A stretch of DNA of 64,000 bases from sequence record OQ703618.1; one strand, 5' to 3'. The notes below the pieces were generated by a model. The model searched no databases. It was not told where the DNA came from and saw only the letters and a list, made by a program, of their open reading frames with translations. This document shows positions 1-64,000 of this stretch, one piece after another. The DNA comes from Escherichia phage GADS24. The translations under genes and the position numbers were made by a program. How positions within the stretch are numbered: the first letter of the stretch is position 1; the number at the start of each line of letters is the position of its first letter.

Positions 1-14
1 CACTAGTCAAAAAC

Positions 15-302
15 TCATTCGACAGGATAAATGTCGGAAGATTCTTCAGTCTCAACAGTCCCAAGTTCGTCTTTACCATAGATACCTCTGATGTGTAGTT
101 CGCCAAAATAAATGCGGTCACCTTCTTCAAGATATTCTGCATCTACAGGCGGAATTTCAATAACAACTTCGTCACATTCTAACCACCCGTAGTGTGCATC
201 GCCAGGATGTTTTACCAATTTAGCACAATAAACTGATTTACATTTATGATGGCCACGAAGATTAGCGATTTTGGATTCTGATACGTCAAATGGATGAATC
301 AT
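15..302 (-). CDS. hypothetical protein downstream of rIIB (start taken at internal ATG, MIHPFDV...)
   Basis: Minus-strand ORF; first in-frame ATG at 302; His/Cys-rich; follows rIIB terminator. Confidence 0.4.
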   Translation of the reverse strand: MIHPFDVSESKIANLRGHHKCKSVYCAKLVKHPGDAHYGWLECDEVVIEIPPVDAEYLEEGDRIYFGELHIRGIYGKDELGTVETEESSDIYPVE

Positions 303-312
303 AATTACCCCT

Positions 313-337
313 AAAGAAAAAGGGGACCGAAGTCCCC
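313..337 (-). terminator. intrinsic terminator after rIIB
   Basis: GC stem ggggac/gtcccc with 4-nt loop (UUCG on minus) followed by T-run on minus strand. Confidence 0.6.
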
Positions 338-342
338 AATTA

Positions 343-1278
343 TTATTCTGCAAATAATTCAGTAACGTCTGAAATTACTTCATAACGACAAGTACGCATC
401 TTAGCATCGCCGTAGTCAACTGGGATGGACACAACATCACGTGGATGAACTTTAACCTTAACAACTTTATCTGAGCTAGAACCAAAGTAACGAATATATG
501 ATTTAGCACAAACATGTAGACCACGGGAACAAGTTTGTGTATCATCATCGTTAACACGAGTACGAGGCATTGAAACAACTTTACCAGGTGAGTTATCAAA
601 TGTACCACTATAGCAGTCTAAATAGTCCTTACGAACTACTTTCCACGCATAGAAATGCCCATCTTCAGTGATTTCAATATCGTTTGCAACCAAGAAGTCG
701 AATAAACGTTGTACAGCTTTTTCGCTTGGGTTTTCTAACAGGTTTTCAAGGAATGGCAGATAGAATTTAAAGTCTTCGCCTTTTTCCATAGAATCAATAA
801 TACGATTAACCAGCCCTGAACGAATCTCTATACCTTGATAAAATAAACTACCACCTTCAATAGTAACATTACCATCAACAAACTTAGTAATAGCTTTCTT
901 GACGTTAATAAGTTCGACAGCTTTACTAAGGTTTCCTGCGACCAGATTAGCTTTAATTTCTTCAAAATTTGCATGACTTGATGGAGTCGCATTGTATGCT
1001 ACGCGTCCTTCAATAATTGAAATAAATTTAGATGACGCGTTCCATACGATTTCAGGACGATGTCCGCCGATAATAGGTTCATCATTTTCTGGGACCTGTT
1101 CTTCGTCTTCAAATTCAGCTGCTTTCTCTTCAGCTTTAAAATTCTTAACAATCTTACGAAGAGTATCTGTTGAAATGTCGAAGTAATCGGCAATTTCTTT
1201 ACGGGTCCATTTGCCTGATTCGACCAGGCCGTAAGCTTCTAACTGTTCTTCTTGGGGCAAGCATTTGATATTGTACAT
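343..1278 (-). CDS. rIIB: rIIB membrane-associated protein
   Basis: 311 aa; N-terminus MYNIKC and conserved C-terminal block recognised as T4 rIIB; sits next to rIIA. Confidence 0.85.
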   Translation of the reverse strand: MYNIKCLPQEEQLEAYGLVESGKWTRKEIADYFDISTDTLRKIVKNFKAEEKAAEFEDEEQVPENDEPIIGGHRPEIVWNASSKFISIIEGRVAYNATPSSHANFEEIKANLVAGNLSKAVELINVKKAITKFVDGNVTIEGGSLFYQGIEIRSGLVNRIIDSMEKGEDFKFYLPFLENLLENPSEKAVQRLFDFLVANDIEITEDGHFYAWKVVRKDYLDCYSGTFDNSPGKVVSMPRTRVNDDDTQTCSRGLHVCAKSYIRYFGSSSDKVVKVKVHPRDVVSIPVDYGDAKMRTCRYEVISDVTELFAE

Positions 1279-1287
1279 AATGTTTCC

Positions 1288-3501
1288 TTATTTGGCCGCT
1301 TCCACGGCCTTCATGAATTTAACGATTTGAGCGACCTGTTCTTTAGAAAGAGTACCACGTCGTCCCATGTATTCTGACACAATATGATAATTGGTTTCAA
1401 ATTCAATAACCATTTTATCATCATTATCGTAAGCATTATCTTTAAGCTTATCGAAAATTTTAGCACACAGTTCTAACTTCCTGTTCAGGTCTCTGTTATT
1501 AGCACCTGCGAATCGATTCCATCCCCAACGATTATTTACTGTTGAAAGTTTTGCAAAATCTTTACTGATTTCTTTGTTCTTAGAGCTAAAATACTTACTA
1601 AGGAAGTTAAGCTCTTCATTACGAGTAATATGGTTTAGATAGGGCTGTGCTCTACGACTTGGTGATACATACTCATCATAATCTACTTTATCGATTAGCG
1701 TAATGTAGTCATTAATTGATTTTTCGAACAAGCATTCTACTTCACCAAGTTTACGAACTTTCTTAGCAATCTGTGGGCGGACCACAGTGAACTCTTTAAT
1801 ACCTGACAAATCGGCAATACGAGTCAAGAAACCAGAATCATAGTTCAACCAACCTTTATCTGCGTCAAGACATTCAGCATTAGAACGATTACGAACTATA
1901 GCATAACCTTGGATTTCATCAGCTTCACTCGCCGGAATAAAGAGATCTTCTGATACCCAAACATCGTTTTCGTTCTTAAAGAACCGATGAGCACTTGGGG
2001 ATTTAGGACGAGGCCCATTAGAACGAGTCTTGACTTCAATCCATGGCTTAACGATTTGTAAAAGCTCTGAAGTCTTGTACATGTTAATGTTGTCGCCATC
2101 AAAGATAACTTTAAGGCGTTCCAGAAGTTTCATTGCATCTTCGTCTGTAGGGTCAACGAATAGTACGCTTTTACCAAAACCGCGTGGAACTTTACCGGTT
2201 AATTTAACCTCGTCTTTAGACATTTCAATTGAATTAAGAGCTCGCATTAATGGAACACGTCCCTTAACGTCGTCAATAACAATTTCAACGTTTTTAATGT
2301 TAATGCCAATCAGACTGTTAATTGAAATAGTTGCAGATGAGCTACCACTTTCACGAATACGACGAAGACGAGGGTCTTCAATGATATCGTATACGACGCC
2401 GAGATTACACCATTCGGGTCCCATTTTAAAACGTTTGTACAACTCAGAATAAGTTAGTTGTTCTTTAGAATATTTCAGAGATTCAATATTAGTCCCAGCC
2501 TTTTCCATGTATTTGCGAGCGGTATAGCCAAGAGAATCAATTTCACGGAACACATGACGCGGGTATTTACAATCAATCCATTTCTTAGAATCTTCAGCGA
2601 ACAATTTAGCATCGATTTCTGCAACGCGTTTATGGATATTTGCTACTGTACGTTTATCAAATGACAATGCTTCACGAGACGGGGCTACATCTAGTTCACC
2701 CATAGGGAATTTAATATAAGCTGTAGTGCATCGCGTCATCATCCATGTTTGTTCTTTAATAACACTTCCGATTGGATACACAATACCACCATAAACAGCC
2801 ATGATATTACCACGTTCACCCCATGGAGCTTCCTTGGCCAAATATACATCATCAAATTCAGGAAAGTATTTGATATCTTTAACACCACGAACTTCTGCAA
2901 TATCACCTAGAGGACGCATAACATAAGCAATTTCGGATGCGAACTTTTCAAAATCTTCTGGGTTAACAGGCACAACTACTTCAACGCCAGTCCGGTCATC
3001 AGGTCCCATCTTATCTACGAAGGTTGGCTTAATTTGTGGACCACTGTCATCTTGGTAGATTACGTAACCACGAACTTCACCATTGTGATAAGACGTAAGG
3101 TTAAACGTATCGGTATATGCTAGTGGAGCTTTAGAGCCGAGTCCGAATCCACCAATGAAATCGTTACTCGATGTTTTAGTTGAAGCAAAATATGAGTTAT
3201 AGATTCCTGGCTCTTCGTCATTACCTCGAATGGTGAAATCACTCATACCAGGACCAAAGTCTCTAACTACAAAACGTGGGTCTAAACGACCTGGAGCCTG
3301 AACAATAAACTTATCAGTGCAACCATTAAGAATTTGTCCATCGATACAGTTTGTGATTAATTCACGTACACAAGCCAATTCTTTGTTTGTATAAAGGTCA
3401 TTAGACAAAATCTTATAAACTTTGCTATTGCCTTGAATAGTAAATGCTGTGCTCTTACCGCCTGAGCCAATAATCGTTTCTTTAGCCGTTTCAATAATCA
3501 T
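1288..3501 (-). CDS. rIIA: rIIA protein (GHKL ATPase-like)
   Basis: 737 aa; T4 rIIA-like sequence and size; upstream of rIIB. Confidence 0.9.
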   Translation of the reverse strand: MIIETAKETIIGSGGKSTAFTIQGNSKVYKILSNDLYTNKELACVRELITNCIDGQILNGCTDKFIVQAPGRLDPRFVVRDFGPGMSDFTIRGNDEEPGIYNSYFASTKTSSNDFIGGFGLGSKAPLAYTDTFNLTSYHNGEVRGYVIYQDDSGPQIKPTFVDKMGPDDRTGVEVVVPVNPEDFEKFASEIAYVMRPLGDIAEVRGVKDIKYFPEFDDVYLAKEAPWGERGNIMAVYGGIVYPIGSVIKEQTWMMTRCTTAYIKFPMGELDVAPSREALSFDKRTVANIHKRVAEIDAKLFAEDSKKWIDCKYPRHVFREIDSLGYTARKYMEKAGTNIESLKYSKEQLTYSELYKRFKMGPEWCNLGVVYDIIEDPRLRRIRESGSSSATISINSLIGINIKNVEIVIDDVKGRVPLMRALNSIEMSKDEVKLTGKVPRGFGKSVLFVDPTDEDAMKLLERLKVIFDGDNINMYKTSELLQIVKPWIEVKTRSNGPRPKSPSAHRFFKNENDVWVSEDLFIPASEADEIQGYAIVRNRSNAECLDADKGWLNYDSGFLTRIADLSGIKEFTVVRPQIAKKVRKLGEVECLFEKSINDYITLIDKVDYDEYVSPSRRAQPYLNHITRNEELNFLSKYFSSKNKEISKDFAKLSTVNNRWGWNRFAGANNRDLNRKLELCAKIFDKLKDNAYDNDDKMVIEFETNYHIVSEYMGRRGTLSKEQVAQIVKFMKAVEAAK

Positions 3502-3513
3502 ATTTTTCTCTCA

Positions 3514-3714
3514 TCACAAGTTACGTTTAAAAATTTCTGCTACTTCAAGAAGTTCTTCTTTAGTAGCTGTATCGGTTTGTATTTTATATCGAATTTCTTT
3601 AAAGCGTTCTTTAAAGGACTCTGCTGACTCGATATCAAAAAATCTTTGGATAAGCCGGAATTCCCGGAGCACCGCTTTATCAAAAAGGTCCAAGTCCACG
3701 TTATATGTTCTCAT
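3514..3714 (-). CDS. small hypothetical protein (rIIA.1 position)
   Basis: 66-aa ORF immediately upstream of rIIA, synteny with T4 rIIA.1. Confidence 0.45.
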   Translation of the reverse strand: MRTYNVDLDLFDKAVLREFRLIQRFFDIESAESFKERFKEIRYKIQTDTATKEELLEVAEIFKRNL

Positions 3715-3740
3715 AATATTCTCTTCAGTAGATTCCTAGG

Positions 3741-3789
3741 GCACTATTATTAAAGACCATATAATCTATCATCTTATGTGTAATAGTGC
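3741..3789 (-). other. inverted repeat (9-bp arms gcactatta/taatagtgc) enclosing conserved GATGATAGA motif
   Basis: Seen in sequence between glycosyltransferase stop and rIIA.1 start. Confidence 0.5.
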
Positions 3790-3806
3790 CTCAGGCGATT
3801 CAGGAT

Positions 3807-4907
3807 TTACGCTGTGAAGATTTTATCCCACATCGCAACAACTGCATCTCGGTTATACTTCTTCCATACTGCTTCAGCGCGTTTAACTCGAGCTTCGTAT
3901 GTGTCAGTGAATTCTAATACAGCTTTTGTGTAAAGCGCAACTACTTCTTTCTTAGGAGTAGAGGAATCAATTTCTACACGCACAGTATCTGGGTCGTATT
4001 CGAATGTCGCATGAGGATAATCCTTAAAAACTAACTGGATTACAGGGACACCTTTAGAGATGGCTTCAATAGAACTATTCTCTACTGTACCTGTGTCAGG
4101 ACACGTATTAATAAGTGCTTTAGCTGTTTTAAGACGTTCCATGATTTCACTGTGTGGAGCATCAATAATAACAGGATATTTAGCTGGTGGTGCCCATTTA
4201 CTAGGACAGTATCCTACACCATTTTCGCCTAGTGCTTTAATCGCTTCAAGAGCAACATCAGTACGACGCATTTTAGTGTCATAACGTTGTGCACTAATAA
4301 TCAAATCAGTTGCCGGGAGAACTTCTGGTTTTTCAGTCAAACAAATAACCGGATAATCTTCGGCTTCAAACAACGGATTTGCTCGCCAATAATCATAATC
4401 AATTTTGTCAGTCAGACCTGAAGTCATATAACAATATTTGCGTTCAAATTCACGGAAGGCTTTAGTAGGAGCATAACTCTTACCACCATTCTTATGAATT
4501 TGAATAGTCTGGTCCCAAATTTGAACAATGCCACGAGATACCGGTTCAAATGGTGTTGCCATAAAATTCTTATGAACTTTAGAGAGACCTGCGTCTTTAA
4601 TTGCCTGAACGGTTAGTTTAGTCGGTTCCATAGTAACAACAAAATCGTATTCATGTATGCCGGCTAGTTCGACAATCTTACGAGCCATAGTATAACTCAT
4701 ACCTAGACTGAATTTAGTCAGATGTCCAACAGGGTGGTGTGTAACTTTCCAGTCACCAAACGTGTCATTATCAAAGCCGATATAATCAATATCAGCACCG
4801 ATGGACACAAGATATTTCAACACATTTAAATGTACTGCTTCAAGACCACCTTGTACACGGTCAGGATTAAATGGGACTGCACGAGATGGGATAAACATAA
4901 CTTTCAT
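3807..4907 (-). CDS. GT-B fold glycosyltransferase (candidate DNA sugar transferase)
   Basis: 366 aa; C-terminal E-x-x-x-EA-x-x-KG-x-PVI motif typical of GT1/GT4 enzymes; inserted between rIIA.1 and topoisomerase. Confidence 0.6.
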   Translation of the reverse strand: MKVMFIPSRAVPFNPDRVQGGLEAVHLNVLKYLVSIGADIDYIGFDNDTFGDWKVTHHPVGHLTKFSLGMSYTMARKIVELAGIHEYDFVVTMEPTKLTVQAIKDAGLSKVHKNFMATPFEPVSRGIVQIWDQTIQIHKNGGKSYAPTKAFREFERKYCYMTSGLTDKIDYDYWRANPLFEAEDYPVICLTEKPEVLPATDLIISAQRYDTKMRRTDVALEAIKALGENGVGYCPSKWAPPAKYPVIIDAPHSEIMERLKTAKALINTCPDTGTVENSSIEAISKGVPVIQLVFKDYPHATFEYDPDTVRVEIDSSTPKKEVVALYTKAVLEFTDTYEARVKRAEAVWKKYNRDAVVAMWDKIFTA

Positions 4908-4921
4908 AATTAAGCCTTATT

Positions 4922-4951
4922 AAAATTAAAATGAAGCTCCCGAAGGAGCTT
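4922..4951 (-). terminator. intrinsic terminator after topoisomerase gene
   Basis: Stem aagctcc/ggagctt with cgaa loop, T-run on minus strand. Confidence 0.55.
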
Positions 4952-6767
4952 AGGACATCCATTCTTTACGAAGTTCTGAATCATCACCCAACAACATTTC
5001 AAAGAGTTCTTTCCAGTTTTCAGGAAGTTTAACTACGTCGTACACAGGGTTCTGAATCATTTCACGATATTCTGACTTTTCAAGGGAGCCTAATCCCTTG
5101 ATGTATCGAATACTATGCTTAGGCAGTGTATCTTTAACTTCTTCATACTCAGCTACAGTATAAAACCATTTTTGAGTTTTGCCAATTTGTGCAATAATTA
5201 CAGGCGTTTTAACAAAGCGAATACGTCCTTGTTCAAACAATTCAGGCCAATTACTAAAGAAAGCAAGCAAAGCCGGATAAATACTTCCAAGGCCGTCATG
5301 ATCGGCATCGGTCATAATTGCAATATTACGATAGTTCGTATTCTCTGCCTTTTCACCAAGAATAAGACCTGTGATAGCACAGATATCAAAGAGCTCTTTG
5401 TTCTTCATCATATCAGCATATGACATACCCCAGCTATTCATCACCTTACCACGTAATGGGAATCCACCGTGTAGTTCACGGTCACGAACATCAATGAGAT
5501 AACCAATTGCCGAATCACCTTCTGTTAAGAACAATGTCGTATCTGCATCTTTACCACATTGGTTAGCTTTAATATGCTTATGAACCTTAGCTTTAGTTGC
5601 CTTTTTAGCTGCTTTAGTTTCTGCAGCCTTTTCTGCTGCCAATTTACGAGCTAATGCTGCTTCAACAATAGGCATAATCAAGGCTTCGTTTTTAAGAAGT
5701 GCCTGAGCAATTTTCTTAGCATCTAATTGGATATGATTACGAATATCACCATACGTTGACGTTAATCGTTCTTTAGTCTGAGAATCAAAACGCATGTTGC
5801 TCATGTCTCTAATAAACATCAACATTGTGAGGCATTCTTTAACACGAGCTTTAGTGACTTCAATACCCTTATATTTCTTTTTAATACCAGGCAAAAGATG
5901 TTCGCAGATATCATCCATTACACATTCAACATGATGACCACCGTTTTTAGTATGGATGTTATTCACATAAGTTAAATGACGGAAGCCGTCTGGTGATGTT
6001 GTGAATGCTATAGAGACTTTATCATTTTCTTGAATGATGTTATCTTCGCCAAATTGTTTAGCAAATCGTTTAAAATTACCATCAACCTTTTTACCATTAA
6101 ATGTGAACTTGATATCAGGATAAACGACTGCCAATGTTTGAAGTCGGTCTAAAGTAATATCTAAATAAATTTGAGATAAATTATGCTCTTCAAACGAAGA
6201 GAAATCAGGAGTGAAGATTACTTTAGTGCCTTTACCTTTAGATTTCTTAGAAGACCATGATTTGTTTTCCATTCCGTTTGAACAGTTAACAGTGATTTCA
6301 TTTTCGCCATCCGACGTGATGCCTGTAAACAACGTGGAGAAGATATTAGTTAAACTACTCCCGACGCCGTTCATACCACCAGTCTTGCGTTCAGAGTCAT
6401 CACCAAAGTTACCACCGGCCTTTGGAATAGTCCAGGCTGCTACAGGCCCAGGAATTTGTTCACCTGTTTGGTCGGTAACTAAACCTTGAGGAATACCACG
6501 TCCGTTATCTTCCACCGAAACTTGATTATTTTTAATTTGCACATCAATTTTATTTGCAAACTTAAATGATGTACGAATAGCTTCATCAACCGAGTTGTCA
6601 ATAATCTCATCGATTAATTTAACCAGACCAGGAACATATTCAACTTGTTGATATTTACCAAACAAAAAACGCTCATGGGCTTCTTTAGCAGAAGAACCAA
6701 TATACATACCACTACGTTTCTTAATATGTTCTACATCTGACAATACCTTAATTTCATTTTTAATCAT
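4950..6767 (-). CDS. 39: DNA topoisomerase II large subunit, fused gp60+gp39 (GyrB-like ATPase)
   Basis: 605 aa; GHKL ATPase and TOPRIM motifs; single uninterrupted ORF, no gene-60 bypass. Confidence 0.85.
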   Translation of the reverse strand: MIKNEIKVLSDVEHIKKRSGMYIGSSAKEAHERFLFGKYQQVEYVPGLVKLIDEIIDNSVDEAIRTSFKFANKIDVQIKNNQVSVEDNGRGIPQGLVTDQTGEQIPGPVAAWTIPKAGGNFGDDSERKTGGMNGVGSSLTNIFSTLFTGITSDGENEITVNCSNGMENKSWSSKKSKGKGTKVIFTPDFSSFEEHNLSQIYLDITLDRLQTLAVVYPDIKFTFNGKKVDGNFKRFAKQFGEDNIIQENDKVSIAFTTSPDGFRHLTYVNNIHTKNGGHHVECVMDDICEHLLPGIKKKYKGIEVTKARVKECLTMLMFIRDMSNMRFDSQTKERLTSTYGDIRNHIQLDAKKIAQALLKNEALIMPIVEAALARKLAAEKAAETKAAKKATKAKVHKHIKANQCGKDADTTLFLTEGDSAIGYLIDVRDRELHGGFPLRGKVMNSWGMSYADMMKNKELFDICAITGLILGEKAENTNYRNIAIMTDADHDGLGSIYPALLAFFSNWPELFEQGRIRFVKTPVIIAQIGKTQKWFYTVAEYEEVKDTLPKHSIRYIKGLGSLEKSEYREMIQNPVYDVVKLPENWKELFEMLLGDDSELRKEWMS

Positions 6768-6789
6768 GTTGTCTCCTCGTTATGAAGGT

Positions 6790-6814
6790 ATTCTATCATC
6801 CGAAATCTAAAGCA
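6790..6814 (-). promoter_or_regulatory. T4-type middle promoter (MotA box TTTGCTTTA, 12-bp spacer, -10 TAGAAT)
   Basis: Minus-strand motif 23 nt upstream of topoisomerase ATG; overlaps T-run of preceding terminator. Confidence 0.5.
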
Positions 6815-6831
6815 AAAAGGGCCGAAGCCCT
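6809..6831 (-). terminator. intrinsic terminator
   Basis: Stem agggc/gccct with cgaa loop plus T-run on minus strand. Confidence 0.55.
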
Positions 6832-7106
6832 TATTTAAATTTAATTTTCTGAAGTGCATCAATTGCAGCCAAACGCCCTTGTTCACTTTTAACTGTAATG
6901 ACCACATCGCCTGATACGATCACCGAACCATCAACAAATTCTATAGAGCCTTTTTTGAAATCGACCGCTGTATCTGGTTCCGGAACTTCTTCAAAGAATT
7001 TAAATTCTGCACCATAAAGCAGAATATCACCTTGCATACTATGAATAGTTCGACCATAATCACCTACGGCTTCTACAGCAATAACAGAAACGCCGTAACC
7101 AATCAT
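6831..7106 (-). CDS. hypothetical protein; N-terminus uncertain, possibly frameshifted relative to upstream 23-codon ORF (7187..7258)
   Basis: ORF track start at 7190 is a TTG; first in-frame ATG at 7106; upstream ATG ORF in another frame. Confidence 0.35.
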   Translation of the reverse strand: MIGYGVSVIAVEAVGDYGRTIHSMQGDILLYGAEFKFFEEVPEPDTAVDFKKGSIEFVDGSVIVSGDVVITVKSEQGRLAAIDALQKIKFK

Positions 7107-7260
7107 CTCTTCCACAATAAAATCTTTGGACAATAAAGTAGTATGCAGATTAGTATTAAGACGTTTACCAGTCGTATTAAGAAGTCTCAAGAAATTATCT
7201 TCTTGTCCTTTGATAATACGATATATTTCTTACCAATTTCAAAACCTTTAAAAGCCATAA

Positions 7261-7440
7261 TTAACCCTTCTTAAGTAAGTCGTAAAAACCACCATTTACA
7301 TGTTTAGGAGCAGAAACCCGACGAGTAGACAGACGATGACATTCAGGGCAAACATCGTTTTCTCGTTCAGAGATCCTTTTAATTTTTTCATATTCATGAC
7401 CACAATCTTCAGATTGACATTTATAGTCGTATAACGGCAT
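7261..7440 (-). CDS. zinc-ribbon protein (FmdB-like CxxC...CxxC), 59 aa
   Basis: Translated by hand: MPLYDYKCQSEDCGHEYEKIKRISERENDVCPECHRL...; below ORF-track cutoff. Confidence 0.45.
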   Translation of the reverse strand: MPLYDYKCQSEDCGHEYEKIKRISERENDVCPECHRLSTRRVSAPKHVNGGFYDLLKKG

Positions 7441-7442
7441 TA

Positions 7443-7853
7443 TTATTCCTTAAAATGTGCTTTCAACATTTGATACAAAGACCATGCCTGGTCGGTATTT
7501 TCGATAGTAATCGTCATCACCGGAAATTCAGACAATTCGTCAAGTTCACCAGAATCTTGCTCTTCAGACGCTTGATACGGATTTCCAACTTCGTCAAAGA
7601 ACTCTGCTTCATTCGTAGAGAGCCAGATAAAGTTTTCATCAAGGATATCACCACCTGTTGCGTATCCAACCGCACCAGTAGATGTTAAAATTTTAGTAGG
7701 ACGTCCGAGATGGTCAACATCTAAAATTTTAAAAGGTTCCATGCCAAGACGTCGTGCATAAATCCCATTATCAGTGTGGTCTTTAATAAACTCTTCTTGG
7801 GCCCGTTTATCTATAAATTGGTACCATGAGTTAACGCGGAATTTATTAGCCAT
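7443..7853 (-). CDS. hypothetical protein
   Basis: ORF; start taken at MANKF ATG overlapping upstream stop (TAATG). Confidence 0.45.
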
Positions 7854-8080
7854 TAGTAAGTTTCCTTCCAATAAGTTGTACCATTTTCAGTGATTTCACG
7901 GAAGATGCCATAGATAGGCATTTCGTCACCGAGTTTTTCGTAAACGTAAACCACTTCGGTGTAGCATAAAAATTCAGTCCAGCTTTTTTGTACAACAACT
8001 AAATCAGGATTAAACAGAACATCTTCAAACTCATTGATGTTTGAATCAGTAGTTACGTTTTTAATGATTTGACGTTTCAT
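7853..8080 (-). CDS. hypothetical protein
   Basis: ORF; start at MKRQII downstream of early promoter cassette. Confidence 0.4.
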
Positions 8081-8108
8081 AATATTCTCCTCTTGTTTTG
8101 ATAGGTCT

Positions 8109-8137
8109 ATAGTATCATAGACCATAGTTGTTGTACA
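8109..8137 (-). promoter_or_regulatory. T4-type early promoter (-35 TGTACA, 17-bp spacer, -10 TACTAT) with small inverted repeat around -10
   Basis: Minus-strand hexamers with 17-bp spacing, followed by conserved AGACCTATCAA. Confidence 0.55.
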
Positions 8138-8662
8138 TCATTTTAGCAAAATAAAATCAACTTGTTCTGCCAATGAACGTCTGAACATTAATTGACAACT
8201 TCCGAGGATGAAATCAGGTGCTTCATAGACCGCGATGTAGTATCCTTTAGCTTTCAAGAGTTCAACATCCACCTGGTCATCAAACCATGCATAAACCGCG
8301 TCAACACTTTCAAATCCAAAATAGAACCCTTGAGCCCAATCTTCGCTCAATTCAAATGCGTGATCAATTCTATAGTATCTTAAGATATTTTGTTCAAGGA
8401 GTTTGTCTTCATTTACTGTAGGACGATTAGGGACATTATAGTTGTCGCCGTGATGGTAGAAGTTACCTGAGAGTATTCCATGCTTATCAAGGAACTCCCA
8501 TGTTTCTTCAGAGTTGTCGGTGCCCGACCAACCGTATGGCGAGCGAGGTTCTTTATTCCAAGAGGTTTCCCAAATTCTGACGGCTTTACCGTCTTCGATA
8601 GCAATTCCAGGTAATGATTCACGTTGAGTACAAAAACTACGTTCTACGCGGTAAACTAACAT
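8138..8662 (-). CDS. hypothetical protein
   Basis: 174-aa ORF with SD, own early promoter. Confidence 0.5.
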   Translation of the reverse strand: MLVYRVERSFCTQRESLPGIAIEDGKAVRIWETSWNKEPRSPYGWSGTDNSEETWEFLDKHGILSGNFYHHGDNYNVPNRPTVNEDKLLEQNILRYYRIDHAFELSEDWAQGFYFGFESVDAVYAWFDDQVDVELLKAKGYYIAVYEAPDFILGSCQLMFRRSLAEQVDFILLK

Positions 8663-8688
8663 ATTATTCTCCTCTGGTTGATATGGTT

Positions 8689-8717
8689 ATAATATCAAAA
8701 CCAGAGGAGAAGTAAAC
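8689..8717 (-). promoter_or_regulatory. T4-type early promoter (-35 GTTTAC, -10 TATTAT) flanked by inverted repeat pairing with SD
   Basis: Hexamers 17 bp apart; arms cctctggtt/aaccagagg. Confidence 0.55.
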
Positions 8718-8721
8718 AACT

Positions 8722-9141
8722 TTATGCAAAAGCAGCTGGGCTATATTTTTTAATTTGGAATTCAGGAACTACCATGAACTGTCCAGCGAAAACGATGTTA
8801 TAAAGCTTGACACCATCTTCTACCCAACGGTCGCTAATAAATCCAGCGATTTGCTTAGTTTTCCACGGCGTTCCATCAGTTGCCGCAGCAATAGTGAATT
8901 CATGGTCTTTTTCAACAGAAACTGATCTGCATAGTCCCCATTTGAACGCTTTTTCTTCTGGTTCAATGAATTGGCTTTTAACGTAGCCAATATTACCATT
9001 AGCATCACGAACTTTAACTTGGTTACGGCCAAAAACCGGATCACTCACAGAAAGAACTTCAACCAACTTCCCGGCAACTTTAGAGCGAGAAGCAACAGAT
9101 ACATATACGTAATCACCTGTAGAGAGATTTACAATATTCAT
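8722..9141 (-). CDS. hypothetical protein, tandem paralog family member A
   Basis: 139 aa; shares SRSKxAGxLVEV and GFISDxWVEDGxKLYNIVF blocks with next ORF. Confidence 0.55.
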   Translation of the reverse strand: MNIVNLSTGDYVYVSVASRSKVAGKLVEVLSVSDPVFGRNQVKVRDANGNIGYVKSQFIEPEEKAFKWGLCRSVSVEKDHEFTIAAATDGTPWKTKQIAGFISDRWVEDGVKLYNIVFAGQFMVVPEFQIKKYSPAAFA

Positions 9142-9150
9142 AATAATTCC

Positions 9151-9648
9151 TTAAGCTTTACGAGGAGACACATAGCGAGTGATTTCAGATTCTTTAACAA
9201 CTCGGAAGTCACCTAAGAATACGATATTGTATAACTTTTCACCATCTTCAACCCATTGGTCACTAATGAAGCCACACATAATATCAGTTTTGCTTGGATA
9301 TCCGTATTCGTCGATGTAATCAAATTCTTTATCGGTTATAAATTCAACGCCTTTGCAAAGGGCCCATTTAAACTGTGTAGTAGGCTCAACGATATCGTTT
9401 GAAGCAAAGTGTGCAGGTGCAACTTCTTCGCTTGAAGCAAATTGGACTCGTATATGTTTTTCCAGGAATTTAGGACTTACGTAAGCATACTGGGCATCTT
9501 GTCCGCCAAAACTAGGAATGATTCGAACTTTAACTTCTTTAATACGTCCCATGCCATTTGTGCGAAGTCCGACAACTTCAACCAGACGACCTGCGGCTTT
9601 AGACCGGGATGCAGTTGATACACGTTTAATTTCACCAATAGTAATCAT
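9151..9648 (-). CDS. hypothetical protein, tandem paralog family member B
   Basis: Start taken at MITIGEIK with SD; ORF-track 5' extension overlaps promoter. Confidence 0.55.
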   Translation of the reverse strand: MITIGEIKRVSTASRSKAAGRLVEVVGLRTNGMGRIKEVKVRIIPSFGGQDAQYAYVSPKFLEKHIRVQFASSEEVAPAHFASNDIVEPTTQFKWALCKGVEFITDKEFDYIDEYGYPSKTDIMCGFISDQWVEDGEKLYNIVFLGDFRVVKESEITRYVSPRKA

Positions 9649-9678
9649 ATTTTTTCTCTCTTTGTTTAAGTTGAATTC

Positions 9679-9707
9679 ATTATACTCCATCCATCCTTGG
9701 ATGTACA
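9679..9707 (-). promoter_or_regulatory. T4-type early promoter (-35 TGTACA, -10 TATAAT)
   Basis: Hexamers 17 bp apart; part of repeated ~40-bp cassette. Confidence 0.55.
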
Positions 9708-9710
9708 ACA

Positions 9711-10205
9711 TTAATTTAGAATATTAACTACTGCACTACGTGGAACCACACTAAAGTCACCGGCATGAACAACGTTCAGAAGTTCAACCCCATCTTCAAT
9801 CCACTGGTCAGTTACCCAGCCACTTACCGGTCCAGCGAATGGTCGACGAATTGAAACTGCTTTACACAACAAGTCTGTAGGCTCAATAGGCTTAATCAGA
9901 GTACCGTACATACAAGCGATATCCATATCAAAGTGGAGACCATCTTTAACAGGTGCTTCTTCAATCAACAGTTCAAAGTCAGTGCTTGGAATGGCGGTAG
10001 TAGAAATTGTACCGTGTGAATTTTTAATTTCTAAGAATAACCAAGGGCCTTCAGCTTGTTTGATGAAGTTAACAATAGTGAAACTATTACCTTGAGTGGC
10101 ACCTAAAATTTCACAAAACTTTTCATAAGCTCGCACTGAAGCACCGTACCAGTTGATTTGTTTTTCGTCTTTCAGGATGTAAGTAGCCGTAGTATTGATA
10201 TTCAT
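9711..10205 (-). CDS. hypothetical protein, tandem paralog family member C
   Basis: 164 aa; C-terminal WVTDQWIEDGVELLNVV block related to members A and B. Confidence 0.55.
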   Translation of the reverse strand: MNINTTATYILKDEKQINWYGASVRAYEKFCEILGATQGNSFTIVNFIKQAEGPWLFLEIKNSHGTISTTAIPSTDFELLIEEAPVKDGLHFDMDIACMYGTLIKPIEPTDLLCKAVSIRRPFAGPVSGWVTDQWIEDGVELLNVVHAGDFSVVPRSAVVNILN

Positions 10206-10220
10206 AATGTTTTTCCTGTT

Positions 10221-10270
10221 TGGTTAAGATAGAAAGATTATACTCCAACCATCCTTGGTTGTAAACTGAT
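10221..10270 (-). repeat. ~50-bp early-promoter cassette copy (near-identical to 51801..51853)
   Basis: agatagaaagattatactccaacc[a/g]tccttggttgtaaactgattt seen at both sites. Confidence 0.7.
10237..10266 (-). promoter_or_regulatory. T4-type early promoter (-35 GTTTACA, -10 TATAAT)
   Basis: Hexamers with 17/18-bp spacer inside repeat cassette. Confidence 0.55.
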
Positions 10271-10271
10271 T

Positions 10272-10949
10272 TTATCGCTGTTTTACACTTAACGGGTCAG
10301 GATTCTCAGGGACATCTTCAAGGCCAAGCGCATAACGCTGAGCATATTTTAACATCAAAATATCTTTAGCACAATCATGAATACTATCATGGGCAACGAA
10401 TCCTTTTAGCGTACCCATCGGTAATGGACACATACTTAATCCTCGTGTCAACGAGTAAGCTTCGATTGCCGTACGAATATCGCGTTGAGCCCAGAATTTA
10501 ACCGGTTCTAATTTATCGGTATCAATCTCTGGTTCAAGAACACCTTCATCACGATAGAGGTCACGAATCAAATCGACCAATATCGGGAAGTCAAAGCTCA
10601 TACCACGGCACCACATCTGTGATTTCCATTGGTCAACTTTATTAGCTCGGCAATAATCTAAAAAGATTTTAATGCCTTCAAGCGTAGTGACATCGTCTTC
10701 AGACGGAGCTAGGTTTTTACGTGCTTCTGCTGATTGTTCTTTCCACCATTTCATAGTGGATTTAGCGAAAACTCGCTTCCCTTTCTGAGAAGCTAAATTA
10801 AATTTAATTCGCTTACCTCGTTGAACAAGTTCTTCAAATGATTCAACAACTTCAGGGTCGGAATTATATGCAATAACCGCAAGGTCAATAACAGCCGCTT
10901 TTGATGTATTGCCGAATGTTTCAAAATCTATAATAACATCAGTGCTCAT
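10272..10949 (-). CDS. dexA: exonuclease A (DEDD 3'-5' exonuclease)
   Basis: 225 aa; DFETFG motif and overall similarity to T4 DexA. Confidence 0.8.
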   Translation of the reverse strand: MSTDVIIDFETFGNTSKAAVIDLAVIAYNSDPEVVESFEELVQRGKRIKFNLASQKGKRVFAKSTMKWWKEQSAEARKNLAPSEDDVTTLEGIKIFLDYCRANKVDQWKSQMWCRGMSFDFPILVDLIRDLYRDEGVLEPEIDTDKLEPVKFWAQRDIRTAIEAYSLTRGLSMCPLPMGTLKGFVAHDSIHDCAKDILMLKYAQRYALGLEDVPENPDPLSVKQR

Positions 10950-10958
10950 AATTTTCTC

Positions 10959-12272
10959 TCAAATAAAATGGACGTCAAACCGACCACGAGTTGTGCCAAC
11001 ATACAATAACTGTTTAGCTAATTCTGAATCGGCATAATGGATACACGGTGTATAAACAAAGGCCGTGTCAACAGACATACCCTGGGCCTTATGGAAGGTT
11101 GATACTGGTAGTGCCTTCACCTTAGTGAACATACGTTTAGCATCCCAGAATTCGCTCCATGGAGCTTTACCACCTTTATTCCAAAATTTGTATGTTTCTG
11201 CGGTTTTAGCCAAAAACAAATTGAATTTATAAAGCTCTTCTTCAGAAGAAATAACCTTTATATCTTCGCGGATGTATTCTTCATCATCCCCATATGTTTC
11301 TACTGTAAGATTCCAGTATCGTATCATATATTCGCCTGAAACACCCCGTGCTTTAACAAATGTAGACGTTTCTACAGCATCTCGAATACGAACGAATTGT
11401 CCGTTATTGAAAAGCATTTCAGTCATATTTTTGCCATCTAACTTATATGTCTTGGTAAACGGCTCTTGTAGAACAATGACTTCATCTTTAATAAATGGCT
11501 TTTCTGTTTCGAGAAGTTTTCGGCGAATAATTGAATTTAACTTGTCTACTGACTTATTTGTGAATGCCATCATTCGATTTTCGAAAAGGTCTTCAGGAGT
11601 TTTAACGACGTTAAAATAATTCATCATATACGATTTAAGGTCTGTATATCCGTGAACACCGTGCCCATCAACTACTTTATCGTAAATCCATTTGCCATTA
11701 CGAATATCAGTCGCAACATCAATAATTGGTGCATTGCTACGTTTAACTTCTGTAAGGTTGCATTGCACGAAGTCTTTGTGTGTGAAGAAAGGACTTAGAT
11801 ACGCAGTTGATTCGCCTGGGTCTACCGGACGAATTTGGCATCGGTCGCCGATTCCAATTACTGTACACCATTTAGGGATACTAGCTAACATTATTTTAAA
11901 CAGAGAACGGTCGCACATTGACGCTTCATCAAATAACAGCACACGGCACAAGGCTAAGTCTGGAACCTTTTTCTGTTCAAATAATACGTTTTCTTCGTAT
12001 GTAGTTGGGTTGATTTTAAGAATGCTATGAATAGTCGATGCTTCTTGACCTGCGAGTTTGCTTAGAACCTTTTTAGCAGCATGTGTAGGGGCTGCTAAAA
12101 TAATACCTGATTCTCCAGAAGAAATAAGGGCTTCAACGATGAATCTAGTAAGGGTTGTTTTACCTGTACCAGCAGGCCCATTAATAGTTACGTGATGTTT
12201 CTTTTCTTTAATAGCGTTCATAACAACGTTGAAGGCGTTTTTCTGGCCTTCAGTCAAATCATCAAATGTCAT
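10959..12272 (-). CDS. dda: Dda DNA helicase (SF1)
   Basis: 437 aa; Walker A GPAGTGKTT; T4 Dda-like. Confidence 0.85.
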   Translation of the reverse strand: MTFDDLTEGQKNAFNVVMNAIKEKKHHVTINGPAGTGKTTLTRFIVEALISSGESGIILAAPTHAAKKVLSKLAGQEASTIHSILKINPTTYEENVLFEQKKVPDLALCRVLLFDEASMCDRSLFKIMLASIPKWCTVIGIGDRCQIRPVDPGESTAYLSPFFTHKDFVQCNLTEVKRSNAPIIDVATDIRNGKWIYDKVVDGHGVHGYTDLKSYMMNYFNVVKTPEDLFENRMMAFTNKSVDKLNSIIRRKLLETEKPFIKDEVIVLQEPFTKTYKLDGKNMTEMLFNNGQFVRIRDAVETSTFVKARGVSGEYMIRYWNLTVETYGDDEEYIREDIKVISSEEELYKFNLFLAKTAETYKFWNKGGKAPWSEFWDAKRMFTKVKALPVSTFHKAQGMSVDTAFVYTPCIHYADSELAKQLLYVGTTRGRFDVHFI

Positions 12273-12580
12273 CGTAAAGTCCCTGCAATCGGAATACTAA
12301 CAATACGGCCTGTGTCCAGGATTCGTTGATACAATTTTTGCGTCTCCGCATCTAGTTTAATGTGTTTCATTTCAAGCTTATTAAACCAGAACTTACGCGG
12401 AGTTTCGACCATTCTTAGAACTCCCATTTTTAAATCTGTTTTATACTGTGTTTTCAAAGTATCGAAAACTTTATCTGCAATATCCTTTCTAAAAAATACT
12501 GCAGGACGATGCTCATCAAGTGGAACCGGGACAGTAAATCCTTCCATATCTCGATAAACTATTGCATATACATAAACCAT
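12269..12580 (-). CDS. hypothetical protein (dda.1 position)
   Basis: 103-aa ORF overlapping dda start. Confidence 0.45.
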   Translation of the reverse strand: MVYVYAIVYRDMEGFTVPVPLDEHRPAVFFRKDIADKVFDTLKTQYKTDLKMGVLRMVETPRKFWFNKLEMKHIKLDAETQKLYQRILDTGRIVSIPIAGTLR

Positions 12581-12582
12581 AA

Positions 12583-13329
12583 TTAACCTTTAATCAGTTG
12601 GAATAATGATGCGCTAAGTGGTAGGCCACGTTTCAATTTTAATTTACCAATGAAACCGATCTTTTCAAAACGTTGCAGACCTTGGATAACTTTATCATAT
12701 GTATCGAAAAGCGATTCAGCGTCAGTTAATTTAGTTTTAGTTTTCCAGTCAGAGCCTTTAAGAAGAACATTGAGTTTAGTAAGTTCATGGCCTTCTGCTT
12801 GATGTGAGCCATTAATGCGTGCTTTCAAAGCAACAATTCTAAGTTTAGATTCGTTAGATAAAGGTTGATTTTTCATCATGTTCGCCATATGCTTAACACG
12901 ATTTTCACGTTTTGCTCGGATTTTTAAAATAGTACCATAAACCTTTTTAATTTGGGCCCATTTCTTCTCGTCGAGATTAAGTTTCTCTACTTTACGGGCA
13001 GAAGGATTAGCAATACGTCTTGCAACAGCGTCACGTTTCTCAATAAGTTCTTCTAATGTTAAATCAGAACGAGCCGTGTTATATTTTTTCTTAACTGGGA
13101 TAACATTACCTTTAATGTAGCCTATATCATTATTAAAACGTTCTAAGGATAATTTCTCACCTTCAACAGAGTTATTGAAAGATTCACCTGAGTAAGCGCA
13201 GACCTTTTGATCAAGAATGTTTTTAAGGTAATTAAAGTCTAAGTTAAAATCCTTAGAGCGTCTCTTCGCAGAAGCTCTAGTGTGGTCAAGACGACGATTG
13301 ATTTTGTTAATTTTATTATTTGATAACAT
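12583..13329 (-). CDS. hypothetical basic protein (possibly degenerate HNH-like or Srd-position protein)
   Basis: 248 aa; Lys/Arg rich; CAYSGESF...IGYIKGNV resembles degenerate HNH; assignment uncertain. Confidence 0.45.
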   Translation of the reverse strand: MLSNNKINKINRRLDHTRASAKRRSKDFNLDFNYLKNILDQKVCAYSGESFNNSVEGEKLSLERFNNDIGYIKGNVIPVKKKYNTARSDLTLEELIEKRDAVARRIANPSARKVEKLNLDEKKWAQIKKVYGTILKIRAKRENRVKHMANMMKNQPLSNESKLRIVALKARINGSHQAEGHELTKLNVLLKGSDWKTKTKLTDAESLFDTYDKVIQGLQRFEKIGFIGKLKLKRGLPLSASLFQLIKG

Positions 13330-13378
13330 AATATTTTCCTCTGTCTTACGGACGTTAGGTCATTTAGCTGATAGGTCT

Positions 13379-13407
13379 ATAATATCACGCCCTCAGGTAG
13401 TGTACAC
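13379..13407 (-). promoter_or_regulatory. T4-type early promoter (-35 GTGTAC, -10 TATTAT)
   Basis: Hexamers 17 bp apart followed by AGACCTATCA. Confidence 0.5.
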
Positions 13408-13481
13408 TCTTTTTTCGTAAAATGCTTTAATTTTTTATGTGTTATAATGGTTCTGAGTTCCATCCGGTTATTCCAATCCAG

Positions 13482-14090
13482 TCAGTAACTGACAATAGAC
13501 AGATTCCAGATTGTATAACGTCCATCTTGAATAATAGAATCTACACGCAGTGTAGTCCCTATAGGGAGCATAAATTCACATTCGTCAGATATAAGTCTAG
13601 CATTAGACCGTCTTGTCGCTTCAGGGAAAGCTCCATTGAACTCGCAAGATGGTGCAGCCAGAATCATATTAAGCATATGTTCACGGAAGTTGAAAGCAAA
13701 TGGTGCATCTTTGATGCAGAACATATTAAATGTTCCATAAAAATTATATGAAGCGAAGTTACGTGCTACACCAAACACCGGACTAAAGCTCATTACTCTA
13801 TCAAATTTAATAATACTACCAACGCCTTTATCGTCGAGTGTGGCCATAGTTTTCTTAGAGATTCCACGATACATTGTCTCAGGAACTGAAGAAGACCAAT
13901 TTCTACGAACGATTGAACTTAACTCCTGTTGAATACAGTCTGGCTTGTTTTCCATACACTGCCAAAGGATGCTTTGTTCATTATCGTTGAATTGACTATC
14001 AATTTCGTACTGCAATACATCTTGATATTCGGGGTTTTGAGCACGACGAACCATTTCTTCAATTTCACACTCGTTATACGGCATAAACAT
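13482..14090 (-). CDS. ADP-ribosyltransferase, ModB-like
   Basis: 202 aa; R (YRG), S-x-S (FSP) and E-x-E (ECE) motifs; tandem with paralog; T4 modA/modB synteny. Confidence 0.55.
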   Translation of the reverse strand: MFMPYNECEIEEMVRRAQNPEYQDVLQYEIDSQFNDNEQSILWQCMENKPDCIQQELSSIVRRNWSSSVPETMYRGISKKTMATLDDKGVGSIIKFDRVMSFSPVFGVARNFASYNFYGTFNMFCIKDAPFAFNFREHMLNMILAAPSCEFNGAFPEATRRSNARLISDECEFMLPIGTTLRVDSIIQDGRYTIWNLSIVSY

Positions 14091-14118
14091 TTTGGTTTCT
14101 CCTCTGGTTGATAGGACT

Positions 14119-14147
14119 ATAGTATCATCGTCCTTGTTGTTTGTACA
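14119..14147 (-). promoter_or_regulatory. T4-type early promoter (-35 TGTACA, -10 TACTAT)
   Basis: Hexamers 17 bp apart. Confidence 0.5.
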
Positions 14148-14729
14148 CTAAAAATTCAACATTTTTAAATGAATGATTTTGTATAACCGAGATAAAGGGT
14201 CATATTCTAAGTCTTCAATTTCCACAATCTCAAATCTAGAGATACCTGAGACCATGTACTCTTGTTCAGATTCAATCATATCTAGGACGTCAACACGTGT
14301 TTCTTCCATAACATGCTTAGGGTTCTTTCCGGCAAGTACAATGTTAACCATGTTTTGGTAGTAATCAAAAACGAATGGAGCATTCCTGAGACTAAGAATA
14401 GTGTACGTCTGGTATTCCCAACTCCCGGAGAATTGACGAGCTGTACTGAAATCAGTTGTGAACGATGTTACTCGTCCAGGAGACCAATGGCATCCAACAG
14501 AAAGAAGTGAAAGACGTTCTACTTCTTCTGGAGTTACACCACGGTAGAGTTCTACTGGTACTGTAGAAGTCATATGCTTACGAACAAGATGGTCTAATTC
14601 ATAGTGGAAATCCGGGTCTTCCTTAGAATCGGTGCAAGCCCAGAGAATGTTTTGTTCTTGGCGGGTGAATTTGCTATCAATCAGATTTGTTAGGTATTCA
14701 CGTTCTTGAAGTTCAGATTGACATGTCAT
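14148..14729 (-). CDS. ADP-ribosyltransferase, ModA-like
   Basis: 193 aa; LYRG and acidic catalytic motif; paralog of 13482..14090. Confidence 0.55.
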   Translation of the reverse strand: MTCQSELQEREYLTNLIDSKFTRQEQNILWACTDSKEDPDFHYELDHLVRKHMTSTVPVELYRGVTPEEVERLSLLSVGCHWSPGRVTSFTTDFSTARQFSGSWEYQTYTILSLRNAPFVFDYYQNMVNIVLAGKNPKHVMEETRVDVLDMIESEQEYMVSGISRFEIVEIEDLEYDPLSRLYKIIHLKMLNF

Positions 14730-14756
14730 GATAGACCTCCATTTAAAGATAAGCCT

Positions 14757-14785
14757 ATCATAACACGAGAGGAGGGAATGTAAAC
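14757..14785 (-). promoter_or_regulatory. T4-type early promoter (-35 GTTTAC, -10 TATGAT)
   Basis: Hexamers 17 bp apart upstream of modA-like gene. Confidence 0.5.
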
Positions 14786-14949
14786 TACTTTTTAAGCTTT
14801 CCTACTAAAGGACCATCAGGGCCAGGTTGTTCTAACATGAATAAGGACGCTTTAAAAAGCAATGTCAACCCTTTCACCATTCGATACCATGTCTCAAAGT
14901 CTTTTTCCTTGATTTCTAGTAAGAATTTCTCTTTAAATTTCTCTTTCAT
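14785..14949 (-). CDS. small hypothetical protein (54 aa)
   Basis: ATGA start/stop overlap with upstream ORF; hand-translated. Confidence 0.3.
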   Translation of the reverse strand: MKEKFKEKFLLEIKEKDFETWYRMVKGLTLLFKASLFMLEQPGPDGPLVGKLKK

Positions 14950-15125
14950 TTCCATGGACTCCATGGTGGAGGGTCGTCATAATAAGAGGCAAGGTCTTTC
15001 AGGGCTTCAACAGGTAAACTAAAGCCGTGTCGTTGTATAATACTATCTAGTTCATCAACAAGTTCACTACGATGCACTTTAGGAGCCTCAACTTCAGGCT
15101 CGTCAAACATACTCATCAAGTCCAT
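14946..15125 (-). CDS. small acidic hypothetical protein
   Basis: ORF; start at internal ATG just after upstream stop. Confidence 0.35.
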   Translation of the reverse strand: MDLMSMFDEPEVEAPKVHRSELVDELDSIIQRHGFSLPVEALKDLASYYDDPPPWSPWK

Positions 15126-15126
15126 A

Positions 15127-15591
15127 TTATTCACCAAGATAAAAACTAGCAGGTTCAGAGAATGTTTCTAGTGCTACGCCTTTTGTCTTAAAAAATTTCC
15201 AAATAGCTCGTTGCAAATGGGTTAAATCTGCTAATGATGTAATAAAGTATTTTTTGGCAAAATACTTATGGTCTCGCTTTTCAAATAAGTCTAAACGCTT
15301 TTCAGGATTCACATAAACTGCATTTTCCGTAGATTCATAACCTAAGTCCTTTATGCCTTCTTCAAGACTAAACGGAGAATTTTTAGAATGAGTAATAGCT
15401 CCAACTCGCTCTACACGAATTTTGTAACCTTTAGGAATCTGCAATTTGCAGAATTCTTCTACGATATATTGCGGATTATTTAGACTTTTGTTAATGAGAA
15501 TAGCTATTTCTAGTGGAGTCTTATCTTCTACTGGTATATGTTTAAACGACTTGGCTTCAAGCAAATACATTTTAAATAACATAGCATCCAT
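15127..15591 (-). CDS. hypothetical protein
   Basis: 154-aa ORF. Confidence 0.5.
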   Translation of the reverse strand: MDAMLFKMYLLEAKSFKHIPVEDKTPLEIAILINKSLNNPQYIVEEFCKLQIPKGYKIRVERVGAITHSKNSPFSLEEGIKDLGYESTENAVYVNPEKRLDLFEKRDHKYFAKKYFITSLADLTHLQRAIWKFFKTKGVALETFSEPASFYLGE

Positions 15592-15797
15592 TATAATTTC
15601 CTCGATGGTTCACCCATATAAAGTTTTACAATACGTTCGCCTTCATCTTCGACGAGCTTCTCTTCGTGTTTCTGGAATTCTTTAGCCATATTCTCTTCAA
15701 GAACATCCAGCCAATCTTCTGGACCGACACCATCGTCCCAGCTTTTAAACCATTTAACTATCTTGTTCATTCGCAGCTCCCTGAGCTTGAACCACAA
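15591..15797 (-). CDS. hypothetical protein
   Basis: 68-aa ORF, start/stop overlap with neighbours. Confidence 0.4.
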   Translation of the reverse strand: MWFKLRELRMNKIVKWFKSWDDGVGPEDWLDVLEENMAKEFQKHEEKLVEDEGERIVKLYMGEPSRKL

Positions 15798-16015
15798 TCA
15801 GAATAACTTGACCCGGAATCACCAGGCCAAGACGATACGTATGAATGATTATAACTTGAAGAGCTTGAAGCGTTAACCTGTTTTGTTTTTGGACGAATAA
15901 CTTCTTCCATCATGCCGTCACCAATGTATTCCCAACTTTTTTCGTGTGTATCAGGAATAGGCATCATACCTTCGCCTGGTTTAACAGCAAACAACTTCTT
16001 CAGCATCGTAAGCAT
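15767..16015 (-). CDS. hypothetical Ser-rich protein
   Basis: ORF; internal start chosen to avoid overlap. Confidence 0.3.
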   Translation of the reverse strand: MLTMLKKLFAVKPGEGMMPIPDTHEKSWEYIGDGMMEEVIRPKTKQVNASSSSSYNHSYVSSWPGDSGSSYSDCGSSSGSCE

Positions 16016-16208
16016 TAATTGTTCCTCGAACAAAACGAACACCACCATCGTCCCAACGAATTTCGGAATTAAATTTGACGTCTTCACCATCCATCATGAA
16101 TGAGTGTACGACTACATCATCATAATATCCAAGACCATATTTCAACGAAACTTCTTGAGCAATCAAAGCACCTAATGTGTTATTAGGTTTAATCCAACGA
16201 TTTAACAT
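15981..16208 (-). CDS. hypothetical protein
   Basis: Start at MLNRW with SD aggag; promoter cassette upstream. Confidence 0.4.
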   Translation of the reverse strand: MLNRWIKPNNTLGALIAQEVSLKYGLGYYDDVVVHSFMMDGEDVKFNSEIRWDDGGVRFVRGTINAYDAEEVVCC

Positions 16209-16237
16209 ATTGTTCTCCTCTTGAGTAAGTAGGAATA

Positions 16238-16266
16238 TCTTAACACAGTTTTTAGTGGTTGTAAAC
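16238..16266 (-). promoter_or_regulatory. T4-type early promoter (-35 GTTTAC, weak -10 TAAGAT)
   Basis: Hexamers ~18 bp apart. Confidence 0.4.
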
Positions 16267-16275
16267 TGTAGAAAC

Positions 16276-16303
16276 AAAAAAAAAGGAATCCCGAAGGATT
16301 CCT
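16276..16303 (-). terminator. intrinsic terminator downstream of soc
   Basis: 8-bp stem aggaatcc, UUCG tetraloop, then run of 9 T on minus strand. Confidence 0.75.
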
Positions 16304-16311
16304 TAAATTAT

Positions 16312-16548
16312 TTAACCACTTACTGGTGTAGGGGTAAACATTGCAGCGTTCTTAGTTTTCCAAGTTGCTGCATCAGAAACTACAGTAGAATATGCTGCCT
16401 TTTCTGACGGAAAGATTTGATAATGAGAATCCGCAATCCGATGTTCGTTTGAATAAATCTCAAACGGTACAGAAACTTCCATACCTTTAACTTCTTTACC
16501 TTCACCAGCAGGATGCGTAAAGGTTTTGATGTTTACATAACCACCCAT
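16312..16548 (-). CDS. soc: small outer capsid protein Soc
   Basis: 78 aa; GYVNIKTF and HYQxFPSEKAAYSTV match T4 Soc. Confidence 0.8.
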   Translation of the reverse strand: MGGYVNIKTFTHPAGEGKEVKGMEVSVPFEIYSNEHRIADSHYQIFPSEKAAYSTVVSDAATWKTKNAAMFTPTPVSG

Positions 16549-16579
16549 AATTAACTCCTTTGTTGTTTAATTACAGGTG

Positions 16580-16587
16580 TATTTATA
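16580..16587 (-). promoter_or_regulatory. T4 late promoter TATAAATA upstream of soc
   Basis: Exact TATAAATA on minus strand ~32 nt upstream of soc ATG. Confidence 0.6.
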
Positions 16588-16593
16588 ACTTAA

Positions 16594-17115
16594 TCAGTAA
16601 CCATTATCCTGGCGTTCAAAGTTGTGTTGGTTTTTCAAGTAGTAAAGTTTAAAGATTTCTTCAGCGGAAAGACCCAGACCTTGGAACATATTCAGAACAA
16701 AGTGGAGAATATCAATCATCTCAAATTTAATTTCAAGCTGGTCTTCAGGAGACAGTTCATCGATACGACGATTTCGATATTCAGCATGTTGTGCTTTCCA
16801 TGGCTTCCATACAGAGCTAGCGGCTTTTTCACCATTGCTCATACCACCGAGTGAAGTCAGCAGTTCACGGAATTCATCATCAATATAATCTTTCTGATTA
16901 CGCAGCCAATCAACAACATCACCGGCAGTGGCCAATTCATCAGGATGTTTGTTATGTTCAGGCTTGTCATTTGCCAGACGAACCTGTAAAGATTTCTGCA
17001 TATCAAGCATTACCTGAAGTGGGTCTTTATCTTCGTGAATCAGAGCATTAAAATAAGCTTCTTCTGCTTTATCAACACCAGAAATAAGTTGTGAACATTC
17101 ATTAAAGTGCGCCAT
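16594..17115 (-). CDS. 56: dCTP pyrophosphatase gp56 (MazG-like)
   Basis: Start MAHFNECSQ; strong similarity to T4 gp56. Confidence 0.85.
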   Translation of the reverse strand: MAHFNECSQLISGVDKAEEAYFNALIHEDKDPLQVMLDMQKSLQVRLANDKPEHNKHPDELATAGDVVDWLRNQKDYIDDEFRELLTSLGGMSNGEKAASSVWKPWKAQHAEYRNRRIDELSPEDQLEIKFEMIDILHFVLNMFQGLGLSAEEIFKLYYLKNQHNFERQDNGY

Positions 17116-17203
17116 TATTTTTCCTTTCAATTCAGTATAAGAGAGTTAATTCTAACATTAATTTTATAAAGCGTAATAAATAATAGGTAACTAAGGAGAT
17201 ATT

Positions 17204-17401
17204 ATGTTTAAACTTCCGTCGTTAATCAACGCTATTAAAGGCAATAAAAAGAAAACTGCTATCGCTGCAATAGTTGTAGGTGGCATTATTTCATGGAACT
17301 TCGGGATTGCACCATTGTTAGTTGCTAATGGTATTATAGTTCCTTCTGTTCCATTGGATACTGTAGTTGATTTGGCCTTTGCTATTATAGGGCTTATTTA
17401 A
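17204..17401 (+). CDS. small hydrophobic membrane protein (only plus-strand gene)
   Basis: 65 aa; strong SD aaggag 7 nt upstream of ATG; hydrophobic segment. Confidence 0.45.
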   Translation: MFKLPSLINAIKGNKKKTAIAAIVVGGIISWNFGIAPLLVANGIIVPSVPLDTVVDLAFAIIGLI

Positions 17402-18420
17402 ATCTTTGAATAACGAGATAATCTCATTTTAGCATGCAACCCACTTGAAATATTCTGTTTCATATATTCTAAAATTTCTTGTGGTGTTGCATTTTCTTTC
17501 ATTACCATATCATTCACGTCCTTTGATCTCCACGGAGCTCGGTCCCAGAACATGACACGTTCGCCTGCATCAACTAATCGCTTCATGCGAGCTATAGTGT
17601 CCGGATGCCTAGGTTCATTATCCATTACCCATACCCGACGTTCTTTAAATGGTACCACATCTAAATCTATTGAGCCGCCTGTAATAGCGATTGCATTGGG
17701 TATGAATAAACTATCAATAGGGCCTTCCATTACCCAGACGTCTCCTTCCTTAACACGTTCAACACCATAAATTTTTGTTGCAGACTCAAACGCTTTAATA
17801 GTGATATATTTCTGAGGAGCATCTTTACGAAGTGCACGTCCTTGGAATGACTCAGCCTTCCCATCTTTATTAAAAATAGGAATCACTAAACGTGGCTCGG
17901 GAATCTCTTTCTTATACGTACCAGGTTGAATCTTGTTGACCAATTTAGGCCATTCTAATGTGAACCATAATCTGTTCCATGATTCTTTAGGAATACACCG
18001 AGACTTAACATATTTCACAATAGGATGCTCTTCAGGCAGCTTGTCCAGACGAGAACAAGACGGCAAAGAATTTATAGTCTTTTTCTCCGGTTCTGGTTTA
18101 TGTTCAGGAACCTTTTCAATCTTTGGTTCCATTCTAGCTTTTTCTTTACGAACTTCCATTAGATATTCGCGATAAAGCTCTTCATCATACTCTTTTAAGT
18201 ATCCGGAAATTGTATTATGGTATTGACAATTATAGCAATGTACATTACCAGGAGTACCGCCATAATACCATCCGCGAGCTTTCATTGCATCTGTCTGGGA
18301 GTCGCCACAAACTGGACATCGAAATGTTAATTTAAATGTGCTTGAATTATTGATTTGTCTAAAACGAGGTAGGTGAGAAAACGCACGATAAGCAAATTCA
18401 TTATCTATCCATTCAGCCAT
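17398..18420 (-). CDS. 61: DNA primase gp61
   Basis: 340 aa; zinc ribbon CPVCGD...CYNC and TOPRIM; T4 gp61-like. Confidence 0.85.
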   Translation of the reverse strand: MAEWIDNEFAYRAFSHLPRFRQINNSSTFKLTFRCPVCGDSQTDAMKARGWYYGGTPGNVHCYNCQYHNTISGYLKEYDEELYREYLMEVRKEKARMEPKIEKVPEHKPEPEKKTINSLPSCSRLDKLPEEHPIVKYVKSRCIPKESWNRLWFTLEWPKLVNKIQPGTYKKEIPEPRLVIPIFNKDGKAESFQGRALRKDAPQKYITIKAFESATKIYGVERVKEGDVWVMEGPIDSLFIPNAIAITGGSIDLDVVPFKERRVWVMDNEPRHPDTIARMKRLVDAGERVMFWDRAPWRSKDVNDMVMKENATPQEILEYMKQNISSGLHAKMRLSRYSKI

Positions 18421-18459
18421 AGTATTCTCCAGAGGCCTTAAATTAATAAGGCCATCATA

Positions 18460-18927
18460 TCACAACTTATTAATATTTACTTTAATTCGCTTTCTTTTCT
18501 TGGAAGGAATTTGTTCTGGACCTTTATTTACGACTGCACCTGTAGTTGTTCCTGATGCAATAGCTTGAGGACTACCGCCTGAATCACCAGCAACCATATC
18601 CTCAAATAAAGGGAGTTCTTTAAATATTTCTTTCTGTTGTTCTTCCGTAATGTTATAGCGTGAAGCTACAGCACTCCAGGCAGACATCATTGAGGCCATT
18701 CCATTAAGACCTGGAACAGTGCTCATCATTCGCTTCATTGAACGAACTGAAGCATGAAAAGGTGTATACGCCGCTTTCTCTTCGGGAGTAGAAGGACGTT
18801 TAAGAACACTTCCACGTTCATCGATGATTTTGGCTTCGTATGCTTTCCATTCGGTAAAAGGTTTTTGCATTAGTCGAATAAACTTATATGCGTAAACAGA
18901 ATCTATTGCAGTGTTAATAATACCCAT
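18460..18927 (-). CDS. hypothetical protein (61.1 position)
   Basis: Start at MGIINT with SD aggagg. Confidence 0.5.
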   Translation of the reverse strand: MGIINTAIDSVYAYKFIRLMQKPFTEWKAYEAKIIDERGSVLKRPSTPEEKAAYTPFHASVRSMKRMMSTVPGLNGMASMMSAWSAVASRYNITEEQQKEIFKELPLFEDMVAGDSGGSPQAIASGTTTGAVVNKGPEQIPSKKRKRIKVNINKL

Positions 18928-18946
18928 AGGTACCTCCTGAGTATAT

Positions 18947-19144
18947 TTAATCAATTACAAAGATTGCTTTGTCACCATTTATATCTGTGACTTCATATGT
19001 AGTGCCTTCATACTGTGGAATATTCCAAATTACACCATCATTAGCTTTTACGCTAATATGGCATTGGTGTTTTGAAACAACTTCATAATCTTCAAAACTT
19101 GTAAAAACACTAATTTTAGAACCAGTGCAAATTGCAGTAGTCAT
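18947..19144 (-). CDS. hypothetical protein
   Basis: 65-aa ORF. Confidence 0.4.
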   Translation of the reverse strand: MTTAICTGSKISVFTSFEDYEVVSKHQCHISVKANDGVIWNIPQYEGTTYEVTDINGDKAIFVID

Positions 19145-19145
19145 T

Positions 19146-19805
19146 TTAACCTCGATTCATAAATGCATTAAATATTTGGTCATCAACAGAAATTTCTAAT
19201 TCGACTTCAATTGTTTCAGCCTTTTCTTCAGGTGGTAATTCGTATCCACACACTACAATTTTTTCATCGATACCAAAATATACAGAAGCAATACGATTAA
19301 TGTTACTTTCAGTTAAGTCTAAATCAACATCAACATCTTTTTGACATACACTTAAAGGATAACTAATACGGGTTATTTTATTATCTTTAACAAAGAGTCC
19401 GCCAACATACTCTGTACTACGTTTGAAGTTTACACGTTTCCGAATTGAAAGATATGATACATCTTTACCGTGAGCTCGGCTCATAGGACATAATGAATAG
19501 CTAGAATAAGAGATGTCAAATCCTACACCTTCAATATGAGCCAACGCGTCATGATTAAACCAATTATAATCATATGCCAAATCCATTATATTGTAATATG
19601 TGAAAGGCATCGGATTAACATCATACGTTGTACCTTTAAAATCTGCCCAGGCGACGATTTCGTTATCTTTAACAATTACAAAAATTACACCAATATGATA
19701 TCCGTTATTATTTTCGTTAGGCGTTATATTATAACATTGTGCATTAGGAAATTTACCATATTTAAATGGCGCATTTTTGTGCATATAATAAATCATATTA
19801 TTCAC
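19146..19805 (-). CDS. hypothetical protein
   Basis: 219-aa ORF. Confidence 0.5.
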   Translation of the reverse strand: MNNMIYYMHKNAPFKYGKFPNAQCYNITPNENNNGYHIGVIFVIVKDNEIVAWADFKGTTYDVNPMPFTYYNIMDLAYDYNWFNHDALAHIEGVGFDISYSSYSLCPMSRAHGKDVSYLSIRKRVNFKRSTEYVGGLFVKDNKITRISYPLSVCQKDVDVDLDLTESNINRIASVYFGIDEKIVVCGYELPPEEKAETIEVELEISVDDQIFNAFMNRG

Positions 19806-20091
19806 CTGTGATTTCGGTTACGATATCTTTGTTATCGAAATTAGGGTCACAATACAAAACATAATTGTACTGCATGATACCGCCAGACTTAAGTTGTTCA
19901 ACAACTTTATTAACCATATTAGGACGGTCTCTTTTAGTGATGTTCATGATATCAGAGAAGATTTGTTGTTCAACATCTTCTTGATTTGCAGTCATTGACC
20001 ACTCACAGAGGTCTTTATCATAACCTGCCGTAACTGGAGCTGGTGCACATGATACTGCAAGTAAGATTGCTGCCAATGATAACTTTTTCAT
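19798..20091 (-). CDS. secreted protein with signal peptide (Spackle-like position and size)
   Basis: 97 aa; N-terminal signal peptide; SD aaggag; T4 sp synteny only. Confidence 0.45.
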   Translation of the reverse strand: MKKLSLAAILLAVSCAPAPVTAGYDKDLCEWSMTANQEDVEQQIFSDIMNITKRDRPNMVNKVVEQLKSGGIMQYNYVLYCDPNFDNKDIVTEITGE

Positions 20092-20120
20092 TTTAACTCC
20101 TTAGTTGATTTGATAGGACT

Positions 20121-20150
20121 ACTATACTATAGTCCATCTATAATGTAAAC
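20121..20150 (-). promoter_or_regulatory. T4-type early promoter (-35 GTTTAC, -10 TATAGT) with inverted repeat
   Basis: Hexamers ~18 bp apart; stem ggacta/tagtcc. Confidence 0.5.
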
Positions 20151-20154
20151 AAGT

Positions 20155-20403
20155 TTATTCTTTTTCGCGAATAATAATTACTTGTTGAGGCTGCTGAGCA
20201 GATTTCTTTTCGGCAACGATAGACCAAATTAAAGTTCCAATCCAACCAACCATCGTCCAGTTAAAGAGTAAAGATACAAAGAAGATTGCTGTTGTGCTTT
20301 TTGTGCCACGAATAAGTGCGATTACCCAAGGCAACATGTAAATGATGATTGAACCAATACCTGCGATTAAAACCGCTACTGAACTAGCTACGAATAATTC
20401 CAT
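20155..20403 (-). CDS. small integral membrane protein
   Basis: 82 aa, two hydrophobic helices. Confidence 0.45.
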   Translation of the reverse strand: MELFVASSVAVLIAGIGSIIIYMLPWVIALIRGTKSTTAIFFVSLLFNWTMVGWIGTLIWSIVAEKKSAQQPQQVIIIREKE

Positions 20404-20464
20404 GTTAATTTCCTCTTGATTTGTTATGTTTATAATATCTTATTTTAACTTTGGTGTAAACCAA

Positions 20465-20833
20465 TTAGTTAAATTTGTTTAAACGTTCAATACACTGGAC
20501 GTAGTTATTTGCGATTTGTTTCTGGGTAGGCTCTTTACCAGTTGTTTCAACATAGCGAATGAATGCGATTTCAGTAGCCTGTAGACAATGTTCTTTAACG
20601 CGTTGTTCTTTTGACATAGCTACAGTATCAGAATCACGATAACGTTGAGCATGTGCATCAGCTTGAATCATTCGATTACCTACAGTAACCGGGTCTTCCA
20701 CTTCAACTTTAGGTTGGTCATACTGTTTAACATTTGGATTGTAAATCAGTTGGCCAACGTTATTAGGGATAAAGCCATGGGCACCACATCCGGTTAATCC
20801 AAATACCATTGCTAAAGCGATTAATTTTTTCAT
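20465..20833 (-). CDS. putative lipoprotein
   Basis: Signal peptide ending in lipobox LTGC. Confidence 0.5.
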   Translation of the reverse strand: MKKLIALAMVFGLTGCGAHGFIPNNVGQLIYNPNVKQYDQPKVEVEDPVTVGNRMIQADAHAQRYRDSDTVAMSKEQRVKEHCLQATEIAFIRYVETTGKEPTQKQIANNYVQCIERLNKFN

Positions 20834-20861
20834 TTCAATTTCCTCTGTGGTTGATAGAAAG

Positions 20862-20890
20862 ATAGTAACACAGTATGCGATGCTTGTAAA
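20862..20890 (-). promoter_or_regulatory. T4-type early promoter (-35 TTTACA, -10 TACTAT)
   Basis: Hexamers 17 bp apart. Confidence 0.5.
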
Positions 20891-20893
20891 CAG

Positions 20894-21106
20894 CTATTTT
20901 AAACTTTTGCGAAATTTGCGTTTTTCTTGACGAATCTGTCGTTTAGTCGGACGTACAGCAAATTTAACGAAGTCCACTTTGCCATGTGGAAACTTTTCAG
21001 ATGCTTCACAGTCCATCATTAGTTCCCATCCTTCCAGAATAAGAGCTTTCCATTGTGTAGTTGATGCAAATTCGTATGTTGATGGTTTAAACACAGTTGA
21101 ATACAT
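20894..21106 (-). CDS. small protein with basic RPTKRQ C-terminal tail (family member)
   Basis: C-terminal VRPTKRQIRQEKRK shared with 48609..48788 and 49213..49383. Confidence 0.4.
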   Translation of the reverse strand: MYSTVFKPSTYEFASTTQWKALILEGWELMMDCEASEKFPHGKVDFVKFAVRPTKRQIRQEKRKFRKSLK

Positions 21107-21107
21107 A

Positions 21108-21299
21108 TTATCCTCTGAAATCAGCTTCAAAAACTTTCTCGTCATTAACAAATGCTTTAACTAATGCTTTGTTCACTTCAGCAAGTTGTACCGTAACCCA
21201 CTCGATTTCTTCGCGATCACCTGATAACATGATATCTTTAGTGAACATCTCACCACTTTTAAACCAACCAATAAAAGTAACTTTAGTTAATTTGCTCAT
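21108..21299 (-). CDS. dmd: Dmd antitoxin (discriminator of mRNA degradation)
   Basis: ~63 aa; GWFK...MFTK...AEVNKALVKAF recognised from T4 Dmd. Confidence 0.65.
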   Translation of the reverse strand: MSKLTKVTFIGWFKSGEMFTKDIMLSGDREEIEWVTVQLAEVNKALVKAFVNDEKVFEADFRG

Positions 21300-21613
21300 A
21301 TTTCCTCGCAAAATGCCCATTCAGCGTGATAAACTGTAGCACCTTTAGTATTATTCATTTGAACTACGTCTACCGGAGAAATTACTCGATAGAGACGTGG
21401 TTCACCTCCATAAGAGCGTGCTGCTCGTCCTGCATAAATCTTTGCTAAACCAATATCTTCAGTAAAGAATACACGATCCAGGTTTTTCTTACGTCCAGTT
21501 TCAGACAGAACTCCTGTTTCCTCAGGAGGACAAAGCATGTTTTCGATGTTAGCTGAACTACTTGAACCGTGATAAAAAATCTTAAATTCTGCTTTACAAT
21601 CGATGGTTTTCAT
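21296..21613 (-). CDS. hypothetical protein
   Basis: 105-aa ORF, own early promoter. Confidence 0.45.
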   Translation of the reverse strand: MKTIDCKAEFKIFYHGSSSSANIENMLCPPEETGVLSETGRKKNLDRVFFTEDIGLAKIYAGRAARSYGGEPRLYRVISPVDVVQMNNTKGATVYHAEWAFCEEI

Positions 21614-21639
21614 TTTGTTCTCCAGTAGTTGATAAGTCT

Positions 21640-21668
21640 ATAATAACACAACTACTGGAGAAGTAAAC
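21640..21668 (-). promoter_or_regulatory. T4-type early promoter (-35 GTTTAC, -10 TATTAT) flanked by 10-bp inverted repeat ccagtagttg/caactactgg
   Basis: Hexamers 17 bp apart; arm pairs with SD region. Confidence 0.55.
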
Positions 21669-22043
21669 TTAAAAACGTAATTTAGATACATCTACGTTGA
21701 TTTCGCTTTGGTTTGCGTCGTATGCAATTAAACGAACCGCTTTAGATGGGTCATTCAATGCATAGAAATGATGGAACATTGCTCGAACGATATCACCATT
21801 TACGAGTTCTACCTGGATAGGAGAACCTTTTTCGAGTTGGAAATGTTCATAAGCTTTGATGGTTCGCAGATAATCAAGTTTTTGATTTCCGGCTCCAACA
21901 ATTTGTACGATACGTTTGCCCATGTTTTCCATACGAGATACAATAGTTTTAGGAGCAAGAATAACGTAGGTTGCCAGTGGAGAAACTACTTCAACAGTTG
22001 TGTTTTCGGTGATTGCAGTAAAAATTGCTTGAGACATATTCAT
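21669..22043 (-). CDS. hypothetical protein
   Basis: 124-aa ORF. Confidence 0.45.
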   Translation of the reverse strand: MNMSQAIFTAITENTTVEVVSPLATYVILAPKTIVSRMENMGKRIVQIVGAGNQKLDYLRTIKAYEHFQLEKGSPIQVELVNGDIVRAMFHHFYALNDPSKAVRLIAYDANQSEINVDVSKLRF

Positions 22044-22072
22044 AATGTTTTCCTCTTGGTTGGTGTAAGTAC

Positions 22073-22102
22073 ATCATATCATGCCTAGAGGAAGATGTAA
22101 AC
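22073..22102 (-). promoter_or_regulatory. T4-type early promoter (-35 GTTTAC, -10 TATGAT)
   Basis: Hexamers 18 bp apart. Confidence 0.5.
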
Positions 22103-22109
22103 CCCGAAA

Positions 22110-22130
22110 GGAGACCGAAGTCTCCTTTTT
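22110..22130. terminator. GC hairpin (ggagac/gtctcc, cgaa loop) with T-run on plus strand
   Basis: Directly after gp41 stop; T-run lies on plus side, so may terminate antisense or act bidirectionally. Confidence 0.4.
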
Positions 22131-22131
22131 A

Positions 22132-23574
22132 TTAAAATTTTAACTCATTGGCTAAGCTATCTAGGTCAGCACGTGTTGTTTTGGCTTTACCTACGCGTTC
22201 CGTACGATTCACCTCTGCCTGACGCATCTGAGCACCTGCGTTTTCATTTACTGTGTTAGGTGTGTTCATGCCTTCTTGCTCAATCTCAATCCATTTCTGG
22301 TTGCCTTTACGTACACCCATCAGGAATTTATTCCACTTATTCTTATCACCGTATCGTGATTTGATTTGTTTGATAAGTTGTTGTTCAGCTTGTGCAAGTT
22401 CTTCTGTTTCAATTACGGCCAACATGAAATCTGCCGTTGCTGGTAAACCTGCTGATTCTGCAATATCACTCATGTTCATATCCGAAGCATCCCATGCTGC
22501 ACGTCCTACTTGAGCTGCAGTCCATAGAACTGTTTCAGATTCTACTGCTAATGCACGAAGTTCTTCTGCGATAGCTTTAACTAATGTGTAGCTATTTTCA
22601 GTGTAAACTCTGATACGACAAGACCCACAAATACCTAAGTAATCAACCATGATTACAGATGGCACAAAGTTCTTCTTGAGTTTCAATTCATTAAGCAATG
22701 CACGGAATGTATTAGCATTAGCTCCACCAGTAGGATACTGTTTAACTACTAAACGTCCTAATGTTGTTTTTGAACGCCATTTTTCCATCTTAGCTTTATA
22801 TTCAGCATAAGATACGTTACCATCATCGATATCATCGAGTGATACGTCAAGCATGTTTGCATCTATACGCTTAGCGCAAACTTCTTCGGCCATTTCCATG
22901 GAAATATAAAGAACATTATGACCTGTTTGAAGATAATCTGCAGCAAGTGAACAAAGGCCTAAAGATTTACCGACGTTAACACCAGCCATTAAAACGTTTA
23001 GTGTACCTGTTTCTGCACCGCCTTTGGTGATTTTATTCAAAATGTTTAATTTGAACGGGACCTTACGTGCTTTATTTAGATAAGAAAGCCAGCGTGCTTC
23101 GTAGTCTTCCATCCAATCATGTCCAACATAACTATCGAACGAAATTGAAAGTGCTTGACGCATAATATCAGGAATAGCTCCTACGTCAGGCATTTTCTTG
23201 TTACGTTGTTCTGGAGGTAGTTCAGCATTAGACTGAATCTCAATGATTTTGGACGTAGCATTATACATCGCTTTTTGCTGGACGTATTTCTCAGTTTCTT
23301 TAACCAGCCATTCGTGGTCTTCAGGAGTATCAGCCAATTTTTCAATTAGGTCTGAAGTTCCTTTATATTCTGCTTCAGTTAAAGAACTGTTATCTAAAGC
23401 CACCTTTAACGCATTGATAGATGGCATTGCATTATATTCGTTAACGTGGCTCTTTATAATTTTAAAGACGTTTTTTGCCGGTCCACGCTCAAAGTAATCA
23501 GAATCCATATAAGGCCAGACCTTAGAAAAATAAGCCTGGTCATATACTAGATGAGACAAAATAATTTCTACCAC
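22132..23574 (-). CDS. 41: replicative DNA helicase gp41 (DnaB-like)
   Basis: 480 aa; Walker A GVNVGKS; T4 gp41-like. Confidence 0.9.
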   Translation of the reverse strand: MVEIILSHLVYDQAYFSKVWPYMDSDYFERGPAKNVFKIIKSHVNEYNAMPSINALKVALDNSSLTEAEYKGTSDLIEKLADTPEDHEWLVKETEKYVQQKAMYNATSKIIEIQSNAELPPEQRNKKMPDVGAIPDIMRQALSISFDSYVGHDWMEDYEARWLSYLNKARKVPFKLNILNKITKGGAETGTLNVLMAGVNVGKSLGLCSLAADYLQTGHNVLYISMEMAEEVCAKRIDANMLDVSLDDIDDGNVSYAEYKAKMEKWRSKTTLGRLVVKQYPTGGANANTFRALLNELKLKKNFVPSVIMVDYLGICGSCRIRVYTENSYTLVKAIAEELRALAVESETVLWTAAQVGRAAWDASDMNMSDIAESAGLPATADFMLAVIETEELAQAEQQLIKQIKSRYGDKNKWNKFLMGVRKGNQKWIEIEQEGMNTPNTVNENAGAQMRQAEVNRTERVGKAKTTRADLDSLANELKF

Positions 23575-23583
23575 GATAACTCC

Positions 23584-23925
23584 TTAAAAGAATTTAAATT
23601 TTTTCTTGGTCCGTTCATTAAAAGCTTGTTGTACTTGCATTGTAACACATTTTTCAACATGTGGTGCAAGTTCTGCTTTTCTGTCCTGGTCAAGAACTGC
23701 AAAGTCCATTACGATTTTACCATCAACCCAGTCTAGTTTTGTAATATAGACTATATGATGAGAACCATCTTCAAGCGTAATCAGAATCTCTTGAATGACA
23801 TTTTCCATTGCTGAACGGACGATTTTAAGAGATTCATTAAACACTCGTTCTTTGCGAATGTCTTCCCCTTCCGAAGAAGGGGATTCATCAACGATTTCTA
23901 GATTTAAATCATCGAGATTATTCAT
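23584..23925 (-). CDS. hypothetical protein at gp40 position
   Basis: Between gp41 and uvsX; synteny only. Confidence 0.45.
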   Translation of the reverse strand: MNNLDDLNLEIVDESPSSEGEDIRKERVFNESLKIVRSAMENVIQEILITLEDGSHHIVYITKLDWVDGKIVMDFAVLDQDRKAELAPHVEKCVTMQVQQAFNERTKKKFKFF

Positions 23926-25090
23926 CGAAATCTTCCATTTCGTCAAGGTCGTTTTCTATATCTGCTGCAGAAGGAGCATCAGAAGTTTTAACCGGAACTT
24001 TAGTTGTTGCTTTGCAATTAATAAGGTCATTAACAGCGTCATCAACTTCTTTAATAGAAGAGATAGCACCTAGTTTATATTTAGTTTCAATTGCATCTCG
24101 GAAAGGTTTGTGTTTAAACAATGGTCCCCAGAATTCTACACAATCAGTAGCTTTAGCACGCCATGATTTTTCTTCACGAATCATTTCACCTGTTTCTTCG
24201 TCAAGGAATTCACGAGCATACCAACCAGCTTTAGGCTTAACCACAAAACCGATTTCAGTTGCCATTTCTAACAAGCCGCTGAATGGGTCAATACCGCCAT
24301 CAAAATTAACCGTGATTGGGAAAGTAGATTTCTCTTTAACTGTACGAGATTTTTCTGCTTTCAACGTGAAGTCATAACCGGTCAATTCTGTACCTTCTTT
24401 AACCTGACGTTTAGAGATAAAGAATACAGTGTTAGCAGAGTAAAGAATACCTGTACCACCACCCATAATCTCTTTAGGATATAGACCGCCGATTTCCATT
24501 GCTGTATGGTTGATTGCAACACACGGAATATCTTTAATAGTCAGATAAGGAGTCACAATGCGGAACAGAGATTTAAGTGCCTTAGCACGAGACATATCAC
24601 CTACAACTTTCTCGTTCAACGCATCTTCGGTTTCTTTCTTAGATGCAGTATTACCGATTGAATCGATAAAGATAATAACTTTATCGCCGCGTTCAATCGC
24701 GTCAAGCTGATTAGTCATATCAACTTTAAGTTGTTCTACAGATTGAATCGGAGTATGAACTACACGGTCCAAATCAACACCCATTGAACGGAAGTAAGAT
24801 TCTGAAGCACCGAATTCTGAGTCATAAAACAAACAGATTGCATCTTTATATTTCTTCATATATGCTGCAACCATGGTCAGTCCAAACAACGTTTTAAAGT
24901 GTTTAGAAGGAGCAGCAAAAATAGTTAAGCCTGATTGCAACCCAGCATTCAGTGCACCACCTAATGCAATATTCAACATCGGAATACGAGTAGGGACTTC
25001 ATCACGATTATTAAACAGCTTAGACTTAGTCAAGTCTGCAGTCATTTTAGAAGTAGAAGCTTTAATCAGACGAGATTTTAAATCAGACAT
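23918..25090 (-). CDS. uvsX: UvsX recombinase (RecA-like)
   Basis: 390 aa; RecA-fold P-loop; T4 UvsX-like. Confidence 0.9.
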   Translation of the reverse strand: MSDLKSRLIKASTSKMTADLTKSKLFNNRDEVPTRIPMLNIALGGALNAGLQSGLTIFAAPSKHFKTLFGLTMVAAYMKKYKDAICLFYDSEFGASESYFRSMGVDLDRVVHTPIQSVEQLKVDMTNQLDAIERGDKVIIFIDSIGNTASKKETEDALNEKVVGDMSRAKALKSLFRIVTPYLTIKDIPCVAINHTAMEIGGLYPKEIMGGGTGILYSANTVFFISKRQVKEGTELTGYDFTLKAEKSRTVKEKSTFPITVNFDGGIDPFSGLLEMATEIGFVVKPKAGWYAREFLDEETGEMIREEKSWRAKATDCVEFWGPLFKHKPFRDAIETKYKLGAISSIKEVDDAVNDLINCKATTKVPVKTSDAPSAADIENDLDEMEDFDE

Positions 25091-25182
25091 TGTATTTTTC
25101 CATAGGCATCATTATATTTTACTCATGTTTAAAAGATAAGACGATTATATACTAAGGGTTATACAGCGTTTAAAACTTTAAA

Positions 25183-25200
25183 CAGGCTCTTAACGAGCCC
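25183..25200 (-). terminator. weak hairpin terminator after kinase gene
   Basis: Stem ggctc/gagcc followed by T-rich tract on minus. Confidence 0.3.
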
Positions 25201-25738
25201 ATTTGATAATTTCTGTAATCAAATTATTACGTTCGCTTGCATTAAATCCTATAACTTTGTTAGCACCATCATGATTAAGTAATTGATATGTTTGGATTTT
25301 GTTATGAATTGCAAACTCTTCAAAATGTGAAATGACTGTATTAAAACCGAATGAAGACAAAGTAATAAGGTCGTCTTCAAAACTTTCAGTCATTTCGTTA
25401 CGTGTTAAAATAATTGTGAACACATCATGGTTTTGGCAAAGACGAACATAATCCTGTTCATAAACATCAAGAACCGAGTCCGCATCTTGTCGAATACGTC
25501 CATAAACCCAGTTACTAATATATCCACGGTCTAACAGATAAATCTTAGTAGGGTCTAAATAATTCAACATCGTTTCGAAACAGCCAACTTCATTTCGAGA
25601 CTTAACATCAAAACGTCCATCAACTGTTCGTTTAGGGAAATCAATTTTTACATATCTTTCACTAATTTCCATTATGTCATTAATGAAAGTTGTTTTACCA
25701 GCATTATCCGGGCCATCTACTAAAATAATTTTAGCCAT
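25190..25738 (-). CDS. P-loop nucleoside/nucleotide kinase-like protein
   Basis: 182 aa; Walker A GPDNAGKTT; LLDRGY lid-like motif. Confidence 0.55.
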   Translation of the reverse strand: MAKIILVDGPDNAGKTTFINDIMEISERYVKIDFPKRTVDGRFDVKSRNEVGCFETMLNYLDPTKIYLLDRGYISNWVYGRIRQDADSVLDVYEQDYVRLCQNHDVFTIILTRNEMTESFEDDLITLSSFGFNTVISHFEEFAIHNKIQTYQLLNHDGANKVIGFNASERNNLITEIIKWAR

Positions 25739-25739
25739 T

Positions 25740-26639
25740 TTATTCCTCGATTACGACATCTTCGTATTTAGGTATATTATACGGTGAAGAAATTAAAGCA
25801 TTAAAGTAGATGAACTCGCCAAGACCTGGATGGAATACTTCTTCAGGATTTTCGAAATATTGAATCTTCGGCCGTCCTTTAAGAATTTGATAGTACTCAG
25901 TTTTAGTTGGTTTAAAAATTCGAATCAGCGCTTCTTCAGGATACTTATTTCTATCGAAGCTATTATTTGGATCGGTTACATAAAGCGGTTGACCTAATTG
26001 AATTGCACATTCAACCACTTGTTCAAAACGATAGCACGGGTCACTAATTCGAAATGGATGAAAAATACCATCTAGATGAATAGGAGCCAAATCACCTACA
26101 AAACGCTGCATGATGGAAGGACGTATAACTTTCTGGGTTACGATAATCTTATTACCATCTGCACCAGCGTTAACCAGCACTTCCTTTTGACGTTCATTCA
26201 ACACAGTAGTTTGAAGTGAACGATTAACCGACAACATGTCGGTTTTTAAGAATTCGTCAATATAAAAACGTGGTTTATTAGGGTCTGCAGTGATATTGAA
26301 ATTGAATTCTACATCAAAAGCTCCGTCATATCCAGTGATATCTGTTATTAGAAAATCACAATCATAATAAGCAATTAATGAATCAACCACAAATTCATTT
26401 TCAGACCAGAAATATTTACGAGTGTTATACGCGTTATCTTTATACCATAACGGAACAAACTTAAATTCTGGGAAAAGACGTTCACATTCTTTAATATCAG
26501 ATGCATTACGTGGATATGTAATAACATCACCCGGATTAGCACGGTGCAAATGAAGTTGGAAGTTGCCATCCTTAAGGATAGCATACTCTCCAGTTTCATA
26601 AGACCGCATACTCAAGATAGGTACGCGGAAAATAGCCAT
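25740..26639 (-). CDS. putative glycosyltransferase (GT-B-like) at the T4 beta-gt locus
   Basis: 299 aa; C-terminal FEQVVECAIQLGQPLYVTD resembles GT-B donor-binding motif; position uvsX-42. Confidence 0.45.
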   Translation of the reverse strand: MAIFRVPILSMRSYETGEYAILKDGNFQLHLHRANPGDVITYPRNASDIKECERLFPEFKFVPLWYKDNAYNTRKYFWSENEFVVDSLIAYYDCDFLITDITGYDGAFDVEFNFNITADPNKPRFYIDEFLKTDMLSVNRSLQTTVLNERQKEVLVNAGADGNKIIVTQKVIRPSIMQRFVGDLAPIHLDGIFHPFRISDPCYRFEQVVECAIQLGQPLYVTDPNNSFDRNKYPEEALIRIFKPTKTEYYQILKGRPKIQYFENPEEVFHPGLGEFIYFNALISSPYNIPKYEDVVIEE

Positions 26640-27355
26640 TAGTCAAGGAATCCTTTAACATAATCAAAATCACGTTCAAACACATGGGCACTTACCATGG
26701 TATGAGTATAATCACCAACTTCTACACCACATTCGTTAGCGATATAATGAAGTAATTTTCCTTGGAGATAAAAATCCAACTGCATAACAACAGCACAGTT
26801 CTGAGAACGCATATGGCAGTGGGTATAAAGCTTACCATCACGAATATAATAAGTCACTGAGTCAGTACATGGATATTCAAGCGTTTCGTCCGAATCAAGC
26901 AAAGCCTGATCAGAACTTTCTAGAATTTGGAACACAACTCTTCGAGAGTTAGGTTTCTCTTTAAGTTCTTTGAGAAGAGCTGGTAACTGGGCCGCAATTC
27001 GTGGACCATAGAAAGTGTTGAAGTTTGCAGGCAAAGCATCTGATTTCGGTTTAGAAATAAATTTAGCAACGTTAGGATATGCCTTAAATGCTTCTTCTGC
27101 ATCAGTTCCGCCAGAAATCATAAATTTCCAGAAATCTTCGGCATATTCATAAGAGATGCGGTTAATACGTGGGTCGGTCATTTTGAATGATGATGGAGTG
27201 TCAACAACTACTGTCATAGACCCAATTTCATTACAACGTCCAATACGAGAATCAGTTACGAATTCCGGGTTTTCTAAAATCTCACGATTGACTGCTTTAA
27301 ATGCGGATTGAAAATCTGCGGCTTTAATATATTTCATTGTGTTATGTTTTCCCAT
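26639..27355 (-). CDS. 42: dCMP hydroxymethylase gp42 (thymidylate synthase fold)
   Basis: 238 aa; NSRR...YPCTDSV...HMRSQN motifs parallel T4 gp42. Confidence 0.8.
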   Translation of the reverse strand: MGKHNTMKYIKAADFQSAFKAVNREILENPEFVTDSRIGRCNEIGSMTVVVDTPSSFKMTDPRINRISYEYAEDFWKFMISGGTDAEEAFKAYPNVAKFISKPKSDALPANFNTFYGPRIAAQLPALLKELKEKPNSRRVVFQILESSDQALLDSDETLEYPCTDSVTYYIRDGKLYTHCHMRSQNCAVVMQLDFYLQGKLLHYIANECGVEVGDYTHTMVSAHVFERDFDYVKGFLD

Positions 27356-27396
27356 GTTTACCTCAATACAGTTATTATATACTCAATTCATAAAGC

Positions 27397-27636
27397 TTAT
27401 TTGAATTTCTTAGCGATGTTGATATAACGTAGAGCTTCGGCATCGATACTTCTAAGGACACTATGAAGGAATGCGTCGGCATAGTATTCTAGTTGAACAG
27501 GTTCTTTAATCGCTTTAGCCGCTTTAGTTTCAAACAGGCCCATAAGGGCCTTTTTAAGAATTTGTTCGTTGCTGGTAATTTTAATAGTCAAAATCTCTTC
27601 ATTAAGTTGGTGGTTAAAAGTTTTTCTAGAAATCAT
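27397..27636 (-). CDS. hypothetical protein
   Basis: 79-aa ORF. Confidence 0.4.
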   Translation of the reverse strand: MISRKTFNHQLNEEILTIKITSNEQILKKALMGLFETKAAKAIKEPVQLEYYADAFLHSVLRSIDAEALRYINIAKKFK

Positions 27637-28793
27637 TCCGGGTACCTCAAAGCGTCGTCAGAGTTAGTTATATCAATAATAGATATAGAATTTTCTGATA
27701 ACCCATTTTTAGATAACTGACGTTTATAATATCTTTCACAATATGTACACGTCGTCCCGCAGATTTCATTAGCACAATCGAAATCTGGATGTCTGAACCA
27801 CCTTTTTTCTAAAAAGCCGTCTAACAAAGAGGTTTCAATATTTACCGTATGTGAAAACTCGGTCTCATTTTCAAGAGTGAAAATGGTCTCTAAAGGCTTC
27901 CACAGTTCTAACAAATTACCTTCAAACTTTTCAGAAGCGTATGCTTCAAGAACTTTCAAAATGTAGTCTGTGCTACCTGTACGTCCTGAAACTTTGAATT
28001 GAGTGATACCAATATCATTATAAAGTTTCAAATCTTGTGGACGAACAAAACGAGTTCTCAACCAGTTAAATGGGTCTGTATCACGAGCTTTAATACAGTG
28101 CTGCATAGGATATCCATTTAAGGATTTAGCATCATCAGCTGTAACATCAGTACTATGGAAAATATAGCAAGAGTCACGATAGCTACAATGTGTTGTATAC
28201 CCTTTACCAGCATTAGAACAGAACTCATTTACAAGAACTTCAAATATTATATTGTTCTTATTGCAAAACTCTGCTGCACGCTTCAGGAAAGAAACTGAAC
28301 GGTTCTTATGAATTCCACAGCAGACCTTTTTGATATTATACTGGTCATGTAAGTATTTGATTTGAGTTACAGCATCGACATGTAAAATTGTTGAAACTTC
28401 AATCTCAATGTCTTTATTGACTTCACGAACAATTTCCATAACAACAGGGTTAGCGATAGTAATACGCCATACGCCTATTGACCAAAGATACTGAACATAA
28501 TCCTGAATAGCTTTCTTCTTCCACTCAACTAGTTCTCTTTTTGAACCGGGATTTATCGTGTTGAGTGTATAGTTAAAGCAAATACCTAATTCGTTACAAC
28601 GTTTAACGTAATCTTCTAACATCTTTTTGTCAACGTCAGGAAGCCTAAAATCAGGTCTGGCTGCTACAAAAGCCATTTCTCTTGTAGAGCCGTATACTTC
28701 GTTTATCAAGCTATTAGGATAAGTTTTATTGAGCTCTACGATTTTATCAAGAAGAGCTAAATCAAAATTCGTTCCGATTTTAAAAGTATTCAT
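27633..28793 (-). CDS. Cys-rich hypothetical enzyme in modification cluster
   Basis: ~386 aa from ATG preceded by A9 tract; multiple Cys clusters (CCGIH, CANEICGTTCTYCE). Confidence 0.5.
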   Translation of the reverse strand: MNTFKIGTNFDLALLDKIVELNKTYPNSLINEVYGSTREMAFVAARPDFRLPDVDKKMLEDYVKRCNELGICFNYTLNTINPGSKRELVEWKKKAIQDYVQYLWSIGVWRITIANPVVMEIVREVNKDIEIEVSTILHVDAVTQIKYLHDQYNIKKVCCGIHKNRSVSFLKRAAEFCNKNNIIFEVLVNEFCSNAGKGYTTHCSYRDSCYIFHSTDVTADDAKSLNGYPMQHCIKARDTDPFNWLRTRFVRPQDLKLYNDIGITQFKVSGRTGSTDYILKVLEAYASEKFEGNLLELWKPLETIFTLENETEFSHTVNIETSLLDGFLEKRWFRHPDFDCANEICGTTCTYCERYYKRQLSKNGLSENSISIIDITNSDDALRYPE

Positions 28794-28852
28794 TTTTTTT
28801 TTGCATCTCACGTTAATTGACGCGATGGTTTTTGCAGGTCTTACTTAAATTA

Positions 28853-29239
28853 TTATAGATTCGGTTTATATGATTTAAATGTTTCGAATTCGCCTTTATT
28901 CATAAGAGCTTTGAATTCGTCGGGACGCATAGCTTTGTCGTCGATAATCCAATCATATACTGGTTTATGTGTTAGCAAATTATGGTACTTCAAGCCAATG
29001 TTTGCCAAGTTCTGAATAAGACTTGGGAGAATGTCAATTGCTATACGACCAGGACCTACTGACTTCATACCGCGAGCAGTGTAAAGCGTTATGGTATGCC
29101 CTGCATCATACAGGGCATTAATGGCAGACACCATTTCGACGTCTGGTTTGAAGTTCACGTAATCACGATTGTTATTCCACTCTGTTATACAATCATCGAC
29201 ATCAAAACAAAGATTAAGCATGTTTTCTACACGGTGCAT
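28853..29239 (-). CDS. HAD-like phosphatase (small)
   Basis: FDVDDC motif (DxD) near N-terminus; start overlaps upstream stop (TAATG). Confidence 0.45.
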   Translation of the reverse strand: MHRVENMLNLCFDVDDCITEWNNNRDYVNFKPDVEMVSAINALYDAGHTITLYTARGMKSVGPGRIAIDILPSLIQNLANIGLKYHNLLTHKPVYDWIIDDKAMRPDEFKALMNKGEFETFKSYKPNL

Positions 29240-30924
29240 TAGATTCGTTCCCATTGATGAGTGATATCGCCACCGATTGGACGATAGGAAACACCAGTTT
29301 CTTTATCAGTTAGTACCCATTTACCAGGATTTTTTGTAATCAGAGTAGCCGTTACAGGTTCTGCCATGTCATAACTAATAGAGCCGTCCTGAAGTACACG
29401 GCCCATGTTACGTAATTGCTTAGTCAGAAGTTCCATACCTTTATAATATGCGGCTACCGCTTTAAGTGGATTATTCTTGAAATAACCACCTAATGCAATC
29501 CAGATAATTGCTACAGCCAAATGATGATACTCGTTAAATGAACTCATCTTTCCATATTTGTAAACTAATGGATTGATGTTAATAGTCACATTACAAGTTG
29601 TTTCATCAATAGTAAACTGTCCCCAGGTCGGATTAGCGTTGAATTCATCATAACCTGAAACAGCATAAAGCACTTTAGCTTCATCGTACAATTTTGGCCC
29701 GTAAATCTTGGTTTCGCCAAAATATCCACGAGGGTCGATAAACTTGACTTCGCCGTTATCAGTAATCATAGTATTACTGAAGTTCGGGTCACCGTGAATA
29801 ACAGAGTACTGTCCCTGAGAACGGTTATGATAACGAATAAGGTGTTCTAAAGCTTGTTTCAGCATTGGCTTCAGACGCCCAATCTTAGTGTAGTTCACAT
29901 GTGTGATTTTACCAAATGAATCAATCAATGGTTGAATACTTTCACAACGATCAATAACTTTCGTATAGAATTCTTTAGTGAAATCACGACGAACAGTTTC
30001 AGGACTTACAAAATAAGTGTCTGTGCTGAATTTCAGTGCATCTAAAATTGCATCAACAATTTGTGGACGAGCAAGACTCGATTTAGATTTAATATATTCA
30101 AATGCCGGCTTACCTTTAATGCGTTCCATTTCAAAGTTATTTTCATTAACAGAAACTAACTGAGGAACTGAATCTGATTTCACTTTAAGATACCATGAAA
30201 TCTCATCTTTCTGAAGAGCTCGTCCCTGTTCGGTTAATGCGAATTTAGTTACAGTTTCTTCACCAATTTCAACTGCATTAAAACTACGATTAAGTTCACG
30301 AACTTCATGAGCTTTTTCAAGTTTAGGCATATCACCTAAATCAATTAGATTCATAAGCTCTGATTTATTGAATGCGCCGCTGTAAAGGAATTCTACGAAA
30401 TCACGTCCTTTGCAGTATTCATGAATTTCCTCATCAGTAGAACCCATATAGAATTCCCAGTCTTTGAATTGATAAATTCCTACAACATTACCACCTGTTG
30501 AACCTACGTTAGTGATATTTTCACCGTCGAAATTATATCGACATTCGTCACCCTTAACATAGATTGCGTTAACATTCCAAGACCATGAACCAAAATCAGG
30601 AATAATATCACACCAGTTAACAATTACATTATGGCCGTCTAAATCTTTGTGTAATTTAGCAAGAGCATAAGCGGAACCATATGCTTCATCAACTGTACGA
30701 ATAGTCACATTGAACCCTTCTTGCTCACAATAAGCTCGAACAGTTTCAGCAAATTTTGAATGAACTACTACAATAATTTCATCTGCGCCAAGGTCAGAAT
30801 AAATTGTATACAAATTGCTCAGAATAGTGTCTTGTTTATAGTTAACAAGCACCTTAGGAATATGATGCGTTATTGGATACAAACGAGTTGCCAGTCCAGC
30901 ACCAAGAATAACAGCTTTTTTCAT
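29239..30924 (-). CDS. bifunctional sugar-1-phosphate nucleotidyltransferase / APH-like sugar kinase
   Basis: N-term GAGLATRLYPITHHIPKVL (G-x-G-T-R NTase); C-term HGDPNFSN and IDPRG (Brenner kinase motifs). Confidence 0.7.
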   Translation of the reverse strand: MKKAVILGAGLATRLYPITHHIPKVLVNYKQDTILSNLYTIYSDLGADEIIVVVHSKFAETVRAYCEQEGFNVTIRTVDEAYGSAYALAKLHKDLDGHNVIVNWCDIIPDFGSWSWNVNAIYVKGDECRYNFDGENITNVGSTGGNVVGIYQFKDWEFYMGSTDEEIHEYCKGRDFVEFLYSGAFNKSELMNLIDLGDMPKLEKAHEVRELNRSFNAVEIGEETVTKFALTEQGRALQKDEISWYLKVKSDSVPQLVSVNENNFEMERIKGKPAFEYIKSKSSLARPQIVDAILDALKFSTDTYFVSPETVRRDFTKEFYTKVIDRCESIQPLIDSFGKITHVNYTKIGRLKPMLKQALEHLIRYHNRSQGQYSVIHGDPNFSNTMITDNGEVKFIDPRGYFGETKIYGPKLYDEAKVLYAVSGYDEFNANPTWGQFTIDETTCNVTININPLVYKYGKMSSFNEYHHLAVAIIWIALGGYFKNNPLKAVAAYYKGMELLTKQLRNMGRVLQDGSISYDMAEPVTATLITKNPGKWVLTDKETGVSYRPIGGDITHQWERI

Positions 30925-30952
30925 GTTGTGGTCCTCATTGGTAAGTAGGAGT

Positions 30953-30977
30953 ATTGTACACTATTCTAGTTAAAGCA
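30953..30977 (-). promoter_or_regulatory. T4-type middle promoter (MotA box TGCTTTA, 12-bp spacer, -10 TACAAT)
   Basis: Minus-strand motif ~30 nt upstream of NTase-kinase ATG. Confidence 0.45.
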
Positions 30978-31099
30978 TTCATACTTTGCTTGTAGTCCAA
31001 TCATAATCCATCCAATTACAAGTGTTGGAATCATTACTGGAGCCGTTAAGCTCCAGTAGATAGTCATGACAAGCATCAATAGTAAAAGTCCTATTGTTA
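30956..31099 (-). CDS. small hydrophobic protein (47 aa)
   Basis: Hand-translated MKAITIGLLLLMLVMTIYW...; overlaps middle promoter. Confidence 0.25.
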
Positions 31100-31105
31100 T
31101 TGCTT

Positions 31106-31741
31106 TCATTGTTCGCCTCGTAACATGGCACCTAGTGCACCACCAGGGTGGAACTTAAGGAAGTCATTAGAGGTAAATCCACGTTCAGACGAAAGGTTGA
31201 TAGCGAACGTATCGATAAGCGCTAACAACAATGTAGTAGACATTGTCGGAGCTAAAGAGTTCTCGTCAACTTCTACCGCGATGCCTGTACAGAAAGAGTA
31301 ATCAAAAAGGGCTTCATTTTCTTGCGGAATGTCAGGGTTACAATGTAACAGAATCTGTTTAACCTGAGGACGAATCATACGAAGATGTTTAGCAACACCT
31401 ATCATTTCTTCGGTTTTACCAGAACGACTAATATGAATCAACACATCATTAGGCGCAATGAATCCTGCATCACCGTGAGAATAATGCCCAGTGTTCAAGT
31501 ACATACTCGGGATACCGAGTGAAGCAAATGTCTCAGAAGCTTTAGTTGCAATATTAGCATTCTTACCAACACCTGTAATAATTACTCGGCTTTCATAATT
31601 ACTAAGTCCTGGGCGTCGAAGAGTTTCTAGAATAGCATTATAACGAGCAGGGTTTTGACTAATTACTTTGGCCATAGTAGCCAAAGAAGAAGCTTGTTTT
31701 ACGATTGCGTCAATAGCGATAGTAATAGGAGTAGTTTTCAT
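31106..31741 (-). CDS. SIS-domain sugar phosphate isomerase (KdsD/GutQ-type arabinose-5-phosphate isomerase-like, no CBS domains)
   Basis: 211 aa; GVGKNANIATKASETFASLGIPS...HGD...ISRSGKTEE matches SIS signature. Confidence 0.7.
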   Translation of the reverse strand: MKTTPITIAIDAIVKQASSLATMAKVISQNPARYNAILETLRRPGLSNYESRVIITGVGKNANIATKASETFASLGIPSMYLNTGHYSHGDAGFIAPNDVLIHISRSGKTEEMIGVAKHLRMIRPQVKQILLHCNPDIPQENEALFDYSFCTGIAVEVDENSLAPTMSTTLLLALIDTFAINLSSERGFTSNDFLKFHPGGALGAMLRGEQ

Positions 31742-31781
31742 ATTTCTCTCATTTAATTAGTTTACCGTCCATGGTATTATA

Positions 31782-34493
31782 TCAAAAATCGAACATATCG
31801 AACAGAGATGCTTTCTTCTCGTAATCGAGTTTCGCCGCTGATGTGAATCCTTCAAGTGGTTTAATAAATGTCTTCTCAAGGAGAACAGTGTAGTCCATCC
31901 AATGAAGTACGTCGTCTTTAATTAAATCTGTGATTTCAGTACCAGAAGGCCATGCGATACATTTATCACCGAATGGGTTTCCTTCACGTAAAGGCAGAAC
32001 ATATACTTTTTCACCTTCTACAACTTGCGGTGCATCGATATTACCTTTGATAGCTCTGTTATATGTCAGAATTCCACGAATATGGAACGGACATTTAGGA
32101 CCAGGGAATCCACCAACGTCATATTTAGCAATGTTATTCGCAGAAGATACCGACGCGATGCTAATATAATTCAATTGACGGAATTCTTTTTCAAACTCTT
32201 TAAAATATTCTTGTAATGATTCTTCACCTTCTTGAAGCATACGGCGAATACATTCTTTAAGAGCTTTCTGTACTGCTTTAGGGGTCGAAGATTTCTGAGT
32301 CTCTAGACCCATGATTTTGAGTTTAGGCTCAGCGTAACGAGTACCTTCCATATCCCACACGTTTAATGCATAACGTTTCTTACCAGTCCAGAATCCACCA
32401 ATACCTTTAGAACCGAGTGGAGGACCAGCGATAGCTTCTCGGTCCATGAACATTAAGTGTTGTTTATTGTTCATGTATTCACACATTTCACGGAAACCTC
32501 TATCAATAGCTGGTTCCATACGTTCACGTGCAAACTTATCTAAGAAGTCTACCCAATGGTTGGTATCACGGAATTTAGATTCACCAACCTTATCAATAAT
32601 TTTATCAGCAGATACGTAAATAGAGTCTGTATCACCATAAAGAACGAAAGCTTCACCTTCTGTGCCACAAACTTCATTCAGATATTCATTAACTTTACGT
32701 TCAATCCACTGTAAAGCCATTTGCCCGAATGTTGTGATTGCAGTAGCATTACGCAAATCATAATAACGGAACCAAACGTTGCCAAGTGCACCATAAAGTG
32801 AGTTGATAAGCAATTTACGGTTAATTTGGGCAGTCATACCTGCAACTTCAGTACGTTGAGCTCTAAACAACATTTCATTAAGAGATTTAGCAGACAACTT
32901 TTTAATCTTTTCTTTAATCTCATCACTGAAGTCGAAACGATAATCAACATCTAACGGTTCGTCAACAGAAAGATTAGGATTATGCAATGCCTCTTTAATT
33001 ATTTCACCGTTACGTTGAGCCGCAAGCATATAACCTTTATGTTCTTTACGTTGATTAAAGACTTTAGTGATTTCAGTTGGAACAACACCGTCACGGTCTT
33101 TATAATACATCATGCCGTTAGGAGAACAACTGTACACATCAGAAGGTCGTTCAGCAACAGCGTTAATATAATCATGCAATGGAGCTACTTTAAACGTTCC
33201 TGCTATTGTTTCTGGGCTAATATTCACTTGGCGAATAATACTTGGATACAGAGATGTGAGGTCGAAGCTCATCACATATTTGTATCGATTTGGAATAGGT
33301 TCCTTAACAAAAGCGCCAGGATAAGGTTGAACCGGATGAGAACGACCTTGTGGAATCACCTTGTTCTGCTCTTTAAGGCTATTAAAAATAATAGCATCCC
33401 ATGTTTTAATAGGGCTAAACACAGATTGAATCTGTATCTTAGCATAATAACCCATGTCCAAGCTCAAGTTAATGAACTGACGTTTACCATCAATTTGCAA
33501 TACACGATACACGTCGATAATGTTATAAGAAATATATCGTTGGTGATTGCTTTCACGAAGCTTAGAAATAGGGCCGTCATATTTCAGTTTACCAACGTTC
33601 AATTCAAATTCTGAAATGTAATCCAGAGAATACGACGGTTGATTAGTAAAAGAGAATTTTTTGTAAAGGTCAATGTAATCAAGAACAGAGATACCGAACA
33701 ATGTAATGATTTCACGAGAACCATACATGTTTTCGATAACTTTAACACGTGTTTTACGATGCGGTGATAAACGTTTCGCAGTAGATTCGCCAAAAATATT
33801 CTTGATTCGGTTATACACATATGGAATATCAAATGACTCAACGTTCCATCCAGTCAAAATGACAGGAGTTTTCTGTTGCCAGAAGTTGAGATATTCCATC
33901 AACAATTCTTTTTCATTATCGAACGGCATATAAACGATTTTGTCGATAATTTCGGATGGAACTTCATCACCACCTTGTTCTTGAAGCTTAGCAGCAATTT
34001 CGATAGACCATTCTTCCACATTACCATATGGAGAATTCAAAAGGTCAAATACGTAGAACCTGTCGTCAATTGAGTCATAATGGGTGATAGCATCAATTGG
34101 ATGTTTTGCTTGTGACGGCTCAGGGAACCCGTCTGGAGATGTTACTTCGATGTCGAAGTTAGCCACACGAATTTTTGTATGGTCGTATTTGATTTCATAG
34201 TTATAAGTGTCAGACAAATACGCCAATTTGAAATCGTCCATGCCAAGTGCTTCAAGTCCGATATCTTCCATGCGTTTAATCCATTGGGAGGCATCACGCA
34301 TATTGGCGAACAACTTACGAGTACACGGCTTACCGTAGATATCGAAATATTTCGTAGCCTGACTTTCCGGACAATGAGCAAACAGTGATGGTTTATATTC
34401 TACTTCACGAGTACGTTCACGGCCATTAGAATCGATGTAACGTTCAAAAATTGAATCACCAATCTGTTCAACCGTTAAGTAAAATTCTTTCAT
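31782..34493 (-). CDS. 43: DNA polymerase gp43 (family B, RB69-type, 903 aa)
   Basis: Exo motifs FDIEV, YGDTDS polymerase motif; recognised as RB69-like gp43. Confidence 0.95.
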   Translation of the reverse strand: MKEFYLTVEQIGDSIFERYIDSNGRERTREVEYKPSLFAHCPESQATKYFDIYGKPCTRKLFANMRDASQWIKRMEDIGLEALGMDDFKLAYLSDTYNYEIKYDHTKIRVANFDIEVTSPDGFPEPSQAKHPIDAITHYDSIDDRFYVFDLLNSPYGNVEEWSIEIAAKLQEQGGDEVPSEIIDKIVYMPFDNEKELLMEYLNFWQQKTPVILTGWNVESFDIPYVYNRIKNIFGESTAKRLSPHRKTRVKVIENMYGSREIITLFGISVLDYIDLYKKFSFTNQPSYSLDYISEFELNVGKLKYDGPISKLRESNHQRYISYNIIDVYRVLQIDGKRQFINLSLDMGYYAKIQIQSVFSPIKTWDAIIFNSLKEQNKVIPQGRSHPVQPYPGAFVKEPIPNRYKYVMSFDLTSLYPSIIRQVNISPETIAGTFKVAPLHDYINAVAERPSDVYSCSPNGMMYYKDRDGVVPTEITKVFNQRKEHKGYMLAAQRNGEIIKEALHNPNLSVDEPLDVDYRFDFSDEIKEKIKKLSAKSLNEMLFRAQRTEVAGMTAQINRKLLINSLYGALGNVWFRYYDLRNATAITTFGQMALQWIERKVNEYLNEVCGTEGEAFVLYGDTDSIYVSADKIIDKVGESKFRDTNHWVDFLDKFARERMEPAIDRGFREMCEYMNNKQHLMFMDREAIAGPPLGSKGIGGFWTGKKRYALNVWDMEGTRYAEPKLKIMGLETQKSSTPKAVQKALKECIRRMLQEGEESLQEYFKEFEKEFRQLNYISIASVSSANNIAKYDVGGFPGPKCPFHIRGILTYNRAIKGNIDAPQVVEGEKVYVLPLREGNPFGDKCIAWPSGTEITDLIKDDVLHWMDYTVLLEKTFIKPLEGFTSAAKLDYEKKASLFDMFDF

Positions 34494-34562
34494 TTAATTT
34501 CCTTTAGACGAGTTATTGTCTTTTGTTTGTTGATGAACTTATTATACTCCAAATGGGACCGA
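34494..34562 (-). promoter_or_regulatory. gp43 5' leader: putative translational operator (AATAACTCG...AAGGAA) and upstream GC hairpin
   Basis: Leader resembles T4 gene 43 operator; hairpin atgggac/gtcccat with cgaa loop at 34545..34562. Confidence 0.4.
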
Positions 34563-34574
34563 AGTCCCATTGCT

Positions 34575-34943
34575 TTAATTACCAATTGTATATTTTGCTT
34601 TCAAAGTCCAGTCATCTTTCTGTTTAAAAGAGATAACACGGAAGTTATTAGTCAGGCCAAACAGATCTTCACGAGCAGAGTCTTCAATAACAATCAATCC
34701 CCAGTCTTCAAGCAACTGAGCAATCGAATCACGTCGCTGATAGTCTTCACCATCAATATCAACCTGACGTCCGTCCATACGCAGCATTTCTTTAAAGTGG
34801 ACGATATAGTACTTACCTTGCTTTTGGAGGATATGACAAGACTGGTAAAGGACTTTATCCTTGTTATTAGCGATGCCCATACGGGTCAAAGTCTCTTTGA
34901 CTTTCAGAAAATCTTCAGGGTTCTTCAATTTAATTTCAATCAT
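34575..34943 (-). CDS. regA: translational repressor RegA
   Basis: Near-identical blocks to T4 RegA (KVKETLTRMGIANNKDKVLYQSCHIL). Confidence 0.85.
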   Translation of the reverse strand: MIEIKLKNPEDFLKVKETLTRMGIANNKDKVLYQSCHILQKQGKYYIVHFKEMLRMDGRQVDIDGEDYQRRDSIAQLLEDWGLIVIEDSAREDLFGLTNNFRVISFKQKDDWTLKAKYTIGN

Positions 34944-34945
34944 TT

Positions 34946-35509
34946 TTACCATTCCAATGCTAATTTTTTAAATTGTTTTTGTTCTTTCACATTTTTTGTA
35001 ACTTCTTTGAGAAACTCATCAGTGACCATGGCCTTCAGTTCTTTAAGGACTATTGGCAACTTGTTATTTTTTTCAAGGAGCCGCTTATACTCAGTAGCAT
35101 CATTCATGTTGATTGTGTAACGTTTCATCAACAGTTTGATAACTAGTAACTCTGAAGTGTCTTCGACTAGTTTAGCCCATTTAGAGAATCGACGACCATG
35201 CGGAATTGCCGCCATCATATAGTTGAAGTGCGCTTCATCACTTAATTCAGAACCGACTAAGTTCATCATGTAAACAGCTGGCATACATTCTGGGAACTGG
35301 GATAATGAGTTCTCAACCATAAATTTTGAGTAGTCGACCTGAGCAATTGACATAGGTTTCTTTTCATTAATAGCATTAATGATTTTAAAGAATTCATTCT
35401 CAGGTTTTTCTTTAAACATATCAGCACATTTTTGAATCGCATCAGCGTCATTAGACTTCCATGCAATTTGGTGCTCGTTAAGCCGGACGTCATCATCGAA
35501 TAAGTTCAT
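34946..35509 (-). CDS. 62: clamp loader small subunit gp62
   Basis: 187 aa; T4 gp62-like. Confidence 0.85.
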
Positions 35510-35510
35510 A

Positions 35511-36473
35511 TTATTTCCAAGTCAGTTCGCAGGTCAGTTGAAGAAGCATATACATAACATGTAATTCAATATTACTTGCTAATCCATGAAACTTATTGTT
35601 TTCGCCTGCAATTTCATAAAGCGAAATAATACTTTTACCAGGTGCAACTTGGTCATAACATTCTGAAACTAATTTATCGATGAACCACGAATAATCTGCG
35701 GCATATTTTGGAGCTAATGCACGAAGCTGTTTGATATCTTTGTTCTTCATTGCTTCGATAACATCAGAGACTGTGCCACGGTCATTAGTTACGATAGACA
35801 AAATACCCGCATCAAGAACACCTTTAGACGAGTACTGGTCTAATTGACCAATTGTGCGACGAAAGTCTGGGAAGTTCTTTTTAACCAGAGCTGCAACAAC
35901 TTTCATATCAGCGATTTCGATATTTTCATTCTTACAGATTTCAACCATACGATGAATCATTTTCTTCATCATCGAGATTTTATCTTCTTCGGTTGGACGT
36001 CCGAATTCGATAACTCGACAACGACTACGTAACGGTTCAATAATTCCATCGATGTTGTTAGCAGTAATAACAATAGAGCAGTTACTAGAGAATTCTTCCA
36101 TAAACGTACGAAGGTGACGTTGTGATTCGGCGAGGCCACTACGGTCAAATTCATCAATAACAATAACTTTAGGCTTACCTTCCATTGAGACTGAACGAGC
36201 GAATGCGGTTAACGGACCCCGCACAAAATCAATCTTACAATCAGAACCGTTGACGAACATCATTTCGGCGTTGATATCATTACATAATGCTTTTGCTACG
36301 GTTGTTTTACCTGTACCAGGAGAAGGAGAGTGCAAAATAATATGAGGAAGTTTTCCTTTAGATACTAAAGACTTGAATGTTTCATGGTCATACGCAGGCA
36401 GAATACATTCGTCAATGGAAGAAGGACGATATTTCTGTTCTAGAATGTGTTCTTTGGAATTGATAGTAATCAT
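35511..36473 (-). CDS. 44: clamp loader large subunit gp44 (AAA+)
   Basis: 320 aa; Walker [11 protein letters not shown]. Confidence 0.9.
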
Positions 36474-36497
36474 GTAATTTTCCTCATTATCATTAAA

Positions 36498-36515
36498 CTG
36501 GAGGATTTCTCCTCC
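36498..36515 (-). other. 7-bp stem tetraloop hairpin between gp45 and gp44
   Basis: tggagga/tcctcca hairpin ~25 nt upstream of gp44 ATG. Confidence 0.35.
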
Positions 36516-36548
36516 ATAATCGTATCACAATAAACGTAAAGCTTTGAC

Positions 36549-37235
36549 TTAGAAGTCGTGAGTAGAATCGGCTTCCATCGCAATAACATAACTTACTTGA
36601 GAGCTTTCAAACTTGGCTGCAACTTTATCACCAGCTCCCCACAACATTACTTTATAGTTACCTGGCTGGATTTTCATATTAGCCATATTGATTACGAAGT
36701 TAAAGTTGTTAGAACCATCATAATCGGTAAGAGTCAAAGAATACTTAGGACGAGTTAGTCCAGAATCTTCAACTTTATTATAGCCATTGATAACAATTTT
36801 ACCATCTTTATTTGTAATAGCAATTGTATCAATCTGAAGACCACGTGAAACTCGAAGCAATTGTTGAAGGTCTTCAGCTTTAATTTCAGTAATCACAGAA
36901 GCCACTGGGAATTGAATTGGCTTATTAGGAAAAACAATGGTGCTCTTGTCAGCGGCAGGCCAATAAACTGTGGAACGTGTATCTGCAATTTTAATATTGC
37001 CATCAGTGTGCATTGAAATTTCAGCATCATCAGACACTAGACTCAAAATGCTTAAGAAGCTATTCAAATCATAAAGTGCTACGTCAAAATCAATTTCATC
37101 AGAGATATTTGCTTCCGCATAAGTGGTGCCATTAACTGCACGAGTCATAATAAATTTACCTTGACTCAGCAGAATGCCAGAGTTAATAGAGGCAAAGTTT
37201 TTCAGAATAGCGATAGTATCTTTAGACAGTTTCAT
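36549..37235 (-). CDS. 45: sliding clamp gp45
   Basis: Start MKLSKDT; high similarity to T4 gp45. Confidence 0.9.
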   Translation of the reverse strand: MKLSKDTIAILKNFASINSGILLSQGKFIMTRAVNGTTYAEANISDEIDFDVALYDLNSFLSILSLVSDDAEISMHTDGNIKIADTRSTVYWPAADKSTIVFPNKPIQFPVASVITEIKAEDLQQLLRVSRGLQIDTIAITNKDGKIVINGYNKVEDSGLTRPKYSLTLTDYDGSNNFNFVINMANMKIQPGNYKVMLWGAGDKVAAKFESSQVSYVIAMEADSTHDF

Positions 37236-37277
37236 TTTATTTCCTTTCAAGACAATTCAAAGTTTATAACAAATTTA

Positions 37278-37694
37278 TTATGCAGCAACCATCTGCTTTT
37301 TAATAGCTTCAGGCAGTGATTCAATATATTCTGGAATTTTAGAAGCAACAATTTCGCCAGCTGCAATTAGTTGTTCGTCGGCATCAACACAGTAGAGATC
37401 TTCCAGACGCTCAGAACCATCTTTATCAAGAACGATTTTTCCGCCGGCTTCAATAGAATCTTTATAGTGCTTACGCATCAGATGAATCCACATATCAGAT
37501 ACATCGTTATCAATAAAACCATAAATCATAAAACGAGTTTCTTGTGGCAAAGATTGGAGTTTTTTAGCACTTGCGTCATCACAATGCAGGACCCATGCTT
37601 TACGAACACGATTATGGTTATGTGGGTTAGCGTCAGTACGGATAGAAGTAACTTTCAGATCAGCAGCAGTGAAACCTTTAGCAGTAGTAAACAT
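37278..37694 (-). CDS. hypothetical protein at rpbA position
   Basis: 138 aa; synteny with T4 rpbA. Confidence 0.45.
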   Translation of the reverse strand: MFTTAKGFTAADLKVTSIRTDANPHNHNRVRKAWVLHCDDASAKKLQSLPQETRFMIYGFIDNDVSDMWIHLMRKHYKDSIEAGGKIVLDKDGSERLEDLYCVDADEQLIAAGEIVASKIPEYIESLPEAIKKQMVAA

Positions 37695-37706
37695 ATTATT
37701 TCTCTC

Positions 37707-37907
37707 TTATTCGTAGAAGTCGGTAACTGTCCATGCGGAATTGCGATTAGACATTATTTTATTATACTCATCTTTAAAAGCAGATTTGAGCATTTGTTCA
37801 GTAACAATATGTTCTTCACCTGAAAACGTATTGGTCAAAACATATTTTTTAATTTCAGGGACAACGAGAAGATGTTGACCGGTTGAATACTCCATGTTGT
37901 TCTCCAT
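37707..37907 (-). CDS. hypothetical protein
   Basis: 66-aa ORF. Confidence 0.4.
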   Translation of the reverse strand: MENNMEYSTGQHLLVVPEIKKYVLTNTFSGEEHIVTEQMLKSAFKDEYNKIMSNRNSAWTVTDFYE

Positions 37908-37949
37908 TTAATTTGATGTGGTCATTATAACCACATCGTGTTAAAGCGT

Positions 37950-39638
37950 TTATGAAACAGTCATTACCGTAAATCGTCCAACTTTGCTCATCTGAAGATG
38001 TTGTCCATAACGTTGAGGGTCATGGTCTCGATGAGAGATAATGAACACGTTAGTATTTTGTAAACTTCCAAGAATGGTATCTATAGCCTTAACAGCCTCA
38101 GAATCAACAGCACCATCAAAAACCTCATCAAGAATCAGAGTGTTGATTTTAACACCAGAGACCTTTTCAGCAATATCTCGCCATGTAAACAACAACGCGA
38201 TATCGATACGTGCTTTTTCACCTTGACTAAATGAAGCATAACTAAAATCTTCACGACCACGTGATTTTATAGATTCATTGAATTCTTCGTCAATAGAAAA
38301 CACGTAATCAGCTTCCATAATTTTAAGATAATGATTAATCTGTTTGTTGAACAGAGGCACATATTTTTTAATGATAGCACCTTTAATACCAGAATCTTTT
38401 AACATATCTGTGATAATACCACGATGGTATTTTTCAAGAACGATATCTGATTTTGTTTTAATGATTTTATCAAGTTCTTTTTGAAGCAAAGCTATCTCAT
38501 CGGCATGGTCGATAAATTCAGCCGAGGCTTGTTCTATTGCAGCTTTAACTTTCTTAGCTTTATCAATAGTGGCAATCATTGCTTGTTTCTTGGTACGAAT
38601 ATCAGATGCAAGGTCCTGTTTAGTCTTAACATTAGCTCTATATTCGTCCACTAGGACACTCAGATTATCTCTGTGACATGTAAGTTGCTCGAATGAGTGA
38701 TTACATTCGTGAAGCTTATCGGTAATCTTAGAGACAATAGGATCACCCTGGTGCAACTGTGATGCACAAGTAGGACATGTGCCACCATCATGATACATCT
38801 TAATAACTTTGTTATATGAGTCGATTTTAGATTTAATCAAGAATGCTTCTTGTCCGATCTTGTTGAATGCCTCAGTAGGGTCTTCGTCAAGAACGATATT
38901 AAGTAGACGCTCGTTAGCTTCTTCAATTTCTGCTTTTAATGAACGAGCTTCTTTGGCTAGGTCGTCATACATATTCTGTAGACGCGCTACATTATCACCA
39001 GATAATTTCTTTTGACGTTCGATATTCTCGTTATAAATCTTAATTTGTTGGATAACACCATCTTTCTTGGCATCGAGAACTTGTCCCTGGGAATTAAGTT
39101 CTCGAACTTGAGACTTATTGATTTTATCCATTTCAGCGAGTGTGCCGACTTCTAAAAGGTCTTCGACAAGTTTTCTACGAGCAGGGGTGCTAAGAGCCAT
39201 GAAAGGGGTATACCCTGCCGTCCCAAGCACAACGATTTGTTTAAAAGACGCGTATGACATTCCGATGCTACGTTCAAATTCTTCTTGGAAGTCACGACTG
39301 CTGGCAGATTCATCAAGACGAACACCGTCAACGGAGATTTCGAAAATATTGGGTTTTTGGCCGCGTTTAATGAAGTATTTTTTATCATCGAATTCCATCC
39401 AAAGCTCAACTAAGAGCTCTTTCTTGTTCGTGCTATTAATGATTTGCCCTTTCTTAACATCACGAAATGGTTTACCGAAAAGTCCGAAAGTAATGGCTTC
39501 TAACATCGTAGATTTACCACCGCCATTTTTACCAGTGATTAATGTCTTTTGGACTTTATCTAATTGGATATCAATAGGATTCCCGCCTACCGACATGATA
39601 TTTTGATAACGAACACGATTTAATTTAAATGATTTCAT
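37950..39638 (-). CDS. 46: recombination endonuclease subunit gp46 (Rad50/SbcC-like ATPase)
   Basis: 562 aa; Walker A GKNGGGKST; coiled coil with CxxC hook. Confidence 0.85.
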   Translation of the reverse strand: MKSFKLNRVRYQNIMSVGGNPIDIQLDKVQKTLITGKNGGGKSTMLEAITFGLFGKPFRDVKKGQIINSTNKKELLVELWMEFDDKKYFIKRGQKPNIFEISVDGVRLDESASSRDFQEEFERSIGMSYASFKQIVVLGTAGYTPFMALSTPARRKLVEDLLEVGTLAEMDKINKSQVRELNSQGQVLDAKKDGVIQQIKIYNENIERQKKLSGDNVARLQNMYDDLAKEARSLKAEIEEANERLLNIVLDEDPTEAFNKIGQEAFLIKSKIDSYNKVIKMYHDGGTCPTCASQLHQGDPIVSKITDKLHECNHSFEQLTCHRDNLSVLVDEYRANVKTKQDLASDIRTKKQAMIATIDKAKKVKAAIEQASAEFIDHADEIALLQKELDKIIKTKSDIVLEKYHRGIITDMLKDSGIKGAIIKKYVPLFNKQINHYLKIMEADYVFSIDEEFNESIKSRGREDFSYASFSQGEKARIDIALLFTWRDIAEKVSGVKINTLILDEVFDGAVDSEAVKAIDTILGSLQNTNVFIISHRDHDPQRYGQHLQMSKVGRFTVMTVS

Positions 39639-39889
39639 ATGTATTCTCTTCGAATGAAGTCCTCTACATATTTTAACATGTCATCTCTATCAGCAAAATA
39701 TTCATCTAGTTCTGCGTACATAACAACACCCGGTGCGTACTCACAGGTAACATACATTGTTCCAAAGAAACGAGGAGTTGATTCCTCGTAATTCTCAGTC
39801 CATTCAACAATACCAATATAACCGTCGCCAATACTAAATTCATGGCGATGGATTTCATAGTTAGTCTTCGTCATTATACGCATCCTCAA
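39635..39889 (-). CDS. hypothetical protein
   Basis: 84-aa ORF. Confidence 0.45.
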   Translation of the reverse strand: MRMRIMTKTNYEIHRHEFSIGDGYIGIVEWTENYEESTPRFFGTMYVTCEYAPGVVMYAELDEYFADRDDMLKYVEDFIRREYI

Positions 39890-40118
39890 TACACGCTTCA
39901 GCCATTTTAAGAATAGAGCCAGGAGTATCGTTGTCCATTATATTAAAGCTAAATTCAATAGCCCAGTCAGTGCAGACATGAACTGCTTTAACTTCATTGC
40001 CTTCAACGCGTAATGGCTCAATCCAATACTTGATAGTGTTCTCGAATCCATCATCATCTTTAACGTCCATTTCAACTTCAAGCCTGAGTCCAGCATTGTT
40101 AAATTCATCTAAAGTCAT
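39861..40118 (-). CDS. hypothetical protein
   Basis: 85-aa ORF. Confidence 0.45.
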   Translation of the reverse strand: MTLDEFNNAGLRLEVEMDVKDDDGFENTIKYWIEPLRVEGNEVKAVHVCTDWAIEFSFNIMDNDTPGSILKMAEACIEDAYNDED

Positions 40119-41134
40119 TGTGTTGCCTCAACATAAAGTTCGTTGGAATATTTGACCAGCGCTTCTCTGTCTTCATCTGAGATATCTGGAATCGCGTCAA
40201 TATATTCTTTAATGATATCTTGAAGTGATTTAATCTCGATTTCCTGGTCGTCATCAGATTCAACACTGTTATCAACTTTAGAAACCATACGAAGAGAGTG
40301 AACTACTTTTTCAAGTTCAGATTCAAACTTAGTCAACTCTGAATCAATTTCTGATACTATAACACGTACGGCTAGATTAGTATAATCAGAATAATTGATT
40401 TTGCCTTTAAACGGATAAGTGATTCGTCGGTGCCATGTTGTTTCATTAGGAATAAATTCCATACGTTCAACATCAGTGTCAAATACCCAGAATCCTCGAG
40501 GGTCGTTCTCATCACCTGCAGTAAGGGTCCATGGTGTCCCAATATATTTGACGTTAGCAGCTTCAGAGATTGTGTGGAAGTGGCCAGAACAGACTTGTTT
40601 ATAGGTCTTTAAGAAATCAGGTTCAAGCCCATGAGACTTCATTCCTTTATAGAAATAAAAGCCATTCAGTTCCCAGTGCCCAACACAATACTCTGCGGAA
40701 GAAGTCTTGATGTGCTCTAAGATTTCACCTGTATTTTCTTCACACATCCATGGAACGATATCAATCAGACATCCATCAAAATCTACAGTAGTTGGATGCT
40801 CATAAATAGTAAAGTTTTCAAATTGAGTTAACAATTCAGAAACAGTGTTAGGTGTTATTGTATTCTTAAACGCCATGTCATGGTTTCCTACCGTGACATG
40901 AACGTGAATGCCTGCTTTAGAAATCATATCAACGATTTCACGATTGAATTCCATCGTACGATGTGTTATTGCTTTACGGACGTCAAACCAATCACCGCAC
41001 TGAATCCAAGTTTTAATCCCATGTTTCTTAGAGTATTCAATTGCTTGACGAATACCATCACGTTGAATGTCTTGAACCCATGGGTCGTCTTGTTTGACTC
41101 CGATATGGAAGTCGCCTAAGTACAAAATTTTCAT
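40115..41134 (-). CDS. 47: recombination endonuclease subunit gp47 (Mre11/SbcD-like)
   Basis: 339 aa; phosphoesterase motifs GDFH, GNHD. Confidence 0.85.
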   Translation of the reverse strand: MKILYLGDFHIGVKQDDPWVQDIQRDGIRQAIEYSKKHGIKTWIQCGDWFDVRKAITHRTMEFNREIVDMISKAGIHVHVTVGNHDMAFKNTITPNTVSELLTQFENFTIYEHPTTVDFDGCLIDIVPWMCEENTGEILEHIKTSSAEYCVGHWELNGFYFYKGMKSHGLEPDFLKTYKQVCSGHFHTISEAANVKYIGTPWTLTAGDENDPRGFWVFDTDVERMEFIPNETTWHRRITYPFKGKINYSDYTNLAVRVIVSEIDSELTKFESELEKVVHSLRMVSKVDNSVESDDDQEIEIKSLQDIIKEYIDAIPDISDEDREALVKYSNELYVEATQ

Positions 41135-41157
41135 ATTATTTCCTCATTAGTTAATTC

Positions 41158-41181
41158 ATTCTATCATCCGTTTATAAAGCA
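41158..41181 (-). promoter_or_regulatory. T4-type middle promoter (MotA box TTTGCTTTA, 11-bp spacer, -10 TAGAAT)
   Basis: Same GATGATAGAAT-containing architecture as 6790..6814; 24 nt upstream of gp47 ATG. Confidence 0.5.
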
Positions 41182-41206
41182 AAAAAGGAACTCCGAAGAG
41201 TTCCTA
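41175..41206 (-). terminator. intrinsic terminator
   Basis: Stem aggaactc/gagttcct, cgaa loop, T-run on minus. Confidence 0.55.
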
Positions 41207-41377
41207 TCCACATAGTACACCGTACAGAGGCTCATTTGAACTTTTAAATCGAATGGGCTTGTATGTAATAGTTCCTTCGGCTTTAGCTTTATCATAAGAC
41301 TCTTTAAAACGTCTCATTCTTTCTGCTTTGCCTTTACGGATTTTATCGAAATTTTCAGAAGTCGGGATGTTCGTCAT
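41204..41377 (-). CDS. small hypothetical protein (57 aa)
   Basis: Hand-translated; occupies T4 alpha-gt slot between 47 and 55. Confidence 0.3.
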   Translation of the reverse strand: MTNIPTSENFDKIRKGKAERMRRFKESYDKAKAEGTITYKPIRFKSSNEPLYGVLCG

Positions 41378-41416
41378 GCATAAGCACCTCTCAGAAAATA
41401 CCTAAATCGATTTCTC

Positions 41417-41638
41417 TCATCGTTTCCACCATTTCTTAACTTGAAATGAATCAACCCACACGAGTTGTTTTGGGTCTGCCTTTACAATAGGCGGACAAAT
41501 TTCTGTAATAGAACCGTCGTGATATTCCTTTTCAGAGATTTTAACACAAAGAGGACCTCCCAATTTAAGGGTGAACCCTGCATTCAGCTTCAGACGTTTA
41601 AACTTTGTTTGAACTAGCGCCATTAATGATGTCCTCAA
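41417..41638 (-). CDS. hypothetical protein
   Basis: 73-aa ORF. Confidence 0.4.
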   Translation of the reverse strand: MRTSLMALVQTKFKRLKLNAGFTLKLGGPLCVKISEKEYHDGSITEICPPIVKADPKQLVWVDSFQVKKWWKR

Positions 41639-41921
41639 TAGCCTGACGAGTAGTAATCCACTGGATTTTAATTAACTTGTCATTGTATGGTTGTCGTAGA
41701 ATATCCCGAGATTTCTTAATAGCATATTCGTAAGCTTCGAAGTTATTTTGAATTGCTGCTTCTTGAGCATGAGCATAAAGACGGTTTAGTTCAAAACGAT
41801 TCTTTTTAAGAATCTTTTCGGATTTTTTACGTGCTTCAGCTTCATTTTTCTTTTGGATTTCTTGTAGCATTTTAGCTACTGCATCTTCTGCTTCTTTATT
41901 TTCAATAATCTCGGTAGTCAT
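41598..41921 (-). CDS. hypothetical protein
   Basis: 107-aa ORF. Confidence 0.45.
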   Translation of the reverse strand: MTTEIIENKEAEDAVAKMLQEIQKKNEAEARKKSEKILKKNRFELNRLYAHAQEAAIQNNFEAYEYAIKKSRDILRQPYNDKLIKIQWITTRQAIEDIINGASSNKV

Positions 41922-41922
41922 A

Positions 41923-42132
41923 TTATCTCATTAAATTAAAATAAAAACGTCCATCCTCTTCAATACAGAACTCGTACTCAACCGGAGTCCCATTTATTGA
42001 AAATGACACGTCATGTGGGTTCAAAGGGTCGATGTCAAAATTAATTTTAAATTCACGACCCAACAGTTTTACCAAATAAGGGATTGCTTCGTCAAAAGGT
42101 TCTTCTAAGTAGTTAGAGATGTCAATTGTCAT
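41923..42132 (-). CDS. hypothetical protein
   Basis: Internal start chosen; 5' extension overlaps gp55. Confidence 0.35.
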
Positions 42133-42679
42133 CCTCATATAAAAAATCCAAACTAGGCGAATCGCTAACAACTTCCTTCTTTTCAGCCCCAGGAGCTTTA
42201 TAAGCGGATTCTTCATAATGCGTCATTTTATCGTAGATGTCTTGAATAAACGTTTCATCTACCAACGCTACCATATCATCGTCATGACTGTCGTAGACAT
42301 TATGAACGAAGTAACTATATTTCTTTGCAACTTCCTTACGTTCTTTTTTGATACGTTGGACAAAAGCATTAAAACAAGCTCGAGTTATGTATGCATGTGG
42401 GTTATTGTACTTAGTTTCGTCGAAATTATGAAGTCCCTTAATAGAGGCTTCAATCCCATCTGCAATCATCTCTTGCTTCCAAGACTGGGTATATCCTGAA
42501 AAGTTGAAACGTTTGGACAGGCCTTCGGCGATAAGCATAATTGCTAAACCGATGGTATCATTCTGACGAATAATTTTGTTTGGGTCTTTATTATTTAAGA
42601 GCTCCTTTTTCCACTCGATTATAGCGGCGAGAAGCTCTTTATTATTCACATAGTTATTTTTAGGTTTTTGTTCAGTCAT
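42122..42679 (-). CDS. 55: late sigma factor gp55
   Basis: 185 aa; T4 gp55-like. Confidence 0.85.
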
Positions 42680-42751
42680 AAGTACCTCTTAGCTCAATTC
42701 ATAGGTCTATTATATCATAATATTTAGAGACCTATCTTAAAGCACGAGATA

Positions 42752-43021
42752 TTATCGGAGCAAACAATAAGCCTGAAATACTTTTTCCATTAAACGTTTG
42801 AACTCATGGATATCGATATAAAGCTCAGTAAGTCCGGCATTATAAAGAAAATCTAAAAAGTTCTCATGTGTTTCGTTATAGTCGCCTTCGTTTAATTTAG
42901 ATACATGAGTTTCCCAAAAACCAACACCTTTAACGAATGGAAAATACGTGACTTTCATGTATTCGTCAACATAAAATTCGCCCAGCTTTTCTTCAGTTAT
43001 ACTGATTCGAGTTAATTTCAT
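42752..43021 (-). CDS. hypothetical protein
   Basis: 89-aa ORF. Confidence 0.45.
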   Translation of the reverse strand: MKLTRISITEEKLGEFYVDEYMKVTYFPFVKGVGFWETHVSKLNEGDYNETHENFLDFLYNAGLTELYIDIHEFKRLMEKVFQAYCLLR

Positions 43022-43245
43022 TCTAGTTCCTTTGCTGCTTCAAGAGCAGCATCCAGCGAATCAAATTGGTCAACGAAATCAATATTCAATGCATCGTCAA
43101 CCGTAGCATATAACCACCATTGTTTGAATTCATATTCTAGGATAAATCCAGGCCCTTCAATCTGAGGAAGACCTAGACTATTTGTACCAACTTCGTAACC
43201 AGCTAGACGCAAGTCATTAATCAAAGTTTCTGTTAATACGCTCAT
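43018..43245 (-). CDS. hypothetical acidic protein
   Basis: 75-aa ORF. Confidence 0.45.
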   Translation of the reverse strand: MSVLTETLINDLRLAGYEVGTNSLGLPQIEGPGFILEYEFKQWWLYATVDDALNIDFVDQFDSLDAALEAAKELE

Positions 43246-43574
43246 TTTACCGCCTTAACAATTTTCAGATCAACGAATTTTTTCTTACGTTGATTTTTCA
43301 TACGACGGATAGTCTTTTCAGAGATTTCATGTTTCTGATAAGCTTTAGATTCAACACCAAATGCAGCAACGTCAAATTCAGAAAGAATATATTGTACTAG
43401 AATTTCACGAATAGAATTACGTCCAATTTTCTGGTCGTGTTTTTGCATGATTTCATAAAGACGGAATTCCCACGCATCAAGAACTTGAGGAGTAACAATA
43501 TTGCCGGATTCCAGAAGAGCAACAACTTTATCGAAAGCGAAAGAATTAACTACGTTTTTGATTTTAGTAGACAT
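43242..43574 (-). CDS. hypothetical protein
   Basis: Start at MSTKIKN with SD. Confidence 0.45.
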   Translation of the reverse strand: MSTKIKNVVNSFAFDKVVALLESGNIVTPQVLDAWEFRLYEIMQKHDQKIGRNSIREILVQYILSEFDVAAFGVESKAYQKHEISEKTIRRMKNQRKKKFVDLKIVKAVK

Positions 43575-43611
43575 ATTATTTTCCTCGGTTATTTTATTAT
43601 CCAATGAGAGC

Positions 43612-43640
43612 ATTATACTCCGCTCTCAAGAGTTTGTACA
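43612..43640 (-). promoter_or_regulatory. T4-type early promoter (-35 TGTACA, -10 TATAAT) with stem gagagc/gctctc around -10
   Basis: Hexamers 17 bp apart. Confidence 0.55.
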
Positions 43641-43880
43641 CTATTTTTTAAGCATGAAAAGTAAGTAATTTGTATCACGTGGAGTAATATCAACACCCAT
43701 ATCAAAGATGCCTTTATAGATTGGGTATTTGTTTTCGGTTGTATCGAAGCTGAAACTATTTCCATCACAACTAACAGTAATAGCATCTGTTAAAATGTCA
43801 TACTCAATCCTAACAATTGAATCCCCAATTTTAACGTCGAGGTGTTTTTTGAATTTGATAAAATCTAACTCTTGGGCCAT
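43641..43880 (-). CDS. hypothetical protein
   Basis: 79-aa ORF. Confidence 0.45.
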   Translation of the reverse strand: MAQELDFIKFKKHLDVKIGDSIVRIEYDILTDAITVSCDGNSFSFDTTENKYPIYKGIFDMGVDITPRDTNYLLFMLKK

Positions 43881-43911
43881 GATATTTTCCTCATTTTAAG
43901 ACGATAGGAAG

Positions 43912-43940
43912 ATAATAACATGTCTTCCTATCGTTGTACA
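43912..43940 (-). promoter_or_regulatory. T4-type early promoter (-35 TGTACA, -10 TATTAT) enclosed by 10-bp inverted repeat gataggaaga/tcttcctatc
   Basis: Hexamers 17 bp apart. Confidence 0.55.
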
Positions 43941-43943
43941 TTA

Positions 43944-44144
43944 TTAACCGAACTTTTTAGCGCCTTTCCAGCCTTCATACATAGCTGCACAAGTCAGTAG
44001 TACAGCGTGCTGACATTCTTTGTATTTGTAAATCCAGAACCAGCGTAAGAAGTCTTCGTCCTCAACGCCGTTGAGTTTCATATTGGCAAAGAATTCGGCA
44101 CGTTCTTCACGAAGTTGCCATGACACAATATTTTCAGGATTCAT
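43944..44144 (-). CDS. hypothetical protein
   Basis: ORF, ATGA overlap with upstream gene. Confidence 0.4.
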   Translation of the reverse strand: MNPENIVSWQLREERAEFFANMKLNGVEDEDFLRWFWIYKYKECQHAVLLTCAAMYEGWKGAKKFG

Positions 44145-44275
44145 TTTGTGTTCCACGCCCCATTTTCATCGATGAACTTAATCCAGTCATTTACAGACCA
44201 TTTAGTTGTATCACCCTTTGGATTAACATTTAAAGTATATAATCCCTGCTTAAAAAGCATTCGTTTGATATTCAT
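44141..44275 (-). CDS. small hypothetical protein
   Basis: Internal start with SD chosen. Confidence 0.3.
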   Translation of the reverse strand: MNIKRMLFKQGLYTLNVNPKGDTTKWSVNDWIKFIDENGAWNTK

Positions 44276-44282
44276 AATTTCC

Positions 44283-44576
44283 TCAACTGTAACGATAACA
44301 TTCGTTAGCTTTACGTTTGGCTTCAGTATGAGAAGTATTATAATCATAATCTTCTTTACTGTAAACATCTTTTTTCAACTTACGAACTTCTTTGCGAAGT
44401 TGTCGATTCATTTCGTTCTTAACTTCAGAGTCAACGCCTTTCATACGTTTCCATTTATCTGAGCGGAAAATGTTTTCAACCATGTCTTTGTGGCTAACAC
44501 CGTCAGGAGCTTTACGTTTACCAAAATAGTCGTAATCACGAACTTTCAAATCTTTACGACGATACGTTTTACCCAT
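44283..44576 (-). CDS. hypothetical basic protein
   Basis: Start MGKTYRRK with SD gagg. Confidence 0.4.
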   Translation of the reverse strand: MGKTYRRKDLKVRDYDYFGKRKAPDGVSHKDMVENIFRSDKWKRMKGVDSEVKNEMNRQLRKEVRKLKKDVYSKEDYDYNTSHTEAKRKANECYRYS

Positions 44577-44583
44577 AAGTACC

Positions 44584-44832
44584 TCAGAGGTTGATTGATA
44601 CAATGCGTTTGATAAAATTCACTTCACTTACTGAAAGGTCTTTAAGACCGATTGATTCTAAACGCTGAGTAAGAGTCAACATTGGGATATAGTCCCATTG
44701 TGTTTTAGACGTTTGATAAGTACGGACGCCATTAGCAATTTCAACGTTCAAATCGGAAATGGTAATGAATATCGTACGTTCGTTGTTTACATTAAGAGTT
44801 AAAACAACTTTCTTTGAATCTAAACTAATCAT
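44584..44832 (-). CDS. hypothetical protein
   Basis: 82-aa ORF. Confidence 0.4.
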   Translation of the reverse strand: MISLDSKKVVLTLNVNNERTIFITISDLNVEIANGVRTYQTSKTQWDYIPMLTLTQRLESIGLKDLSVSEVNFIKRIVSINL

Positions 44833-45011
44833 GGCTTAATTTCCTTCGCAATTGAACAGAAGATACCACGGTCACAAAGCATTTCACCAATTTCTGGATA
44901 TTTGATCGAACGGTACCAAACATCCAGGCTTGAAACTCTGGTTATCTGTACTGCATTACCGTTGACAGAATAGTACTGGTCGACCTTAATTTCTTTATCT
45001 TCAATTGTCAT
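44829..45011 (-). CDS. small hypothetical protein
   Basis: Start downstream of early promoter. Confidence 0.35.
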   Translation of the reverse strand: MTIEDKEIKVDQYYSVNGNAVQITRVSSLDVWYRSIKYPEIGEMLCDRGIFCSIAKEIKP

Positions 45012-45039
45012 TTTATTTTCCTCTATAGTAGATGGTTTA

Positions 45040-45068
45040 ATCTTAACACATCTATTGAGGATGTAAAC
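45040..45068 (-). promoter_or_regulatory. T4-type early promoter (-35 GTTTAC, -10 TAAGAT)
   Basis: Hexamers 17 bp apart. Confidence 0.45.
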
Positions 45069-45176
45069 TGTTTTATGAAAATATTTTCGATTTGAGAGGG
45101 GCACAAGGAGATAGTGAAGTGAAGATTCCAATGGATTATATTAGAAATGAGATAAAGAAGACCAGGCGGCACCTGG

Positions 45177-45485
45177 TCAATCTTCTATGATATCAGAGTC
45201 ATATCCTAATGAAATCAAGGACTTTTTAAACTCTGCAATATTCTTTTGTTTCTTATCATTTAAAAATATGACAGGATAACGAATATTAAGTGAAGTGAAT
45301 CCTGCACGTTTAGCAAGAGATACGATTAAAGGACGGTCGTATTCAATCTTACCATTATTAGTGAGGACTTTATAAAATGTATAAGGAGCATTGAGCTCCT
45401 TTAAAAGTTTTGTAACAGTATAACATCCCGGACAACGTCCTACTTCTTCAGGGATGCCATAGATTTCAATCTTGTTGTGTTCCAC
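45177..45485 (-). CDS. glutaredoxin/thioredoxin-like protein (CPGC), NrdH-like
   Basis: 102 aa with CPGC redox motif next to nrdG/nrdD. Confidence 0.5.
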   Translation of the reverse strand: MEHNKIEIYGIPEEVGRCPGCYTVTKLLKELNAPYTFYKVLTNNGKIEYDRPLIVSLAKRAGFTSLNIRYPVIFLNDKKQKNIAEFKKSLISLGYDSDIIED

Positions 45486-45487
45486 AA

Positions 45488-45700
45488 TTATTCCTTGCCA
45501 AGAACAGAATTCAGTTTATTAGTAATTTTGTCCAAACGTTCATTGAATTCGTTGGAGGATAAACCCTTTTCCGGAGAAATTAAACTAATCACGAAAAATA
45601 CAACAGTAAAAGGAATAAGAAAAATAGCTCCAACTGCCATAAACAAAAAGAACGTTACAGTTGTAAAAAAATCAGCTAAACCTTTACGAAATTTATACAT
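45488..45700 (-). CDS. small membrane protein
   Basis: Hydrophobic helix; start MYKFRKG. Confidence 0.4.
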   Translation of the reverse strand: MYKFRKGLADFFTTVTFFLFMAVGAIFLIPFTVVFFVISLISPEKGLSSNEFNERLDKITNKLNSVLGKE

Positions 45701-45814
45701 ATTTACCCTTAATTGATTAACCAAGCATTGATAAACACTAAACTATATTGTGAATAAAATTCTGGACCAAAATGAAAAATCATATCATTTATAGTATCTA
45801 TAATGTAATTCAAT

Positions 45815-46285
45815 TTAATCATGTTTCCACACCCCATCGGTATTTGACCAAAGTCGCTGATTATCTGATCCTCGCCACAGTTTTTTGGTCGGAAGATTTT
45901 TCTCATACTTCCCATCAATAATAACATCAACATATTTAAGCATTTCTAGTTGTTTAATATCTTCAAATTTATATCCTGTCCACAACCAAATGCTTTTATT
46001 GGGATAAAGATTTTTTACTGTTTGAACAATGCAATGAATAACATCTCGGTTATCAGGATAGAGAGGGTCTCCTCCAGTTATAGTCAATCCTTCTATATAA
46101 TCATTATTCAAACATTCAATTAATTGTTCCAGTGTTTCACCAGTGAATGGAACGCCATTTCTAGCGTTCCATGTTGATTTATTATAACACCCTTCGCATT
46201 TATGCAAACAACCTGTAACGAAAAGAACGACCCTGCATCCAGGGCCATTCACAAAATCGCAAGGATAAAATCTATCATAATTCAT
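45815..46285 (-). CDS. nrdG: anaerobic RNR activating protein NrdG (radical SAM)
   Basis: 156 aa; CLHKCEGC cluster. Confidence 0.85.
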   Translation of the reverse strand: MNYDRFYPCDFVNGPGCRVVLFVTGCLHKCEGCYNKSTWNARNGVPFTGETLEQLIECLNNDYIEGLTITGGDPLYPDNRDVIHCIVQTVKNLYPNKSIWLWTGYKFEDIKQLEMLKYVDVIIDGKYEKNLPTKKLWRGSDNQRLWSNTDGVWKHD

Positions 46286-48099
46286 TGGTGTTTAACCCTA
46301 TGCATGATTTCTTTATTTTTGCCTAGATTAAATCCGCGTTCGTTCGGATTTCCCAAATAACCACAAGTTCTTCTTATTGTGTTCATCTTTTTAGGATCAG
46401 TTTCTCCACAAATAGAACAAACAAATCCATTTTCGGTAGGAGTCATTTCATGGGTACTTCCACACGTAAAACATTTATCTACTGGCATATTAACACCAAA
46501 ATAATCTAAATGTTGCGCAGCATAATCCCAGACAGCCTCAAGACCTTTTAAGTTATTTTTCATATCAGGAAGTTCAACATAAGAAATGTGACCGCCTGTC
46601 GCAATGAAATGATATGGTGCTTCGCGAGAAATCTTTTCAAACGGAGTGATATTTTCTTCTACTGAAACATGGAAACTATTAGTGTACCAGCCTTTATCAG
46701 TAACATCTTTTACACTTCCATATTTTTTGGTATCAAGTTTACAGAAGCGATAACAAAGGTTTTCAGCAGGAGTAGAATACAAGCTAAAAGCAAAACCGGT
46801 TCTTTCGGTCCACTGCTTAAGACGAGCATTCATTTTAGTTAAAATTTCTTGCCCAATATCACGTCCGACAAGAATATTCAATTCGTGAATTCCAATGTAT
46901 CCCAAAGACACTGAACTTCTGCCGTTTTTAAATAACTCAATTATATCGTCATCAGGTTTAAGACGAACCCCGAATGCACCTTCTTGGTAAAGAATAGGAG
47001 CAACAGTTGCTTTAACACCCTTTAAAGAACTAATTCTACACATCAAGGCTTCAAAACATAAATCCATTCGTTCATTAAATAGCTCAACAAATTTCTGTTC
47101 ATTGAACTGTGTTCCAATATAAGAATCTAGTGCAATACGAGGAAGATTCAGTGTTACAACACCAAGATTATTACGTCCATCAAGAATTTCATTACCAGTC
47201 GAATCTTTCCATACGCCCAAGAAACTACGGCAACCCATTGGAGAAACAGGAATAGATGAACCAGTGATAGCTTTATTGTTCTTAGCTGAAATAATATCAG
47301 GATACATTCTTTTGCTTGCACACTCTAGAGCAAGCTGCTTAATATCATAGTTCGGGTCGTCTTTATAAAGATTGACACCTTCTTCAACGAACATAACAAG
47401 TTTAGGGAAAATAGGAGTTATTCCATCACGACCAAGGCCTTTAATGCGGTTTTTAAGAATTGCCTTCTGAATAATTCGTTCAGTCCAGTCAGTTCCAGTA
47501 CCAAATGTAATTGTTACAAAAGGCGTTTGTCCGTTTGAACTAAAGAGAGTATTTACTTCATATTCATAAGCTTGGAATGCATCGTATACGTCTTTTTCTG
47601 TTTTAGATTGGGCATAATTCAACGCATCAGCGATTTGCCATTTTTCTGCATCCTCAATATGTTTTGCATAGGTGCGTTTAACATAAGGAGAAAGTACTTT
47701 ATCTACATTAGCAAAAGTCGTTCCGCCGTACTGATGTGAAGCAACCTGTGCGGTAATTTGTGCCATAATTGCAGTAGCAACACCAATCGATTTAGGCGTT
47801 TCAATTTGAGCATTGCCGAGCTTAAATCCGTTTTCAAGCATCCCCTTTAAATCGACTAAACAACAATTAGTAAACGGAAGAGCAGGGGAATAATCAATAT
47901 CATGGAAATGAATAATTCCGCTTTCATGCGCTTTCATAATAAAAGACGGGACCATATTTTTGGCAATGTGCTTAGACACAATACCAGCCATAAGGTCCCG
48001 TTGAGTTGGAAAAACACGAGAATCTTTATTAGCATTCTCGTTCAAAAGATCTTTATTAGTTTTATGAATTAATCCTTCAATTTCTTTTTCAATTTTCAT
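46282..48099 (-). CDS. nrdD: anaerobic ribonucleoside-triphosphate reductase NrdD
   Basis: 605 aa, uninterrupted; glycyl radical motif RRTCGY; C-terminal Zn ribbon. Confidence 0.9.
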   Translation of the reverse strand: MKIEKEIEGLIHKTNKDLLNENANKDSRVFPTQRDLMAGIVSKHIAKNMVPSFIMKAHESGIIHFHDIDYSPALPFTNCCLVDLKGMLENGFKLGNAQIETPKSIGVATAIMAQITAQVASHQYGGTTFANVDKVLSPYVKRTYAKHIEDAEKWQIADALNYAQSKTEKDVYDAFQAYEYEVNTLFSSNGQTPFVTITFGTGTDWTERIIQKAILKNRIKGLGRDGITPIFPKLVMFVEEGVNLYKDDPNYDIKQLALECASKRMYPDIISAKNNKAITGSSIPVSPMGCRSFLGVWKDSTGNEILDGRNNLGVVTLNLPRIALDSYIGTQFNEQKFVELFNERMDLCFEALMCRISSLKGVKATVAPILYQEGAFGVRLKPDDDIIELFKNGRSSVSLGYIGIHELNILVGRDIGQEILTKMNARLKQWTERTGFAFSLYSTPAENLCYRFCKLDTKKYGSVKDVTDKGWYTNSFHVSVEENITPFEKISREAPYHFIATGGHISYVELPDMKNNLKGLEAVWDYAAQHLDYFGVNMPVDKCFTCGSTHEMTPTENGFVCSICGETDPKKMNTIRRTCGYLGNPNERGFNLGKNKEIMHRVKHQ

Positions 48100-48569
48100 T
48101 TTAAACTCTTTCTAAGCTGCTTTTTGAATGAAGCTATTAATTGTGTTTTGGTATCAGATTCATTATATTCAAATCCTCTTTGAAGCATCTCAGCCACCAT
48201 TTCCTCTTTACCTAGTCTTGAGAACTCTTTAGTTTTGTCTGGAACAAAATTAGGATGGATATTATTATCAGAATAATCTTGTTTCAAATAAGCGAGAAGA
48301 GCTTCAAGCCATTCGAGGTAGTCGACATCACGGCCTTTAAGACCAGAACGGTTGAACTTATGCTTCATTTGGCCTTCTGCTGCGTTGCACAGATTACAGA
48401 GTAACCCACGAACTCTACCTGCTTTTGGCCCGTTTAATTCGTGGTCGTGGTCAAGATGGTTACCTTGAACATCAGGGTCTAATTCACGGTGGCAAATAGG
48501 ACACTTACCATTCTGTGCATCATAAAATTTTTGTTTTTCTTCTTTATATTTTGCGCCTGATAATAACAT
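48096..48569 (-). CDS. 49: endonuclease VII (gp49) Holliday junction resolvase
   Basis: 157 aa; near-identical blocks to T4 endo VII. Confidence 0.9.
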   Translation of the reverse strand: MLLSGAKYKEEKQKFYDAQNGKCPICHRELDPDVQGNHLDHDHELNGPKAGRVRGLLCNLCNAAEGQMKHKFNRSGLKGRDVDYLEWLEALLAYLKQDYSDNNIHPNFVPDKTKEFSRLGKEEMVAEMLQRGFEYNESDTKTQLIASFKKQLRKSLK

Positions 48570-48598
48570 GTTAAACCCTTACCTTAAATAGATAAGGG

Positions 48599-48606
48599 TA
48601 TTTATA
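48599..48606 (-). promoter_or_regulatory. T4 late promoter TATAAATA upstream of gp49
   Basis: Exact TATAAATA on minus strand 30 nt upstream of gp49 ATG. Confidence 0.55.
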
Positions 48607-48608
48607 AT

Positions 48609-48788
48609 TTAGTAAACGTTATAAAAGTCTCGATGAAAACGTTTATATTGACGAATCATTTTCTTAGTAGGACGTGTTACTGAAATAATTGAAGTAGTCA
48701 TAGTCGGATTGTTTGGAGCGCCAGTCATAACAAATTTCCAGGATTTTTGTCCATTTTTTCTTTCACCATAAAATAATTCAGTTTTCAT
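48609..48788 (-). CDS. small protein with basic RPTKK C-terminal tail (family member)
   Basis: 59 aa hand-translated; paralog of 49213..49383. Confidence 0.4.
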   Translation of the reverse strand: MKTELFYGERKNGQKSWKFVMTGAPNNPTMTTSIISVTRPTKKMIRQYKRFHRDFYNVY

Positions 48789-48797
48789 AATAAACCT

Positions 48798-49211
48798 TTA
48801 ACTTAAACGTCTTTCTAAATATTCAATGTATTCCGCTGCGGCTTGCATCAGATTACCTTCATAACCATCATTATTTTCTTGGGCGGCTAATTTAGCTAAA
48901 GCATAAGAAATACGTTCACCTTCGAATTCGCCAAGTCCACCATCACAAACTACTTGGTCAATTTCTTCGAGTTCATCTATTGAATGGGATTCCCAGAAGC
49001 ACCAAAGAGAAGTATCACGGTCATAGATGCAAAGTTTCTCACCTGTGTTCAACATCACTTCGATAATGCCATGGTCACCATAACCATCTTCGGTAGTAGT
49101 ACCAATTACCTTGATGATCGTATCTTTCTTTAATTCAGGAAACTTGTCTTGTAGTTCTTCGTCTTCTTTAACAATCTTGAACCATTTACCGCGAGTTTCA
49201 GAAATATTCAT
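48798..49211 (-). CDS. hypothetical acidic protein
   Basis: Start at MNISETRG. Confidence 0.45.
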   Translation of the reverse strand: MNISETRGKWFKIVKEDEELQDKFPELKKDTIIKVIGTTTEDGYGDHGIIEVMLNTGEKLCIYDRDTSLWCFWESHSIDELEEIDQVVCDGGLGEFEGERISYALAKLAAQENNDGYEGNLMQAAAEYIEYLERRLS

Positions 49212-49212
49212 A

Positions 49213-49383
49213 TCAATATCCTCTATAAAAGTTACGATGAGAACGTTTAGCTTTGCGAAGCTGACGTTTAGTAGGACGAACTGTAAATGGTTGTCCAGAG
49301 AAAAAATTCGGATCGGTTTTAATAAGCAAATACCAATCATGCTCGCCATTTTTTAATAAACGGTACAATAATTTAACTTGCAT
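49213..49383 (-). CDS. small protein with basic RPTKRQ C-terminal tail (family member)
   Basis: Shares LxxKNGxxxW and VRPTKRQ with 48609..48788. Confidence 0.4.
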   Translation of the reverse strand: MQVKLLYRLLKNGEHDWYLLIKTDPNFFSGQPFTVRPTKRQLRKAKRSHRNFYRGY

Positions 49384-49511
49384 AATAATCTCTTCCCATT
49401 TCCATATCAATTAATTCATTTATTGAAGGTTCATCATAACATGGTTCTTCGTCGTTGTAAACCGTTTCGACGTCTGGCTCGACAGTCTCCCATCGAGCAG
49501 AATACCACGGT

Positions 49512-49868
49512 TTAACCCCGGAGTTTATTGAGCTCTTCATAATCAATCCAGGATTCTAGCCCTGATGGCAGGTCACATTCAATGTTCCACAGAAGCTCTT
49601 CAATGGCTTGCAGGCGATTATATTCTTCAATGGTAATGGTAACCATTGGTGCAACCGGTTCTGCCTTTTTAACCATCATATCGTTCATCAGGACGTAAAG
49701 GTCATCACGAACGACAGTGTCGTTCCAACCCCATGATTTGGCTTCGTAAGCTAATGATGAAGGGAGCACATTTAAAACTTCAATAATAGTTGGAGCATCA
49801 GGACCAAGTTCATTGGCACAAACTTCGTATACATCTTGGAAATCTTTAAGATTTAATGAATATGTCAT
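49512..49868 (-). CDS. hypothetical protein
   Basis: 118-aa ORF. Confidence 0.45.
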   Translation of the reverse strand: MTYSLNLKDFQDVYEVCANELGPDAPTIIEVLNVLPSSLAYEAKSWGWNDTVVRDDLYVLMNDMMVKKAEPVAPMVTITIEEYNRLQAIEELLWNIECDLPSGLESWIDYEELNKLRG

Positions 49869-50128
49869 TTAAAATATTCTCGTAGTTGGTCAAATCCACC
49901 AATGTGACTTCCATCAGGAGCAAACACTTGAGGCATAGTCAATCCGACTTGTGATTCACGTCCAAGCTTAGCCAGAAGCTCAGCAATTTTTTCTTCATCG
50001 AATATACCTTTTTCTGGCATAACATTAATGAATTCGAATGGCTGTTTCTTAACAGTCAGCAATCGTTTCGCATTATCGCAATAAATGCATTTATGAATAG
50101 TAGAGTCATACCCGTACACTTTAAACAT
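49865..50128 (-). CDS. nrdC: thioredoxin/glutaredoxin NrdC
   Basis: Start MFKVYGY; CIYC motif; T4 NrdC-like. Confidence 0.8.
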   Translation of the reverse strand: MFKVYGYDSTIHKCIYCDNAKRLLTVKKQPFEFINVMPEKGIFDEEKIAELLAKLGRESQVGLTMPQVFAPDGSHIGGFDQLREYFK

Positions 50129-50534
50129 TATTTTTCCTTTCATCAATTAAATATGCAACGCCAAATACAATACATGTAATAAAACCTGTGATACAGATAG
50201 AAACCAATAACACTGTACCAAAGAACCAAATCAGGTTATCTTTAGTAGTTTGTTTGATATCCATCTCACGAATTTCTATAGCTATCGTATCACCTTTATT
50301 CAGAAGCGTATAAAACGACGGTGATACACGCCTGTCAAAAACTCGTCCTTGCTCATCTTTATAGACGGCAATAAATTCTAATTTAGAATATTTTCCTGTA
50401 GATTGACCTGAAATTAATTCCACTACCTCCACAGGAATTACTTTAGTTTCCATGTAAGTATTCTGGCTGTTCCAAATGAACGGAACGATGGCAAAAACTA
50501 AAGCTGCGATAAAACAACGAAGGCTATATCTCAT
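50121..50534 (-). CDS. membrane protein
   Basis: 137 aa with N- and C-terminal hydrophobic helices. Confidence 0.45.
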   Translation of the reverse strand: MRYSLRCFIAALVFAIVPFIWNSQNTYMETKVIPVEVVELISGQSTGKYSKLEFIAVYKDEQGRVFDRRVSPSFYTLLNKGDTIAIEIREMDIKQTTKDNLIWFFGTVLLVSICITGFITCIVFGVAYLIDERKNNV

Positions 50535-50809
50535 TATAATGTTCTCTCAAATTTGTGGAAGCATTTACGGCATTTCAATTTCAAGTTATCAGTAGTCCAG
50601 TTAACAAGTTGGACTTGGATAGTTCCACATTCTGGGCATGGATGTTTTGCTGCCGATTTGGCAGCATTTTCACGCCGTTCAACCATTTTCATGATTTCGT
50701 TCCATGCCGGAGGAACGAACTCTTCTTCACCGTGGATTTTATCTCGCTGAACAAATTCAATCTTTGAACTATCGTCAATAAACTTAACCAAGCTATGATT
50801 AGTGCTCAT
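50534..50809 (-). CDS. zinc-ribbon protein
   Basis: CPECG...CRKC; SD agagga. Confidence 0.45.
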   Translation of the reverse strand: MSTNHSLVKFIDDSSKIEFVQRDKIHGEEEFVPPAWNEIMKMVERRENAAKSAAKHPCPECGTIQVQLVNWTTDNLKLKCRKCFHKFERTL

Positions 50810-50838
50810 ATCAATATCCTCTAAAAGACGTAGTTTCA

Positions 50839-51789
50839 TTATAAAACCTCAATGGCATTTCGTAAACCGTCCGCTTTCGCATTCAGAGCTTTTAACGATT
50901 TAGTTTGTTCTGCAATCTGGGCTTCGACTTCTTTCAGACGAGATTTGAGGTATTCGCGTTCTTCTCTTAAATTATCAACTTTTTCTGCTTTAGGTTCTTT
51001 AATAGACTTAGGTTTATACGTATTAGGGTTCTTCAGCTTAATTTGAATACGAGAACTGAATAACATTGAACCGTTATCTTCGGTTTCGCTGAACATTTCA
51101 ACAACATCCATAGTCTGTAGTATCATACGAAGTTTATAAGACAATGAACGAACGGTTTTGTTATGCTTATTAATTTCTTCAGCTTTCATGGTACCGAGAT
51201 TACGTGAGTAGTAATAAGGAACCTGGATATCAATTGATAATGATGCGTTACCATTACCGGTTGGTTTGAATACTGCAGTAACCCAATCTTTAACATGAAC
51301 TTTATTTGTACGACCATCACCGCCCGTGAATAATTTACGAGAATGTTTAAAAAGCATATTCACTTGGTTATTGAATTCACAAGCAAATTTATCAGCAAAT
51401 TTAGTTTCAGGAATGGTAGATAACCAATCAGCCAAATGAGTCTTTTTAACATCATTAACAATAGTGAATTCAACCAAATCAGTTTTAGATGTCACAGATT
51501 TAATAAAGCTTGGCTTCATAAAGTTTTTAATGTTATCACGAGCCACAGTAGAAGATAATAAACGAGAACGTTTGAACCATTGAAGCAGTGTCCCTAATGA
51601 ATGAGAATACGCATTCTGAGTATCTTTACAGATATGATTTTCTTGACCTGTGTATGTACCAAAATCTCGAAGAATACCACTTACTACATCTCGGTGTGGA
51701 ACATCAAATCCTAATGAACCGGAAGCACGTTGGGCATGAACGTTAGCGATAAGACCTGCAAAATAATCAATGTAATGTGAACGTGTCAT
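50839..51789 (-). CDS. hypothetical protein with C-terminal coiled coil
   Basis: 316 aa, own early promoter. Confidence 0.5.
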   Translation of the reverse strand: MTRSHYIDYFAGLIANVHAQRASGSLGFDVPHRDVVSGILRDFGTYTGQENHICKDTQNAYSHSLGTLLQWFKRSRLLSSTVARDNIKNFMKPSFIKSVTSKTDLVEFTIVNDVKKTHLADWLSTIPETKFADKFACEFNNQVNMLFKHSRKLFTGGDGRTNKVHVKDWVTAVFKPTGNGNASLSIDIQVPYYYSRNLGTMKAEEINKHNKTVRSLSYKLRMILQTMDVVEMFSETEDNGSMLFSSRIQIKLKNPNTYKPKSIKEPKAEKVDNLREEREYLKSRLKEVEAQIAEQTKSLKALNAKADGLRNAIEVL

Positions 51790-51800
51790 AATATTTTCCT

Positions 51801-51853
51801 CTCGTTAAGATAGAAAGATTATACTCCAACCGTCCTTGGTTGTAAACTGATTT
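51801..51853 (-). repeat. ~50-bp early-promoter cassette copy (near-identical to 10221..10270)
   Basis: Direct nucleotide comparison of both copies. Confidence 0.7.
51818..51847 (-). promoter_or_regulatory. T4-type early promoter (-35 TTTACA, -10 TATAAT)
   Basis: Hexamers 17 bp apart. Confidence 0.55.
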
Positions 51854-52787
51854 ATGGTTTTAATGCATTCATTGCGTTAAAAAGTTTAGAGTACTGCAAC
51901 TGGAGCTTGGTAACTACTTGTTGAGCATCACGAAGCTTAGCTTGTGCTTTATCAAGTTCAACAGACAGTTGGTCCATAGTGCCCTTGATTTGATTATAAT
52001 AGTAATCTTCGGCAGGAAGAAGACCATTAGATATTTCCAGTTTAGTCGACGGTGAAGTGTATATAGATGGAGCAGTAGAATATGCACCTAGAACTTCAGC
52101 ATTGCCAATTGGGGTTGCAGTAATTGACGCTTCGAACGTCGCATTTTCCTTTTTAAGATTTTGATAGTATTCAGAGTCTTTGTGCCACCATGGCGCAGGA
52201 ACCTTTTTACCAATAGATACACGAGCCTGGATAGCGATATGGCCCTTATTCTTGATAGGGTTGATAATATTAAGCTCGCGAGAATAAATTGCTTTAATCT
52301 GGTGGATATTATCACCTAACACTTCCAACGCTTGGTGGAATACACGAGCAACGTTATCATTCTTAGGTTTATACGTAAGAGTGAATTCGTTCTCACTGAT
52401 AACCATAATTTCCAACTTATCGTAAGTATATTTCAAATGTTTCATGTTAATTGCTTGAGGACGAATACGAGAAGCAATGGCCATCAGATTGTTAAGGTTA
52501 TTCCGGAACTGCTTAGCGAAATATTGTCCTTCACCACCAATACAAAAATTACGAAGTTTCTGTTTAGCTAATAAACGGCTGAACTCACCATTTTTAATGA
52601 ACTCTTTAACGGGTGTGTTAGTAACGCATTCAAATTGAGTAAACTTACGAGAAGTAATCCCATAATATGAACAGACTTCCTCAATCTCTTCAGGAGTCTT
52701 TACAGGCATACGGATAGGATTAGGTCCTGGAGTATATGCGTTCGAGGTAAATTCTTTGATAAGTTCTCTACGTGTAATAAAAGCCAT
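51852..52787 (-). CDS. hypothetical protein with C-terminal coiled coil
   Basis: 311 aa. Confidence 0.5.
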   Translation of the reverse strand: MAFITRRELIKEFTSNAYTPGPNPIRMPVKTPEEIEEVCSYYGITSRKFTQFECVTNTPVKEFIKNGEFSRLLAKQKLRNFCIGGEGQYFAKQFRNNLNNLMAIASRIRPQAINMKHLKYTYDKLEIMVISENEFTLTYKPKNDNVARVFHQALEVLGDNIHQIKAIYSRELNIINPIKNKGHIAIQARVSIGKKVPAPWWHKDSEYYQNLKKENATFEASITATPIGNAEVLGAYSTAPSIYTSPSTKLEISNGLLPAEDYYYNQIKGTMDQLSVELDKAQAKLRDAQQVVTKLQLQYSKLFNAMNALKP

Positions 52788-52813
52788 TTTATATTCCTCG
52801 TGTTGAAAAATTT

Positions 52814-52842
52814 ATTATACTCCAACCGTCCTTGGTTGTACA
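52814..52842 (-). promoter_or_regulatory. T4-type early promoter (-35 TGTACA, -10 TATAAT), cassette variant
   Basis: Hexamers 17 bp apart; shares tatactccaaccgtccttggttgta with other copies. Confidence 0.55.
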
Positions 52843-53838
52843 TCATTCCTTAAGAAGTTTTACTACTTGAATAAGATTAGCTCGTTCTGTTTTATTTTTA
52901 CCGTTTAAGCCTGCTAATCGTGAGATTTCATCGTCAGTCTGTTGAATAGTTACATTAAGTTCGTTAATCAAAGCTTCAAAGTATTTGATTTGCTCAGCAT
53001 GTTTTGATTCAAATTTCTGAACCGGAATAACGTCTTGGTTCAGTTCATCAATAAGGTCTTTAAGAGCATCTTCTTGGTTGATATCATATTCAACTTCTTT
53101 TATTTCTTCAACGAGCTCGTCTTTATATCTAACGTCTTTTAGTCCTGGAGCTGGTCCTGAAATCTCTTCTTTAAGAGTACAAACATATACATTACGGTAT
53201 CTAATGCCGTCTCGCTTGATATCAACTTCGTCAATAAATCCACAATGTTTAAGTCCAGAGCCGATTATGTCAAAATATCCTTGACGTTGTCCTTCAAACG
53301 TTACACGAACTACTAAGACAGTTTTGCCACCAACCTTTTGAAGCTCACATTTATAAAAGTCTGTTGAACCTGAATAACGCGGATGAGTTTTAAAGTTCAT
53401 CTGACGATCTAGGCCCATTTGTAAGCGTGCTGATACGGCCATAAAACGTGTTTGGTTCTCGTTAAGATGAGCAACAATCCGTTTCAAAGGCATTTTACCC
53501 TGTTCACGACCGAACAAATCAGTACGTCCTAGATTACGCAGAATGTTGTTAGAGTTAATCATCGACAGAACGTTAAGTTTATTCAGCGCGCTGAAGATTC
53601 CATCGGCCATTGATTTTCCGTAACCTTTACACGCTTTAATAAGCGCTCGCGGGAGATTAGTATAGATTTCAGACGGCATATGAAAATCAAATTTACTAGT
53701 CAGTAATTGATGAACTTGGATAGCAATTTGCTCATAATTAAGTGCTCTGCGATCGTTATGGTCTTTAAACCACACTTTAATCTGTGAAGCACATAAACCG
53801 TTAATTTCATGTTTTACCGCATCAGATGTAATGCTCAT
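52843..53838 (-). CDS. hypothetical protein with C-terminal coiled coil
   Basis: 331 aa. Confidence 0.5.
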   Translation of the reverse strand: MSITSDAVKHEINGLCASQIKVWFKDHNDRRALNYEQIAIQVHQLLTSKFDFHMPSEIYTNLPRALIKACKGYGKSMADGIFSALNKLNVLSMINSNNILRNLGRTDLFGREQGKMPLKRIVAHLNENQTRFMAVSARLQMGLDRQMNFKTHPRYSGSTDFYKCELQKVGGKTVLVVRVTFEGQRQGYFDIIGSGLKHCGFIDEVDIKRDGIRYRNVYVCTLKEEISGPAPGLKDVRYKDELVEEIKEVEYDINQEDALKDLIDELNQDVIPVQKFESKHAEQIKYFEALINELNVTIQQTDDEISRLAGLNGKNKTERANLIQVVKLLKE

Positions 53839-53900
53839 AACTATTTCCTCAGATTGAATTGGAACTCAGAACCATTATAACCCGTCCTTGGGTAAAGCGT

Positions 53901-54428
53901 TTATGCGTGAACCGTCTTTAAACGTTCTTCAAATTTCCGAAGAGTACTAATACGTTCTGCTTTCTGTTTTGTATAGTTTGCAATACGTTCTGAAGTGAGA
54001 GCGTATCGTTCGTTTACTGTTTCTTTCATGAAGTCAGGGATTTCACGAGAAGCTTTAATTTCATCAAACTTATCGAGTACTGCCTGGTCTTCAGCGATTA
54101 AATTTTCGTACATCTCGATATCTTTCTTGATAAACTCGATATCTTCCTGGGTTACTTTGGATAAACGAGATGCTTTATCCTTTTTGTACTGCTCGTTAGT
54201 TTCACGAGACCAGAATAATGTACGTTTTTTGTTAGTATTTTTGTAGACTTCCACAATTCCAACTGAATCGATGATAGCAATCCAATTCCAGCGAGATTTG
54301 AAAATCTGACCTCCGTCCACGGTAATCTCATTACCATAAGCAACGTCATTAAAGAACTTGCTTTGTGCTTCAGATTTAAATTTACCGTCGTTATAATTTA
54401 CCAGGTTGAAAATATCTTTAGCGTTCAT
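53901..54428 (-). CDS. hypothetical protein
   Basis: 175-aa ORF. Confidence 0.5.
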   Translation of the reverse strand: MNAKDIFNLVNYNDGKFKSEAQSKFFNDVAYGNEITVDGGQIFKSRWNWIAIIDSVGIVEVYKNTNKKRTLFWSRETNEQYKKDKASRLSKVTQEDIEFIKKDIEMYENLIAEDQAVLDKFDEIKASREIPDFMKETVNERYALTSERIANYTKQKAERISTLRKFEERLKTVHA

Positions 54429-54455
54429 GTTTTACCTCCAGTAGTTGATAGGTCT

Positions 54456-54484
54456 ATAATAACATAACCATAGACCTTGTAAAC
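54456..54484 (-). promoter_or_regulatory. T4-type early promoter (-35 GTTTAC, -10 TATTAT)
   Basis: Hexamers 17 bp apart. Confidence 0.55.
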
Positions 54485-54486
54485 AA

Positions 54487-54774
54487 CTAAAAGAAACTTT
54501 TTTCGGTATTTTTTCCACTGAACCAAACCGACTTCGGGACTTTCTGTAATTTTTCGGATTTAAGTTTCTCTTCCTGTTCTTTCTTATATGCATCCTTGTC
54601 GTACTGGAACAACTCTAGGGCATTCTTTTGTAGACGGTCTAAGGTAATTAAGGCTTTAGTTTTTCCTTTCAAGGAAGAGTCCTGGCGAACCTCCTCGCTA
54701 TATTGCATTGTAGAACTAACCATACGATGAGCATACAGTTCGACTGCGGCTTTAATTTTTTGCATAAAATCCAT
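54487..54774 (-). CDS. hypothetical protein
   Basis: 95-aa ORF. Confidence 0.4.
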   Translation of the reverse strand: MDFMQKIKAAVELYAHRMVSSTMQYSEEVRQDSSLKGKTKALITLDRLQKNALELFQYDKDAYKKEQEEKLKSEKLQKVPKSVWFSGKNTEKSFF

Positions 54775-54912
54775 AACATATCCTCTTTGATTTGTACATC
54801 ATTATTTTTAAATATTTCTATGCCCTCAGTAGGTTCCTGGTGTCCTTCTTTGAGGTAAGCCATATGATTATTCATCTTTATGGCTTTTGTTACCTCAGAA
54901 CTTCCTATAAGC

Positions 54913-55914
54913 TTATTTCAGTAAAGTTACTTCAGAGATTTCCTCCCAACCATCTTTATCAGTTGAAATAAAATCTGCTACATAAAGAGCCGTACGTAAT
55001 GATACGTTGCGAAGACGAGATACGTTAGCCTTCATCCAGGACAATGCTTTATACGTTTCTGCATCTGTCAGACCACGTTTCTGCATCATGTCAGTAGATA
55101 ATATTACATCTTCAACTCGAACCATAATCTCTTCATTAGAGTGTACTCCAAGGTCAAGATACACTGAACGAGATACTAAAGCTTGAAGGTGTGGGGCAAG
55201 CTTCGAACCGCGTTCTAACTCTTTATCGATATCAACGTTTGTAATGAAAACGATAGTACCTTCAAACTCAAATTCTTTATCAATACCCTTATCATCGAGA
55301 TAAGATGACGCAGTGCTCCAACAAACTTTGCGTTTATCTCCGGTATCTAATGCTGCTTTAAGAAGGTTCAAGATGTCCATATCTGAGAATACGTCAACGT
55401 CGTCGATTAAGAGAACGCTATCTGCATCACGGTTGAGCCAAAGTTGTTCGTAAAGGCCTATACCAGAGATTTTACCATTAATGCTTTTGTATTTGATGAA
55501 ACCATTATCATTAGCATTATTAAGTGCTTTATCCAGAGAATACGTCTTACCAATACCAGCTGCACCTGAAATAATGAGTGAACGAATTTTGCCATCGATA
55601 ATGCCATTCGTCATCATGTTCATTACTTTAAAGCGTTTGTTGATACGAGTTTTCATATCTTCAGTGCTTTCAACAACTGCAACTGGTGATGTCTCAACTC
55701 CTTCCATTACGATGTCTGATTTGAAGACCCATACTCCACGTTCAGAACCATCAATCATAACGAAAATTTTACCATCACCTAAGTGGGAACATTCAGGATT
55801 AAGCTTTGCCGGGAACCAGGTCTTTGTGGCAACATAAGAACCAGAGATTTCGTTATTACGATAGATACCTTTTTTGATTTGAACGTTGAACATTTTATTC
55901 TCCAATTTACTCAT
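54913..55914 (-). CDS. P-loop ATPase (AAA-like)
   Basis: 333 aa; Walker A GAAGIGKT and Walker B LLIDDVD. Confidence 0.55.
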   Translation of the reverse strand: MSKLENKMFNVQIKKGIYRNNEISGSYVATKTWFPAKLNPECSHLGDGKIFVMIDGSERGVWVFKSDIVMEGVETSPVAVVESTEDMKTRINKRFKVMNMMTNGIIDGKIRSLIISGAAGIGKTYSLDKALNNANDNGFIKYKSINGKISGIGLYEQLWLNRDADSVLLIDDVDVFSDMDILNLLKAALDTGDKRKVCWSTASSYLDDKGIDKEFEFEGTIVFITNVDIDKELERGSKLAPHLQALVSRSVYLDLGVHSNEEIMVRVEDVILSTDMMQKRGLTDAETYKALSWMKANVSRLRNVSLRTALYVADFISTDKDGWEEISEVTLLK

Positions 55915-55931
55915 TTCGTTTCGATAGGTCT

Positions 55932-55960
55932 ATAATAACATGTTTAAAGCAAAAGTAAAC
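55932..55960 (-). promoter_or_regulatory. T4-type early promoter (-35 GTTTAC, -10 TATTAT)
   Basis: Hexamers 17 bp apart. Confidence 0.55.
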
Positions 55961-55962
55961 AA

Positions 55963-56181
55963 TTATTTGCGACGAGATTTTTTGGTAAGAGGTTGAAAGA
56001 ACACTGCTTTACCGGCTGGGGTTAAGGTGACTCGTAATGCGTTACCGATTCCTAAGGATGCTTTAACTAGACCTTTAGCTTTCAGTTCACCGAATGCTTG
56101 ACGTTGGTCTGCATCACGAGTGTTAACCATAAGACCTTTATCACCTGCTTCACGAATCATTTCTAACATTTTGGTTTTCAT
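55963..56181 (-). CDS. hypothetical protein
   Basis: Start MKTKMLEM. Confidence 0.4.
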   Translation of the reverse strand: MKTKMLEMIREAGDKGLMVNTRDADQRQAFGELKAKGLVKASLGIGNALRVTLTPAGKAVFFQPLTKKSRRK

Positions 56182-56209
56182 TTTGTTCTCCTCTTGTTTT
56201 GATAGGTCT

Positions 56210-56238
56210 ATAATAACATATCCTAAAAGCATGTACAC
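56210..56238 (-). promoter_or_regulatory. T4-type early promoter (-35 GTGTAC, -10 TATTAT)
   Basis: Hexamers 17 bp apart. Confidence 0.55.
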
Positions 56239-56261
56239 TACTTTTTAAAAATATTTTAACC

Positions 56262-56284
56262 CCCTAAAGGGACCCGAAGGTCCC
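56262..56284 (-). terminator. GC hairpin, weak terminator
   Basis: Stem gggacc/ggtccc, UUCG loop on minus, short T-run. Confidence 0.35.
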
Positions 56285-56289
56285 CATAT

Positions 56290-56571
56290 TTACTTATCGC
56301 ACTTAGCAACATAATTAGGCATATCACAGAATACGGAGCGAGTAACTACTCGACCCTTTGACCATGCTTCAGTTGCTTGTCCAGCCGTGCTATTAATATA
56401 GCTTGATTTAATGTTCTCAATACCCTGAGAATGTGATGCATTTACAGAACCATTAGAAGGCCCAGAAGACTGGTTACCACCAGCTCCTGCACTACCGCCA
56501 GCAGAACCCGTGGTAGCACCAACAGAGAATGCCATCATTACTGCGAATAAACCAATTACTAATTTTTTCAT
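56290..56571 (-). CDS. secreted Gly/Ser-rich protein with signal peptide
   Basis: 93 aa; signal peptide; late promoter upstream. Confidence 0.45.
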   Translation of the reverse strand: MKKLVIGLFAVMMAFSVGATTGSAGGSAGAGGNQSSGPSNGSVNASHSQGIENIKSSYINSTAGQATEAWSKGRVVTRSVFCDMPNYVAKCDK

Positions 56572-56602
56572 ATTTACCTCAAGTTAAGGGTTATTTATCT
56601 AC

Positions 56603-57592
56603 TTATTTATAGTAAGAATTATGATTTTCGAGATAGACTTGTTCAAGGAAGTCATCCCAGAAACTCATATCTACTTTTTGTTGCATACCGTTCTTGGCAG
56701 CTTGTTCTGACGCATGTTCAACTTGGTCAACGATATCTTCTAGGAATTCTTGTACAGTTTTAAACGTATGTTTACCAAGCTTAACATCAAGAATAAATGG
56801 AGCATCCTGAAGTGGGTAAACCAGGTCGCCTGTTTTGTAAATTTCTAATAATTGAAGTCCACCACGACATGCATGACTCAATGCTTTCCAGTCAATACCT
56901 TCGTTAGCTTCTGCCTTACGAGCACGTTCGCCATAGTTCTCTTCTAGTTTAACAAGGATGGCATTGAACTCTTTATTGGTTAACGTGTCTTGGAATTTAC
57001 GGTCCAACAGATTATAGAATGTTTGCTTACCTGTTTTCTCGTTTTCGGTTTCAACCCATGAAGCAAATTCACCTACAGGCAGAACATTCTTCATATGTGA
57101 TAAACGAATTACTGCCCCATTATCAAAGTATTGTCCCCATTCATTAGAACGTTTAAGGGCTTGTCGAAGAACAGCCAATCGAGAACCCTTGACGCCATAT
57201 TTAGAAGCTTGCTTACGGACATACCCTAAATAAGATTTCATGTTAGTGGTATAGAAACGAGACCTGTTATCTTGAATATGCTTCCATACATCAGGCAAAT
57301 CAGATTTAACTACTAGACTTTGTGGAGTGTGAAGCATATCTAATGCGACGGTTTCACCATCTGCAGCTAGTTTAAAGAAATATTTGAGACTATACAACTC
57401 ATGGTCCACGTCGTCTTTTGTGTTCTTAGAAGACGTGTTATTCGTGTTCTTGCTCATATGTTCTTTAACGTTACCGGTCAAGATATCACGAGCATGAGGG
57501 ACATAAATTTCTTTAAAATCGACGTCAGATTCAGGAGTAGACGTTCCATAAAGGTGACTACCAAAGTAGCCTTTCATAATTGTTTTCATCAT
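56603..57592 (-). CDS. nucleotidyltransferase-domain protein (MNT/pol-beta superfamily)
   Basis: 329 aa; N-terminal GSHLYGTSTPESDVD (GS-x9-D-x-D) motif. Confidence 0.55.
   Translation of the reverse strand: MMKTIMKGYFGSHLYGTSTPESDVDFKEIYVPHARDILTGNVKEHMSKNTNNTSSKNTKDDVDHELYSLKYFFKLAADGETVALDMLHTPQSLVVKSDLPDVWKHIQDNRSRFYTTNMKSYLGYVRKQASKYGVKGSRLAVLRQALKRSNEWGQYFDNGAVIRLSHMKNVLPVGEFASWVETENEKTGKQTFYNLLDRKFQDTLTNKEFNAILVKLEENYGERARKAEANEGIDWKALSHACRGGLQLLEIYKTGDLVYPLQDAPFILDVKLGKHTFKTVQEFLEDIVDQVEHASEQAAKNGMQQKVDMSFWDDFLEQVYLENHNSYYK
56604..56611 (-). promoter_or_regulatory. T4 late promoter TATAAATA
   Basis: Exact TATAAATA on minus ~32 nt upstream of 56571 ATG. Confidence 0.5.
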
Positions 57593-58062
57593 TTAGCCTT
57601 ATATTCAAGAGTAGGACAGACTTTTTCTTTACGAGCTTTAAGGTATTCACCTATTAATGATTTCTTACGTTCAATAGGCTCTAGTCCATTTTTAATTCGT
57701 TCTTGGTTTTGTGCAATGAGCTCAATTTCTTTATAATATTTTCTGTCGTTATATTTGTCTAACAACCAAGACGGGCCAATTACCAACCCGGTAGCAATAA
57801 AAGCCATGACTGCTACCATTAAAATGCCTACGCCAATTGAGGCCGGAACTAATGCCCATAGACTGCTAAAAACAAAGAATCTAGTTAAAAATTCCTGGCC
57901 AATGATTACGACTGCTGCTAAAATAGCAAATCCAATAATTGAAACAGCCAATACTGGGATTAACGTTTTCCAAAAATAAGCACACAACGTTTTCGGACGA
58001 TTCCATGTACTATTGAACATGGCATAAATTTTAAAGTGCCAAGAGTTTTCATTGATAATCAT
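57589..58062 (-). CDS. integral membrane protein
   Basis: 157 aa, several hydrophobic helices. Confidence 0.45.
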   Translation of the reverse strand: MIINENSWHFKIYAMFNSTWNRPKTLCAYFWKTLIPVLAVSIIGFAILAAVVIIGQEFLTRFFVFSSLWALVPASIGVGILMVAVMAFIATGLVIGPSWLLDKYNDRKYYKEIELIAQNQERIKNGLEPIERKKSLIGEYLKARKEKVCPTLEYKAK

Positions 58063-58071
58063 AATAATTCC

Positions 58072-58602
58072 TTATTTCAAAGTCGGGATAATAGAATCAA
58101 GATAAGCTTTAAGAGCAACTGCTTCATTTTTGTCTAATGTAATGATATGTTGACGAAGGTCGTCAATTTGGCGAATAACTACGACATCACCGTCTTCATA
58201 AGAAGGATTAACTCCCAGGACTGTTGTATAATCAGGGCGGTCCTGATTTGTAATAAAAGCATTACGGCATTTAGCCCATTGAAGTTTGGCCTTTTTGGCT
58301 GTTTCAGATTCCATGAATTCTTTCACTTTAGCGACGAATGTTTTCCAATTATTAATAGAAAAACATTCGTCTTCAGTTTCGATATTAACCCCACTATAAA
58401 GTCCGTGATAAAAACGAACTTGAAGGTCTTCATTAATGTTAATTACAGATGCATGGCCGGGTGGATTGAGTTTCAAAATCTTGTCCAGTTCCATAGGAAG
58501 AATAGTAGCAGCATCATCTTCTTGTGTCAGAACATACACATAACCACGTTTTTCGATACATAAATCACCAAACAACTCGGTCGTTTCAATTACAGTTTTC
58601 AT
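58072..58602 (-). CDS. hypothetical protein
   Basis: Start at MKTVIETT. Confidence 0.45.
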   Translation of the reverse strand: MKTVIETTELFGDLCIEKRGYVYVLTQEDDAATILPMELDKILKLNPPGHASVININEDLQVRFYHGLYSGVNIETEDECFSINNWKTFVAKVKEFMESETAKKAKLQWAKCRNAFITNQDRPDYTTVLGVNPSYEDGDVVVIRQIDDLRQHIITLDKNEAVALKAYLDSIIPTLK

Positions 58603-58918
58603 ATTATTCACCAATTAAAGTTTCGACAAAATTCACCAAAGCATTCTGGCAAGCATCAACCTGATTTTCATAAAAGTCCACGTTATCATTTACCGCATGA
58701 TAAGCTACATCATTCAAATCTGAATCGGCTTCACGTAAGTCATGGATAAGGTCCATCAATTTATTAGCTTGTTCACGGGTCATTTTACCATACTCGTTTC
58801 AATAAGATTCACTATGCCGTTTACCATGTTATAAGTAAACATCGGATAATTGTATTGTACTACAACATAAGCGATAAGCAAAAGTTTCATTTTGTTCTCC
58901 ATTTGTTTTGGTAGGATT

Positions 58919-58948
58919 ACTATATCATAGTCCTACCAAGACGTAAAC
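58919..58948 (-). promoter_or_regulatory. T4-type early promoter (-35 GTTTAC, -10 TATAGT) with inverted repeat ggtaggactat
   Basis: Hexamers ~18 bp apart. Confidence 0.5.
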
Positions 58949-59181
58949 TACCGATTGTGTTTTAAATGTTGATAAAGCTCTTCAACTTGTTTAGGGTCCA
59001 AAACAATTAAGTCATTTTCTTGGCGAAGATAAATCCATCCCTTATCCCCAGGGCCATTTTTACAAAACATCACCACCGTATCATCATCTTCAGCGCTTTC
59101 AGGTAAAAGTTCAAGTACACCGTCTTCAGATTTTCCAGTATAATCGTAAAGCATAATATCCTCACATAATCTCGTTAACAT
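58948..59181 (-). CDS. hypothetical protein
   Basis: 77-aa ORF. Confidence 0.4.
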   Translation of the reverse strand: MLTRLCEDIMLYDYTGKSEDGVLELLPESAEDDDTVVMFCKNGPGDKGWIYLRQENDLIVLDPKQVEELYQHLKHNR

Positions 59182-59341
59182 ACATTTGCAATTCGGTGTG
59201 GGCTTCAGCCATCTTTTTCATAGCTCTGTTAATGTCGATGTCTCCATCTTCGCAACCATGAGCATTTTCCCAATCAGACACCGCATTAGCGTACTCTTCA
59301 ATCAAAAACATCAACTTAGAAATCTTTTCTTTACGTGTCAT
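59162..59341 (-). CDS. hypothetical protein
   Basis: Start MTRKEK with SD aggaga. Confidence 0.35.
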   Translation of the reverse strand: MTRKEKISKLMFLIEEYANAVSDWENAHGCEDGDIDINRAMKKMAEAHTELQMYVNEIM

Positions 59342-59368
59342 AACGTTCTCCTCTAGTAAGTAAAGACT

Positions 59369-59397
59369 ACTATAACACAACCTGAGGAGAAGTAAAC
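59369..59397 (-). promoter_or_regulatory. T4-type early promoter (-35 GTTTAC, -10 TATAGT)
   Basis: Hexamers 17 bp apart. Confidence 0.55.
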
Positions 59398-59407
59398 TGC
59401 TAAATGC

Positions 59408-59436
59408 AAAAAAGCCCCAACCGTAAGGAAGGGGCT
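59408..59436 (-). terminator. intrinsic terminator
   Basis: Stem gcccc/ggggc with T6 on minus strand. Confidence 0.55.
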
Positions 59437-59442
59437 AGTAAA

Positions 59443-59745
59443 TTAGATAGATGTAGGCTCTAATTTTATTTTCATGAACTCGGCAAATTGTCTGGCAGTT
59501 TTTATGCCTTGTTCATGACATTCAAATGCATCGTCACAGGGGCTATTTTTGTAATGCTTTGCCATATACTTATAGAATTTTTCAGAATTCTCGACATTTT
59601 GAATTTCAAACAAAGTATATACGTTTTTAATCCCTGATTCCATAAAGTTATCAAAATATGGGTCTGTGTACGCAGTACCAACGTTAGGAGTTGTTGCTGC
59701 AAAAAACCCCAGCATCGCCATGACAGCTATCGCTCTTAAGGCCAT
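59443..59745 (-). CDS. secreted protein with signal peptide
   Basis: 100 aa; signal peptide. Confidence 0.45.
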   Translation of the reverse strand: MALRAIAVMAMLGFFAATTPNVGTAYTDPYFDNFMESGIKNVYTLFEIQNVENSEKFYKYMAKHYKNSPCDDAFECHEQGIKTARQFAEFMKIKLEPTSI

Positions 59746-59757
59746 ATAGGCCTCCTG

Positions 59758-59970
59758 TTAATTTTGGCCAGTATTTATTTTTCGCCTTTGGACGGCCTTA
59801 ACATCTGTGAGGTATTTTTCCAGCTTGCGCTTGCGTGTATAATCAGCTTTAGAACCAGTTTGACGGATATCCTCGTTTAAATGAGAAATAGAATGTCCTA
59901 ATTCTCTTCGGATTTCATCCAATTGGGTTACAGTAAGATTACGAAGTTGTCTTTCGTTTAATTGCTGCAT
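59758..59970 (-). CDS. hypothetical protein
   Basis: 70-aa ORF; late promoter upstream. Confidence 0.4.
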
Positions 59971-59994
59971 ATATACCTCTTGGTTAGATATTAG

Positions 59995-60002
59995 TATTTA
60001 TA
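59995..60002 (-). promoter_or_regulatory. T4 late promoter TATAAATA
   Basis: Exact TATAAATA on minus 25 nt upstream of 59970 ATG. Confidence 0.45.
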
Positions 60003-60579
60003 ACAACCCTGTCAAATCATTCCAATGCTTCCGGCATAATGACACATATCTATCGGTATCACCAATTTCAATTTGACTGCCATCCGTAATTGGAAGTCCG
60101 TCTTCCGTGACTCTAGCTACCATTGTGGCCTTTTTACCACAATGACAGACACCTTTAAGTTCAACAAGCTTATCGGCAATAGCCATTAATGCTTGAGAAC
60201 CTTCAAATAGATTACCTTTAAAATCTGTTCGTAGTCCATATGCCATTACTGGCACATTGTATACGTCAACAATACGACTAAGTTGATACACCTTTTCAGT
60301 AGTTAAGAACTGAGCTTCGTCAACAAATACACAATGAATATCCTTTTGTGCTGCAGCCCATTTATAGAATTCAAAGATATCCATGTCTTTTGTAATTATA
60401 TTGGCGTCCTGACGAATACCAATACGAGAGACTATTTCACCTTTTGAATCGCGAGTATCAATAGCCGGTTTAAGAACTAATACACCCATGCCACGTTCTT
60501 TATAGTTATGTGCGGCAGTAAGTAATGAAGCAGACTTACCAGCGTTCATAGCGGCATATGTAAAAATTAAACTAGCCAT
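59998..60579 (-). CDS. tk: thymidine kinase
   Basis: Start MASLIFTYAAMNAGKS; T4 Tk-like. Confidence 0.9.
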   Translation of the reverse strand: MASLIFTYAAMNAGKSASLLTAAHNYKERGMGVLVLKPAIDTRDSKGEIVSRIGIRQDANIITKDMDIFEFYKWAAAQKDIHCVFVDEAQFLTTEKVYQLSRIVDVYNVPVMAYGLRTDFKGNLFEGSQALMAIADKLVELKGVCHCGKKATMVARVTEDGLPITDGSQIEIGDTDRYVSLCRKHWNDLTGLL

Positions 60580-60588
60580 AAGAGTCCC

Positions 60589-60771
60589 TTATAGTGAATT
60601 CACGTAGTCAATGAGTTCTTGTTCTTTCCTGTCAAATGATTCCATCAATGCTTGATATTCTTCATCTGTTAAAGGAGCATATTCATCGTACGCATTGGTG
60701 GCTGCTTGCTCATCCAATAGGTCATGAATAAGTTCAAACAGTTTAGCTTTCTCTTCTTTAGTTAATTTCAT
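60589..60771 (-). CDS. hypothetical acidic protein
   Basis: 60-aa ORF. Confidence 0.4.
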   Translation of the reverse strand: MKLTKEEKAKLFELIHDLLDEQAATNAYDEYAPLTDEEYQALMESFDRKEQELIDYVNSL

Positions 60772-60995
60772 TTAGGTTCACCTTCTTTAACGAAATCTGG
60801 GTAAGGGTAAAATCCTGAGTAAAACCCTTCACCTTTATGATTGCTACAACCTTTGTTCGAACAGTAACACCAATAATCAAAATCACAAGCCATTTCGTCA
60901 TTGCATAAAGCAAAAACTACAGGCCATTCGCATTTTTCGCATTTAGCACCTGTAAGAATTTTTGTTTGACTCATAGCCATGTCACCTTTAAGCAA
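60768..60995 (-). CDS. Cys-rich small protein (putative zinc binding)
   Basis: CEKCE...CNDEMACD...CYCSNKGC. Confidence 0.4.
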   Translation of the reverse strand: MLKGDMAMSQTKILTGAKCEKCEWPVVFALCNDEMACDFDYWCYCSNKGCSNHKGEGFYSGFYPYPDFVKEGEPK

Positions 60996-61198
60996 TATTC
61001 TTCTACATGTTGTTTACGGCCTTTCTTATCAATAAAGGTATATTCAACGAATGTTCCGATGTAGTCTTTATCTACATCATGTGGACTATTAATTGGGCAT
61101 TTGGTACGACAAATGCGTTCCCATTGACGAATAATTACTGCCTTATTCTTTGGGTCATATGGATGTGGATAATGTATATTCATAATAACGGTTCCCAA
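60971..61198 (-). CDS. hypothetical protein
   Basis: 75-aa ORF. Confidence 0.4.
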   Translation of the reverse strand: MGTVIMNIHYPHPYDPKNKAVIIRQWERICRTKCPINSPHDVDKDYIGTFVEYTFIDKKGRKQHVEEYCLKVTWL

Positions 61199-61677
61199 TC
61201 AACAATCACAATTTCTAGTTTAGTGGAATACGTATCTAAAATCTCTTCGATGACATCCCAGTTTCCACCACCAATACCTGCACCAATTCTTGGCATATAA
61301 ATTACAGGCTTTGTTATCTTATTCTTTCCGAATTCATTTAATTCTATTATACAATTCATTAAAGCAGAGTACTCAAAATTAGGTCCCGGCTCAAACTGCG
61401 TATAAAGATTAAAGCAATAAGCTTTATGGGTCTTAAAATATTTTTCATAAACCGAATAAGTCCCGAGTTTAGACTCGTCTCCGAATTCGGTTTGAAGTTT
61501 ATCAGCTTCCAGAATTTTTGGATAAGCCTTTGCTAATTGTCCTGCCACACCGGCGCCCATTGTATGAAAACAATTACACCCATGAGCGATATTATTACCT
61601 TTAGAAAACAGGGCGACAATATCGCCCTTGATATAGTTTTTAATCACTTGCTGCAAGTCCTCTATTATAAGAGTCAA
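61180..61677 (-). CDS. macro domain protein (ADP-ribose binding/hydrolase-like)
   Basis: 165 aa; GCNCFHTMGAGVAGQL and GIGGG macro signatures. Confidence 0.6.
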   Translation of the reverse strand: MTLIIEDLQQVIKNYIKGDIVALFSKGNNIAHGCNCFHTMGAGVAGQLAKAYPKILEADKLQTEFGDESKLGTYSVYEKYFKTHKAYCFNLYTQFEPGPNFEYSALMNCIIELNEFGKNKITKPVIYMPRIGAGIGGGNWDVIEEILDTYSTKLEIVIVDWEPLL

Positions 61678-61987
61678 CTAGACGGTCCACCATAGAATTG
61701 CATGCTGCCTTATCTTTAGGTTCCGCCACCGAGCATTCTAATATTTGCCATTTTTTATAGTATCTTTTAATTAAGGTAGACGCCTTGAACCTACTAGACG
61801 CCCCATCTTTTTCTCCGTCTTTATACGCATATAACAATTTTTGTGAAAAATCTACTTTACACTCTTGACTTTGACCACAATAATCAGACGCCGTTCTGTT
61901 TGTATACTCCGTTATATCAGTATATGTAGTATTAGCAAGAGCGTTAAATGAAACCAAGCCAACTATTAAAGCCAACATTTTGGTCAT
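61640..61987 (-). CDS. secreted protein with signal peptide
   Basis: 115 aa. Confidence 0.45.
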   Translation of the reverse strand: MTKMLALIVGLVSFNALANTTYTDITEYTNRTASDYCGQSQECKVDFSQKLLYAYKDGEKDGASSRFKASTLIKRYYKKWQILECSVAEPKDKAACNSMVDRLVDSYNRGLAASD

Positions 61988-62526
61988 TCTTTTATTTCCA
62001 GTAGTTTATTTGATTTAAGGTAATTGGCCTTTTCTAGGACTTCAGAAGCATATTTACTTCCAGCACTTGTCTTCCATCCCGCGTTATATGAGGATATAGC
62101 TTTTCTTATATCCCCATTATGTATATTTAACCAATAAGAAAATTCGATATAAGCCCATCTGGCTGAATTAGACCGCTTAGATAGCATTTTCTTAATTTGG
62201 GCATCAGTCATATTATAACCAAGCTGGTTAATTCTTGCCCTCATTGTTGGTAGATAATTTTGGAACATTCCATACGCATGGTGACCTTTCTTATCTTTAA
62301 GATTAATACCGGCAGATGATTCCTGCCATAGTATTGCGGCCATTATGTATCCAAGTCCTTTCTTATGCATATTTTCATGCGTTTTAAATTTTCCGTCCTT
62401 AGAAAACTGTTCCCCGAACTGATAAGCATAATTCAAGTTATCGAGTTGGACATTACTAAAAGTATGCTCGGAGCTATGTGCTGATAACGAAAGAGCAAAT
62501 AGACCAGCGAGTAGTGCTTTTCTCAT
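61984..62526 (-). CDS. secreted lytic transglycosylase-like protein (SLT domain)
   Basis: Signal peptide; catalytic-region motif WQESS...GMFQ. Confidence 0.5.
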   Translation of the reverse strand: MRKALLAGLFALSLSAHSSEHTFSNVQLDNLNYAYQFGEQFSKDGKFKTHENMHKKGLGYIMAAILWQESSAGINLKDKKGHHAYGMFQNYLPTMRARINQLGYNMTDAQIKKMLSKRSNSARWAYIEFSYWLNIHNGDIRKAISSYNAGWKTSAGSKYASEVLEKANYLKSNKLLEIKE

Positions 62527-62534
62527 GTTTACCT

Positions 62535-62993
62535 CTAGATTTTAATCACTGCTTTAGAAGCTTTTCCTGGTAGTCGTTTACTGTTAATAATAGCCATTCT
62601 GCATTGAAGAGTCTTCATTTTGAATGCTGGATTTTCGCGACAAACTGTAAGTCCTAACCAAAGATTTCCGTCAGTTATTTCTAAACGGCCTGGGCGATAT
62701 TCGACACCTTCGACAAAATCTTCATCAACATCTGGACGTGCCGGCATTGATAAAAATTCTGCAACTTCTTTAACATGATTTTTTACTTTACGAAATAATT
62801 CAAAAACGTAATTCTCGTCTATTTCTCTCTGGATGGCACGATCTAAGAGATGTTGAGAATACTTGATATGAAAGCCTGGTAGTCCAAGAGACTTTGCAGC
62901 ATCTTTTATACCGGCATTTATTTTGCGGAACTCCGTTTCAAAGATTCGACGGAGTTTATTACGGCGGATAAAAACGTCTGAATTGATAGTCAT
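62535..62993 (-). CDS. regB: RegB site-specific endoribonuclease
   Basis: 152 aa; long identical blocks to T4 RegB. Confidence 0.85.
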   Translation of the reverse strand: MTINSDVFIRRNKLRRIFETEFRKINAGIKDAAKSLGLPGFHIKYSQHLLDRAIQREIDENYVFELFRKVKNHVKEVAEFLSMPARPDVDEDFVEGVEYRPGRLEITDGNLWLGLTVCRENPAFKMKTLQCRMAIINSKRLPGKASKAVIKI

Positions 62994-63021
62994 TTTGATT
63001 TCTCCTCTAGTTGACAGGTCT

Positions 63022-63050
63022 ATAGTAACACAACTAGAGGAGAAGTAAAC
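63022..63050 (-). promoter_or_regulatory. T4-type early promoter (-35 GTTTAC, -10 TACTAT) flanked by 11-bp inverted repeat tcctctagttg/caactagagga
   Basis: Hexamers 17 bp apart; downstream arm carries regB SD. Confidence 0.6.
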
Positions 63051-63349
63051 TACTCTTTGAAAGGAATTAACTTTTTAACTGCTTTAGATACTTCGTCACG
63101 AACCTGGTGGAAGTTCTTGAGCTGTTCAAGGCGTTGTTCGTAATACGCAATCTCATCTTCTTCAAGACAATCATCAGCGTCTTCTTTCAGATATGCCTTG
63201 TACTCATTAAAGAGGGCCCATAGGCGATTCTCAAAGTCATCAAGGCTTTGAATTTTCTTGTGCTTCGGAACAAGGCCAAAAGGATTGCTTTCAGTTATGC
63301 GTCGAGATGCTTCATAATGAGTTCCAAAGCCTGATAGGATTTGAGCCAT
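63050..63349 (-). CDS. hypothetical protein
   Basis: Start MAQILSG; TAATG overlap with upstream gene. Confidence 0.45.
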
Positions 63350-63594
63350 TAGTATTTTTCCTCTGGTTGAAATACCGCACGACAAGCCCACATACTAGCT
63401 TCCTTTAGGCGTTCTTTAGCACAGTTCAATTGGGACAAAGCCGTCAGAGCTTCAGGAGTATTTGCTGATAATGCTTCTTCTGCCAGGGCGTCTAGAATAA
63501 GTCCTAAACGAACTTCAGCATCTTTAATAGCGTTCACTTTACCGATTTTATCATCGGTATGCGGCTTGTAGCCTTTAATATCTTCAATCGTCAT
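63349..63594 (-). CDS. hypothetical protein
   Basis: Internal start MTIEDIKG chosen. Confidence 0.4.
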
Positions 63595-63808
63595 AAGGAA
63601 TTTCCTCATCTGTGGCAAGGTCATATTCGACCAATTGGATAGGCTCATTAATACCGTATCCACGTACAGTGATATCAGTTGTCGGATAGTTTCCAGTAAT
63701 ATCACCCATTCTAAATGCTTCAATGAATGATTGCTCGCCTGAGCAACTAAACCAGGCGGCAAAACATTTTAAAACATCTTCAGACCCTTCTATAATCAAT
63801 TTAGCCAT
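63584..63808 (-). CDS. hypothetical acidic protein
   Basis: 74-aa ORF. Confidence 0.4.
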   Translation of the reverse strand: MAKLIIEGSEDVLKCFAAWFSCSGEQSFIEAFRMGDITGNYPTTDITVRGYGINEPIQLVEYDLATDEEIPYDD

Positions 63809-64000
63809 TATAGACTCTCGGTAAAGGTACGAGCGATAACGTCGCGCTGCTGTTCCGGAGTCAGAGAGTTAAAGCGAACTGCATAACCGGATACACGGAT
63901 GGTCAGCTGCGGATATTTTTCCGGATGCTTAACTGCATCTTCCAGAGTTTCACGACGCAGAACGTTAACGTTCAGGTGTTGACCACCTTCAATTTTAACT
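63808..64000 (-). CDS. autonomous glycyl radical cofactor (GrcA/YfiD-like), C-terminal part; 5' end beyond window
   Basis: Hand translation ends ...[34 protein letters not shown]; RVSGYA glycyl-radical motif; GC-rich E. coli-like codons. Confidence 0.6.

Follow-up and report, generated by a model that had tools for sequence, protein, structure and literature searches.

The DNA analysed here, referred to as the window, is a stretch of 64,000 nucleotides from Escherichia phage GADS24 (OQ703618.1). On sequence grounds the window is assigned to an RB69-like Mosigvirus, that is, a T4-like phage of the Straboviridae, Tevenvirinae, because the gene cluster under study is flanked by ORFs for UvsX, DNA polymerase gp43, RegA, and the clamp loader gp62/gp44, and because a megablast search with positions 25000-31800 gave Escherichia phage JN02 as the top match (98.5%) and 97.5% identity to RB69. 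Altogether 151 phage records matched this region at a query coverage of at least 80%. The cluster is located between gene 43 and uvsX, and every gene in it lies on the minus strand. In the order of transcription it consists of an SIS isomerase gene, a 47-aa ORF, the target gene of this study, a HAD gene, a U32-family gene, a 79-aa ORF, a ThyA-like gene, gp46:47, and a TMK-like gene. The features of the cluster, and two genes located elsewhere in the window, are the following:

31106..31741, minus strand: SIS-domain D-arabinose-5-phosphate isomerase (RB69 gp55); Pfam SIS, phrog_5670
30966..31109, minus strand: small hydrophobic ORF of 47 aa, lying between isomerase and target gene and overlapping the isomerase stop (ATGA)
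29239..30924, minus strand: target gene, AfhE orthologue (RB69 gp52:53 / ORF53_52c), 561 aa; from the ORF list, HY126 similarity, and phrog_4098
28853..29239, minus strand: HAD-like phosphatase AfhF (RB69 gp51); 128 aa, starting with the ATG at 29239
27633..28811, minus strand: peptidase-U32-family protein (RB69 gp50); Pfam PF01136, phrog_5757
26639..27355, minus strand: ThyA-like flavin-dependent 5-hydroxy-dCMP synthase (RB69 gp48); Pfam Thymidylat_synt, PDB 9iqc/9ir2 with E 1.8e-162
25740..26639, minus strand: DNA arabinosyltransferase 1 (RB69 gp46:47); intact 299-aa ORF, 98% identity to the HY126 homologue
25190..25738, minus strand: thymidylate-kinase-like nucleotide kinase (RB69 gp45); phrog_761, RB69 annotation
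16594..17130, minus strand: probable dCTPase (T4 gp56-like); Pfam dUTPase_2, 29.4 bits
3807..4907, minus strand: second arabinosyltransferase, homologous to RB69 ORF003c; lies between rIIA and topoisomerase gp39

The target gene is one unbroken frame of 561 aa with an ATG start, exactly where the initial annotation had placed it, and a GAGG ribosome-binding site is located 8 nt upstream of the start codon. The match of its product to phrog_4098 covered residues 1-561 (of 559; E 1e-294). Compared with XAN60479.1 of phage HY126, 542 of 562 positions were identical (96%) and neither end was truncated. The differences, 20 substitutions and a 1-residue indel, cluster at about aa 240-265 in the N-lobe of the kinase and leave the catalytic residues untouched. 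The two-domain architecture of the target is common to AfhE of HY126, RB69 gp52:53 (ORF53_52c), and DLP3 gp82, and Lee et al. (2026, NAR; PMC13326640) equate gp52:53 with HY126 AfhE. Table 1 of that paper attaches NP_861742 to the N-terminal domain, while in the RB69 record the N-terminal piece, ORF053c, is NP_861743. The HY126 AfhE locus has the same flanks, in the same order, as the target, i.e., the SIS isomerase, the 47-aa ORF, AfhF, the U32-family gene, the ThyA-like hydroxylase, the glycosyltransferase, and the TMK-like gene.

The initial annotation had described the product as a nucleotidyltransferase (NTase) and an APH-like kinase joined in one protein, and the domain and structure analyses bore this out. 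Three regions can be distinguished in the protein:

30310..30924, minus strand: nucleotidylyltransferase domain at the N-terminus (aa 1 to ~205); its GAGLATRL motif spans 30880..30903
29410..30297, minus strand: C-terminal APH/choline-kinase-fold domain (aa ~210-505); its motifs HGDPNFSN and IDPRG span 29773..29796 and 29725..29739, respectively
29242..29409, minus strand: C-terminal tail (aa ~506-561), with a pLDDT of 78-87, lower than in the rest of the protein

The N-terminal motif GAGLATRL (aa 8-15) aligns to AAGLGTRL of LicC. The G-x-G-T-R signature proposed for this site is therefore present in a slightly modified form, as its arginine (R14) is invariant but its second glycine is replaced by alanine. 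The HGDxxxxN and IDxxG motifs noted for the C-terminal half were found as HGDPNFSN (aa 377-384) and IDPRG (aa 396-400). A Pfam search, which had been suggested for both domains, supported the first of them, since NTP_transferase (PF00483) scored 39.1 bits at aa 3-99 against a gathering score of 21.2, but APH (PF01636) gave no match to the target at E ≤ 0.01. All Pfam matches to the kinase half stayed below the gathering score, including Fructosamin_kin (17.1 vs. 22.4), EcKL (16.2 vs. 22), and RIO1, and structure prediction was therefore needed for the C-terminal half. Two orthologues, P0056 (25.6) and P0082 (28.6), exceeded the Pfam APH cut-off of 23.2. The AlphaFold2 model, built from an alignment of 55 homologues with identities to the target down to about 28%, reached a pLDDT of 94.0 and a pTM of 0.90 and displayed an NTase-like N-domain and an APH-like C-domain, as the initial annotation had anticipated. 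In Foldseek searches against the PDB, the N-domain matched RmlA, MurU, HddC, LicC, and IPCT with E-values of about 1e-8 to 1e-7, and the C-domain matched APH(2'')-IIa (3ham) with an E-value of 2.3e-7, its structural neighbours being APH, choline kinase, FN3K, and LicA. The kinase fold of the target is bilobal, and both the Brenner motif H-x-D-x4-N and a metal-binding Asp are present. These structural matches agree with Table 1 of Lee et al. (PMC13326640). A sequence search of the PDB with the target returned only remote NTases, the best being LicC with an E-value of 2e-5, and no AfhE structure. Thomas et al. (2018; PMC6024577) at first thought of a GT-A glycosyltransferase and then dropped the idea; it was rejected here too, as the structural neighbours are pyrophosphorylases.

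A loss of catalytic residues, which the initial annotation had named as a possible objection, was not seen. Invariant in all 55 homologues are G10, R14, K24, D106, D195, and D198 of the NTase domain and K227, E241, D379, N384, D397, R399, and G400 of the kinase domain. Among the latter, K227 is assigned as the predicted ATP-binding Lys, D379 as the predicted catalytic base, and D397 as the predicted metal-binding Asp. The C-terminal tail aligns in the Straboviridae orthologues only, and tblastn alignments of the target with distant homologues stop at about aa 497-502.

The neighbouring genes were analyzed in the same manner. The SIS isomerase matched 3etn (E 3e-25) and the arabinose-5-phosphate isomerase 2xhz (E 7.5e-19) in the PDB. 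The stop codon of the target and the start codon of AfhF share 1 nt (TAATG), and AfhF is predicted to be translationally coupled to the target; in the PDB, AfhF is 100% identical to 9iqw (E 8e-88) and also matched 1xpj (E 5e-10). The 47-aa ORF is conserved in RB69, HY126, X20, and JS98; the U32-family gene was, among the loci examined, present in RB69, HY126, and X20 only. The gp46:47 glycosyltransferase gene is split in the RB69 record and intact in the window, and the second arabinosyltransferase is 98.9% identical to RB69p003. The gene at 16594..17130, which we take to be T4 gp56-like from its dUTPase_2 match and the T4 gene order, would be expected to deplete canonical dCTP. In Lee et al. 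(2026; PMC13326640), RB69p028 is listed as dCTPase, the 5-hydroxy-dCMP synthase function of the ThyA-like enzyme is demonstrated, gp46:47 is assigned as an arabinosyltransferase (Table 1), and ORF003c is assigned as a second one. The context of an AfhE gene was thus found around the target, with an arabinose-5-phosphate isomerase upstream, AfhF directly downstream, and a 5-hydroxy-dCMP synthase and an arabinosyltransferase in the cluster. Between positions 25000 and 32000, 22 sigma-70 promoter-like sites (25.9 expected) and three terminator-like sites (4.1 expected) were counted, and no Rfam family reached the gathering score anywhere in the window.

A tblastn search gave matches to the protein in 373 phage records, with a coverage of at least 80% in 363. 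Homologues are carried by Mosigvirus, Winklervirus (X20, 73% identity), Tegunavirus and Yersinia phages, and Dhakavirus (JS98, 42.5% identity), by phages of Enterobacter, Klebsiella, Acinetobacter (DLP1, Maestro; 54-57% identity), Providencia, and Proteus, and, more distantly, by Tenacibaculum and Vibrio phages. In the 13.7-kb loci of X20, Maestro, and JS98 the HAD gene directly follows the AfhE homologue, and ThyA-like and glycosyltransferase genes are present in the same locus. The initial annotation had regarded the fused, phage-encoded form as unusual, but being full-length in 363 phage records, the NTase-kinase fusion is common in phages.

The target gene very probably encodes the Mosigvirus orthologue of AfhE, an enzyme that would make UDP-D-arabinofuranose, the donor for arabinosylating 5-hydroxycytosine in the phage DNA. 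For this assignment, our analysis contributes the domain architecture, the conservation of catalytic residues, orthology, and synteny, while the enzymatic activities are taken from the literature on AfhE and AfhF of HY126 and the DNA modification from that on RB69 and its relatives; that GADS24 itself follows the HY126/RB69 chemistry is what we infer. The HY126 activities were determined by He et al. (2026), as relayed in Lee et al. (2026; PMC13326640), whose text gives arabinose-5-phosphate as the reported substrate of AfhE, converted to arabinose-1,5-bisphosphate, and UDP-D-arabinose as the reported product. The statement on AfhE function there cites both He et al. (2026) and Mahler et al. 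(2025), and the same text reports arabinosyl-5-hydroxycytosine in virion DNA as shown for RB69, DLP3, and NP. Earlier, Thomas et al. (2018; PMC6024577) had proposed a role in UDP-arabinose generation for ORF53_52c together with the SIS protein ORF055c.

According to the proposed route, the SIS isomerase would convert host ribulose-5-phosphate to D-arabinose-5-phosphate, and the C-terminal APH-fold kinase domain of AfhE would phosphorylate the anomeric C1 of arabinose-5-phosphate, giving arabinose-1,5-bisphosphate. From this, the HAD phosphatase AfhF/gp51 would remove the 5-phosphate, and the resulting arabinose-1-phosphate would be joined with UTP to UDP-arabinose (UDP-arabinofuranose) by the N-terminal nucleotidylyltransferase domain of AfhE. 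The ThyA-like 5-hydroxy-dCMP synthase would bring in 5-hydroxycytosine at the nucleotide stage, and the two glycosyltransferases would move arabinose onto 5-hydroxycytosine in the DNA.

The gene content alone is equally compatible with a salvage-type order, in which the HAD protein makes free D-arabinose from arabinose-5-phosphate, the kinase acts on its C1, and the NTase then activates the product. The nearest folds to the C-domain (choline kinase, APH, and fructosamine kinase) use unphosphorylated small molecules, and Table 1 of Lee et al. (PMC13326640) is worded accordingly, its kinase entry reading 'Phosphorylates Ara to Araf1p' and its HAD entry 'dephosphorylates Araf5p to Ara'. However, this order is contradicted by the biochemical summary in the text of the same paper, where the structural matches of the DLP3 HAD orthologue also include heptose-1,7-bisphosphate 7-phosphatase. 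In addition, the invariant basic kinase residues R213, K322, R326, R399, and K417 could bind a substrate phosphate. We therefore consider the salvage order improbable. The initial annotation had invoked salvage-type logic, and while the NDP-sugar product that it foresaw stands, salvage of a free sugar is probably wrong given the reported substrate, arabinose-5-phosphate.

It is more improbable still that the protein makes another product unrelated to DNA arabinosylation, such as a CDP-, GDP-, or dTDP-sugar, or acts on a phosphocholine-like substrate as LicC/LicA do. The top structural neighbours indeed use CTP (LicC, IPCT), dTTP (RmlA), or GTP (HddC, GMPP), the database names for the target family are inconsistent (GlmU, guanylyltransferase, mannose-1-P guanyltransferase), and the distant homologues in Vibrio phage 6E35-1b lie in a non-ThyA context. 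On the other hand, the target is 96% identical to an enzyme reported to make UDP-D-arabinose, it is in strict synteny with an arabinose-5-phosphate isomerase and arabinosyltransferases, and arabinose on 5-hydroxycytosine is present in RB69-type DNA. Finally, the view that the fusion is artefactual and that the locus holds two separate genes or a pseudogene, as suggested by the two overlapping CDSs annotated in the RB69 reference record (ORF053c, 221 aa, and ORF052c, 346 aa), has a negligible probability and was rejected: the frame is uninterrupted in the window, in a three-way DNA alignment the RB69 record had a single extra C that neither the window nor HY126 contains, re-sequencing identified this base (C-29116) as an error, the 561-residue, 63.9-kDa RB69 product, named ORF53_52c, was expressed as a single band consistent with that mass (Thomas et al. 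2018; PMC6024577), and the full-length form recurs in the 363 phage records.

The preferred route, via the bisphosphate, shares its pathway logic with ADP-heptose synthesis by GmhA, HldE, and GmhB, both using an SIS isomerase, an anomeric kinase, a HAD phosphatase, and an NTase. In Gram-negative bacteria, ADP-heptose is made by the successive action of the isomerase GmhA, the kinase of HldE, which yields a bisphosphate, the phosphatase GmhB, and the adenylyltransferase of HldE. HldE combines a PfkB/ribokinase-type kinase with a cytidylyltransferase-type adenylyltransferase. The folds of AfhE differ from these, its kinase being of the APH/choline-kinase type and its NTase of the RmlA/LicC/GlmU type, and the AfhE route uses a pentose and UTP. 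The target has no Pfam match to PfkB or CTP_transf_like, and its structural neighbours have other folds; it is thus HldE-like in its working and not a member of the HldE family. The kinases of the pairs LicC/LicA, MurU/AmgK, and GlmU/NahK take choline, MurNAc/GlcNAc, and GlcNAc/GalNAc, respectively, all unphosphorylated, in salvage or recycling. Unlike these, AfhE has arabinose-5-phosphate as its reported substrate and a dedicated phosphatase between its two steps, according to Lee et al. (PMC13326640), and the identity of the target to the proteins of these pairs is only 12-20%. In T4, the slot between gene 43 and uvsX is taken up instead by the genes for the dCMP hydroxymethylase gp42 and the alpha- and beta-glucosyltransferases. 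This glucosyl-hydroxymethylcytosine system serves the same purpose as the AfhE cluster, hypermodification of cytosine against restriction and CRISPR, but it draws on host UDP-glucose and, unlike the AfhE cluster, needs no genes for sugar activation.

A search of 5.8 billion proteins revealed multi-domain relatives beyond the phages. Among them are proteins of 890-955 aa with the domain order HAD-SIS-NTase-kinase, which retain the full set of catalytic residues of the target; altogether 18 multi-domain relatives keep the same NTase and kinase catalytic residues, the sole exception being one E241Q. In relatives of 777-790 aa, a cupin-type isomerase-like C-terminus replaces the SIS domain. Fusions of the NTase-kinase-SIS type in Butyrivibrio were noted earlier by Thomas et al. 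(2018; PMC6024577). One of the fusions (P0091) originates from a transcriptome of the slime mould Ceratiomyxa fruticulosa. Another (P0084) is encoded on contigs that also carry genes for MutS7-HNH, RNA polymerase Rpb2, and RNA_pol_N, and a third (P0118) has epimerase and glycosyltransferase genes next to it, with a dUTPase gene and a second paralogue close by. The contexts of the latter two look like those of giant viruses. No ThyA-like gene was found within 8 kb on either side of the giant-virus-like fusions; a role in DNA modification is therefore not supported for them, and a glycan role seems more likely. By joining the domains in one chain, the HAD-SIS-NTase-kinase fusions provide a Rosetta-stone link between the three genes of the pathway. 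It is conceivable, though we hold it to be doubtful, that an NDP-pentose pathway, largely uncharacterised and broader than phage DNA modification, has the NTase-kinase module at its core. If so, the HAD-SIS-NTase-kinase fusion would be a single-chain synthase leading from ribulose-5-phosphate to NDP-arabinose, probably for virion or cell glycans and not for DNA.

The target gene belongs to the arabinosyl-5-hydroxycytosine pathway, has been described and assigned a function before, and is not a new finding; no novel reading survives for the gene itself. It adds a further intact copy of a known gene, in another RB69-like phage, and it draws attention to outdated database names, the target appearing as GlmU, guanylyltransferase, or hypothetical protein and the HAD neighbour as "phosphoheptose isomerase". 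The biological significance of AfhE is already known from publications of 2018, 2025, and 2026. AfhE gives RB69-type phages a nucleotide sugar that is not known from their enterobacterial hosts, and its pathway lets arabinosylated 5-hydroxycytosine replace every cytosine in the phage DNA. Many restriction enzymes are blocked by arabinosyl-5-hydroxycytosine, as are the glycosylase Brig1 and type I CRISPR-Cas, and the modification has a bearing on both phage therapy and phage engineering.

A peptidase-U32-family gene lies within the arabinosylation cluster, and a short ORF separates it from the ThyA-like gene:

27633..28811, (-) strand, peptidase-U32-family gene
27397..27636, (-) strand, 79-aa ORF of phrog_8601, unknown function

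The U32-family protein has a Cys-rich C-terminus (CANEICGTTCTYC). Its gene was found in the RB69, HY126, and X20 loci and is missing from the Maestro and JS98 clusters, and is therefore not essential to the core pathway. Relatives of the U32 family include the O2-independent hydroxylases RlhA, TrhP, and UbiU/V; by analogy, the cluster's protein could conceivably open an anaerobic route to 5-hydroxycytosine. For this protein, Lee et al. 2026 (PMC13326640) offer 'sugar or heterocycle reductase' as a guess. The modification pathway can probably do without the 79-aa ORF, as its counterpart in HY126 is truncated to 40 aa (L002:9287-9409).

At the other end of the AfhE orthologue, a strongly hydrophobic ORF overlaps the stop codon of the isomerase gene (ATGA):

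30966..31109, (-) strand, 47-aa ORF, MKAITIGLLLLMLVMTIYWSLTAPVMIPTLVIGWIMIGLQAKYECFN

This ORF is kept in RB69, HY126, X20, and JS98, being annotated in RB69 in a shorter form (ORF054c, 36 aa), and it probably contributes a small membrane protein to the cluster. The first arabinosyltransferase of GADS24 is encoded by a single intact ORF of 299 aa (25740..26639, (-) strand), which the RB69 GenBank record divides into ORF046c and ORF047c (L001:2240-3140). The split is a second frameshift error of the RB69 GenBank reference, and the error at this gene was also pointed out by Lee et al. 2026 (PMC13326640).

The AfhE orthologue itself ends in a tail of about 55 residues:

29242..29409, (-) strand, C-terminal tail, aa about 506-561

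The tail is modeled with lower confidence (pLDDT 78-87). It can be aligned in the Straboviridae orthologues examined, and no alignment was obtained in the giant-virus, Vibrio-phage, and Tenacibaculum-phage relatives. Its role is possibly in oligomerisation or partner docking.

Elsewhere in the window, a 219-aa protein (19146..19805, (-) strand) matches Pfam AdfA (anti-DarT factor A) with an E-value of 1.4e-117. T4-like phages are known to use this gene to counter the DarTG1 defence.

The cluster of the Dhakavirus JS98 (L005 1-13671) contains homologues of AfhE, the HAD phosphatase, and the TMK-like, ThyA-like, and GT proteins. A homologue of the SIS isomerase was not found by tblastn within 6 kb on each side, and its slot is taken by orf43 (166 aa); arabinose-5-P may be supplied by the host KdsD/GutQ. 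In Tenacibaculum phage PTm5 (L006 6001-8939), the AfhE homologue is a distant one (27.5% identity), and the gene behind it is annotated as 'histidine phosphatase', not as a HAD phosphatase. Next comes a ThyA-like gene whose product is 38% identical to gp48, the RB69 5-hydroxy-dCMP synthase. The phosphatase step of PTm5 may have undergone non-homologous replacement.

Among the more distant relatives, P0106, P0107, P0111, P0112, and P0116 (777-790 aa) combine the NTase-kinase with a C-terminal cupin/mannose-6-P-isomerase-like extension and have no SIS partner, which suggests that the module is here coupled to a differently folded isomerase; the sugar handled may be different as well. The domain order HAD-SIS-NTase-kinase is seen in proteins of 890-955 aa (P0084, P0088, P0089, P0091, P0092, P0096, P0109, and P0118), although P0118 has no clear SIS domain:

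L008:8001-10781, P0084 fusion
L011:8001-10679, P0118 fusion

All catalytic residues of the GADS24 protein are retained in these fusions. The contigs bearing them are giant-virus-like, with MutS7-HNH, Rpb2, dUTPase, and glycan-synthesis genes, and one fusion comes from a slime mould transcriptome (Ceratiomyxa fruticulosa). Such a HAD-SIS-NTase-kinase fusion would constitute the entire pathway from ribulose-5-P to NDP-pentose on a single chain.

Follow-up and report, generated by a model that had tools for sequence, protein, structure and literature searches.

Arabinose has been found on the DNA of phage RB69, and ORF055c and the fused ORF53_52c were proposed as genes for UDP-arabinose synthesis (Thomas et al., 2018, PMC6024577). 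Mass spectrometry and NMR identified the RB69 base as mono- and di-arabinofuranosyl-5-hydroxycytosine, not a derivative of hydroxymethylcytosine, and RB69 gp48 was demonstrated experimentally to make 5-hydroxy-dCMP with flavin and O2 (Lee et al., 2026, PMC13326640). The proposed route runs from ribulose-5-phosphate (Ru5P) to arabinose-5-phosphate (A5P) through gp55, to arabinose-1,5-bisphosphate through the kinase domain of gp52:53, to arabinose-1-phosphate through the HAD phosphatase gp51 and to UDP-arabinofuranose through the NTase domain of gp52:53, with gp46:47 and gp3 finally putting arabinose onto DNA (PMC13326640). The steps of the kinase/pyrophosphorylase AfhE and the phosphatase AfhF were biochemically proven in phage HY126, according to the account of He et al. 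(2026) given in PMC13326640, and the literature shows transfer on DNA in DLP3. The isomerase assignment carries no 'confirmed experimentally' mark in Table 1 of PMC13326640 and is a computational prediction.

The cellular relatives of this isomerase fall into two architectures. Escherichia coli KdsD and GutQ (KpsF/GutQ family, TIGR00393) share with the phage isomerase analysed here a homologous catalytic SIS domain (35–36% identity) and a C-terminal HPGGALG motif with the second catalytic His, but carry after the SIS domain a tandem CBS pair of approximately 120 aa, which the phage protein does not have. The E. coli CFT073 protein c3406 (PDB 5uqi) and the Bacteroides fragilis arabinose-5-phosphate isomerase (API; 3etn) are approximately 200 aa long and consist, like the phage isomerase, of SIS only. 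Both are A5P isomerases that are active without CBS domains. Stand-alone SIS isomerases of the phage type are already known in bacteria in the form of these two proteins. They share their fold with the phage isomerase (query-normalised TM-score 0.76–0.80) and have the catalytic Lys, His, Glu, Glu and His in common with it, though the structural alignment shows just 29–32% identity. They feed Kdo and capsule synthesis, whereas the phage isomerase lies in a DNA-modification cluster. The sedoheptulose-7-phosphate isomerase GmhA and DiaA share only the broad SIS superfamily fold with it.

The window analysed in the present study is a stretch of 64,000 nucleotides of Escherichia phage GADS24 (OQ703618.1). 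A 7-kb query around the isomerase gene matched 314 phage records, Escherichia phage JN02 being 98.5% and RB69 97.5% identical. Because of these identities, the window is assigned to Mosigvirus, that is, to the RB69-like T4-type coliphages. The region follows the T4 gene order of UvsX, gene 43 polymerase, RegA, clamp loader and clamp. The features of the window referred to below, with the evidence for each, are as follows.

3807..4907, minus strand: second predicted DNA arabinosyltransferase (RB69p003 orthologue), outside the cluster; tblastn 98.9% over 366 aa, PMC13326640
16594..17115, minus strand: gp56 dCTPase; tblastn 97.1% identity to RB69p028
25190..25738, minus strand: thymidylate-kinase-like nucleotide kinase (RB69 gp45); PHROG 761 thymidylate kinase, E = 2.2e-45
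25740..26639, minus strand: glycosyltransferase of 299 aa, predicted first DNA arabinosyltransferase (RB69 gp46:47); 98.3% to HY126, PMC13326640 Table 1
26639..27355, minus strand: thymidylate-synthase (TS) homologue, 5-hydroxy-dCMP synthase (RB69 gp48); Pfam Thymidylat_synt and identity to RB69 gp48
27397..27636, minus strand: 79-aa ORF (RB69 gp49) in the slot of chorismate mutase in related phages; position
27633..28811, minus strand: U32-family protein of 392 aa (RB69 gp50); Pfam Peptidase_U32, E = 7.7e-11
28853..29239, minus strand: HAD-type phosphatase (RB69 gp51, HY126 AfhF analogue); NCBIfam EcbF-BcbF capsule biosynthesis phosphatase, E = 4.3e-13
29239..30924, minus strand: bifunctional NTP-transferase and kinase, here NTase-kinase (RB69 gp52:53, HY126 AfhE analogue); Pfam and HY126
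30966..31109, minus strand: hydrophobic ORF of 47 aa, its ATG overlapping the stop codon of the isomerase gene (ATGA); GRAVY 1.36
31106..31741, minus strand: predicted single-SIS-domain arabinose-5-phosphate isomerase (RB69 gp55 orthologue); ORF, Pfam, NCBIfam, PHROG and PDB matches

The isomerase ORF starts with ATG, has a Shine–Dalgarno-like stretch (GAGAG) 5′ of the start and encodes 211 aa. A preliminary description of this DNA had read it as a stand-alone SIS protein resembling KdsD and GutQ, and both the length and the SIS signature motifs (GVGKNANIATKASETFASLGIPS, HGD and ISRSGKTEE) are readable in the translation of 31106..31741 on the minus strand. In the 211-aa protein, Pfam detected a single SIS domain (PF01380; residues 51–181, E = 2.6e-10; score 40.7 bits, cut-off 25) and none of the CBS type. 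The absence of CBS domains, also part of that description, is correct because the isomerase ends seven residues past HPGGALG, the motif after which the CBS pair comes in KdsD and GutQ. In PHROGs, the isomerase belongs to phrog_5670, 'arabinose 5-phosphate isomerase' (E = 2.6e-116), as the same gene as RB69 gp55 and its HY126, LC53 and DLP3 orthologues, and the RB69 orthologue RB69p055 already bears that name in RefSeq. Identity to RB69 gp55 (RB69ORF055c, NP_861745.1) is 98.1%, and that to the HY126 orthologue is 97.2%. Scans of 28700..32100 showed no excess of promoter-like sites (10, against 12.3 expected from shuffled sequence) or of terminator-like sites (1, against 2.1).

The three top NCBIfam models for the isomerase were kpsF (111.7 bits), KdsD (106.9) and GutQ (80.6), and neither the NCBIfam nor the Pfam search gave a match to GmhA or SIS_2. 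The best match covers model positions 2–153 of 268, and its 111.7 bits, against a full-length cut-off of 203.7, are to be read as those of a partial match: the isomerase falls under the full-length cut-offs because only the SIS half of the models is matched, the CBS pair being absent. Since it has no tandem CBS pair, the isomerase belongs to the single-domain subgroup and not to KdsD proper. A sequence search of the whole PDB returned only four proteins, namely the B. fragilis isomerase (3etn), c3406 (5uqi, with A5P bound according to its PDB title), the SIS domain of KdsD (2xhz) and a Listeria protein (3fxa). BLASTP against SIS protein sequences drawn from the E. coli K-12 genome ranked KdsD (36% identity, E = 2e-32) and GutQ (35%, 1e-23) ahead of the other SIS proteins AgaS (9e-5), MurQ (0.007) and DiaA (0.02), and GmhA gave no match. 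An AlphaFold2 model built on 48 homologues (pLDDT 95.8) had 2xhz, 3etn and 5uqi as its top Foldseek matches in the PDB (E about 1e-13); GmhA came only at rank 48, with a TM-score of 0.54.

Twenty-one SIS domains were placed in a neighbour-joining tree, with an explicit bootstrap count for every grouping. The bacterial isomerases joined the phage proteins in an API-like clade (99%), inside which the Listeria protein 3fxa also fell. The phage core clade formed a lineage of its own (98%), distinct from the B. fragilis API and from c3406 and marked by almost invariant N83, H86 and R106. GmhA grouped with DiaA (100%), and the phage proteins grouped with GmhA in 0% of the replicates. The isomerase was thus placed neither with GmhA nor in another SIS clade, the outcome that the preliminary description had set against its own reading, and HMM scores, BLASTP, fold ranking and bootstrap together rule such a placement out. 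NCBIfam, PDB and BLASTP matches, active-site residues and the API-like clade agree on a KdsD/GutQ-type isomerase domain without CBS domains.

The active site of KdsD, reported to consist of K59, H88, E111, E152 and H193 (Gourlay et al., 2010; Chiu et al., 2014), aligns with K60, H89, E112, E157 and H198 of the isomerase. These five residues are invariant in the 48 phage-clade homologues, down to 35% identity. The 2xhz chain has Ala at the position of K59 of genomic KdsD, which fits its PDB title on probing the active site. The Listeria protein 3fxa is without the Lys and without the Asp of HGD, whereas the isomerase retains both (K60 and D91). Compared with all four bacterial isomerases examined, the phage protein differs at three positions corresponding to KdsD H82 (N83), E85 (H86) and N105 (R106), all of which are near the catalytic histidine, His89, and the Ser/Thr phosphate-binding loop.

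The isomerase gene had been described as lying immediately upstream of the DNA polymerase gene and next to the NTase-kinase gene. Its position is in fact 40 nt downstream of the gene 43 stop codon, because both genes are on the minus strand. It is a near neighbour of the NTase-kinase gene as claimed, but strict adjacency fails, the 47-aa ORF (30966..31109) intervening. In RB69 and HY126, the isomerase gene likewise lies between gene 43 and the NTase-kinase gene in the same cluster, with few substitutions separating the proteins. Over the interval from the polymerase to UvsX, gene identity is 95–100% to HY126 and 98–99.6% to RB69. The 47-aa ORF is 98% identical to an annotated HY126 ORF and is kept in LC53 (60%) and as orf44 in JS98 (55%). 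It was rejected as a conserved partner of the isomerase, JS98 having the hydrophobic ORF without an isomerase. The ORFs at the same position in a jumbo-phage contig and in phage PAU are hydrophilic and unrelated to the Mosigvirus-type ORF.

The NTase-kinase, 96.4% identical to that of HY126, has a Pfam NTP_transferase domain at its N-terminus and weak kinase-fold matches at residues 344–409. The HAD phosphatase is 100% identical to the HY126 protein, with an alternative upstream ATG at 29254. The TS homologue is 99.6% identical to RB69 gp48, and its active-site stretch, HMRSQNCAVVMQLDFY, is identical. In the automatic MAFFT alignment with ThyA, it was displaced by two residues, putting Ala at position 169; when anchored on the conserved Arg–Ser pair, it showed D169 replaced by N and N177 by D, matching the published replacements (PMC13326640). 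The assignment as 5-hydroxy-dCMP synthase rests on the identity to RB69 gp48 and not on the automatic ThyA alignment. Furthermore, genes 46/47 and 52/53, which are split in the old RB69 record, are intact in the window, in agreement with the published corrections of sequencing errors. Judged by the genes around it, the isomerase belongs to the published arabinosyl-5-hydroxycytosine DNA-modification module (RB69 gp45–55, the HY126 Afh genes and DLP3 gp76–83). The virion DNA of GADS24 would be expected to contain arabinosyl-5-hydroxycytosine, given a nucleotide identity to RB69 of about 97.5%.

The isomerase was found in 275 phage records, 57 of them of Acinetobacter phages. It lies zero to three genes from the NTase-kinase gene in Mosigvirus, Winklervirus LC53, Lazarusvirus AM101, Jiangsuvirus PspYZU05, a 310-kb jumbo-phage contig (46% isomerase identity) and Sphingomonas phage PAU (30%). 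Such linkage over unrelated backbones is good evidence that the isomerase and the NTase-kinase act together. The NTase-kinase occurs in 373 phage records, so that roughly 100 of these are without the isomerase. The module can exist without the isomerase, since Klebsiella phage Kpn BM7 and coliphage JS98 have the one after the polymerase gene but not the other. JS98 orf43, which occupies the isomerase slot, was considered as a non-homologous replacement and rejected, being lipoprotein-like and matching no enzyme family.

In Kpn BM7 and JS98, the TS homologue (78–80%), glycosyltransferase (68–69%) and phosphatase (62–66%) are as conserved relative to the window as they are in LC53, but the NTase-kinase is only 43% identical, compared with 54–71% in isomerase-bearing phages, even those with Acinetobacter and Pseudomonas hosts. 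A divergent NTase-kinase within an otherwise conserved module suggests that the presence of the isomerase and the specificity of the kinase are linked. In the few genomes compared, the isomerase may thus be an optional front end paired with an A5P-specific kinase subtype, and the phages without it may either rely on host KdsD and GutQ for A5P or activate another sugar.

Considering these results, we propose that the gene at 31106..31741 encodes a CBS-less, single-SIS D-arabinose-5-phosphate isomerase feeding phage DNA arabinosylation, with a probability of roughly 0.9, its Ru5P/A5P activity being predicted. The following scenario may explain its role. The isomerase, which its sequence suggests interconverts Ru5P and A5P, would divert D-ribulose-5-phosphate of the host pentose phosphate pathway to D-arabinose-5-phosphate during infection and would thereby be the entry point from host central metabolism into the arabinosylation pathway. 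The NTase-kinase would add a phosphate at C1 of arabinose-5-phosphate, the HAD phosphatase would strip the 5-phosphate from arabinose-1,5-bisphosphate, and the NTase domain would then yield UDP-arabinofuranose. The TS homologue would hydroxylate dCMP, and the resulting 5-hydroxycytosine would be incorporated in DNA before arabinosylation; gp56 dCTPase would deplete dCTP, so that only modified cytosine would be incorporated. The two phage glycosyltransferases would move arabinose onto 5-hydroxycytosine in DNA, giving mono- and di-arabinosylated cytosine, which may guard the phage DNA against host nucleases. The recently elucidated pathway enables T4-like phages to replace every cytosine by arabinosylated 5-hydroxycytosine and thereby to escape restriction enzymes and CRISPR nucleases, a property relevant to the selection and engineering of therapeutic phages.

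The role of the isomerase would probably lie in raising the supply of A5P over the level given by host KdsD and GutQ. A 168-kb genome at 37.2% G+C has approximately 62,500 cytosines, and with one to two arabinoses per cytosine and a burst of at least 100 genomes, the need may amount to several million units per latent period. By an estimate from LPS copy number, this need would at least equal the host's normal use of A5P for Kdo. An enzyme without CBS domains, expressed early as part of the replication gene cluster, could meet such a demand. That the isomerase is a deregulated enzyme, free of CBS domains and of feedback inhibition by CMP-Kdo, that floods the cell with A5P, and might channel it to the kinase, is a tentative and rather doubtful extension of this scenario. 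It would make the phage enzyme more than a second KdsD, in keeping with its separate lineage, its three near-invariant substitutions and its association with one kinase subtype. The claim of the preliminary description that the isomerase supplies a pentose phosphate for DNA modification accords with what was proposed for the 98%-identical RB69 gp55 (PMC6024577, PMC13326640). Both the identity and the proposed role of the isomerase date from 2018 in the literature, with refinements in 2025–2026, and the present analysis is in this respect a confirmation, not a discovery. Possibly new are the optional place of the isomerase in the module, where it tracks the kinase subtype, and the pairing of the U32 protein with chorismate mutase.

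Other roles for a protein of this clade deserve weighing against A5P supply. The isomerase may act on another sugar phosphate, such as a hexose phosphate or another ketose phosphate, with host KdsD and GutQ giving the A5P. One member of the API-like clade, the Listeria protein 3fxa, is said, in a 2014 report by Cech and co-workers, to be a glucose-6-phosphate isomerase. The phage-specific N83, H86 and R106, being near neighbours of His89 and the Ser/Thr loop, would also suit a shifted substrate, as would the relatives that retain the rest of the module without an isomerase. However, the isomerase has K60 and D91, both lost in 3fxa, along with all five KdsD active-site residues; the isomerase-less relatives are those with the divergent NTase-kinase (43% compared with 54–71%) in a conserved remaining module; and it is arabinose that the DNA carries (PMC6024577, PMC13326640). 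We thus consider a different substrate very unlikely.

Even less probable is a role at the host envelope, in which the isomerase would change the supply of Kdo, LPS or capsule in the manner of KpsF or KdsD, for example in superinfection exclusion. The bacterial relatives do serve Kdo and capsule synthesis, as the RB69 annotation note also states, and the small hydrophobic ORF is translationally coupled to the isomerase; yet this ORF persists in JS98 without an isomerase, Kdo-8-P synthase, Kdo-8-P phosphatase and CMP-Kdo synthetase are all absent nearby, and phages of six unrelated backgrounds keep the isomerase beside the NTase-kinase that activates the sugar. We give the least credence to a non-catalytic SIS sensor or regulator that binds a sugar phosphate, like the SIS domains of RpiR and MurR type. 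The SIS domains of RpiR, MurR and NanR appeared among the weaker structural and weak NCBIfam matches, but at five to six orders of magnitude below the isomerase matches, and the protein has no DNA-binding domain and keeps catalytic residues that are all invariant in the phage clade. The reading as an A5P isomerase for DNA arabinosylation is therefore preferred.

The neighbouring U32-family protein offers a side lead. Its RB69 orthologue gp50 is labelled 'sugar or heterocycle reductase' in PMC13326640, with no mention of U32, RlhA or TrhP. [quoted passage not shown] In LC53 and Kpn BM7, a chorismate mutase gene lies directly 3′ of the U32 gene (Pfam CM_2, cut-off 27 bits; scores of 44.6 and 37.3 bits). 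Chorismate mutase makes prephenate, and prephenate is the oxygen donor of UbiU and UbiV, which are U32 Fe–S hydroxylases that work independently of oxygen. The latter property and donor were described in PMC6747719 and PMC10990095. The U32 protein and chorismate mutase may thus form a route of cytosine hydroxylation under the anoxic conditions of the gut, in which the flavin enzyme, needing O2, would fail. In the literature covered by the search, no paper addressed such a role of phage U32 proteins.

Two observations stand against such a route: the slot after U32 in the window holds the 79-aa ORF, which bears no chorismate mutase signature, and JS98 infects E. coli yet is without U32. The 79-aa ORF (27397..27636) was rejected as a diverged chorismate mutase, as it had no Pfam match up to an E-value of 10 and no shared motifs, and BLASTP showed no similarity to the chorismate mutases of LC53 and Kpn BM7. 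The U32 gene was absent from the loci examined in AM101, PspYZU05 and JS98 and from all 57 isomerase-bearing Acinetobacter phage records. It was present in 221 phage records, all at an identity of at least 80%, whose named hosts were all Enterobacterales, plus Shewanella phage Thanatos. Chorismate mutase occurred in 54 phage records and adjoins the TS homologue in the records listed and, in several of these, the U32 gene as well. Three phage U32 orthologues share 13 conserved Cys residues, including a C-terminal CX4CX3CX2C motif.

The U32-family protein of the modification cluster belongs to a family that includes oxygen-independent, prephenate-dependent hydroxylases, namely RlhA, TrhP and UbiU/V (PMC5727448, PMC6599085, PMC6747719, PMC10990095), of which RlhA is needed for 5-hydroxycytidine in rRNA (PMC5727448). 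It is listed here with the other features considered, all on the minus strand of the window:

25740..26639 (-), counterpart of RB69 46/47, one intact ORF of 299 aa
27397..27636 (-), 79-aa ORF (RB69 gp49), in the slot of chorismate mutase in related genera
27633..28811 (-), U32-family protein (RB69 gp50)
28853..29254 (-), HAD phosphatase
29239..30924 (-), NTase-kinase, counterpart of RB69 52/53, one intact ORF of 561 aa
30966..31109 (-), strongly hydrophobic 47-aa ORF (MKAITIGLLLLMLVMTIYW...)
31776..31784 (-), extended -10-like promoter element TGATATAAT, including the gene 43 stop codon

A genuine chorismate mutase (Pfam CM_2) was encoded directly after the U32 gene in Winklervirus LC53 (5004..6514 of its locus) and Klebsiella phage Kpn BM7 (9675..11077), and prephenate is the product of chorismate mutase. 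Judged from sequence, the cluster's U32 protein could be a candidate for an anaerobic route to 5-hydroxycytosine, of which no mention was found in the accessible papers searched. The U32 gene was present in 221 records of Enterobacterales and Shewanella phages, among which were 0 of the 57 isomerase-carrying Acinetobacter phage records, and was absent from the compared locus of Pseudomonas phage PspYZU05. The 79-aa ORF had no Pfam match and no detectable similarity to the chorismate mutases of related genera, and only a 40-aa ORF is annotated at its position in HY126.

The NTase-kinase was present without the isomerase in about 100 phage records. The NTase-kinases of Kpn BM7 and coliphage JS98 showed only 43% identity to that of the window, whereas the rest of the module showed 62-86%, suggesting that the isomerase-less phages may have another sugar specificity or rely on host arabinose-5-phosphate.

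The 46/47 and 52/53 genes, each unbroken in the window, appear as two fragments in the original GenBank entry for RB69. The literature attributes these breaks to Sanger sequencing errors, and the window agrees with that view. The HAD phosphatase is labelled 'phosphoheptose isomerase' in RefSeq and PHROGs, apparently a misannotation that has been propagated; in NCBIfam the protein falls among the capsule biosynthesis phosphatases of the EcbF/BcbF type, and it is described in the literature as an arabinose-1,5-bisphosphate 5-phosphatase (PMC13326640).

The element TGATATAAT, which precedes the start codon of the isomerase by about 35 nt, was not flagged by the consensus promoter scan because it lacks a -35 match; for this reason, and because the genome is AT-rich, it may be a chance occurrence. 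The start of the 47-aa ORF overlaps the isomerase stop codon as ATGA. This ORF, annotated as only 36 aa in RB69, is conserved in LC53 (60%) and JS98 (orf44, 55%); because JS98 retains it without the isomerase, it probably encodes a small membrane protein with no part in the pathway.

Follow-up and report, generated by a model that had tools for sequence, protein, structure and literature searches.

Which reaction is catalysed by the nucleotidyltransferase (NTase) encoded between the thymidine kinase gene and nrdC in an Escherichia phage of the T4 type, and what does this reaction serve? The question is raised by an uninterrupted open reading frame of 329 amino acids at positions 56603-57592, minus strand, in the ORF list of the window, which is the whole 64,000-nt stretch of phage DNA analysed here. 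An earlier note on this DNA had given exactly these coordinates, which stand, with no mention of the strand; it described the product as a minimal NTase of the Pol-beta superfamily and left its function open between host protein nucleotidylation, anti-defence and RNA 3' tailing. The reading frame opens with ATGATG, two adjacent start codons, and the length of 329 amino acids counts from the first of them. Deposited records of the gene differ in this choice, giving 328 amino acids from the second ATG and 329 from the first. The first ATG overlaps the TGA stop codon of the upstream gene as ATGA.

Family, active site and fold of the encoded protein

The Pfam family RlaP (PF10127, RNA repair pathway DNA polymerase beta family) matches the protein with an E-value of 3.7e-13 and 50.2 bits against a cut-off of 23, the match being restricted to residues 7-152 of the protein and to positions 23-148 of the 249 in the profile. 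Precomputed matches to PF10127 are present on all close homologues of the protein. The RlaP family was reportedly named by Burroughs and Aravind in 2016. Over its full length the protein matches phrog_388, annotated as 'nucleotidyltransferase', with an E-value of 1.2e-125. These two matches, together with the alignment of the catalytic aspartates described below, bear out the earlier description of a phage-encoded NTase of the Pol-beta superfamily, and we hold it to be nearly certain that the predicted protein is an active Pol-beta nucleotidyltransferase of the RlaP family.

In phage T4 the corresponding protein is NrdC.11 (NP_049709, labelled 'nucleotidyltransferase'), which is 78% identical over the full length. 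NrdC.11 is encoded on the same strand and at the same place in the early region from tk to nrdC, all conserved motifs are common to the two proteins, and the main difference between them is an indel-rich segment at residues 150-175. At the DNA level the gene is 98.8% identical to that of Escherichia phage JN02, labelled 'putative nucleotidyltransferase', and 98-99% identical to its counterparts in numerous Mosigvirus phages (RB69-like, T4-type) infecting Escherichia and Shigella, the group to which the window belongs; NCBI proteins named 'nucleotidyltransferase' are 100% identical over 328 amino acids. Judged from the ORF list, from the PF10127 and phrog_388 matches and from the identity to T4 NrdC.11 and to the JN02 gene, the complete reading frame (56603..57592, minus strand; 329 codons and a stop) is the Mosigvirus orthologue of T4 nrdC.11 and encodes a long-form NTase of the RlaP family. 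When 1.84 billion representative proteins were scanned in full, 3,229 relatives emerged at E-values of 1e-3 or below, and homologues of NrdC.11 occur in 1,509 of the 50,697 phage records searched, mostly in T4-type phages. The gene is already annotated, has been placed in the RlaP family and has been singled out in the literature.

Canonical short RlaPs belong to the same Pfam family as the window protein and have in common with it the active site, composed of GS, DxD and a third aspartate, and apparently the succession of an NTase domain and helices. They differ from it in being some 60-80 residues shorter. Two insertions set the window protein apart, a loop (residues 45-60) and a beta-sheet (about residues 177-201), and its alignment with short RlaPs is significant only over the N-terminal ~130 residues. 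The NrdC.11 type is a distinct long paralogue within the RlaP family: the long form stands beside the short form in bacterial genomes, as described in the next section, and the two are therefore paralogues.

The earlier note had derived the superfamily from an N-terminal GS...DxD signature, and this signature is present. The peptide YFGSHLYGTSTPESDVD is found in the translation, and residues 11-25, GSHLYGTSTPESDVD, encoded at 57518-57562, have the form GS-x10-DxD. Taken alone, a motif as short as G[SG]-x9-13-D-x-[DE] is weak proof, and the homology rests on the profile matches. Conservation was assessed in an alignment of 56 diverse relatives with 34-52% identity, from which the T4 sequence was left out. 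G11, G16, S22, D23, D25, Y132, R223, R243 and G273 are invariant in this alignment, and S12, D61, D63, D85, K131, K135, D234, W235, K236 and H240 are conserved in at least 90% of the relatives. Comparison of the long-form profile with 15 canonical short RlaPs by hhalign gave a probability of 94.8 and an E-value of 4.8e-8 over 116 columns (query columns 5-131). It pairs GS with GS, D23 and D25 with the DYD of the short form, and D63 with the invariant D88; the counterparts in short RlaP are G37-S38, D49, D51 and D88, the last lying in 'LDxNGWD'. Translation, conservation and profile pairing together suggest that the signature G11 S12...D23 V24 D25 (57518..57562, minus strand) supplies the nucleotide-binding loop and two metal-binding aspartates. 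The third catalytic carboxylate would be D63, within D61-V62-D63 (57404..57412, minus strand) on strand 62-68, as judged from the translation, its conservation and its alignment with D88. The earlier note had raised the possibility that the catalytic aspartates would be lost once properly aligned; among the 56 relatives D23 and D25 never vary, D63 reaches at least 90%, and all three match short RlaP positions, so that the predicted catalytic triad D23/D25/D63 is intact.

A further conserved segment, DWKALSHACR (56864..56893, minus strand; D234, W235, K236, H240, R243), is a candidate triphosphate- or RNA-binding helix by its conservation and by a spacing common to short RlaPs, in which K-x3-[YH]-A-x-R also occurs (K165..R172). 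An hhalign comparison of the C-terminal halves pairs these motifs with an E-value of only 0.06 over 27 columns, and the common motif is suggestive without being significant.

Placement within the superfamily by structure prediction and profile comparison, which the earlier note had proposed as a check, gave a confident NTase fold and, by hhalign, led to RlaP. The AlphaFold2 model has a pLDDT of 93.7 and a pTM of 0.84. Residues 3-68 form its alpha/beta core; the further elements are helices, a small beta-sheet (about residues 177-201) and a C-terminal bundle of helices. The strands of the core (3-10, 24-31, 45-49 and 62-68, with helices) belong to an N-terminal Pol-beta NTase core of approximately residues 1-135 (57188..57592, minus strand), the only part of the protein that the Pfam RlaP model and the short-RlaP profile cover. 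The C-terminal region, approximately residues 136-329 (56606..57187, minus strand), comprises the variable beta-sheet insert (~177-201) followed by the helical bundle. This region, which lies outside the Pfam model, is found in the long NrdC.11 subfamily alone. Its ~200 residues presumably constitute the RNA-recognition part and, on an hhalign E-value of 0.06, have no demonstrable equivalence to the RlaPs that have been assayed. The whole fold is common to many 'nucleotidyltransferases' of phages and giant viruses. The PDB gave no meaningful sequence match to the protein, to the long-form profile or to the short-form profile.

Genomic surroundings in phages and in bacteria

The order of genes around the NTase is T4-like, running from thymidine kinase through rI, a MobD.1/y05I-like gene, a membrane protein, the NTase and a NrdC.10-like gene towards nrdC. 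The MobD.1 homologue (58072-58614, minus strand) matches the Pfam families T4_y05I_N and T4_y05I_C, a putative transcription factor. The gene immediately upstream of the NTase encodes a 157-aa protein (57589-58062, minus strand) that the PHROG scan assigns to phrog_944, 'membrane protein', and whose translation has two visibly hydrophobic stretches, in agreement with the membrane-protein flank claimed earlier. In T4, by contrast, the position directly upstream of nrdC.11 is occupied by the homing endonuclease gene mobD. On the downstream side the ORF list holds a 93-aa protein with a signal-peptide-like N-terminus (56290-56571, minus strand) and a 91-aa protein, and T4 differs from the window phage in having neither of these two small reading frames. 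Further downstream lies the NrdC.10 homologue of 333 aa (54913-55914, minus strand), which carries the Walker-A motif GAAGIGKT and has weak matches to AAA_22, AAA_16 and nSTAND3, all below threshold.

The last codons and the stop of the NTase gene (TAC TAT AAA TAA) contain TATAAATA, the consensus of T4 late promoters (56604-56611, minus strand); the start codon of the 93-aa reading frame follows 33 nt downstream. Four copies of TATAAATA occur in the window, none of them on the plus strand, where chance alone would give 7.1 copies in the window. The end of nrdC.11 in T4 has no TATAAATA, and T4 has no 93-aa reading frame. By its sequence and position the site fits a promoter serving the extra 93-aa gene. 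The downstream flank had been described as a late-expressed secreted protein; the signal-peptide-like N-terminus agrees with the second half of this description, and late expression is plausible, resting only on the TATAAATA motif. A scan for sigma-70-like promoters around the NTase gene found 14 sites against 11.4 expected, no excess over chance. Between the 93-aa and the 91-aa reading frames, at 56258-56284, lies a GC-rich hairpin with T-runs on both strands that resembles a bidirectional terminator.

For a wider view of the surroundings we collected 79 viral and 80 bacterial or archaeal loci and clustered the neighbouring reading frames. The phage set, made up of the viral loci, reference loci and the window, amounts to 83 loci. 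Two neighbours recur in it, the upstream membrane protein (44 loci) and the downstream NrdC.10 (36 loci), both in T4-type synteny only and both absent from the bacterial loci. Accordingly, we do not at present regard them as functional partners of the NTase. Inspection by eye of the neighbours in divergent phages, among them NadV/NatV-like proteins, helicase, primase, DNA polymerase and methyltransferase, brought out no pattern. A homologue of RNA ligase 1 (Rnl1) lies within 8 kb in only two of the 83 loci, no ligase was found within 8 kb of the NTase gene of the window, and none of the 83 loci has a short RlaP, the long form occurring singly in phages. In an uncultured phage (L003, 8001-9978; L004, 556-2533), an RlaP homologue 35% identical to the window protein is followed 4 nt on by a 334-aa protein with an AcrVA2-like match (PF26125), and a gene for a CCA-adding enzyme (PolyA_pol and HD) lies about 5 kb downstream of the RlaP homologue.

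The bacterial and archaeal relatives in the 80 loci are 33-42% identical to the window protein, and their surroundings are of a different kind. Genes of RNA repair occur within 6 kb in 16 of these loci, with RtcB in eight, TROVE/Ro60 in four to six, Pnkp in four, Hen1 in three and RtcA in two; Pfam confirms representatives of all five in the bacterial loci. By a rough estimate, RtcB would be met in well under 1% of random 12-kb bacterial windows, and the linkage to repair genes is for this reason strongly non-random. Linkage to RNA-repair genes is a feature of canonical RlaPs as well as of these closest bacterial relatives of the window protein.

In at least 17 of the 80 loci a short canonical RlaP follows directly downstream on the same strand. 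The short proteins of these tandems have 252-289 aa and match PF10127 over its full length with 175-240 bits. Taken together, the linkage to repair genes and the tandem copies imply that the NrdC.11 type belongs to RNA-repair modules in bacteria. The juxtaposition of the long and the short paralogues suggests that they act together, and their roles are probably not identical. Possibly the two forms make up a bacterial two-enzyme module in which the long RlaP differs from the assayed short one in substrate or nucleotide specificity, and of which phages would have retained the long half only. The main text of the preprint on the family discussed in the next section makes no mention of tandem or paralogous RlaP copies (PMC12776372).

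Tandem pairs were seen in loci L089, L091, L096, L102, L106, L109, L119, L131, L137, L140, L147, L150-L153, L155 and L158. The ends of the paired genes often overlap, and the pairs lie inside Hen1-Pnkp, RtcB/RtcA or TROVE clusters. One of these loci (L151, 2077-7790) contains Hen1, Pnkp, the long RlaP and the short RlaP with overlapping gene ends. An apparent fusion of the long and the short form into a single protein of 601 aa, in L150, was rejected as an artefact of the ORF caller in GC-rich DNA.

Probable addition of nucleotides to RNA 3' ends and the competing explanations

Two members of the family, the RlaPs of Pseudomonas fluorescens and P. aeruginosa, were characterised in a preprint of December 2025 (PMC12776372). 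They extend RNA 3'-OH ends by one or two NMPs, dNMPs being accepted as well, work best with Mn2+, act on the nicked-tRNA 5' half in preference to the acceptor 3' end, and leave DNA and E. coli proteins unlabelled (PMC12776372). They partly restore the aminoacylation of a tRNA short of one anticodon-loop nucleotide (PMC12776372). Labelling by these enzymes extends to full-length tRNAs and to RNAs of rRNA size and discriminates little between NTPs, and the authors point out that non-specific addition of NMPs would mostly give wrong repair products (PMC12776372). In the similarity network of the family, T4 NrdC.11 falls into cluster 5 and the characterised RlaPs into cluster 1a (PMC12776372). That RlaP refills the nucleotides excised by RloC before ligation, in phages included, is an earlier prediction (PMC7824862).

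With two members of PF10127 assayed, the function is less open than the earlier note had it. On the combined evidence, the NrdC.11 type appears to add nucleotides to RNA 3' ends in RNA repair, a reading to which we give a probability of roughly 0.6. The family, the triad, the fold and the bacterial repair linkage are observed here for the phage protein and its relatives, and the 3'-OH activity is taken from the literature on the two Pseudomonas enzymes; we infer that NrdC.11 has the activity of the latter and that its targets in vivo are nuclease-trimmed tRNAs. In this mechanism, two metal ions bound by D23, D25 and D63 would make the 3'-OH of a broken RNA reactive, and one or two NMPs would be passed to it from NTPs in a template-independent step. 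During infection, cleaved tRNAs whose 5' half has been shortened by RloC-type anticodon nucleases of the host would regain their lost nucleotides in this way. The phage Pnkp, acting as 3'-phosphatase and 5'-kinase, and RNA ligase 1 would then seal a full-length anticodon loop and translation would continue. This particular role, the refilling of RloC-trimmed tRNA ahead of sealing by Pnkp and Rnl1, is offered as a tentative one.

The sealing enzymes are present in a near-identical relative of the phage. This Mosigvirus genome, 97.9% identical across the NTase gene, encodes RNA ligase 1 and polynucleotide kinase some 80 kb away. Rnl1 of T4 is a 5'-phosphate ligase. Ligases of this type need a 3'-OH, as is left by RlaP (PMC12776372), and the requirement of RNA ligase 1 is compatible with the RlaP product. 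Among the 50,697 phage records, homologues were found in 1,509 for NrdC.11, in 1,673 for Rnl1 and in 2,105 for Pnk, with almost identical counts at the genus level. The co-occurrence of the three is consistent with their cooperation without being independent proof of it; we set aside the genus-level agreement as independent evidence because it follows phylogeny and is expected from the shared ancestry of T4-type phages. A deletion from nrdC.11 to mobD.3 in T4 is viable (PMC9825161). One record of Escherichia phage T4 (OL964745.1, 159,752 bp) keeps only residues 291-329 of nrdC.11 and therefore represents a viable deletion, consistent with the published one (PMC9825161). The tolerance of T4 to the loss of nrdC.11 fits an accessory, host-dependent role in counter-defence.

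The same chemistry might serve another end than anticodon repair: the mending or maturation of tRNA 3' (CCA) ends, those of phage tRNAs included, or a tailing of host or phage transcripts that alters their stability. The labelling of full-length tRNAs and rRNA-sized RNAs with little NTP specificity, the gene for a CCA-adding enzyme 5 kb from the RlaP homologue of one uncultured phage and the missing physical link to a ligase in phages all point in this direction. Yet the closest bacterial relatives adjoin Pnkp, Hen1, RtcB and RtcA rather than CCA-adding enzymes or decay factors, and the assayed enzymes favour the nicked 5' half over the acceptor end, which makes such a role unlikely. A protein of the host or of the phage would be the substrate if the enzyme acted by NMPylation or AMPylation, as MntA does on HEPN toxins and DrrA on Rab, and a host function would thereby be taken over or disabled. 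The window protein has the Pol-beta superfamily fold and the GS...DxD signature in common with the MNT/MntA antitoxins, and the earlier note had called it minimal. This qualifier has to be dropped. MNTs are single-domain proteins of ~100-140 aa with a HEPN-toxin partner, whereas the window protein has 329 aa, a large C-terminal region and, in Pfam and PHROG scans, no HEPN family in the eight neighbouring reading frames; it scores 12.9 bits with the MntA model NF047752 against a cut-off of 60, and 13.2 bits with PF01909 against a cut-off of 21. Given that E. coli proteins stay unlabelled by the assayed RlaPs and that the genomic context of the family is RNA repair, we consider modification of a protein quite improbable. 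Of the three options in the earlier note, RNA 3'-end addition serving anti-defence through tRNA repair is the best supported and protein nucleotidylation the least.

Synthesis of a nucleotide or oligonucleotide signal, or of a decoy, comparable to the oligodeoxyadenylate of HalB, would give the phage a means of deceiving a guard system of the host, for instance Hailong, or of keeping it silent. HalB (PDB 9dbh/9dbj) is the nearest solved structural neighbour of the long RlaPs of the NrdC.11 type; it works in host defence and its products are DNA oligomers; the window gene, by contrast, belongs to a phage and to a family of RNA repair. The likeness is confined to the common NTase core. HalB reportedly primes on a C-terminal tyrosine (Tan et al. 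2025), and a corresponding residue was considered in the window protein, which ends in SYYK. This tail is not conserved among its relatives, the identity to HalB is 16%, and no HalA-like partner is encoded nearby, so that membership in the HalB group was rejected. The protein has no match among the PADLOC defence models, CD-NTases included, and the assayed RlaPs stop at one or two additions and require an RNA 3'-OH; oligomer synthesis appears very improbable, and the locus data support the two-enzyme module proposed above better than an oligomer signal. Transfer to a small molecule, after the manner of kanamycin or lincosamide NTases, is suggested by the Foldseek search of the PDB, whose top match is KNTase (1kny; E-value 1e-3) and in which LinB and ANT enzymes also appear. 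Comparisons with antibiotic NTases, however, give TM-scores of 0.25-0.37 at 8-10% identity, Pfam and NCBIfam scans of the protein find no antibiotic-NTase family, and the early region of a lytic phage offers no rationale for such an enzyme; this activity is hardly to be expected. Its length and C-terminal region, the MntA score, the lack of a HEPN neighbour and of a PADLOC match, and a likeness to antibiotic NTases that does not go beyond the fold lead us to conclude that the protein is neither an MNT nor a CD-NTase nor an antibiotic NTase.

RNA repair was first recognised as a counter-defence in the classic T4 system. If the refilling of RloC-trimmed tRNA were confirmed, NrdC.11 would supply the third enzyme still missing from the tRNA repair pathway of T4, and would account for the phage response to nucleases that have evolved so as to render repair useless. 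The idea of refilling after RloC is already in print, and the window adds no new instance of the biology. What may be useful is the finding that the phage enzyme falls into a separate long subfamily, which bacteria have in tandem with a canonical short RlaP in repair operons. A correction of gene names may be useful as well: a large share of GenBank and UniRef entries misname the nrdC.11 gene 'thioredoxin', apparently by propagation from the locus name, and the Pfam scan detects no thioredoxin similarity in the NTase protein.

Follow-up and report, generated by a model that had tools for sequence, protein, structure and literature searches.

At the end of the window, i.e., the whole stretch of 64,000 nucleotides analysed here, lies the 3′ part of a small phage gene with a tract identical, synonymous positions included, to the grcA gene of Escherichia coli. 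From the sequence comparisons described below we consider it very probable that this is an old phage gene, coding for a spare part of a host enzyme, whose 3′ ca. 170–180 nt are periodically overwritten from the grcA of the current host by gene conversion. A broader version of this idea, to which we incline with less assurance, is that the 3′ half of the gene (vs.6 in T4) would evolve in concert with the chromosome, being of the E. coli type in Tequatrovirus and Mosigvirus and of the Klebsiella type in Jiaodavirus, by recurrent conversion from host to phage. Neither the gene nor its function is new: work on vs.6, or Y06I, goes back to 2001, and hundreds of phage records annotate it as grcA or vs.6. 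The gene is of little interest in itself, the patch of somewhat more. A search of the literature retrieved the functional work on Y06I and nothing on nucleotide identity with the host grcA or on host tracking, and the older T4 literature may mention the mosaic.

Gene Identity and Genomic Neighborhood

The window belongs to a Mosigvirus, a T4-like coliphage. Over its last 1 kb it shares 99.2% identity with Escherichia phage UGJNEcP1 (Mosigvirus; Straboviridae, Tevenvirinae) and at least 95% with more than 100 further coliphage records. On the minus strand, positions 63811–63999 can be read without any stop and translate as [63 protein letters not shown], and the C-terminal end of the frame 63811–64000 reads [29 protein letters not shown]. 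These are the 3′-terminal 190 nt (63 codons plus 1 nt; 63811–64000, minus strand) of a vs.6/Y06I/grcA-like gene that is cut by the window edge. The TAA stop (63808–63810, minus strand) shares one base with the ATG (63806–63808) of the following gene, so that TAATG is read at 63806–63810, as the preliminary description had stated. This stop/start overlap suggests translational coupling with the vs.5-like ORF located directly downstream (63584–63808, minus strand, 74 aa), which was assigned by PHROG 1986 (1.9e-39) and by synteny with T4 and UGJNEcP1.

The window covers only the 3′ 190 nt, and the length and the 5′ half of the gene have been taken from relatives. In UGJNEcP1 the complete ORF has 363 nt, codes for 120 aa and is annotated as grcA (2831–3193 in segment L001); the same stand-alone size of 120 aa is found in T4 and nine other phages. 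The genes that come after grcA in UGJNEcP1 are in the order found in the window (the same small genes, regB, vs.1, vs ... tdk), and the order is also that of T4, where vs.6, vs.5, vs.4, vs.3, regB, vs.1, vs ... tk make up the denV-to-tk early region. By synteny with both phages, the window ORFs that follow the grcA-like gene in the T4 order are those at 63584–63808, 63352–63594 and 63053–63349 and regB at 62535–62993, all on the minus strand. The second of them, two genes downstream of the grcA-like gene, is a vs.4-like ORF of 81 aa (63352–63594, minus strand) with the Pfam PF24729 Acb2/Tad1 hairpin domain (4.9e-18), a family that we take to be phage sponges for cyclic-nucleotide immune signals (anti-CBASS/Thoeris).

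The T4 counterpart at this position is vs.6 (NC_000866, 63557–63919), placed between vs.7 and vs.5, and its junction with vs.5 likewise overlaps, coordinate 63557 being common to both genes. The protein of the full-length relative is 93% identical to T4 Vs.6 and matched PHROG 1209, the group of T4 vs.6, over its full length (E=5.9e-63, residues 1–120 on profile positions 1–121). The fragment is therefore the 3′ end of the Mosigvirus ortholog of T4 vs.6 (Y06I). A Gly_radical domain has been noted in vs.6 for six out of six T4-like genomes (Nolan et al., 2006; PMC1524935). Given this presence and the existence of PHROG 1209, vs.6 as a whole is an old and conserved gene of the T4 family, and no recent acquisition.

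A Host-Identical Patch in the 3′ Half

With a GC content of 47.9%, where the mean of the window is 37.2% (sd 3.5%, 190-nt windows), the fragment belongs to the top 0.15% of all 190-nt windows. Its GC3 is 0.41 while that of the adjoining genes is between 0.26 and 0.38. The preliminary description had called the fragment far more GC-rich than the rest of the window; it is indeed a clear outlier, although the wording was slightly strong, since six further short islands equal it. These islands (ca. 48% or more in 190 nt) are located at 6285–6525, 17511–17704, 39134–39367, 48288–48504, 49427–49617 and 56331–56527, and none of the six had a megablast match to E. coli genomes among the matches listed. 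High GC alone is therefore no marker of host DNA.

In the nucleotide comparison with E. coli grcA, which had been proposed as a check, we found a perfect match of 172 nt (63821–63992, minus strand, against grcA nt 200–371) that covers the glycyl-radical module EGGQHLN...RTFT. The 56 codons that lie wholly within the match had zero differences from E. coli; under phage codon usage only about 24 of the 56 would be expected to agree, and the probability of agreement in all of them is ca. 1e-26. Over the 180-nt segment that runs from EGGQHLN to the last codon the identity was 97.8%, and the four differences were all synonymous and all within the last four codons (T-E-S-L; 63811–63822, minus strand). 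This is the 3′ edge of the patch in the alignment of ten phages with E. coli, and the variants found there are specific to phage lineages. On the other side, the sequence directly 5′ of the patch, as read in the relatives, is AT-rich and phage-specific and cannot be aligned with grcA at the nucleotide level. The GC content of the patch itself is 48–50%, vs. 37% for the window.

When the fragment was compared by blastn with 5,426 complete E. coli genomes, grcA was matched in all of them (97.8% in the best genomes), and the other E. coli loci that matched it were found only in the band of 60–80% identity. Using megablast against the same 5,426 genomes, positions 1–50000 of the window gave zero matches, and for positions 50001–64000 the matches listed were all on 63800–63992, under grcA. 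Among the megablast matches listed, no host-like DNA other than the patch was detected in the window. The proposal of a recent acquisition from an enterobacterial host has to be divided accordingly: the 3′ ca. 170–180 nt do appear to be recent host DNA, but the gene as a whole is old.

Recurrence in Other Phages and Apparent Host Tracking

A comparable situation was found in phages of a second host genus. When a Klebsiella grcA was used as query, 60 phage records were retrieved at 95–99% identity over grcA nt 199–374, with the same 5′ boundary. All 12 phages among the matches listed were Klebsiella phages, and the one examined was a Jiaodavirus. In Klebsiella phage 15882-1 the 168-nt core was 96.4% identical to the Klebsiella allele, which is an approximate donor, and 87.5% to E. 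coli; its segment has a GC content of 56%, vs. 37% in its own 5′ half. The 80-species GTDB panel lacked the K. pneumoniae complex, and the best match of Jiaodavirus there was only 88–92%. At the protein level, the pair E/K of the E. coli type occurs in [13 protein letters not shown] of E. coli phages, while the Klebsiella and Enterobacter phages examined have L/E at the same two positions, as do the GrcA proteins of Klebsiella and Salmonella.

The pattern has clear limits. No phage was found at 95% identity or more with the Salmonella grcA as query, and none at 90% or more with that of Yersinia artesiana. A Tequatrovirus isolated from Salmonella carried the E. coli patch; the isolation host given in database records may differ from the natural host. 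A recent host patch was also absent from the vs.6-like genes of Slopekvirus, Pseudotevenvirus, Krischvirus, T5-like and jumbo Erwinia phages, which had 69–85% identity to any species of the panel. The apparent host tracking is seen for Escherichia and Klebsiella only, and it is not universal among phage vs.6 genes. Still, the presence of both E. coli-type and Klebsiella-type patches requires at least two independent replacements of the same segment from host to phage.

Some other copies of the gene, of which ca. 1,500 are on record in phages, deserve mention on their own. In the T4-like contig IMGVR_UViG_2706794630_000006, the 180-nt segment is 91% identical to the grcA of Yersinia artesiana and 81% to that of E. 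coli, with a GC content of 48% against 41% in the flanks, and may represent a third host patch, of Yersinia type. The Erwinia jumbo phage pEa_SNUABM_47 has a vs.6-like gene (323–685, segment L093) of 36% GC and without a host patch, with a putative anaerobic RNR activase (1136 onwards, segment L093) located two genes downstream of it, and T5-like phages of Salmonella and E. coli have a diverged copy of vs.6. With copies in jumbo Erwinia phages and T5-like phages, the spare-part gene is widespread beyond the T4-like phages. In the Slopekvirus Klebsiella phage CPRSA (OM971648.1) the vs.6 frame (324–686, segment L085) has in-frame stops in its 5′ half, and the annotation gives a “grcA” ORF of only 186 nt and another ORF upstream of it. 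A frameshift or pseudogene may account for this, as may an error in the sequence, or else the C-terminal module may naturally stand alone in this phage. Enterobacterial-type grcA genes with 91–92% amino acid identity to E. coli were also found under two unusual labels, “Vagococcus sp. WN89Y” (NZ_JBQPOM010000029.1; a Firmicute label), which is likely a mislabelled or contaminated assembly, and the 275-kb “plasmid unnamed4” of Klebsiella sp. WOUb02, likely a chromid or a mis-assigned replicon.

We have considered whether one recent conversion from E. coli to a coliphage, followed by spread from phage to phage among the T-even genera during co-infections, could be sufficient. T-even phages recombine readily, and the patches of T4 type and Mosigvirus type have the same boundaries and nearly the same core, as such a spread would leave them. 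However, both flanks are lineage-specific, the 5′ half being 88% identical and the last four codons different. The type Mosigvirus is presumably RB69. RB69 is described in PMC6024577 as unable to recombine with T4. A single conversion plus spread is possible for the pair Tequatrovirus/Mosigvirus but fails for the Klebsiella-type patch, which needs a separate event from host to phage, and as a general explanation we consider it unlikely.

Age and Direction of the Exchange

A reference for the age of the patch is given by the divergence of grcA among the bacteria themselves. Over the 180-nt segment, identity to E. coli was 98.9% for the grcA of Escherichia sp. (cryptic clade), 92.8% for Citrobacter amalonaticus, 88.3% for Serratia, 84–87% for Klebsiella spp. 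and 83.9% for Salmonella enterica, and the dS between E. coli and Salmonella in the same segment was 1.02. These values indicate that the patch is Escherichia-specific and far younger than the split between Escherichia and Salmonella. Within the phages, the dS between T4 and Mosigvirus was 0.44 in codons 1–60 and 0.12 in codons 61–120. All these dS estimates are based on about 45 synonymous sites. The core of the patch had only 0–3 scattered differences from E. coli, mostly singletons, in the ten phages of T4 type and Mosigvirus type that were aligned, and none of the core differences was fixed by lineage. Lineage-specific differences were, on the contrary, abundant in the 60 nt that adjoin the core on its 5′ side and in the last four codons. 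The patch appears therefore to be younger than the speciation of the phages (T4/Mosigvirus). As to its direction, divergence from other enterobacteria is similar for the 5′ and the 3′ half of the E. coli grcA, and the patch has a host-like GC content; the transfer was therefore from host to phage.

These data bear directly on the simplest alternative, that grcA was captured only once, long ago, and then descended vertically, with the identity maintained by extreme purifying selection that included synonymous sites. The 60-aa module is in fact nearly invariant in Enterobacterales and phages, and vs.6 is conserved in T4-like phages (PMC1524935), both of which such a history would predict. However, nucleotide differences of 7–16% are found between bacteria whose proteins are identical or almost so (Citrobacter 92.8%, Serratia 88.3% and Salmonella 83.9% identity), indicating that constraint on the protein does not fix the codons. 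The identity of 56 codons (P ca. 1e-26), the lack of lineage-fixed differences in the core of phages whose 5′ halves are separated by a dS of 0.44 and the presence of a Klebsiella-type patch in Klebsiella phages are all against it, and we regard an ancient capture as very improbable.

The identity of the patch to the host and its position right at the window edge might also raise the suspicion of host contamination or of a chimeric assembly at this locus. But the patch is in frame and has the same boundaries in all ten E. coli phages aligned, the T4 reference included, and identities of 95% or more to E. coli grcA nt 200–384 are found in ca. 500 independent phage records. Besides, the gene ends in four codons and a TAATG junction that are specific to the phages, and the frame runs unbroken into a 5′ half of phage type, so that an artefact is hardly conceivable.

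Family Assignment and Predicted Function

The Pfam domain Gly_radical was detected on the 63-aa fragment with E=7e-19, indicating that it is far more than a chance ORF. The preliminary description had assigned it to the GrcA/YfiD type, and we arrived at the same assignment. The top NCBIfam model was TIGR04365 GrcA (InterPro IPR011140), with 136 bits for the fragment and 159.1 bits for the full-length relative; both missed the curated equivalog cut-off of 170 bits, a shortfall attributable to the divergence of the N-terminal half. This model outranked the one for full-length pyruvate formate-lyase (PFL), TIGR01255, with 90 bits for a cut-off of 994. The nearest solved structure was that of E. 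coli YfiD (6OWR, E=2e-42) and the second the C-terminus of PflB (residues 696–759). Using phmmer, residues 21–120 of the phage protein were aligned with residues 27–127 of YfiD, leaving the first 20 aa unaligned and with low identity in the first 60; MAFFT placed the N-terminal motifs ARxIVxK and REVxxE in common between both proteins. The radical-bearing glycine is coded by GGT (63886–63888, minus strand) within the motif RVSGYAV, as located from the sequence, from the alignment to 6OWR and from an invariant alignment column. Counted through the offset of the alignment, this glycine corresponds to residue 95 in the 120-aa phage protein and to residue 102 in E. coli YfiD.

The Gly_radical domain also terminates PFL and NrdD and the 5′ end of the gene is outside the window, but the idea of a full-length glycyl radical enzyme (PFL-like or NrdD-like), of which the fragment would be the C-terminus, has a negligible probability, considering that in the 99.2%-identical relative the ORF stands alone with 120 aa and a different gene before it, with no catalytic barrel of ca. 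750–850 aa, that TIGR01255 gave 90 bits where 994 are required and that nrdD is a separate gene at 46282–48099. An NRDD domain was found neither in the fragment nor in the full-length relative.

The gene of the window is predicted to code for a 120-aa autonomous glycyl radical cofactor. For its T4 ortholog the function has been shown: PMC8683613, citing Wagner et al. (2001, BBRC), describes that PFL-AE installs the glycyl radical in Y06I and that the complex of Y06I with O2-cleaved PFL regains activity, and counts only two biochemically validated PFL spare parts, T4 Y06I and E. coli YfiD. The identity of 93% to T4 Vs.6, together with a C-terminal module that is 100% identical, suggests that the same rescue of PFL operates here. 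Oxygen would cut the host pyruvate formate-lyase (PflB) at the radical glycine, the C-terminal module of the small protein would stand in for the lost PflB C-terminus, the host activase PFL-AE would turn the glycine of the small protein into a radical and PFL activity would thereby return. For the phage, the benefit would be to maintain the supply of fermentative acetyl-CoA/ATP and formate by the host during micro-aerobic or anaerobic infection.

The gene had been described as one component of an anaerobic toolkit together with phage nrdD and nrdG, and both are indeed present in the window. The first codes for the anaerobic class III ribonucleotide reductase, itself a glycyl radical enzyme (46282–48099, minus strand; Pfam NRDD 9.7e-171 and Gly_radical 1.2e-25), and the second for the radical-SAM activase of NrdD (45815–46285, minus strand; Pfam Fer4_12 1.5e-48 and Radical_SAM 1.7e-07). 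With these two genes in the window the framing is reasonable. The reductant of class III RNR is formate and PFL produces formate, which would be the link between them.

A Proposed Model of Periodic Gene Conversion

The pattern in the sequences has been observed directly, and from it we infer the conversion mechanism and its rationale in terms of fitness. To work as a spare part, the protein would need to dock into the host PflB and to be recognized by the host PFL-AE, and we propose that these two needs are the reason for the extreme constraint on the C-terminal module at the protein level. Such constraint would keep the phage and host genes similar enough in nucleotides for a tract of the host grcA to be copied by the recombination machinery of the phage; recombination over short homologies is plausible in view of PMC8262927. 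Once copied, the tract would be a perfect substrate for more conversion. It would stop where the homology between phage and host is lost; on the 5′ side this happens immediately before EGGQHLN, and on the 3′ side within the last four codons. The outcome would be a docking module identical to that of the host, synonymous codons included.

Implications

We take the mosaic as direct evidence that strictly lytic T-even phages still trade short stretches of homologous DNA with the chromosome of the host. This exchange must be recent, since the patch equals E. coli exactly while E. coli and Salmonella differ by 16% there, and it appears to be independent in different host genera. The mosaic offers a simple natural system in which gene conversion from host to phage could be measured. 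If our interpretation is true, the patch would be the sole host-identical DNA in these genomes and a molecular record of the recent host genus, as well as a natural read-out of the frequency of recombination between a lytic phage that degrades host DNA and its host. There are also practical consequences. Filters for host contamination will flag this locus in genuine phage genomes. In addition, grcA is a conserved marker of a PCR/qPCR typing assay for Straboviridae (PMC12845203), and, with the 3′ ca. 170 nt identical to the host, an assay of this kind could amplify the E. coli chromosome if the primers are located in the 3′ half.

Comparison with Known Systems

The closest known system is T4 Vs.6 (Y06I), an ortholog of the same length (120 aa) at the same position, with the same stop/start overlap with vs.5 and with an E. 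coli-identical 3′ patch that has the same boundaries. The differences are those between a Tequatrovirus and a Mosigvirus, with 88.5% nucleotide identity in the 5′ half, and an R-to-H substitution within the patch of T4 that is not found in the window. The E. coli GrcA (YfiD, 6OWR) shares 100% of the C-terminal 60 aa, 172 nt of identical DNA and the motif RVSGYAV. However, the E. coli protein is longer by 7 aa, the N-terminal ca. 60 aa of the phage protein are only distantly similar to it and AT-rich in their DNA, and the host gene is located beside ung whereas the phage gene is found among phage genes of the same strand. As to the C-terminal glycyl radical domain of PflB (PDB 1H16 and others), it is for this module that the spare part stands in, and residues 57–120 of the phage protein align with PflB 696–759 (E=3e-26), but the phage protein has neither the catalytic barrel nor the Cys-Cys site.

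A wider parallel can be drawn with psbA and psbD of cyanophages, in which host-like patches in the phage copies have been ascribed to recombination with host alleles. In both situations, a phage copy of a host metabolic gene carries host-like patches. The case described here differs in that the phage is a virulent, hmC-containing T-even phage, in that the patch has only ca. 170 nt and a fixed boundary, and in that the 5′ half of the gene has diverged past nucleotide alignability.
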